DNA of 64,000 bases from Stegostoma tigrinum. Taxonomy: Eukaryota. Of the stretch, positions 1 to 64,000 are shown piece by piece. Under the pieces are notes generated by a model. That model had not been told where the DNA came from and searched no databases. It worked only from the letters and a program-made list of their open reading frames with translations. The DNA lies in NCBI RefSeq assembly GCF_030684315.1, contig NC_081371.1, positions 38,508,390 through 38,572,389 of the forward strand, in the 5' to 3' direction. Position 1 is the first letter of the stretch. Each line of letters opens with the position of its first letter. Both the position numbers and the translations under genes were made by a program.

Positions 1-200
1 AGTAGCTGTCACAGGGTGCTTGTTGGTTTGTGAGCTAGCCTGGTATTTAGGGCTCTGAGTAGTCTTGTGGTATGTCTCTCATGTATGGTAGGGTGACTAG
101 TGTGTCTGGCTGTGTTGTGTGTTCTTGCTGTGGTCTGTTGCAGAGGTAATGGCGGATTGTGCTTTTTAGGTATCCCATTCTTTTTAAAACTCTGTATAAG
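1..200 (-). mobile_element. Degenerate Poseidon-type Penelope-like element fragment
   Basis: HLYRV..GY.KSTIRHYLCNRPQQ..TLVTLPY resembles the 5536..6320 element. Confidence 0.7.
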
Positions 201-964
201 TGCACACCGGCTCGGCGAACAAGCCTACAACCTTGTACAGAAATACGCTGTGACACCATTTCATTCATCAAAGTGTCTTTGAAGAAGCAGCCTATAATTT
301 GTTGTCAATGCTTCATTCTTAAGTGTCACAATCATTTCAGTGCTTTGTTATTCAGTAATATAAAAGTAATTGCAGAAGATTATTAATCCTTTACTGTAGG
401 CATGGAATAGTGATTAAATTGAGCCAATGTAAATTGAGCACATTTTAACACAATAAATGCAACCTGTTGGGGTTTTTAGTATAATGGCAGTCTACATATT
501 TGTCTAAGTTTACTTTACACAAAGCAATTTTATTTTGATGAATTGGCGAAGGATTGGTCTTTCTTTTTAAATGGAGGGGTGTAAACAATGCGCACATTCC
601 TCAACGCAGAAGCTCATTTACACAGAAATTTCTCAGGTTCTGCCTGGCGCCCAGCTAGACCCACTGATCCTATCCAACAGACACATGCAAAATGCTGGTG
701 GAGGATTGTAGCCACAGACAAATTGCATTGGGAGGTGATGAACTTTCTTTTGGGGGGCAGGGTGGGAGGGAATGGGGAAGGCAACAAATTTGTCTGTCTG
801 AAAGTGATTTTTTTTTTAATGTAATTGCTACAGTAATGCACTATGATAATAAGCACCATGCCCATAGCTATTTTCCCAGTTTCACCTCTGAACACTTCAG
901 GGATTTGACTGTTGGGTTGTTATTTGACAGCTGATTGTATTATTATCCATGGGTTGCAAGGAAT

Positions 965-1162
965 GAAGTAAAGTCACCACTGGACTGTAAAGCTGCTCTT
1001 TCTTTAGAGAAAGGTGACTGGTGGTGGTTTAATCTGCAGGTCACTATTCCTCAGGTGAGGGAAGAGGTTGAGAAGAAGAGTCCTTCATTGTAACCTCAGC
1101 TGTTGTGGGGATTGAACACGCAATAGCCTGCATTAAAAACCGGCTGTCCATCCAACTGAGCC
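965..1162 (-). mobile_element. tRNA-derived SINE (related copy at about 19715..19930)
   Basis: The minus strand starts gctcagttgg...gttcaatcccc (A/B-box-like); the two copies share body sequence. Confidence 0.6.
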
Positions 1163-2093
1163 CCCTCCCCCAAGTTTCATGAAGTTTCCATCTGGTTCAT
1201 TTTTTTTGGGAAGTTGGTCTAACTTACATGTAACTGTTGATCTACAGCGGTGTGCATGACTTCCAGATGCCCTCTGATATGGTTCAGCAAACCACTCCAT
1301 TTCAAATGCTGACCTTGCCAGCGATGCCCACCTACTGTGAAAGAATAAAGGAATATGAAATTATGCTCACTGTGCACCTTGAATGCTATGAATATGTCTC
1401 CTGTTCCCTGAGCACAGAATCAGGTTGATCACATTTGTGTTTCAAGCAAAGCACCAGGGGATTGCATCTTGAGAGAAATTACACATGGAGTTTGATCGAT
1501 TGTTGCTTTTATTTGGCGTGAATTATTGCTGTATAAATGATGTATTCAATACAACTTAATTTAATCTGATTAGCCCAGTTAGACTTGGCCTAGCTCCATT
1601 ACAGTTGGTGATCCTTCCTTCAAAGCAGCATGTCGAGTGTTCAATACATCATCATCATCCTTTTATTTCCGGTGTAACCTTAAATCAAAATTACTTTGTT
1701 TTTTGGTCTCTTGAGTTATTTATATTGCTTAATTCATATCATAGGACATTTTAAAGTTTTGAGCAGAAATGCTGCATACATGAAAGAACAATCTCAAATG
1801 GTGCAAGTTATATGTCTCAATCTCATGAGATATTTTGAATCGTAATTGGGATGTATGTCGTTCACATTTTTTGTGTATAGAGAATTACTAACTTTAGTGC
1901 TGGGCCTTTTGCACTAAAGATGTGAAACAGTTCCAAATTTAACTGAAGGCACTTGGCACATGCAACCAGATTAACAGTGTAAGAAAGATTCTCCATTTGG
2001 TAGTACTCTTGGCTCAAGTTGTACACTGATAAATCCTTTCATTTCAATGCCATTCCTGCTGCTTTTGTACAAAAGCATTTATGCTTTCCTTGA

Positions 2094-27955
<25,862 letters not shown>

Positions 27956-29750
27956 TACAATGCATTCAGTCCAAAAGGCTGAAGTATCTTCTGTACTTTT
28001 AATGGTGCTAACTCACTTTTTTAAAAAATGTTCATTTGTGGAACACCTGCCTTTTCAGTCTGTCATTCATGTCTCTCACAGGTTCCAAGCACAGATTTCA
28101 TAAATCAGCAGAAACTTATTTTTTTGATAAGACCCCCTCCCTTCAACATCGCAAATAACAAAAAAAGCTAGTTAACAGGTTTGACAAAACTGTGAAACAT
28201 AACTAAGCCAGTCTATGCAGGGCACAGCCATGAAACAAAACCTGTGCACTATTATGCCAAGAGTAGTTTATTTTTTTTCCCTGGTGATTACTGTCTAAAT
28301 TCTGAAAATAAAATTAACCTTTTTATTGATGTTGCCAGCTGGTTACTGGTCAAAAGAAAATATACATGCTGCATAAAATGTAAAATGAGCCTTTTTAATT
28401 AAATTGAAAATCTTGCTTATATCCCAAAGCTAGAGATGCAGCACACAGTCTTATCCCTAGTTAAATGTATATGTTTAAAAGAAACTGTCTAAACTGCACA
28501 GACAACAGTTTAGTTAGTCTTTGCTCAATTGGTTTCTGACCCAAAGGCTTTGTTCTTGGGGGCTGTTATCTTTTAACAGAATTCTCACTTGGAAGCAGTG
28601 CGAACCTTACGTGATTGTTAGCTCCAATTTCCAGTAATACTTAAAATCACAATGCTCAGATTGAACATTGAGATTTCCTTCTACAAACCGCAAAAAACAT
28701 AAGAACAATAAGCTTGAAAAAAAACACTATTCCTGTTTTTAAAAAGAAAACAAATAACCACAGGTGACCTTCTCTTCGTCAGGAATTTGTGGCCTCATCT
28801 TCTACCATGGGGATTCTAATATTGCCACCAGGACCGTAACTCTTGCTATATACCTGCCATTTCAGATTACCAAGTCTTATTATTAATTCATTAATCCAAA
28901 TAGGTAATCTTAAATCTGTTCATTTGTGTCTTCTACATGTTAAGATCCAGCAGTGGGCTGGTAAATGGTTGATTAACACATTTGTATTTGTAAATCGGTA
29001 ACACTGAAGTATGAACTCTTTGATGTACATGAATTTCAAGGCTGGTTAAAATGTTAGTATTGTAGGTGGTTGTGTCTCACTTCAGTGAATCGAACAAACC
29101 AGGTTAGATGATGTTAGCTTCCACCATCTGGTGAAATCTGGCCATGAAAACAAGCAAGCAATGAGAAGAAATTAGGCTGCTACTCCAGGTTTTCCAACGA
29201 ATGGTAAAAAGTCAAATTGTTTTTAGATGTCCAAGTGTAGGTTAAGGAAGCATCTGTACCCTGCTTTGATCCATTTAAACTTTGAACCACCTGAAGAATA
29301 GAGTCATTACGTTAAGTTTTCCAGCCGAACAATGTGATTCGTATTTAAAACAAACACTGCCAACAACTAGACAGCTTGACTCTCGGCAAAATTGAATCAA
29401 ATCCCTCCCAATGTCCCTTGGACAATGTATTTTTATTTGTAACAAACAAGTATTATAAACTGTAAAGTATTTTTGTACAAAATTTCCTACTTTGGTAGCA
29501 TGATATTTATCGTCCTCTTAAGGTTTTGGGAATCTTCACTGCTAATTTGTAAGGGATATGCGAGATGAAATAAAACCACGTAAAAGCATACATCATGACT
29601 GCAGTAGTTTAGTTTTAAGACTGTATCCATAACCCAAAATGCAAATACACTACAGGATACATTACAACTTGGAGGTGTTCCAAGATGGATGTCAAAATTA
29701 AAACACTTAAAAATGATCTACGAAAATAAAATAATGAATGTTCTGTTTTT
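27956..29750 (+). other. GRIP1: GRIP1 3' UTR; candidate AATAAA signals at 28307, 29569 and 29725
   Basis: AT-rich, no recognisable repeats downstream of the stop codon; hexamers read directly; true 3' end unknown. Confidence 0.5.
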
Positions 29751-29973
29751 TAAACCTTAGTAGTTATTGGTTTCAGTTTGCAGTAATTGACAAAATATGC
29801 TTAAAGCTGTGGTCTGAGTCTCAGTTTTACAGATCAGTGCAAACTGTTGTCCTAAAAAACACTGTTGTTGGAACCTTCAACATTCTCAACAGCATAAAAT
29901 CTTCACCATAAAAGCACCTTTAACTTATTGCACATTATTTCCATTTTTTCTTTTGTGTTTGGTGTCTTTGCAT

Positions 29974-30090
29974 TCAATTCCCTTCTTTAGAAAGCTGCTT
30001 TACTTCTTTCAAGTTGTAACTTGGGGCTGGGCAGTCAAGTGCCAGCTGCCGAAACATCTTGCAGCCAAGAGGTGAATCCGTCAAGGATAC
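29974..30090 (-). CDS. HELB: HELB exon 13, last coding exon (not in the ORF track)
   Basis: ttcgtag|[38 protein letters not shown]; phase 0; resembles recalled human VGESPQVSSRLQNLRL (SP site plus NES-like segment). Confidence 0.75.
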   Translation of the reverse strand, partial: VSLTDSPLGCKMFRQLALDCPAPSYNLKEVKQLSKEGN

Positions 30091-33000
30091 CTACGAAACA
30101 AAACGCATTGCCACGATTGTATCAAGATAGGGAATTTAAATACCTGGATGTGAGTTTGCTCGCTGAGCTGGAAGGTTCGTTTTCAGACATTTCGTCACCA
30201 TTCTAGGTAACATCAGCGAGCCTCCGGTGAAGCACTGGTGTTATGTCCCGCTTTCTATTTAATATTTTCTATAAATAGAAAGCAGGACTTAACACCAGCG
30301 CTTCACTGGATGCTCACTGATGATGTTACCTAGAATTTTGACGAAATGTCTGAAAATGAACCTTCTAGCTCAGCAAGCAAACTCACATCCAGAACTTCAA
30401 CCTGAGCTACAAATCTTCTCAAAACTCGCTAATTTAAATACCTATCCACAATTCTTAGCATTCTGTAGGCACCAGCCAGCATGTGATACTACAAAAAAAA
30501 CCAAGATTTATTATGTAAACCAAGGAATGGCAGGGCTGCATCAAGCTCAATACTACACATTCCACGTTATATTGGCATTCTCAGACCTTCTTTGACCTAG
30601 ATAATCATATGTGCAGGAATCAAGAATCATAAAAACCCTACAGCGTGGAAGCAAATCGGTTTGGCCCATTAAGTTTACACCACTCCTTCACAGAGCATCC
30701 CACCCAGACCGAACCCTCTATCCTGTCCTTGTAACACTGCATTACCCCAGCTCATCCACCAAACCTGCATATCAAGAGCTCGTGGAAGGAAGCTGGAGCA
30801 CATGGAGAAAACCTACGCAGACATTGGTGGAGAATGTGCAAACTCCACACAGACAGTTGTCCAAGGGTGGGATCGAACCCAGGTCACTCGCACTGAGGGA
30901 ACAGTGCTAACCGCTGTGCATTACAGTGGTGCCAGCTGTTGCTTTCTTGAGGTGGCACCTACAAGGTTAAATGCTTAATAGGTGACATATTTAGCGATGT
31001 AGCTGATTTCCAGCTTAAGCATACGCAGGGAAAGTGGGAATAGGTGACCACCGTATTGTCCAGCAGATAGAAGGGTCCAAGGTGGGAGATAGAACAGCCA
31101 GCATTGCTACCAGTTATATAACAAGTGTGGTCCTGCAGCCAGAATTCAGGATATTTGGTGCAGAACCTTTGAAATAGTAGTTAGAAAACACTAACGAAAC
31201 AGCATCCAAGTAGAAAGAAACAGCAGTTTGAGTCCGATATCACACTGTCTCTCACCACAGATGCCACCAGACTAGCTGAGTTTCTCCAGCATTTTGTCTT
31301 TGACCTCAAAGTAGTTGTAGCCAAATCACTCCTCATACCACACAAATGATTATAGCTGAGCATAAGGACGGTGAATGCACAGCTGAGAAATGGTACATGA
31401 GGAAGGGAATTAGATTCCTGGAACATTGGGAACCAGCTCTGGGGAACATGGGACCTGGTCAGGCCTGATGAGTAGAACCCAAACACAGCTGAAATCAATT
31501 TCATCGTGGAACAATTTACCGGTATTGCAGGAGAAGGTTTAAACTACACTGGCAAGTGTTTTGGGAATAAGGAGGCAATATCTGAGAATGCCAAGGTGCA
31601 CTGAACTTAGAGGGAGAGGGAGTTATCACTGAAACTCAGAAACCAAGTTGCAGGCTTGGAAGTTGTATGTTATTAGGCAGACTGAGTAAGAGACAGGGTC
31701 AAAGTCTGAATGTTAAGGTGCATGAGTTATAACATGAAGAAGGGTTGCTAGACCCAAAATATTAATTCTGCTTTCTCTCCGTAGATGCTGCAGACCTTCT
31801 GAGTTTCTCCAACAATGTGTTTGGTTGTTGTCTAGTTCTGAGGAAATACTGAGAAGTATAACAATAATAGAGACTACCTTAAATCATACACACTCAAGTA
31901 GAGATGTCACTAGTGCTGTGGACTAACGTCCCTCCAAAACCTTTTACAGTGAACACAGCTGTGCTTAAATAGCCAAGCGAAATGCCTTAATTCTGTTCTA
32001 TCCTTCCACATTACAACAAAAAGCTTTGATCCAATATTAATTATTCAGACATTTACACCCACCCACACAGATAATATTACCTTTGAACATTTTTGAGGTG
32101 ATTTCTCGTCTTCCAAAGTATTACCAATTCTCTTACTGCTGCAAGACCAAGGTGTTGAAACTTTATTAGGACTTGCGATTTCCTCACCAGTCATTGCCAT
32201 GGGAGAATCCCTTATGGTTTCATTGCTAGCTTCAAGAGAGCTGCTGTGCACTGCTGTTGTACTTTTCAGCATCTCACAGTGCCTGTTCTGAAACTCCAGA
32301 CTTTGAGGAGACCAGCTATAATTTTGTGCAAATGCCAAATCCTCCGCCAAGGAGTCTCCTTCCTGAGGATCTATTTTGCTGTTGTCCTTTCTTATTTCAT
32401 TGGCTTTGCTCAACACTGAGTCTGAGTCAGAGTCAGAGTCATCCATTACCTGGACAGTAGACTTAGGCGAAGTGAACTGCACCGAGGTCGCTACTCCAAG
32501 TGTGGAGGTCATTCCCAAAGGAACACAACTTGGTTTCTGCTGGGTCCATAATCCTTCAGTATCAGAAGTGGGTTTCATTTCTCGTAGTTCCTCTCGCAGC
32601 AATTCACGCAGCCGGGTGTTTCTGGGAGGGCTTTTGGCTGTCACTGCTTTAATAAAGTCATCCTCAGCAGTAACAACATAGACACGCTGGCGCCCTCGTG
32701 TGACTGCAGTATAGATATGTTGCCAGTTCTGTCTTCCTGCTGAACCTACAACATACACAACTGTGGCAACTTCAGAGCCCTAAAATACAAATGGAGGGAC
32801 ATTAGAGGTGCTTCAAAGATGAAGGTTTAACAGATTTCACTACATGCTAGAAAGTCCCAAGTCAGCTGAATACCACAATCAACTTCAGCATTTCTAGCTA
32901 AAGGAAGGGGCAAGGATAAATAATTGCAATTTCACTTCCTGGAAACTGATCAAATAATTGATGAAATGTCATCCACATGAAACATTAACACTATTCCACT

Positions 33001-36000
33001 TTCCACAGATGCTGCCACAGCTGCAAGTTACAGTGTGACTCTTATTTCAAATATTTAGCTCTGCTCGATTTTGTTTTTGAATTACAATTAAGTAACTTAC
33101 TGTCTAGCCTTGCCTTACTGGAAAATGTTCATTTCTTGAACTACGAGAGAACTGCCAATTTTGAACTGAAAGGCAGATAACAAAAAGAATCAAAAAAGTG
33201 ATTCGGTATTTAGTCAGATTTAAGCCAAAAAAGCAGCTCACAAATATAGCCCAAAAACTTCATGAAAAACTTAAGTCAGAGTTTTACAGCTACTACTATG
33301 GAAAGAGACCCTTTCGTCCATGGTGTCTGTACTGGTCATCAGGCATGTAGCCACTCTAATCTCATTTACTACCACTCACCCTGGGATGCTATGGAGTTTC
33401 AAGTGTTTGTCCGAATACATCTACACATTTAAATGTTGGAATGGTTAAGCATTAAGGTCAAACTGGTGAAAGCGTAGCTCATTGGTGTGCAAAGATTTGA
33501 CAAATGAATTGATCATTACTTTGCTTACCTGAAAGGTATGGATTGTTTTGGCCCATGCATGTTGCAATCTGCACTCTCTCATTACATTTTTATAGTTCAC
33601 AAATATTTGTCGATTGTCCTTATCATCCAGCAGCAAGTAATCTGAGCTTCGGTTCTTGGCTTGTTCAGTTTTATACTGCAAACCAAACAATTTTTTTAAA
33701 TCCTTCCAAACATAAGAAAATACTAAATTTTAATTTTAGTTCGTGAGCATTGGCAAATCAATTATATGCTTTGTGCTCTGCTTGGAAACGTGAAAAGTGA
33801 TCAATTTACTACTTCTTGCCTGGTGAGAAAGACTAAAATTCCGAACGAATGCAATATATTGTTGTAACTCAAATTCGTGGTATTCCAAAATTATTTCAGT
33901 GAGAATTATCTGGTGAGTTACTGACTGACTGTCTTCTACTGCCACCCCTAGAACCTACAAATTCTCCATTTTCTTAAACTGTTGATTTTTGCTGGGACAC
34001 AGTTCAGAGGCACCAACGTTTCAGTGATCAACATTCTTCCCATTATTAAGACTTGCCGCCTGGACTCACGCAGTTTTGAGAATTATTGCACTTTACCCAA
34101 GTCATGGCCTGCCTTCCTTCTCATTTCTGTTGCCTTCTCTTCCCCAAAAACCTGACGTCTGCACCACTTAACATACAATTTTACCCAATTTTTCTGGCGG
34201 AGCTCAAAAATGTTGATCAGGAGCAGGGAACCTAGCAAAAATACTCTCTTTTCCTTAGCCCTGGTGCTCCATTATTTAAGAATAAATCAGCATTTCAAAA
34301 ACTTCCTTCGTAACTTTGGAATGTCCCAAAACATGTTAAAATGTTTTGATTAGATTCCCTACAGTGTGGAAACAGGCCTTTTGGCCCAACAAGTCCACAT
34401 CACCCCTTGAAGCATCCCATCCAGACCCATCCCTCTATAACTCACACACCCCTGAACACTACAGGCAATTTAGCATGGCCAATCCACCTAGGCTGCACAT
34501 CTTTGGACTGTGGGAGGAAACTGGAGCACCCAGAGGAAACCCACGCAGACACAGGGAGAATGTGCAAACGCCACACAGACAGACAGTCGCCCGAGGCGGG
34601 AATCGAACCCGGGTCCCTGGCACTGTGAGGCTGCGGTGCTAACCACTGAGCCACCGTGCCACCCAGGCTTGTACAGGCAAGTACAAAATAATGACATTAA
34701 AATGTGCAACTGTAAAGATGATGCAGAAACAGATCCTGGGGTGTACAAACGGGAGTCTTTGAAGGCAAAGACAGGGCAAGTTGAGAAGGCTGTTCAGAGA
34801 GCAGCTGTGATCCTTGGCTTCCTTAGAAGAGTGGCAAAGAAAGAGGTTAGGTTAATCCTTTTAAAAAAACAATGGATAGCTCTTAAACTACAGCACAGTC
34901 TGTTAAAAGTGTTCCAGCTGAAACAGCTATCCATTGCTGTCTGATCACAATTCATCTCTGACCAGTAGAATGTGTTTCAGCTATGTGCAAAATTAGGCAT
35001 GATCACAATGACATCTGCATCAAAAGACCTCTTGATAGGAAAGTCCTGGAAGGTTTCCAGCACCTGCACATCTATATCCATGCAACGGTCAATATTCAAA
35101 GGGGACTCCAAGAGAACAGAGTTGGGGCAGGAGACTATACAGGTAGAGTGTTCTTCTAAAACAGTGAAAATTTGTATTGTTGAAGCATCATTTTAAAAAC
35201 CTAGTTTAATGAACAGTATTTAAAAATTTAGTCTTCGTTCCTCGCAAACATTTGTGGCAAAATCCTCGCTATTAAAAGCAAATTAGGAACAACATGGTTT
35301 TACCTGGGCAATAAAAAAGATTTCTCCATTACACAGACGAACGAGTTTCTCTTCTTTCAGTTCTGACTTTGTCTGTGCCTCTGACTGTTGTGTAAAGTCT
35401 CTGACATATCCGTTCTTTGAACAGCATACTTTGTCCCCCACCTGGAAATCAATCTTGTTTTTATGATTTCTGAAATACAAATCAAATTGGTGCAACTTGT
35501 TCACTACAATGATATTGCAAAACAGTTTTCATCAAAACGACCATTACTGCAGCAGGATCTCCACTGTATAAATGACAGGACCATGAGCTTAAAGCATAGT
35601 GGAGACAGGGTGCGCAAAATACTGGAACAGTCAGCACGGTATTAGGAATTTTTGCAAATCTTGCCAAAACAATAATTCACACTCAATTCTCCATTTTCAC
35701 ACTATTTGCACAATTATTCAGCTTTCGGTTCGGGAAGGATGCTCATGGTGCAGGTAGAGTTATGATGCAAGTTTAAAGAGAATAGCAGCATTCAAAAAGG
35801 GAGGCGATAGAAGAAAGCAACACATTTTTATCTCTTTTTGGGAAGGTTCAAACTGATCTGAAACCATTGGCACTGTGCAAGGAAGTAATGAGCAACAACT
35901 TGGGGGAAAAAAAAATCCAATGTACCAAGATGTATTCTGGAGGGAAGTGGCAAAGAATTCCAGCACTTCAAGCCACTCTTGCTAGTATCTGAAGTGAAAG

Positions 36001-39000
36001 TGAAGCAGCAAGAGGTAGGATTAAAATCAACCAAATTTCACCTTTTTAGAGGACTGAAGTGAGCTCACTGTTCAACATTGCTTCAAAAAGAAAAAAAAAG
36101 CAAGTTGGGGGGGAAAATGCATACGTCATACAATGAAGTACTGATATTCTCCACATGGATTAAGTAACCTATCGAAACCATTTACCTGTTCCATTCTCGG
36201 GAAAAAAAAATTTCCTCTGCAGGGAGTCCAGAGCCGAGGAGAATAGCCTTAAAATTACAGCAGCTTATTCCTACAGTTTGAGAAGCTCAAGTTCGTCTGT
36301 TCAAGGATGATGTCAGCAAACACTTATATAAAAAAGGGGAGAGGAAATCTAAAACTTCAGGTTAGCCCAACTGAATATTTCTAAACTGTGATTACTCGGT
36401 TTTGATATCTAAAGATATTGAGGGTTACAGAATAAGAATACACAATTACAATTAAAATGAGCTGCAATCAAATTAAACAGTACCAAAAGAGACAAGGAGC
36501 TGAATGGCCTTTACCAATTCCTACGTACCACACTAGACAGCAACCTAGTAGATGCTGTTTTTGGCCCCGTCAATGTTTCTTTTAAAAGTGTATTTTACTC
36601 ATGTATCATGGCAATGTTGTAATTTCAATAAACACTAAAAACTTGGTTCTCCATGGGTAATCTTTATCTTTTCTATTACAAGTGAAAACATAAGTATGAT
36701 GAATTGTCACACACCTAGGAGCACTCCTTACCTAGTCGGATGGCCTGCATATCGCTTGCAGCAGAGTTCATTAATTAAGTCACAGTCTGCCCTGTACAAC
36801 AAGAAGTAGTAGTAGAAATCTTAATGCAGATTTAGGTATCAAGTGACCTTTGAACATATATTCAATATTACAACAATTCAATTCAAGGTAAAGGCGTATC
36901 AGTCAATCCTGCCTACAACTGCACACACAAACTAAAAGAGATTCTTGTGCAAAGGATCTCAAATTCCATCAAAATAAATGAGGTCACATTTTATAGTTAC
37001 TCTTCAACACGTATAATAAGTTGAAATGGATGAGAATTGTAATCGAAGCCACAGATTTCCTTCCACTGAACTGTTTCATCATTGCTTAAATGATGCCTCA
37101 GTCAAACTCCGGGGCAATGCCTTCCTGATAGCACTGTATAACAGCCCACATCGAATAGATTCAGACATCTAAGGAGGCAGTTCATTGCCACCTTCAAGGT
37201 ATTTTGGATGACAATAAATTCTGCCACTGTCAAATACCCATTAATAAATAAATGAATTAACACATTGGGCCTTGCTTACTACAAAAAAGTAGTAACTTTA
37301 AGATATTCCCATCATAACAGTGAAAAAAAGTAGTGAAAAGGTCTTTTTTTTCCTTGTAATCCCTATTTTAAAACAGAAACTTGAATTTGCACAAACAGAA
37401 AGAACTCTAAACGGTGACAAGCAGAAAACAGCTGCAGAGACCTCTTCTAAATGGTAAAGTGGAGGACAGAAGAGCGTTGACAACGGGTGGTTGGGTAACA
37501 GATTATGACTGCAGATGGGCTACAATGGATGCACGAGATTGGCACTGACAGACTGAGGTGGCATTCCCTGAGAGCAAAACTTCTGGGAGGAGTAGCTTAT
37601 AAACAGCATTTTAGGAAACCAAAACTATTTTTACAAAAGGACTTTATGATGAATCTTAGTGGACGTAAAGCATCGGTCCTTATAGCTAGCCTGCTTGTGG
37701 TTAATAATACCTTCAACAAATCTCAATTTATTGCACATTTATATCTCATACAATATTAGAATCATACAGTACACTGTCAAAAATATACTACCTCCTACAG
37801 TAGTCCTAATCCCCCACACTAGGAGTATAGCTTTGAATGCAAAGACACTTCAAGTGCTCATCCAAGTACTTTTCAAAAGGTTATGAGGTTTCTTGTCTCA
37901 ACTACCCTTGCACGCAGTGCATTCCAGACCACCACCATCCTCTGGATTTTTTTCAAAACCCTTTAAACCTTTCACTTTAAAATTACATCCCCTTGTTATT
38001 GACCCTCCAAGGGGAATAGCTACTTTCTATTCACCCTGTCCACGGCCCTCATCTTATACACCTCTATCATATCATTCATTAACTTTCTCTGCTCCTAAGA
38101 AAACAACCTGATCTTATCCTGCCTCTCTTTATAGCCAAAATACTCCATCCCAGGCAACATCCCGGTGAATCACTTTTGCACCTTCTTCAGTGCAATCACA
38201 TCCTTCTTAGAGCTGACTAGAACTGCGTACAATACTCCAGCAGTGGCCTAGCCAAAGTTCTGTACAGCTCCAATATGACCTCCCTGTTCCTATAATCTCT
38301 GCCATGACTGTTAGAGGCAAGTGTTATTTATGCCTAGCAGCATCTCAGGAGCACAAAAGCTGACGTTTTGGGCCTAGACCCTTCATCAGAGAGGGGGATG
38401 GGGAGAGGGAGCTGGAATAAATAGGGAGAGAGGGGGAGGCGGACCGAAGATGGAGAGTAAAGAAGATAGGTGGAGAGAGTATAGGTGGGGAGGTAGGGAA
38501 GGGATAGGTCAGTCCAGGGAAGACGGACAGATCAAGGAGGTGGGATGAGGTTAGTAGGTAGCTGGGGGTGCGGGTTGGTGTGGGAGGAAGGGATGGGTGA
38601 GAGGAAGAACCGGTTAGGGAGGCAGAGACAGGTTGGACTGGTTTTGGGATGCAGTGGGTGGGGGGGGAAGAGCAGGGCTGGTTGTGTGGTGCAGTGGGGG
38701 GAGGGGACGAACTAGGCTGGTTTAGGGATGCAGTAGGGGAAGGGGAGGTTTTGAAACTGGTGAAGTCCACATTGATACCATATGGCTGCAGGGTTCCCAG
38801 GCGGAATATGAGTTGCTGTTCCTGCAACCTTTGGGTGGCATCATTGTGGCAGTGCAGGAGGCCCATGATGGACATGTCATCTAGAGAATGGGAGGGGGAG
38901 TGGAAATGGTTTGCGACTGGGAGGTGCAGTTGTTTGTTGCGAACTCACCAGTTTCAAAATCTCCCCTTCCCCTACTGCATCCCTAAACCAGCCTAGTTCG

Positions 39001-42000
39001 TCCCCTCCCCCCACTGCACCACACAACCAGCCCAGCTCTTCCCCCCCACCCACTGCATCCCAAAACCAGTCCAACCTGTCTCTGCCTCCCTAACCGGTTC
39101 TTCCTCTCACCCATCCCTTCCTCCCACACCAAGCCGCACCCCCAGCTACCTACTAACCTCATCCCACCTCCTTGACCTGTCCGTCTTCCCTGGACTGACC
39201 TATCCCCTCCCTACCTATACTCTCTCCACCTATCTTCTTTACTCTCCATCTTCGGTCCGCCTCCCCCTCTCTCCCTATTTATTCCAGCTCCCTCTCCCCA
39301 TCCCCCTCTCTGATGAAGGGTCTAGGCCCGAAACGTCAGCTTTTGTGCTCCTGAGATGCTGCTTGGCCTGCTGTGTTCATCCAGCCTCACATTTTATTAT
39401 CTTGGAATTCTCCAGCATCTGCAGTTCCCATTATCTCTGTTATTTATGCCTTCTTAATTACTCTATTAACTCATACTATATCTTCAAGGATGCATGGACA
39501 TTCACCCCAAGATCCCTTTGCTCCTCTGACCTGCCATTCATGAAGTATTCCCTTGCCTCGTTCCTTCTTCTTAAGTGCATCACCTCACATTTATCAGAGT
39601 TAAATTCCATCTTACCAGTGATCTGCCTATCTAACCAATGTGTTTATATCCTGCCGTAACTTAACACCTTTCTCCTCACTGTCAGCTATCCAACCAATCT
39701 TTGTCATCCGCAAACTTACCGTGCTCTACCCCCCGACATTCTCATCTAAATCATTTATGAATATCACAACCAATTAAGGACCTAGGACTGATCCCTATGG
39801 TACGCTACTGCACACTGGACAGTAAATTACTGTCCTCCTTCCTGTTTTAGTTTTTGCAGAGATACCTAGGCGGAAACACTATGTATGAATTCATTATCAT
39901 CTTTCTTAAAAGTATAATTACCGTCTAAATGCAACAAAATGAGAGGTCACATCATCATCCAGTCCTGGGGCTTTTGAGTTTAATAAACATTCAATAGCTT
40001 CTTGAAGATCTGCCAATGACAAACAAAAAATGTAAACATCGTCATTGTATTTTAAAACATCATAACTTCTTTCTTATTGTTTGTCTAGTTTTGACATATT
40101 TAAATTTTAAAATGAGGGCAACCTCTGTGCTTTTTAAACAACTCAATGCAGTTCTTCTGTTCCCAATGACTAGGAAGTCCAGAACAGGGTCACAGTCTAA
40201 AAGGGTACAGGGTAGGCCATTTATGGCTGAGAGAAGGAGCAATTTCTTCACCTAGAGAGTAGTGAACCTGTGGAATTCTCTGCCACAGAAAGCAGTGAGG
40301 CTTAAAAAAAAAGAAAAAAATTGATTGCTTTCAAGGAGTTAAATATGGTTCTTAGGGTTAATCGGATTGAGGGTCTGGGGAGAAAACAGGAACGACTTCC
40401 TGGAGTTGGATGACCCATCATGATCACAATGAATAGCACAGCAAGCTTGAAGGGCCAAATGGCCTACTCCTGCTCCTATTTGCTATGTTTCACGCTGGTT
40501 CTCGGTACTCAATACAAATATGTATTCGAAACATAATATTATACACAAATCTAAATTCCCAATTATCACCTTTAGAAGTTCAACCCACATTATAATGACA
40601 AATTAAAGGCATTTAGTTGCATTCGTCCACCTTAACAAAACCTGGTGTATTATGGATCAATCCTAACTCCATTAGGATGCGGAAGCTGTGCAGTCATGAG
40701 CATAAAGATGGCACTGCAGGGAGGAAATGTGTAATTACAGGATGAGAAGTTTACAAAAAGGGAATTTACATAATAAATGTGGATATACGAACCTAGAATA
40801 TCCATCAAAGCACTACTTCCCAGCCTGGCCTCAATTTTGAGACCAACAGGAAAGGTTTAGGTAAATGGAGACATTACCAAATCATGCTGCTCTGTCCTCA
40901 GGCAGGTGCGAGTAGGAGCACACCCTTATTACTTCCATTCTGTCAACAGTAGGCATCCAAACTAAAAAATAGTTTTCACACCATTCAAATGCTTCCAAAC
41001 TGCCCATCCTTCAGGTAATGATGCCCATGACCCTCCTCCCAATCCATTCTCTGTGAGACATCCTCCTTACCTGACGTGAGCTCCTGCCACTTTTAATTCG
41101 GGATTGCTTCCAGTTTCGACAGCATCCGCTGTTCCAATTTGAATGGCCAACAACTCTCTGAAACAGGAACCTTGAGTGACAGGCCCACGTCTCACGATGG
41201 AATAGCAACATCTACGTCCTTTGATATTTGCATCACTGCACCATATTGTGTTAAATTGCTGTGAGCATCCATGACTGGCAGGATTGCATTCCCCACTAAT
41301 GCGTCCAGTGAGAGACCCCACCAAAAAATAAAATGCCTGTGTTTCTCTGAGGTAAACAATCCTTTCTGGATAGCAAGTCAAAATACTAGATCAATATGAA
41401 TCGGTTCCAGACTCACCAGTGGGGTTATATTTGGGGGGCAGAGAAACAAGAATGAATTTTTTATCAGATGTTGGAATGGTGACATCTGCAGACTTTGATA
41501 TGTGCATCACTGCGTCATATTGCAACTCGTTATATGTAGACTTCAATCCCATCTCAGCAATCCTAATAAATTAGAAGCCATGAAAAGTGAAGTGGTTATA
41601 TTTAAAAAATGCTAGTCGTAAAAGCTATTTCAAATGCCATTTGTCCGTCCCACCACCACTTTGTTCCCCACTGTTTGTCACCTTCTCTTCGGAAGCCAGT
41701 GACTTCCAGGTAACAGTTGCAATTAGTATCTTGCCTTTGAGGGGATGACTGACAAAAAGCTTTGAGTGAGCCGACAGAACTGAACATACAGTCAAACAGT
41801 CTGCTTCATTCGTGCTATTAAAAAGGCACCTCGTACAACCAAGAAGGTAAATGCAAGTTATGCTTGGACCAGTGTACTTAACTAGTTTTTACATTTCTTA
41901 AACATTTCTGGTAGACAGCCCCTTCTTTTATTTGCAACTCACGCAGAAACAAAAATGAGCACTAATCACAAAATCAAGAAAAAAAAAATGACCCCAACAA

Positions 42001-45000
42001 TGCAACAGATAGTAAAGCTGCAAGCCAAATCTTAAAAGTTGCTGATATAAAGATCAGGAGATCCAACTGCACATGGCACAAATCATTCAAAATTCATCAA
42101 ATTCAATGAAGGAGAATAATAAGGCAGTTGAGAACATTGCATGCATGTGAGCAGATAACTGCACTGCTGAAGGAAGCAAAGACGTACCCAGCAGCATTAT
42201 CTATGATCAGCTGGCTCTCTGCACGATGATTGTTTGGTAATTCAATGCTCCATTTAATTTGGAGCAAACCGGAATATACATCAGTCAACATGTTGCCCGG
42301 CTCAATACTTGGTAGCTGCTTAACATCACCTAGGGAAAATAAAAGGAGTAATTTTATATACCACAAAACGCACATTTAAAAAGACTGTCCAAATCCAGGG
42401 ATGACCAGTCAACGATGCACAGACCCGGTATCTCAAAAACACCAAAAACTTACAAAAGCAAAACACTGCAGATTCTAAAAATTTGAAGTAAAAACAGAAA
42501 ACGCAGATCTGGCAGCATCAAGAGACAGAAAAAGTAGCACCAAAGTCAATTGATTCTGATGAAAGGTAATCCAAAACATTACCTTTGCTTCACTTTCTGC
42601 AAATGCTGCCTGACCTACCAAGTATTTCTAGCTTTTTCTGATTGTGTCAAAACGTACTCTGCTCATTCTCACATCAACAATGGACTAGCTGGTCAAACAG
42701 ATTTATTGTTTCAGTTCTCGTGAACATTGCTTCAGGCTGATCTCCTGCAGCAACAATTTGGGATCAGTACAGGGCCTTGTGAGAGGGGCAGGGAGGGGTT
42801 TATTTGTAAGGACGATCTTGATTGGACAGATGAGATTAGATCTGGGCAGGTGTTTGAGAATTCAGAAAAAGGGGAAGTGGGGGAAGAGAGATTATCAGAG
42901 GACGGAGGCTCAGGGTTCACTGGAGAAATGGACTAAAATGTATTCTTTCATGGGATATGCAAAGTATACAGTGAAGCGTGGGTCAAAAGACAGAACAGCA
43001 AGTAAAAAAAGTGGAATGAAACTTGGGGATCTTACTTTGCCTGCACCCAGCATCGGGCGGGGGCAGGGGAAACAGTGTTACAGCATCACCATCAGCATAA
43101 CTACAGAGCCATAAGGAAAGGAAGAAATACTGAAGAATACAGAAGGAAATAAAATACAGAAGAAGGAGTAAAAGATCCAGGAGGAGACCAATGAAATTGT
43201 TGGAGAAAAGAAACATGTGGGATGGGTGGATTCAAAGGATTCAAAGAAATTCAAATTAAAATGGTACGTGATGTCCAAAATTCAGGATTCTGCCTTACTC
43301 AAAAGGTAATTTAATCAAATGGGCCACGTTGTATGCTCCATGAGGCTAGATACCTCTGATACAAGAAGCAACACATCTAGACACAGGAAATGTATTCACA
43401 CAGAAACCGATATTCAATTTAAAATCTACAATGTATTACTTTGAAAGGAATACAAATAGAATAAATCAATACATTTCTTTAAATAGGTTATTTCTGGAAA
43501 TTTCATCAATTCACTCTCACCTTCAAGTTGTTGGTTGAAGTGGTATTTATTGGCAGCATTGCAAATGCAATCAAGTTTACTTAACACCATTTATAATTGT
43601 ACTTTATAATCTGTTTCCTTCTGGGTGATATCAAGAGAAAACTGAAGAAAATGTAAGTAATTTTGCACTGCATATTAATGCATTCTAAGAATGAGTAGAA
43701 CTCTGATCAGATACTTACCAAGGATTATAAGTTTTTTGAGATTGGCACGCTCCATAAGCAACTTTAAAACAGTACTTAGGATACGCACGGAAACCAAACT
43801 CCCCTCATCGACAATCAGTACCTGGACATCAGAAAACATCCAATCAAGAGGTTTTCCTGATGCAGTTGATTTCTCTGCGGCCCAGAAACTCCACACCACC
43901 TATTTTTTTGAAACAAGAAACAATTCAATAGGTCTTTATTCAGGCAAGATATGAAAAACTTTAAAAGTTTATATTTCTCCCTAATCAATTTTCAAATCTT
44001 AATATTGCATTGAACCCTTATACTAATCAAAACACAAGTTAAAAAAAACCTCATCTCGTATTATTTCTAATATTAATATTGCAGTTCCACAGATTCTTTT
44101 TTAATCCTAAAGAGACTTAAAATTGGAATCTTATTTACGCCGTTTCCAAGAAGATTGGTGACAACTGCTTGCCATGCCCACATCTCGTGATGCAATAAAT
44201 AAATATCATCCTGTGGACGAATGACTAATTTACACAGCTCACTTCTCATGCATTTGTCAATGGGTCATTGGCCATAATTCATTATTTTGAAACGTGGCCA
44301 GTCTACCTCAGATCAGTGTAAGGTATCTTGAAAGTTTAATCAACAGATCAAGGTAGCATTTTCATCCTGCTACTCTGTTACGCAAGTGGCATTCCCTCTT
44401 CCAGGATACTGTAACTTCACAATAGCATTGATGATATTGCACAAATGAAAATGTTGCAGTTAAATTTCAGTGCTGGCGTATGCCATATATGTAAGTGATA
44501 CATCCCAATGACTGATGAATCAAATCAAAAAAGCTTATTCCTTCAGCTATTAGCAACAGTGTACTGACTATACCTAACCAGCTTCTGCTTGCAAAATTCA
44601 AAAACAGTGTGCAACCTTAGATGCAATTCTGCAATTGGACAAAGTTTGCCATTTAATCCTAAACATGCAATGGATTATGCTGATGATAAAAGCAAGGATT
44701 GTCAGTCACGGTCTCCTATGTTGTGTGAATGGAAGCAACATACAATAAAACACAGGGCCCTGTTCTTTGCAGGCAGAAATAACATACAGCCACCTGTTGT
44801 GCCTGGTTTAGCACAACTAAAAGCAAGTGGTATCAGAGATAATGGGAACTGCAGATGCTGGAGATTCCAAGATAATAAAATGTGAGGCTGGATGAACACA
44901 GCAGGCCAAGCAGCATCTCAGGAGCACAAAAGCTGACGTTTCGGGCCTAGACCCTTCATCAGAGACCCTCTCTGATGAAGGGTCTAGGCCCGAAACGTCA

Positions 45001-48000
45001 GCTTTTGTGCTCCTGAGATGCTGCTTGGCCTGCTGTGTTCATCCAGCCTCACATTTTATTATCTTAAAAGCAAGTGGTACTCGTTCTCTGGTTCATTTCT
45101 CAGAGTAATCCCTTGACCAAAGTCAACTGGTACTACTTAAAACATAATCATCAAAACTTAACAGTTAATTGACAGTCATCAGGCGATATCTCTAACAATT
45201 CACCTGCCAACCAATAAGCACTCTACTCAGTGTGAATATTAGTTTTCCCTTTTGACACTGCCTTATGAGTGCGAGATAAAAAGCTTTTGACAAAATTCAG
45301 TATTACTCAAGTTACGTACCAACAATTAAAGAAAAAAAATCACTTCCAATGATAATACAGAACATGAAATATCATAAGATTTAGAAAAGAAATCTCAAAA
45401 TTTTGGGCTTTTCTTAAATCGTACTGAGGAATATTGATATTCCACGATAACTCAAGTATTTTATCGCCCCACTACATCCCCCCCCCCCAACCCCGCCAAG
45501 GTCAGAGTCTGTAATTTAGATCTTAGTAGGCCATCTAAGAAGAAAAAGACTCCATATTAAACAAGATGTAACTATTTCCCAATTTTTTAAACAGAAAGAC
45601 TAACAGTGTAAACAAGAAAGTTCAGTGTCTTCAGTCTGTAGGGATTTCAAAAGCACACTGTATAGGGAAGAAGTGTGGAATCACTGACAGCTACAGTTGC
45701 TTTACTGCTTAACTGTATATGCCTGCAGTCCAAATAATTACCAGTTTCAAAAGGAGTAATAGGAGCAAACACTGACAGTATAGCTGTCACTAGTGGCATA
45801 AAAAACAGGGCCATTACCCTGACTTGGACATTTAACTACAGCTGGTAGTGGATCACACTAATATGATAGGGAGATAGGGAAAGTCAAAAAAAAATTGCAG
45901 CTGCAACATGATTTCAAGAGAAGTCCAAGCTTTTTAGAAACAGCTTCTAAAAAGAGTGCTACTGATAAAACAGACATCAGAAATAGTAATCAAAGCAAGA
46001 CAAAAGACAGTGTAAAAGAAATGTTCAAACTCTAAGCTTAATTGGTAAATCTGCTAGTAAAATCCAAAGAATAGCAGAAATTGAAGTTTTAAGGGGTATT
46101 TCTTACCACATGGGCCATGCGCCTCACTTCAACAATTCCAAATCAGACTAAGGCTGGAAACATAGCCGTAACACATCACTTGGCTATGAACGATTAGCTC
46201 AAAAAGTAACTTTACCAAAGTTATAATTTATTTTCAACTGTAAGCAGCCACTACAATTACTGTCAAGATTCTTATTCCCATATACAGTTGGATTCCAGCA
46301 TCCCTTGTTGGCAACTAGTGAAGGCTGTTTCCAAGTTACTCCAACCCTTTCAGGTACTCCCCTCATACAGATAATCAAAATGATCTTAATAACATACCGG
46401 CTAGTGTAGCGAAAATATATATTGTTTAACTTGGCTACTTTTGAAAGATTTTGGAGAAACTAACCTGTAATTCATTGAATGTTTACAAGTAACCTGGACT
46501 AACATATTCCTCAAACTTTCAGGCTCCAATATAGTTGCAAAACAAGAGTTTTAGGAATTCTTTTAAAAGTCACGCATTTACTTTATTCTAAAACATTAAA
46601 AGATTTGAATTATCCACAAAGTATCATTGAATGGCAATTACCTGGTGTAAAGTATACGCATTAAACCCAGTTTTTTTCTTTAAAAGAGATGCTGCCTTTC
46701 CAGTTGGTGCAGTGAACAGCACAGATACTTTTCTGACATTGACTTGCTCAAAGTTGCCACTGGGAGTTGCACCCAATGGGATATCCCAGCTTCCTGAAGC
46801 CCATTTGTCCTGCTCAAGAACTTGACATGCTTGCAATAGTTCCTCATTATCTGCACTCTCCATATTTTTAACTACTGTGCTAAAGATGCAGCTGACAAGT
46901 GTTGTCTTTCCACAGCCACCTTTACCACTGAGAACTGTAACAGGATTTTCACACATCATGGCAGCAGCTTTCAACTGATAAGAATCCAAGTTAACTTCTT
47001 TGATCCCTGTATCTTCAGGTAGTCTTTCCATCTGCTCTGCAGTGTTGGCTTTTGTCAAAGCCTCTGGCACTGAAATATGCCATGGAGGTTTATCCATAAG
47101 TTGCTTTATACAAGATGCAATGTCTTTCTCATAGTTATAAAAACACTTCAGATACACTCGCTCTTTTTCCACGATGATTATCTCATAGTTCTTTAAAAAT
47201 TGTAGTGATTCCCATGCACTTTGAACACTGAACTCAGATGGACGTAATGCAGTCAGTCCATTAACTTTAACATAGGTGTGTCCCTTACTCCAGCAAGTTT
47301 GTTTGAGCTTATCATAAATGACCAAAGCATGCCTTTGTAACTCTGGAATTGTCTTCAGGATATCAGCTTCCTCAAAGGCCAACAAGGATGCCTCACAACC
47401 AATCAGCTGTAGCTCCTTTGAGAGAATCTATAATCAGAAAGTTAAAAAAAACTTCAGAAATTATTCTTGAACTAACTATTTAATAGGAGAACACCTGCAA
47501 CTTTACAGGGTCTTTAATTGCAAATGCAATTACTACCTTGAGCTGGAATCTCTTCAGGGAGTGGAAGGTTTAAGATTGAAACTGATATCCAATGGTGTTG
47601 TTTTCCTTAAATGTTTTTTTTGCCAACATTTAATTTTGGGTTTGTCACACTCACGAGGCTACTACGGTCAATAGAAGTTAGAGAAATACAGATGAAAAAG
47701 GCTTCTGTTTAAATGTTCACAGCGAGAGAGAAGAAAAACAAAGATATACTTGGGATTTATTCATATTGACAACTGTGCACACAGACAAACTTACTTGACT
47801 GAATCCTAATTTCCACACTGCTGTCTCAATCATCTGTTCCAACTCCTGCAGAATATGGTATGAACGGGACTCTCTTCCATTTTCACTTTTTGGCATTAAA
47901 ATACTCAAGAAGTGCCGCGGCAGAAGCATGGGCAGGATCTCCGTCAAGTTTTGGAACATTAACGCATGCTGCACATATTGACCTTCAACTAAATTATTGC

Positions 48001-51000
48001 ACAAATTAATAATGTGAACTGCAAATGTTATCTTGTATGCATACTCTCACGTGCATTCATTTAAACACTCAGATTGACACTAACAAAAACAATCGTTTAA
48101 GGGTTGTCCTAGACCATTTCTGAAATTTGTCTGGTTACACTTCTGAAGGACAACTTGGCATGTTTGCCTACATTAAAAGCATTACAAAATGCACGTTATC
48201 ATCAGCATTAACAGTAAGCCTAATCCCACACAAACAAATCCTTATTCCTTTAAGATTTTAATATTTTTAAACTCAGGACATGCAGGCTTCACCATTTGGG
48301 CCAGCATTTACCTAACTGTCCTTTCAAAGGTGACAGCTCAGCATCTTCAAGGGCTATCCAGAATGAGCAATAAATGCTGGCCCAATCAAAAAACCTCACA
48401 TTTCCCTTCGTAAGTAACTAATCATTTATTTCAACACCCACAACTATTCTGAAAGGTCACTGCCAAAAATAATGCATTCAATGCTATTGCAATCCTCTCG
48501 TGAAAGACTATACATATTAGCAGTCAGTCGTTCAATCCCTCAAGTCCATTCTATCATTTTATAAGGTCATGGGTAATGTAAACAACAACATTTCTTACCA
48601 ATATGGCTGAGCAAAATCATGACCCTGCCCAACATGCACATGCATGTAATTTTGGCAAATGCTAAACTACAATTACAAGTTCAATTATTGATTACTTTCT
48701 TATCCTGAGACCAATGTCACAGAAATCAGAGATCAATCAACAACCTGACTTACATCCTGCCTGAAATTGCATAAAAAGAACCAATCTGATCCCTGCTGCT
48801 TAGAGTTACCCACTGTACCTGACATTTAAAAATTCCACATGCACATGTTCCTCATTTTGATTTGATTAATTAGTCACCTGCACAGAGATACAATAAAATG
48901 TACTGTATTACATGCTAACCAGACAAATCATACAAGTACATCAGGGTAATAGAACAGAATGCAGCACATATGGTGTTACAGCTACAGAGAAGATGCAAGG
49001 AAAGATATACTCAAATATGATTGGTCCATTCAGAAGTCTGATGACAGTGGGGAAGAAGTTGTTCTTCAACCTACTGGTACATGTTTTTAAACTTGTGCCC
49101 TCTGCTCAGTGGAAGAGTGTATAACTGGGGTAGGAGGGGTCTTTCAAGGCAGTGGGAAATACAGACACAATCAACGGAAGGAAAGTTGATTTTCATGATG
49201 GACTAGGCTGCATTCACAACCCTAATTTCTTACAGTCATGGGCAGAGCAGTTGCCATAACAAGCAGTAATGCATCCAAATAGGACGCATTCGACAGTGCA
49301 TCTATAAAACTTGGTAAGAGTCATTGTGGACAAGCCAAAATTTTCTTAGCCTAAGGAAGTACAGGCATTGATGCTACAGTCAAGAAAGCACACCAATGTG
49401 GATGGATCCAGATGGATCATTGATGATATTTACTCATGGAAAATTTAAGATCTTGACTACCTCTGCCTCAGTGCCATGTCCTCCACTCCAATTAGAGCTA
49501 CAAAATAAGATACACAAGTTCAGACACACTGCTACTTCTAATCTCATACGCACATGTGGAAAATTGGAGCAGTTGCATATGCACGTATGTTTAGAGGGAA
49601 TGTTGTTGATCTAACATCTGAGTAACTGTCCAGATAAGTACATCAGAATTGAAATAATTGCAGAGAGCCCCAGAGATAGAAGAGTATCTCATCAGGCTCT
49701 GAAACTTCCCAGGCTATTAGACTACAGCAGTTGAAGTAGGCAGCTCACTGCCACCGCCTTCTCAAGGACAACTAGGTACAGACAACAAAAGCTGGCCAAC
49801 CAGGAATGCCTACATCTCATGGGTGAATGAAAAAAAAAGGGCCTATGCATCAAAACTTTGACAGGGCCCAGGGTGCATCCCTTAGCCATACAGTCACAGA
49901 GACCAGAAATTGTGAACTTATGTGTTTTATACAGCAAAGACGTTTAGAGAACACTGGACTGGTTGACAAATGCTGTGATTATACATGAAACAGGATACAG
50001 AGTAAAATCACAGCAATCTTCATTGAATGGAAAACAGCATATCAATACTAGCTGTCAGCTACAAATACCCTACAGTGTGCAGAACAAAGTGTCACTTGAC
50101 ACAGTAGCTACACTTCAGATTTTATGGTGCTACCTTTTAATTCTGCAGTACTTGCACATGCCTGTGAGTTATGAATGACCCACTGCATTTGCAACTAGTT
50201 TTTCTTTCGATTGCCATCTGAAGTATTAGTATCACAAAAGTCAACAACTAATATAGTATTAAAAGCCTGACTTTACCATTTATAGAAAAAGAAACTATGA
50301 ATTCTAATACCTCCTCCCTTTTAATCTTGGTAACATTTCAACCAACAGGACCATGAAAAGTACCTTCAGTTCAGAAATGTACTAGATTATATTTTAAATT
50401 CCAAATATTAGTTCACATCAGTAATCAAATCAATTGGTTAGGGCTGCAAGTCTCCTCCAACTTGATTTCTGGATACTGGTGGTAAATGCTGTATATTATT
50501 GATCAGTTACCAAAACTTGTGGATCAAAATTTTTAAACTAAAGACATTCAAACCAAACAAATCAGTGAGACTGATTTGTATTCAAGTATTGAGCATTTTG
50601 ACAAAAGCAGAGTATTCAAAGAAAGTGATCATTTTTGGTGGTGCAAGTGATTTATTGGACAACCTTCTGCAAATCTGTAATAACTAGCAGTAATTGTGAA
50701 AAACTATTTCATCAGTTTGGAATATTGACTTTCAAAATACTTCATTTTCCAAAGGTATGTAAATGTTTACTTTACCATTCTCAACTTCTTGCATTGCATT
50801 TCTGCAGAATATTTCTAAGTGAGCTCAAAGAATAGTTCTATCATGTTTACAATTTATTTATTTCAAAATGCAGTTTTACTCCTATTAAATTTATAATATC
50901 ACCAAATTAAACATCACCTTCCATTTCCTTTTAACTTACTCTTGCAGCTGTTGATCAAAGATGTCTTCTGATACTGAATTCTGAAGATTATGTACAATGT

Positions 51001-54000
51001 TTCAATATGAGAGGAAAAATCTATAATCCAAAGAGAGACACACAAGCTTACCTGAATTATTTATGGCTGCAATAATGCTTTTTATGAAGTTTTGGTCTCG
51101 TGTAGTATCCTTATCTGCAAGCCTTTGTAAAGTTTTCAACAGGTTTGAAAATTCAAGGTTACTATCCTCAGTCAAAGACTCAATAAAAATTTTTTTATGT
51201 TGCTCATGAACGTTACACGCTGTTAAGAACAGGCTGAAAATTTCCTTTCTTTGGTCTGCCAGATGACTCCTCAGACTGTAGGTTGGATACCAGCTTAAGT
51301 ACCATTTTTTCTGGATGCACTTGATCTTTGCTGTCACTTTCCACCATGGACCAGTAAAATGAAACCTTCCATGCACTTTGTAAGTTTCATTGGTGTCACA
51401 ATCTTTGATTAGAACTACAGAAAAGTGGATAAATACAGAGGTATGAAATCTGACTGCTATCTTTCAAAGTTTCAACACCATAGCATTGGAATACATCTAT
51501 CAAATTCTCCCTACATCTCTTCCAACTAATTATGTTTTCAAACATGTCCACCTTCTCACATGAAATCATTGAGGAAATCAGAATTGTTTTAAAACTGTGA
51601 AATTACTATTCTGTAAGGATTTATTATATCGCATTTTCAACAACTTCTCAACATTGGCTTTGATTTGATCAAAAGATTTTTATTCCCTAAACAGATTTCA
51701 CTGTTGTTCCTGAAAATGTTGGAGAATTTCATGTATATTTGCGCTGAAACAAACACTTAATCTGGGTGTTAATCAAGCACATATTCCGAAAGAATGCATA
51801 ATTGTGAGTTTGATTGCGCCCAAGGATGAACCGCCAAGCCATTTCCTCATTCCAGAGTATAGCTTAAGGATACTGCCTGCCATCTCATCTTTCCAAAACA
51901 AAAATAACTTTCACATTACACCCAAGTTAATTGCCTTGATTGATTTACAGCATCCGCAGTTTTTTCAGTTTTTATTTTGTAAGTAGTCAATATCAAAAAC
52001 TTCAAATCTTGAATGATACCCAAATTATATCTCCTAATGTATCAAGTGTTGATGTAATCAAAGTAACTGTACACTTTCTACATGGATGAAGAAAGAGTGG
52101 TCAATTGATCTTCTTTATTAATAGACACAATCTCAACTGGTGAAACAAGCAGAAAATATCCCTTACCAAGTTTCAAATGCTCATTATCTTTTAATGTTTT
52201 CTCTGCTCTAATTATCTCGAATATACTCAGTATTGAACCTGCAATTGAGTTTATCACTTGAGACTTTGTCACTTTTGCAGTTACTGATTATCAAGTTATT
52301 AACCACAAACCCGAATATTTCCAGCATTTCTGGCTAAGTGATATGATTACAATTTGAGATAATAAAATGTGAGGGTGGATGAACACAGCAGGCCCAGCAG
52401 CATCTCAGGAGCACAAAAGCTGACATTTCAGGCCGAGACCCTTCATCCTCTCTGAAGAAGGGTCTAGGCCCGAAACAACAAAATGTGAGGCTGGATGAAC
52501 ACAGCAGGCCAAGCAGCATCTCAGGAGCACAAAAGCTGACGTTTCGGGCCTAGACCCTTCATTAGAGAGGGGAATGGGGTGAGGGTTCTGGAATAAATAG
52601 GGAGAGAGGGGGAGGCGGACCGAAGATGGAGAAAAGAAGATAGGTGGAGAGAGTATAGGTTGGGAGGTAGGGAGGGGATAGGTTAGTCCAGGGAAGACGG
52701 ACAGGTCAAGGAGGTGGGATGAGGTTAGTAGGTAGATGGGGGTGCGGCTTGGGGTGGGAGGAAGGGATGGGTGAGAGGAAGAACAGGTTAGGGAGGTGGA
52801 GACAGGTTGCACTGGTTTTGGGATGCAGTGGGTGGAGGGGAAGAGCAGGGCTGGTTGTGTGGTGCAGTGGGGGGAGGGGACGAACTGGGCTGGTTTAGGG
52901 ATGCAGTAGGGGAAGGGGAGATTTTGAAACTGGTGAAGTCCACATTGATACCATATGGCTGCAGAGTTCCCAGGCGGAATATGAGTTGCTGTTCCTGCAA
53001 CCTTTGGGTGGCATCATTGTGGCACTGCAGGAGGCCCATGATGGACATGTCATCTAAGGAATGGGAGGGGGAGTGGAAATAGTTTGCGACTGGGAGGTGC
53101 AGTTGTTTATTGCGAACTGAGCGGAGGTGTTCTGCAAAGCGGTCTCCAAGCCTCCGCTTGGTTTCCCCAATGTAGAGGAAGCCACACCGGGTACAGTGGA
53201 TGCAGTATACCACATTGGCAGATGTGCAGGTGAACCTCTGCTTAATGTGGAATGTCATCTTGGGGCCTGGGATAGGGGTGAGGGGGGAGGTGTGGGGGCA
53301 AGTGTAGCATTTCCTGCGGTTGCAGGGGAAGGTGCCGGGTGTGGTGGGGTTGGAGGGCAGTGTGGAGCGAACAAGGGAGTCACGGAGAGAGTGGTCTCTC
53401 CGGAAAGCAGACAGGGGAGGGGATGGAAAAATGTCTTGGGTGGTGGGGTCGGATTGTAAATGGCGGAAGTGTCGGAGGATGATGCGTTGTATCCGGAGGT
53501 TGGTGGGGTGGTGTGTGAGAACGAGGGGGTTCCTCTTTGGGCGGTTGTGAGGGATGTGTTGCGGGAAATACGGGAGACGCAGTCGACGGCGTTCTCGATC
53601 ACTGTGGGGGGAAAGTTGCGATCTTTGAAGAACTTGGACATCTGGGATGTGCGGGAGTGGAATGTCTTGTCGTGGGAGCAGATGCGGGGGAGGCGGAGGA
53701 ATTGGGAATAGGGGATGGAATTTTTGCAGGAGGGCAGGTGGGAGGAGGTGTATTCTAGGTAGCTGTGGGAGTCGGTGGGCTTGAAATGGACATCAGTTAC
53801 AAGCTGGTTGCCTGAGATGGAGACTGAGAGGTCCAGGAAGGTGAGGGATGTGCTGGAGATGGCCCAGGTGAACTGAAGGTTGGGGTGGAAGGTGTTGGTG
53901 AAGTGGATGTTCATCCAGCCTCACATTTTGTTGTCTTGGATTCTCCAGCATCTGCAGTTCCCATTATCTCTAGGCCCGAAACGTCAGCTTTTGTGCTCCT

Positions 54001-55093
54001 GAGACACTGCTGGGCCTGCTGTGTTCATCCAGCCTCACATTTTATCATCTTGGATTCTCCAGCATCTGCAGTTCCCATTATCACTGATTACAATTTGATG
54101 TAGTTTGACAGTAGACTAGATTTTGCTGCTGTACAGCCAGTAAACACCATCAATTTTCACCACATTACTGCTGTTAAAATGACAGTAACTACTCTAATGC
54201 CTTCAGTTAACCCAATGTTTTGGTCAGACAGCCATCCCATATTTCTTCACAAAGTACCTCAGAATGCGAATGAGGCAAAAAATCTTTGAGACGATAAAAA
54301 AAACATCTTTGCTAATAGGATTCTGGTAAAAGAATTGAAATTTTGAACCTTTTTGAGTGAAGTGGAACTTAAATTTTCAATATATCAAACCCAAATCCAC
54401 TAAAAAGCCTCAATGTCCCTGAAAGTCTAATTCTATACCTTTGAAAGGAATACTTTAAAAGTTACGATATTTCGGCTAGTACCTTAATTACATACTTATG
54501 TTACTTTTAATTAAAATCTAAGGACAATACTTATTTTCTGGTTCACTATCTTGAGAATACTTCAACAGCCCAATTGCCACAATCCGTATCTGATGTGGAT
54601 TTTTCCCATCGCAGGTGTTAATTTAAATACGATTCAGAGTCAAACGGATTTCCGGGTGCCCAGGAGTATAGATCAAGTGAGTAAGCAACCAATCACGCTG
54701 ATTAGTGTTGATAAAATTGTTATCATGAGTGTCGCAAAATCTATATCAACGTGACGAGGTCCAAATCCAACTTCGCCACTGACCACAAAATCTGGGTCAA
54801 CGTGTACTTACAATGAATGTGCCACAAGTTAAAAGACAGACAATGCTGGGAATAGTCAACAAACAGCAAAGAAGCGTGTCTTTTTACTTACCAGACCGCC
54901 GCGCCACAGAAGAGGCTCTGACGGAACTTGCACCGTCTGACATGCTCATCATGTCCTCGAAATCCAGGAACTGCAGTTCATCATCTTCTTCCTCCTCGTC
55001 GTCCGAATCTTCCTTCGCTACATTGTTCTTTAAAGGCAAAATGTATCCGTTCACAACAAAGGGCTTCCCCGAGGCCGCGCGCTGCCTAGACAT
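29974..55093 (-). CDS. HELB: HELB DNA helicase B (SF1B RecD2-like 5'-3' helicase), complete 13-exon CDS, 3291 nt / 1096 aa. complement(join(29974..30090,32081..32779,33529..33675,35304..35469,36732..36791,39922..40009,41417..41562,42188..42329,43719..43899,46642..47427,47795..47988,51052..51414,54892..55093))
   Basis: Motifs [10 protein letters not shown] (Walker A), [16 protein letters not shown] (Walker B), [53 protein letters not shown]. All 12 introns are GT-AG with consistent phases. Confidence 0.96.
30146..30430. mobile_element. Fold-back mini-element of the Poseidon family (same terminal repeat as the 5536 element)
   Basis: Inverted arms about 30144..30261 and 30271..30392, 38-bp tail, TSD aatttaaatacct (30133..30145 and 30431..30443). 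Confidence 0.9.
30620..30920 (-). mobile_element. Degenerate HE1-like V-SINE
   Basis: Similar to the copy at 34350..34664. Confidence 0.7.
32081..32779 (-). CDS. HELB: HELB exon 12 (motifs V/VI and S/T-P-rich tail)
   Basis: [36 protein letters not shown]...KSPQKCSK|gtaat. Confidence 0.94.
33529..33675 (-). CDS. HELB: HELB exon 11
   Basis: [15 protein letters not shown]|gtaag. Confidence 0.92.
34350..34664 (-). mobile_element. HE1-like V-SINE, well preserved
   Basis: ggcacggtggctcagtggttagc...gggttcgattccc A/B boxes, V-domain and CR1-like tail. Confidence 0.88.
35304..35469 (-). CDS. HELB: HELB exon 10
   Basis: [14 protein letters not shown]...[13 protein letters not shown]. Confidence 0.93.
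36732..36791 (-). CDS. HELB: HELB exon 9 (60 nt)
   Basis: [19 protein letters not shown]; compare recalled human QDCDLINDCCCKHYTGHLT. Confidence 0.92.
37757..39820 (-). mobile_element. CR1-type LINE fragment interrupted by the PLE at 38336
   Basis: LINE sequence continues on both sides of the PLE TSD. Confidence 0.7.
38336..39437. mobile_element. Young Neptune-type PLE: truncated endonuclease 3' end plus inverted 3'-end copy
   Basis: [21 protein letters not shown]; TSD tgttatttatgcct (38322..38335 and 39438..39451); intact + strand hammerhead core at 39310..39337. Confidence 0.92.
39922..40009 (-). CDS. HELB: HELB exon 8
   Basis: [29 protein letters not shown](R); compare recalled human TSQFIAFRR. 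Confidence 0.9.
40120..40492 (+). mobile_element. CR1-type LINE 3' tail
   Basis: gtgaacctgtggaattctctgccacagaaagc...gggccaaatggcctactcctgctcct. Confidence 0.75.
41417..41562 (-). CDS. HELB: HELB exon 7 (not in the ORF track)
   Basis: tattag|[22 protein letters not shown]...[17 protein letters not shown]|gtgag; phases fit. Confidence 0.85.
42188..42329 (-). CDS. HELB: HELB exon 6
   Basis: [13 protein letters not shown]...[14 protein letters not shown]. Confidence 0.94.
43719..43899 (-). CDS. HELB: HELB exon 5 (Walker B)
   Basis: [12 protein letters not shown]...KLIIL(G). Confidence 0.93.
44833..45064. mobile_element. Perfect fold-back PLE mini-element with two opposed hammerhead ribozyme cores
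   Basis: 97-bp perfect inverted arms (44869..44965 and 44969..45065), 3-nt loop, 36-bp tail, TSD taaaagcaagtggta (44818..44832 and 45065..45079). Confidence 0.95.
44972..44999 (+). ncRNA. Minimal hammerhead ribozyme core (mirror copy at 44935..44962 on -)
   Basis: CUGAUGA-a-GGGUCUAGGCCC-GAAAC-GUC; stem I is weak (about 2 bp). Confidence 0.7.
46642..47427 (-). CDS. HELB: HELB exon 4 (Walker A, HELB-specific RPA-binding region, motif Ia)
   Basis: [16 protein letters not shown]...[10 protein letters not shown]...[11 protein letters not shown]...YTLHQ|gtaat. Confidence 0.95.
47795..47988 (-). CDS. HELB: HELB exon 3
   Basis: LPMLLPRHF...WKLGFSQ|gtaag. Confidence 0.92.
48860..49430 (-). mobile_element. 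Rex1/Babar-like LINE 3' fragment
   Basis: The minus strand encodes [13 protein letters not shown], resembling the Rex1/Babar RT C-terminus as I recall it. Confidence 0.6.
51052..51414 (-). CDS. HELB: HELB exon 2
   Basis: [27 protein letters not shown]...; ctgtag| and |gtaag. Confidence 0.92.
52358..54084 (-). mobile_element. Young Neptune-type PLE, 5'-truncated (RT C-terminus, Cys linker, GIY-YIG) with duplicated terminal repeats at both ends, in HELB intron 1
   Basis: [34 protein letters not shown]; [21 protein letters not shown]; TSD tgattacaatttga (52344..52357 and 54085..54098). Confidence 0.93.
54892..55093 (-). CDS. HELB: HELB exon 1 (ATG at 55093)
   Basis: [22 protein letters not shown]..acidic run..FLDFEDM; donor G|gtaagt; CpG-rich context. 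Confidence 0.85.
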
Positions 55094-55111
55094 TGCGTCG
55101 ATTCCGGAACC

Positions 55112-55497
55112 CTGGCCCAGTTCAGCCCAGCAGAGCCCAATTCAGCGCGCCTACAGCTCAGCTCAGCTCAACCCAGCCCAGCCCAATTCAGCGCGCCTAC
55201 AGCTCACCCCTGCCCAGCCCAATTCAGCGCGCCTACAGCTCAGCTCAGCCCAGCAGAGCCCAATTCAGCACGCTTACAGTTCAGCTCAGCTCCGCCCAGC
55301 CCAGCCCAATTCAGCGCGCCTACACCTCAGCCCAGCTGAGCCCAATTCAGCGCGCCTACAGCTCAGCTCAGCCCAGCCCAGCAGAGCCCAATTCAGCGCG
55401 CCTACAGCTCAGCTCAACCCAGCCCAGCCCAATTCAGCACGCTTACAGCTCAGCCCAGCCCAATTCAGCACGCTTACAGCTCAGCCCAGCCCAGCCT
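55112..55497. repeat. Minisatellite: 9 copies of GCCCAATTCAGC(G/A)CGC(C/T)TACA separated by variable CAGCC/CAGCT pentamer runs
   Basis: Direct reading; cores at about 55136, 55182, 55218, 55259, 55305, 55341, 55387, 55428 and 55459. Confidence 0.92.
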
Positions 55498-55499
55498 AA

Positions 55500-57610
55500 A
55501 TTGCTGGAGAAAGTCATCCATGGGAAAAATGCAGAGTTAACATTTCCACTCTGAGCACACATCATCAGAATTTAAAAGTGGAAAAGTGCGAATAACTGGA
55601 TAAATATGTCGAAGTCAACATGGGGTTAGGAGGAAAAGGTCAGCAGATATATGAAGACCAATCTCTCAGAAAAGAGAGAGAGAGATATGAAATGGTTAGG
55701 TAAACAAGGAGAAAATGGATAGCAGGCCAGTACAAAGGAAAAGCTGTATATTTGATAGTGAAGAGTATGATAATGGAGATAGCAAGAACTTTAGATGCTG
55801 GAGTCAGAGATAACATGGTGTGGAGTTGGAGGAAGACTGCAGGCCAGGCAACATTAGAGGTGCAGGAAAGTTGACATTTTAGTCAGGACCCTTCAGAAAT
55901 AGGTAAGGGGAAGGGAGCTGGGAAATAACTGGAGGGAGGAGAGGTGGGATGGGGCTGGGGGAATAACTGAGTGCAGGTAGAGAGTGGTGGGGATTGGTCA
56001 GTGGGATTGGTAGGTGGGAAAGAGTTGGACAGGTTGTGTCAGGCCAAGGAGGCTGGGATGAGAGGGAGGGTTGGATATGGGATGATGCCAGATGTGGGGA
56101 GATTTTAAAATTGGTGAATTCCATATTTAGGCCCTTGGACTGTAGGCTCCTGAGGCAGAATATGAGGTGCTGCTCTTCCAGTTTGTGTGTGATGTCATTA
56201 TGGTACTGGACAAAGCCCAGGACGTGTCACCTAGGGAATGGGAAGGGGACTTAAAATGGTGTTGTCGATTATCATGTACAGAAGGCAGATGCTCAATGAA
56301 ACAGTCCCCTGGTCTGTGCTTGGTCTCACAGATATAGAGCAGGCCACATCAGGAGCAACGGGTACAGTAGACCAGGTTGGAGGATGTACAGGTGAACTTC
56401 TGTTGGATATGAAAGGTTAACTTTGGGCCCTGAACAGTGATGAGGGGGGAAGGTGTAGGGGTAGGTGTAGCACTTCCTGTGGTTGCATTGAAAGGTGCCG
56501 GGTGTGTGGAGCAAATAAGGGAGTCACGGAGTCTTAGGAGTGAGAAGGGAAATATCTCATCGGGTTGGATTATAGTTGGCAGAAGTGGCGGGGAATGATG
56601 CGCTGTGTGTGGAGGCTGGTGGGGTCGTATCAGGACTCGCAGGAGTCTTTAATTTTCTTGGGGAGGGGTTGAGGGCAGAAGTGCAGGAAATGCAAGAGAT
56701 TTGGCTGAGAGCATTTTTGACATCTGGAGGGGGATGTTGCAATCCTTGAAATGGGAGGACATCTGGGATGTCTGCGAGTTGAATGCTCCATCTTGGGTGC
56801 AAATCAGCTGGAGGTGAAGGAATTAGGGGGAAGGAATCACATTCTTGCAGGAGGGTGGGTGAGAATAGACGTGGTCCAGGTAGCTATGGGAGTCGGTGGG
56901 TTTGAAATAGATGTCAGAGGAAGAGATATGAAAGGGGTAGGTAAATCAGGAGATTATGGATAGCAGGCCGAATGTAACAAATGTAATGTAATAATGGGCA
57001 GAGGAGTATCTGGAAATGGGTGACTGTGCTAAAAGCAACCGATATCATAACAAGACCAGGCGTGGGGCGGATAAAAAATATGGAAGGCTGGAATCTGACT
57101 CAAAAGTCCTAAAAGCTCCAGTGTCCCCAAACAAAAAATTGCTCTTTGAGCTTGAACTGAGGCTCAGTGAAACACTTCAGTATAGCTGCAACAGAAATGT
57201 TGGTGTGGAAACAAAGTGATGTGTTGAAGTGGCAGGAAACTGGAAATTCCTGGCCATTTTTGGGACAGACATTTTGCATTCAGCACAGCCAACCCATTTT
57301 CTCTTCTGACTTCTTCATTATCGCTTATTCAGCTTGACTTCTGATCTGGCCTGCTATCCTCAACATCCTTGTTGCATACCCCTTTCATATCCCTCCCTCT
57401 ATGGGCTCCTTCTCCACCTATCCACTCAGCTCCCATCACCCACTTTGGATTCAACATGAATACTGTTTTTTCCTTGCTACTAACAGTTCTGATGAAGTGT
57501 CACTGGACTCGACACATCAACTTTGCTTTCTTCTCACAGATGCTTCCGGACATGCTGCGTTTCTCCAGCAATCTGTGTTTACGTTTCAGATCTCCAGCTA
57601 GTCTTTGTTT
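55500..57610 (-). mobile_element. Older nested PLE remnants (Neptune-like body about 55770..56915 between older opposed terminal repeats)
   Basis: PGTFQCNHRKCYT homologous to the young family; decayed CTGATGA cores near 55562 (-) and 57489 (+). Confidence 0.7.
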
Positions 57611-57614
57611 TATC

Positions 57615-59150
57615 CTTATCTTTTCAGCCTTATCTTTGCATTGATGTGCTGGGCTCTTCCATTGTTGAGGATAGGGGTATTTGAGGAGCCTCCTCCTCCA
57701 GTGAGTTGTTTACTCATCCACCATTCAAGACTGGATGTGGCAGGACTGCAAAGCTTAGATCTGATCTGATGGTTGTGGAATCCTTAGGTCCATCTATCAC
57801 TTGCTGCTTATGTTGTTTGACATGCAAGTCATCCTGTTTAGTGGCCTCACCAGGTTGATACCTTATCTTCGGATATGCCTGGTGCTGTTCCTGGCTTGTC
57901 CTCCTGAACTCTCCATTAAGCCAGGGTTGATCCCCTGGCTTGATGATAAGGGTTGAGTGGGGCATATGTCAGACCATGAGGTTACAGGTTGTGCTGGAGT
58001 CCAATTCTGCTGCTGTTGATGGCACCTCATAGATGCCTAGTCATGAGTTGCTAGATCTGTGCGAAGTCTGTCCCATTTAGCACGGTGATAGTGCCACACA
58101 ATATGATGGAGGGCATTCTCAATGTGAAGGCAGGACGTCGTCTCCACAAGGAATGTGCCACGGTCACTCTTACCGACGCTGTCATGGACAGATTCGGTAA
58201 GGATGAGGTTGAGTATGTTTTTCTCTCGCCACCTTCCACCGAACCAGTCTAGAAACTGTCTTTTAGAGCCTGACCAGTAGAGCTGCTACTGAGCCACTCT
58301 TGGTGGTGGACTTTGAAATCCCCCACCCCAAGTACATTTTGTGCTGTTGCCCCTCAGTGCTTCCTCTAAGTGTTGTTCAACAATGAGGAGTACTGATTCA
58401 TCAGCTGAGGGAGTATGTTATGTGGTAACCAGCAGGAGGTTTCCTTGGCCATGTTTAACCTGAAGCCACAGGACTTCATGGGGTCCGGGCCCCATGTTGA
58501 GGACTCCCAGAGCAACTCCCTTCCGACTGTTTACCACTGTGTTGCCTCCTCTGCTGGGCCTGTCCTGCCAGAGGGACAGAACATATCCGAGGATCATGTT
58601 GGGGTCTGGGACATTGTCTGTAAGGTATGATTCTGTATGACTATGTCAGGCTGTTGTTTGACTAGTCTGTGAGAAAACTCTCCCATTTTGGCACTAGCCC
58701 CCAGATGTTAGTGAGGAAGACTTTGCAAAATTGACAGGGCTGTTTCTGCCATTGTCATTTCTGGTGTCTAGGTTGATGCCTGGTGATCTGCCTCGTTTCT
58801 TTTCTTTGAGATTTCACAGTGATTGGTACAACTGAATGGCCTGCTAGGCCATTTCAGAGGGCAGTTGAGAATCAACCACATTGCTGTGTGTCTGGAGTCA
58901 CACATAGGCGAGACCAGGTGAGGATGGCAAATGAAATTCCCTGAAGGGCATTAGTGGACCCAATGGGTTTTTATGACAATTGACAATGGTTTCATGGTCA
59001 TCTGTGGTTCTTAATTCCAGATTTTGTTTTGTTTTATTGGATTCATATTCCACTGTCTGCTGTGGTGGGATTTGAGCCTGAGTCCCTAGAACATTATCTG
59101 GGTCTCTCGATTAAAAGTCTAGTGATAATACCATGAGGCCATCACCTTCC
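57615..59150 (-). mobile_element. Degenerate non-LTR LINE, 5'/endonuclease region
   Basis: Broken ORF2-like peptides (PGDQPWLN.E.RR, GDFKVHHQEWLSS). Confidence 0.65.
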
Positions 59151-59427
59151 AGTTAACACTCTCATGGTCTATCCTAGCCCAGTCCAATTGAATGACGTTA
59201 CAATCTTGCTTAGCTCAGCTCCCTCCGTGCCTACAATAAAACAAAGATGCTGGAAACTGGAAACAAAAACAGAAATTGCTGGAAAAACTCAGCAGGCCCG
59301 GCAGAGAGAAAGCAAAATTAGCATTTCAAGTCCAGTGTCCATGAAGAAAGGTCACTGGACTCAAAATATTCACTCTGTTTTCTCTCCAAAGATGCTGCCA
59401 CCTGCTGACTTTATCCATCAATTTCAA

Positions 59428-60766
59428 GATAACAAAATGTGAGGCTGGATGAACACAGCAGGCCAAGCAGCATCTCAGGAGCACAAAAGCTGACGTTTCG
59501 GGCCTAGACCCTTCATCAGAGAGGGGGATGGGGGGAGGGAACTGGAATAAATAGGGAGAGAGGGGGAGGCGGACCGAAGATGGAGAGTAAAGAAGATAGG
59601 TGGAGAGGGTGTAGGTGGGGAGATAGGGAGGGGATAGGTCAGTCCAGGGAAGACGGACAGGTCAAGGAGGTGGGATGAGGTTAGTAGGTAGCTGGGGGTG
59701 CGGCTTGGGGTGGGAGGAAGGGATGGGTGAGAGGAAGAACCGGTTAGGGAGGCAGAGACAGGTTGGACTGGTTTTGGGATGCAGTGGGTGGGGGGGGGAA
59801 GAGCTGGGCTGGTTGTGTGGTGCAGTGGGGGGAGGGGATGAACTGGGCTGGTTTAGGGATGCAGTGGGGGAAGGGGAGATTTTGAAACTGGTGAAGTCCA
59901 CATTGATACCATATGGCTGCAGGGTTCCCAGGCGGAATATGAGTTGCTGTTCCTGCAACCTTCGGGTGGCATCATTGTGGCAGTGCAGGAGGCCCATGAT
60001 GGACATGTCGTCAAGAGAATGGGAGGGGGAGTGGAAATGGTTTGCGACTGGGAGGTGCAGTTGTTTGTTGCGAACTGAGCGGAGGTGTTCTGCAAAGCGG
60101 TCCCCAAGCCTCCGCTTGGTTTCCCCAATGTAGAGGAAGCCGCACCGGGTACAGTGGATGCAGTATACCACATTGGCAGATGTGCAGGTGAACCTCTGCT
60201 TAATGTGGAATGTCATCTTGGGGCCTGGGATGGGGGTGAGGGAGGAGGTGTGGGGACAAGTGTAGCATTTCCTGCGGTTGCAGGGGAAGGTGCCGGGTGT
60301 GGTGGGGTTGGAGGGCAGTGTGGAGCGAACAAGGGAGTCACGGAGAGAGTGGTCTCTCCGGAAAGCAGACAGGGGAGGGGATGGAAAAATGTCTTGGGTG
60401 GTGGGGTCGGATTGTAAATGGCGGAAGTGTCGGAGGATAATGCGTTGTATCCGGAGGTTGGTAGGGTGGTGTGTGAGAACGAGGGGGATCCTCTTGGGGC
60501 GGTTGTGGCGGGGGCGGGGTGTGAGGGATGTGTCGCGGGAGATGCGGGAGACGCGGTCAAGGGCGTTCTCAATCACCGTGGGGGGGAAAGTTGCGGTCCT
60601 TAAAGAACTTGGACATCTGGGATGTGCGGGAGTGGAATGTCTTATCGTGGGAGCAGATGCGGCGGACGCGGAGGAATTGGGAATAGGGGATGGAATTTTT
60701 GCAGGAGGGTGGGTGGGAGGAGGTGTATTCTAGGTAGCTGTGGGAGTCGGTGGGCTTGAAATGGAC
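59428..60766 (-). mobile_element. Young Neptune-type PLE, 5'-truncated, nested in an older fold-back element (about 59240..60790)
   Basis: ORF 59662..60576 with CNRRKCYTC linker and GIY-YIG; intact hammerhead core at 59492..59519; TSD atccatcaatttcaa (59413..59427 and 60767..60781). Confidence 0.93.
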
Positions 60767-60867
60767 ATCCATCAATTTCAATTTTTGTTTTCTCTCAGCC
60801 CAGCATAACTGAGCACCCTCACAGACCAGCCCAATTCCCTCAAGCTGGCACAGCACAACTCAGCACC

Positions 60868-62250
60868 ATAAGATATATGAGCAGAATTAGACCATTCAGC
60901 CCATCAGGTCGGCCTTGCCCTTCAGTCATGGCTGACATATTTCTCCTGCTTTGTCCCTGTAACCCATGATCCCGTCACTAATCAATGTCTTAATTTCTGT
61001 TTTCAATGACTTGGCCTCCATAGCCTCCTGCGGCAATGAGTTCCATAGATATGCCACCTTCTGGCTGAAGAAATTCCTCCTCATCTCAGTTCTAAAAGGT
61101 CGCCCCTTCACTGTGAGGCTTTGCCCTCAGGTCCTAGTCTTCTTCACATCCACTCTATACAGACATCTCATTGTTCTATAAGTTTCAATCAGATCCCTCC
61201 TCATCCTTCTAAACTCCATTTAGTACACACCTACAGTCCTCAACTGCTGCTCATATGACAAGCTCCTCATCACCAGGATCATTCCTATAAACAACCTCTG
61301 GACCCCCTTCAACTTCAACAGATCCTTAGATACAGAAACCAAAATTGCTCACAGTGTTCCAAATGAGAGCTGACCAGAGCCTAATACAGCCTCACCAGTA
61401 CATCCCTGTTATTGTACTCTAGACCCCTTGAAATGAATTTTAAATTGTATTTTCTTTCCTAACTGCCAACTAAACTTGCATGCTAACCTTAAGAGAACTC
61501 TGAACTAGAACTCCAAAGTCCTTTAGTGCTTCATATTCCTGAAGATTTCCTTGTTTAGAAAATTGTCTATGCCTCTATTCTCCCCACCAAAGTGCGAAAT
61601 CTCACTCTCTCCCATACTGTATTCCATTTGTCACTTCATTGCCAACTGTCCTAGCAACTAGTTGCCTCATCTTCCCCTTGGTATGTTTCTTCTTCCTTCG
61701 GATGAATTTCTGCTGTGTCTCCCAAATTATCTCCAGAAACTCCTTCCAATCAACTCTGACCAGCTGCTCCCTCATGCCTTTACAGTGATCTTTACTCAGT
61801 TTTAATACTGTTGCATCTGATTCCAGCTCCTCAAACTGTAGGATAAATTCTTTCATATTATGGTCACTGCCCCCTAGATGTTCCTTCACCTTTTGCTCCC
61901 TAATTGAGTCTGCTTCATCATCAAATCCAGACTTACCTCTTCTCTAGTGGGCTCTACCACAAGCTGTTGATATTCCATAAAGTCCTTTTCTTGAGATCCA
62001 CTACAAACCTGATTTTCCTAGACCATTTGCATATTGAAGTTCTCCACAATTATTGCAGTAGTGCCTTTCTTACATGCCTTTTCTATTTTCTTCCCCATAT
62101 CCTGAATACCCCTTAGGAGGCCTGTATATTAATCCCATCAGGGTCTTGTTTTCTTTGTGATTACTCAATTCTACACACCTGGATTCTACACCTTCTGACT
62201 CTATCACTTCTGGCTATTGACTTATTCTCATTTCTTACCATCAAAGCAAT
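60868..62250 (-). mobile_element. CR1-type LINE fragments
   Basis: RTEMRRNFFSQKVAYLWNSLPQEA; EHLGGSDHNM (endonuclease end). Confidence 0.8.
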
Positions 62251-63524
62251 CCCACCTTCACAGCCTAGTCCAGCCTAGGCCTAACTCAGCACCCTTGCAG
62301 CCCAGCTCAGTCCCCCGTTGCACAGCCAATGAACTTCATTATGCAGTCCAGCCCCACACTTCTAGCAGCAACACCACTCTTCAATTCACTATGACCAATG
62401 TGAAAGATCCATTCCCCAGACATTCTTATTACCCAGCCCTCTCAAACATTTCATGATCCTGTTAAAATTTGCTGTTTGCACTAACACCAGGGATACACTG
62501 AAAAGCTTGTTTCCTTTAATCGATTGGGTGCACTATTTTGTGACTTTTTTTTAAAAGATCAATAAAGATGCAGTTGGCAACTCTGGTTGAAAATACAGGA
62601 AAATGGGGGCCAATGAGGAAGGAAGAGTTCGTATCATAGATTTATGACCAGGTCTGCAAATGTAACAGCAAGTCATATCATTTGTGTAGCACCTTTAACA
62701 TAATAAAACATCCCAAGGCAGTTCACAGGAGTATTATTGAACAAAATCTGCCACTTAGCCATAAAGGAATTATAGTTCAGAACACTGAAAACTTGGGCAA
62801 ACAGCAAGGTTTTAAGAAGGAAAGCAATGAAGAGTGATATAAATGAAGGGAATTCCACAGCTCAGGGTGTAGGCAACTGAAAGTACCACCACCAATAATG
62901 GAATGTTTAAAATCAGGGATACTCAAGTCGGGAGACTTAAAAAAAGTACAGAGATACTGGATGATTGGTCAGCCAGAGGAAGTTGCAGAGATATGGAGGG
63001 GTGTGGACACAAGGGAATCTGCAAACATGGATAAGAATTTTAAAATCAAAATATTTGATACAAAAGGTTGTGAAGCCTGTAGTTCAGTGAACTCATTTCT
63101 GGTTTTGTACCAGCCAGCAGATGTTGTGGGAGAAGTTTCAACCAGGAAGCGATGCATGAGCAAGCGAGAGAAACTGGATGTAGGGCAATGGTTCACATAG
63201 CAAAATCTGAGATGAAAGTACTTTAATTTCATCAGTAATATTGATAACACAAAATTTCAATCATAGTCAGCAATAACACAATAACTTACTGTGTAACTTT
63301 AAGTGATGATTTCTTGACTGTTACATCCTGAAATTATCTTAGAATTCCCATGTACTACATTGTTCCTAAATCATTGGTGCTCCCATAATCTACTTTCTCC
63401 AAAACACTTTCATGATCCTTTTATATAGTTCCTTTATAAATAGTCTATAGCTTCATAGTTATCTGTTTTTCTCTCTCCACAGGCCAGCTGATTATTTCTT
63501 CCATTTTCTATTTATTTTTGCCAG

Positions 63525-63925
63525 TTGACAGCACTCTGCCTCTGACTCATAAGGTTCCAGATCAAGCACAAAAATCAAGGCTGACACTCCAGTGCAGCAA
63601 TGACGAAGATCAGTAAGAGATGCATCTTTCACATGAGAAGTTAAACCCAAGTCTTATTTGGCTGCTTGCTGGACGTACACCCTCTCAAATAATATTCTGA
63701 AAAAGAAAAGTGGTGTTAAACTGGTAACTAAGAGATTATTTATCCCTCAATCTCAATAAATGATAATTTGGTTACTATCACAATGCTGTTTCTGGACATT
63801 AGTTGAGCGTACATTTTCTGCAGTGACTCCCACATTATAACTAGTGACTACTGTTCAAATACTCTATCAGAAGTAAAGGTCTTTGAGACAGTTGGTGGCT
63901 ATGAAAATAACTTTAAATGCCAATC
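63525..63925 (+). mobile_element. DeuSINE (SacSINE1/AmnSINE-like)
   Basis: ggctgacactccagtgcag...tctttcacatgagaagttaaacc...atttatccctcaa resembles the recalled Deu-domain consensus. Confidence 0.65.
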
Positions 63926-64000
63926 TTTTATTTCATTTTCTAAATTTTAATGCACAGAGTTGAATCCAGGTGGGGTCCGAACAAGGCCCTAAACAAATCA

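What the first reader, a model, noticed from the sequence alone, without database searches (positions are those of the whole stretch)
44818..45079. 232-bp fold-back mini-retroelement: a perfect 97-bp hairpin of two opposed hammerhead ribozymes, with tail and 15-bp TSD
Seen: arms 44869..44965 and 44969..45065 are exact reverse complements around a CCC loop. Each arm holds an intact CTGATGA-AGGGTCTAGGCCC-GAAACGTC core. A 36-bp extension sits on one side only, and taaaagcaagtggta is duplicated on the flanks. There is no coding sequence. Known: PLE pseudo-LTRs carry minimal hammerheads and often integrate inverted with a tail of about 35 bp. Inference: this is either an extreme truncation product or a self-standing non-autonomous ribozyme-hairpin element mobilised by the Neptune RT/endonuclease. 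The same size and architecture recur at 3391, 5284 and 30146 from different families, which suggests a stereotyped class. Transcribed in HELB intron 4, it would form long perfect dsRNA (a possible ADAR/Dicer substrate).
Basis: partly seen in the sequence, partly recalled or inferred. Interest (0 to 1): 0.8.

Follow-up and report, generated by a model that had tools for sequence, protein, structure and literature searches.

The report
Twin-copied start of Penelope retrotransposon RNA
This short DNA hairpin in a shark gene's intron is a dead-end insertion made when a Penelope-type jumping gene copied the first ~100-130 letters of its own RNA twice and joined the copies head to head, and thousands of such hairpins seem to record where that RNA begins and perhaps where its ribozyme cuts.

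Summary
It is not a self-standing element. Its junction recurs 154 times, but 7,031 loci have this form, with 33 different junctions in 50 loci. The tail lies on either side of the identical junction (14 vs 16), and both ends show priming microhomology. In 17 of 32 asymmetric loci each arm holds template the other lacks, so two independent cDNAs are indicated. Best reading: twin target-priming by a Neptune-type Penelope-like element at its two initiation sites, with both cDNAs running off a fixed RNA 5' end. That end lies 30-31 nt below a TATA-like box in both a Neptune-type and a Poseidon-type family, so it is probably the transcription start (inferred; no raw RNA reads). A second symmetric class (about 860 loci) centres on the predicted hammerhead cut: either in vivo cleavage or an RT pause. 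In the hairpin only one ribozyme per strand is sense and it is fully paired, so it should be inactive. The architecture is published, and this scan noted such hairpins before in two other genomes. I did not find the end-mapping in print.

The parts
44818..44832 (.). Left target-site duplication (15 bp); its last 3 bases match the parental template (priming microhomology of the long cDNA)
44833..44868 (-). 36-bp tail: template between the two RT initiation sites of the parent's 5' UTR
   Evidence: tail equated with the stretch between two RT start sites in PMC11167929
44869..44965 (-). Long arm (with tail): cDNA 1, template copied up to 3 nt above the hammerhead core
44935..44962 (-). Minimal type I hammerhead motif (core, palindromic stems II and III, 2-bp stem I); predicted cut between 44935 and 44934; sense in HELB pre-mRNA but fully paired
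44966..44968 (+). CCC loop: matches parental sequence 4-6 nt above the core on the right arm; no overlap and no extra base at the join
44969..45064 (+). Short arm (no tail): cDNA 2, primed from the other target strand at the upstream initiation site
44972..44999 (+). Second hammerhead motif copy; predicted cut after 44999
45065..45079 (.). Right target-site duplication (15 bp); first base shared with the arm (1-nt microhomology)
43900..46635 (-). Host: intron 4 of HELB (DNA helicase B), between exon 4 (47427-46636) and exon 5 (43899-43717); exon edges approximate, from tblastn
59421..60769 (-). 5'-truncated, tail-less parental Neptune-type copy in the window (RT thumb end, CX4CxxC linker, GIY-YIG, TATA-like box 34 nt above the core)
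38332..39439 (.). Longer head-to-head insertion of the same family with a 14-bp TSD: same architecture, arms ending inside the ORF

Best explanation
A dead-end product of twin target-primed reverse transcription by a Neptune-type Penelope-like element (PLE). The endonuclease makes a staggered cut, about 14-15 nt apart (shown by TSDs). Both 3' ends prime cDNA with 1-5 nt of microhomology (shown statistically), one at the downstream and one at the upstream initiation site of the 5' UTR, which gives one arm with and one without the ~36-nt tail (shown). The two arms are independent cDNAs from RNA (shown by reciprocal asymmetry). When the protein uses the initiation sites near the 5' end of a message, both cDNAs run off the RNA's 5' end after ~100-135 nt (inferred). 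That end is most likely the transcription start, 30 nt below a TATA-like box (inferred, about 0.7). Host end-joining fuses the two cDNA ends head to head, bluntly or through small microhomologies or insertions (inferred from junction sequences). The product has no promoter box, no ORF start, and a fully paired hammerhead, so it should neither move again nor self-cleave (inferred). A smaller symmetric class ends at the predicted hammerhead cut and may come from self-cleaved templates (about 0.45).
For: 7,031 loci with the two cores 0-30 nt apart vs 363 at 31-60 nt, beside 82,003 read-through parental junctions. In the first 50 loci there are 33 distinct junctions; 34 of 100 arms end 4 nt above the core and none beyond 6. 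90 of 98 fetched loci have one long and one short arm; 79 of 98 have TSDs of 10-17 bp, mode 14. Priming microhomology: mean 1.69 nt at long ends (51 ends) and 1.89 at short ends (44 ends) vs 0.43-0.44 in 2,000 shuffles, none reaching the observed value. The identical junction has the tail left in 14 and right in 16 of 31 loci (1 without), across several subfamily variants also seen in parental copies. In asymmetric loci the tail-less arm reaches further in 17 of 32 and the tail arm in 15. TATA-like box at -34 with constant spacing in 111 of 115 read-through copies, modal end -4. Poseidon-type box at -47; 24 of 50 loci have both arms ending at -16, and none uses the 6-bp palindrome just upstream. 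The ORF (with DKG motif) starts about 167 nt below the core in natural copies. In vitro, a PLE protein cleaves and extends both strands, has two internal start sites and is predicted to be a dimer (PMC11167929). TSSs in pLTRs are known (PMC8557442).
Against: No direct RNA 5'-end data. The TATA and initiator calls are motif readings on two to three families. The one mapped animal PLE promoter is TATA-less and internal (PMC2377424). In vitro, PAc initiated without homology to the target, unlike the microhomology seen here. This locus ends at -3 and -6, not at the modal -4, and 30146 ends at about -50. Samples come from the first loci listed (mostly contig C1), not random draws. My TSD caller maximises TSD length, which may inflate microhomology somewhat.
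Confidence: 0.68

Rival explanations
1. Same twin priming, but the hot spot is an RT stall or a preferred joining sequence on a longer RNA (C-run or G-rich cDNA, the hammerhead hairpin base, AGCT-centred end joining), not a physical RNA end.
For: The Neptune-type end is the first C of a C-run. The modal junctions of three classes all centre on AGCT. The single arm folds a stem whose base lies 2-3 nt below the predicted cut, so an RT pause there gives the same junction as cleavage.
Against: The Poseidon-type hot spot has no C-run, lies 12 nt further from the core, and keeps the same 30-31 nt distance to its AT-rich box. The Neptune-type modal join has no native GC overlap. Older families centre on AAATTT. 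Other 4-nt palindromes are used far less: GGCC 6 of 50, ACGT 2 of 50, CTAG 0 of 50, downstream GGCC 2 of 50.
Confidence: 0.18
2. A non-autonomous hairpin family transcribed and retrotransposed as a unit by the Neptune proteins.
For: 154 genome copies of the exact junction with different TSDs. In the Poseidon-type family one junction makes up 24 of 50 loci. Non-autonomous PLE derivatives exist (retrozymes, 10.64898/2026.07.22.740005; Chlamys).
Against: The junction is about 2% of 7,031. Tail side is 14:16 and subfamily variants are mixed. Both ends sit at initiation sites with priming microhomology instead of one fixed and one truncated end. The unit lacks the promoter box and the ORF-proximal sequence that the PAc protein needed. 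No A-to-G excess in 140 hairpin arms (9 A>G) relative to 25 parental arms (3 A>G) (weak test).
Confidence: 0.06
3. One cDNA folds back and copies itself (snap-back), or an antisense template self-primes, as proposed for palindromic PLE junctions in PMC3846280.
For: Many asymmetric junctions use a 2-6 nt overlap compatible with fold-back. The idea is in print.
Against: A copy-back cannot add the tail to a tail-less first strand, nor extra template to the second arm. Yet the tail-less arm reaches further in 17 of 32 loci. Zero-loop perfect palindromes are the modal junction (6 of 50; 24 of 50).
Confidence: 0.06

Closest known systems
Canonical EN+ PLE insertion: inverted 5'-truncated copy plus 30-40 bp tail at one end (PMC8557442, passages read; PMC3846280, passages read)
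   Same: Head-to-head pLTR copies, one-sided ~36-bp tail, TSD, palindrome at the junction; the parent has the CX2-5CxxC linker, CCHH/GIY-YIG and DKG motifs
   Different: Both arms are reduced to 5'-UTR/pLTR sequence and end at a sharp common site in thousands of loci. Those papers call the mechanism unresolved or propose antisense self-priming.
Poseidon PAc in vitro TPRT (PMC11167929; parts 1-2 of 4 read: main text and start of methods; supplements not read)
   Same: Two internal RT start sites bounding the tail, both target strands cut and extended, predicted dimer
   Different: Here the family is Neptune-type, initiation lies in the 5' UTR before the ORF, and 1-5 nt target microhomology is seen. 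That paper found no RNA reads ending at the hammerhead cut and, in the part read, gives no model for inverted copies.
Minimal type I hammerheads of metazoan PLEs (PMC4209133; parts 1-2 of 4 read)
   Same: Conserved core, extra unpaired base before stem II, palindromic stem III, very short stem I. The paper notes dual motifs on opposite strands 100-700 bp apart.
   Different: Here the opposed cores are 9 nt apart. The paper reports monomers inactive and states that in vivo evidence is absent.
Non-LTR (animal) retrozymes (10.64898/2026.07.22.740005; part 1 of 5 and a term search read)
   Same: Non-coding, hammerhead-bearing, PLE-derived
   Different: Retrozymes are head-to-tail tandems with two or more sense hammerheads. 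This is head-to-head, with one sense motif per strand.
L1 twin priming (recalled, not from a call)
   Same: Both target 3' ends prime cDNA and the cDNAs are joined
   Different: L1 gives an inversion of different RNA parts. Here the same part is copied twice from two fixed start sites.

Membership tests
EN+ Penelope-like element insertion | Derives from an element with RT and C-terminal GIY-YIG with CCHH motif | tested here: met
   Arms are continuous with copies encoding GIY-YIG (Pfam PF01541, E 0.001, below the curated cut-off), CCHH residues read, DKG motif in L139
EN+ Penelope-like element insertion | Inverted truncated copy plus 30-40 bp tail at one end, with TSD | tested here: met
   This locus, and 90 of 98 loci with one long and one short arm; TSD in 79 of 98
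Neptune clade | CX2-5CxxC linker between RT and EN | tested here: met
   CX4CxxC in window ORFs 59662-60729 and 52788-53792; definition. Nematis shares this linker.
Neptune clade | RT phylogeny groups with Neptune references | not tested
   No reference set was on hand
Non-LTR retrozyme | Head-to-tail tandem with at least two sense hammerheads | tested here: not met
   Head-to-head, one sense motif per strand
Non-autonomous element amplified as a unit | Copies share one junction, one polarity and one lineage | tested here: not met
   33 junctions in 50 loci; tail side 14:16 and mixed subfamilies for the identical junction
Minimal type I hammerhead | Conserved core with stems II and III able to form a dimer | tested here: met
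   Motif at 44972-44999; two sense copies pair through the palindromic stem II and stem III sequences in a cofold. No Rfam hit.
Minimal type I hammerhead | Active fold accessible in the transcript of this locus | tested here: not met
   Full hairpin -208 kcal/mol; even alone, the alternative fold (-11.4) beats the monomer hammerhead fold (-3.6). Computed folds only.
Minimal type I hammerhead | Self-cleavage of the parental RNA | tested here: inconclusive
   28 of 50 listed loci (of 1,536) centre on the predicted cut, but an RT pause gives the same junction

The most novel reading that the evidence does not exclude
The roughly ten thousand mini-hairpins of this genome are a fossil 5'-end map of Penelope-like RNAs. 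The main class marks a TATA-directed transcription start in two PLE clades. A second class (about 860 loci; 95% range 634-1,075) marks templates cut by the element's own minimal hammerhead in the germ line, for which the papers read report no in vivo evidence. Together they give a twin-priming model for inverted copies, the tail and the need for tandem copies.
Probability: 0.35. Interest if true: 0.7.

Novelty: new variant of a known kind. Interest (0 to 1): 0.45.

Why it matters
As a locus it is ordinary junk: one of thousands of dead-end insertions. As a class it bears on two open questions named in the PLE literature: how the inverted-copy-plus-tail structure forms, and whether minimal hammerheads cut in vivo. 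The reciprocal asymmetry argues for two cDNAs per event. The end hot spot predicts the exact promoter and start site, and explains why a lone copy yields only stubs while tandems yield full copies. The cut-site class offers a cheap genomic test of ribozyme activity. It also warns that an identical junction in many loci does not prove a non-autonomous family, which matters for repeat curation.

Tried and rejected
Rfam at gathering score: 0 hits in the window. RNA evidence: no RNA holder listed and only contigs were offered, so expression, 5' ends, editing and small RNAs are untested. Laying four contig sets on the locus was swamped by the repeat, and no empty-site joint was among the 15 joints shown (1,653 not shown). 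PDB search for the host exon: no match. Splice acceptor as the cause of the hot spot: rejected, no AG before the modal end. Post-insertion slippage between palindromic repeats as the cause of the cut-site class: disfavoured, since the nearer CTAG and ACGT palindromes are hardly used. Cap-templated extra C: seven of twelve arms ending at -4 with an insertion begin with a non-native C (counted by eye). This is suggestive only and not claimed. The TATA spacing of the older CTGAAGA families could not be checked, as no read-through copy was among the fetched loci. The -5 end in the T-rich subfamily matches a box at -35 in only 2 copies, against 2 at -34: inconclusive. No related shark genome is held by the tools, so orthologous empty sites could not be read.
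Full report
Observation. The described anatomy is exact: TSD 44818-44832, tail 44833-44868, arm 44869-44965, CCC, arm 44969-45065, TSD 45065-45079. The fold is far beyond chance (z -29.8). The host is HELB on the minus strand and the insert lies in intron 4. Exon 4 is 95% identical to a protein named whale shark DNA helicase B, so the genome is that of a related shark.

Parent. The arms are part of an abundant PLE family: 82,003 exact read-through junctions. Window copies carry a CX4CxxC linker and GIY-YIG domain, which fits the Neptune clade as defined in PMC8557442; no tree was built. 1,653 places continue past the tail into the body. In such natural copies the order is: TATA-like TATTTAT 34 nt above the hammerhead core, core, short arm end (about +92), long arm end (about +130), ATG at about +167, then an ORF with the DKG motif. 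The hairpin is therefore two copies of the parent's 5' UTR, lacking both the box and the ORF start.

Is it a family? With any 0-30 nt between the cores there are 7,031 loci. The first 50 hold 33 distinct junctions, this one three times. Among 31 loci with the identical, asymmetric junction the tail is left in 14, right in 16 and absent in 1, and the arms carry several subfamily variants also found in parental copies. A single master cannot give this pattern.

Two primed ends. Of 98 fetched loci (31 with the exact junction, 47 others from the first 50 after dropping duplicates, 20 of the 28 listed cut-site loci), 90 have one long and one short arm and 79 have a TSD of 10-17 bp. For loci with a TSD of 12 bp or more, 128 ends could be placed and 95 had no untemplated bases. 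These match the template by 1.69 nt (51 long ends) and 1.89 nt (44 short ends) on average, against 0.43-0.44 in shuffles. This locus shows 3 and 1 nt. PMC11167929 reports two internal start sites bounding the tail and extension of both strands, but initiation without homology; that last point differs from what is seen here.

Two cDNAs, not copy-back. I fetched 40 of the 50 loci listed, choosing the asymmetric ones. In the 32 with arms differing by 5 nt or more and a clear tail side, the tail-less arm reaches further upstream in 17 and the tail arm in 15. In the 17, each arm holds template the other lacks, so neither is a copy of the other. This argues against the self-priming reading in PMC3846280, at least for these loci.

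A fixed template end. Loci fall from 7,031 (gap 0-30) to 363 (gap 31-60), and many of the 50 listed among the latter are compound joins. Arm ends peak 4 nt above the core (34 of 100; none beyond 6). About 14 of the 21 ends scored at 1 belong to T-rich variants that my reference mis-scores. The box-to-core spacing is constant in 111 of 115 read-through copies over several spacer variants, putting the peak 30 nt below the box. In the Poseidon-type family (3' end at 5519-6254, no linker) the box GATAAATA lies at -47. Of 359 loci with gap 14-44, 24 of the 50 listed have both arms ending at -16 and 7 more have one extra base. None centres on the 6-bp palindrome just upstream (counted by eye). So the end tracks the box (30 and 31 nt), not the ribozyme (-4 and -16). 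The 30-31 nt TATA-to-start distance, TATTTAT as a working TATA variant and the pyrimidine-initiator look of the ends are recalled knowledge. Older CTGAAGA families give 1,671 more such loci, ending at about -4 to -5. Against: the D. virilis promoter is TATA-less, and no raw RNA reads were available.

A second class at the predicted cut. Of 1,536 loci in the window around the cut, 28 of the 50 listed are perfect palindromes centred on the AGCT that starts at the first base after the cut. Other 4-nt palindromes: GGCC 6 and ACGT 2 of the same 50, CTAG 0 of 50 (of 5,634), downstream GGCC 2 of 50 (of 1,166). The binomial p for 28 vs 6 is 0.0002; the estimate is 860 loci (634-1,075). Of 20 fetched, 19 have long plus short arms and 17 a TSD of 10 bp or more, so they are true insertions. 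This fits templates cut by the hammerhead. But the lone arm folds a stem ending 2-3 nt below the cut, and the palindrome hides which base is the end, so an RT pause or a preference for AGCT joins is not excluded. Anchors differ in CpG content, so counts across searches are only roughly comparable.

Function of this copy. A transcript of either strand has one sense hammerhead locked in a 96-97 bp duplex. Minimal hammerheads were inactive as monomers in vitro (PMC4209133). I expect no cleavage and no onward mobility. It would form perfect dsRNA in HELB pre-mRNA; editing and dicing are untested. Arm substitutions show no A-to-G excess (weak test).

Age. The arms are identical. In one search, one contig in each of two runs from different samples aligns from 45065 rightward with 68 and 15 further letters that do not continue into the arm. 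These lengths equal what an empty allele would give. The letters were not shown, so polymorphism is a hint only.

Literature. Seen: PMC11167929 (parts 1-2 of 4), PMC4209133 (parts 1-2 of 4), 10.64898/2026.07.22.740005 (part 1 of 5 and a term search; no mention of sharks or hairpins), and PMC3846280, PMC8557442 and PMC2377424 (passages). The inverted copy plus tail, opposite-strand hammerhead pairs and pLTR start sites are all published. Eight searches returned no paper, by title and abstract start, describing start-site or cut-site end peaks or a two-cDNA test. Subscription papers, Repbase entries and all supplements were not seen, and the supplement of PMC11167929 (genomic end coverage) may bear on this. 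Two earlier notes of this scan, on other genomes, called such hairpins ordinary PLE ends. I agree on identity; the end-mapping is my addition.

Verdict. Real, not a new element class; a stereotyped by-product whose junction statistics make the PLE insertion mechanism testable. Interest 0.45.

Noticed in passing
G000:C1:49657934-49658691 (L160-L162) and arrays at C1:104860927, 110519796, 135852192, 140329165: Head-to-tail arrays of a unit holding promoter box, hammerhead, tail and ORF start (period 362 in L161; 329, 293, 336 and 166 in others by coordinates). They look like non-LTR retrozyme arrays of the same family.
   Followed up: partly
window 22912-23700 and 38332-39439: Longer head-to-head insertions of the same Neptune-type family, each with a 14-bp TSD.
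   Followed up: partly
window 5284-5511 and 5519-6254: An older Neptune-type hairpin (11-bp TSD) sits directly beside the 3' end of a Poseidon-type copy.
   Followed up: partly
window 30146-30430: Poseidon-type hairpin with a 13-bp TSD whose centre is at the TATA-like box, about 50 nt above the core, not at the -16 hot spot. It lies just inside HELB's last intron, near the last coding exon (30090-29977).
   Followed up: partly
listing, e.g. G000:C1:13361121 and 25203381: Compound junctions with a third short piece running from the start-site position to about 10 nt past the cut, suggesting repeated template jumps on short RNAs.
   Followed up: no
window 44750-44817 and 45065-45400: Contig coordinates in two runs fit an empty allele of this insertion; the letters were not shown.
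   Followed up: partly
window 55090-55554: Low-complexity tandem repeat just upstream of HELB exon 1.
   Followed up: no
L004, L007: Exact-junction loci with an added short or tandem piece inside one arm.
   Followed up: no
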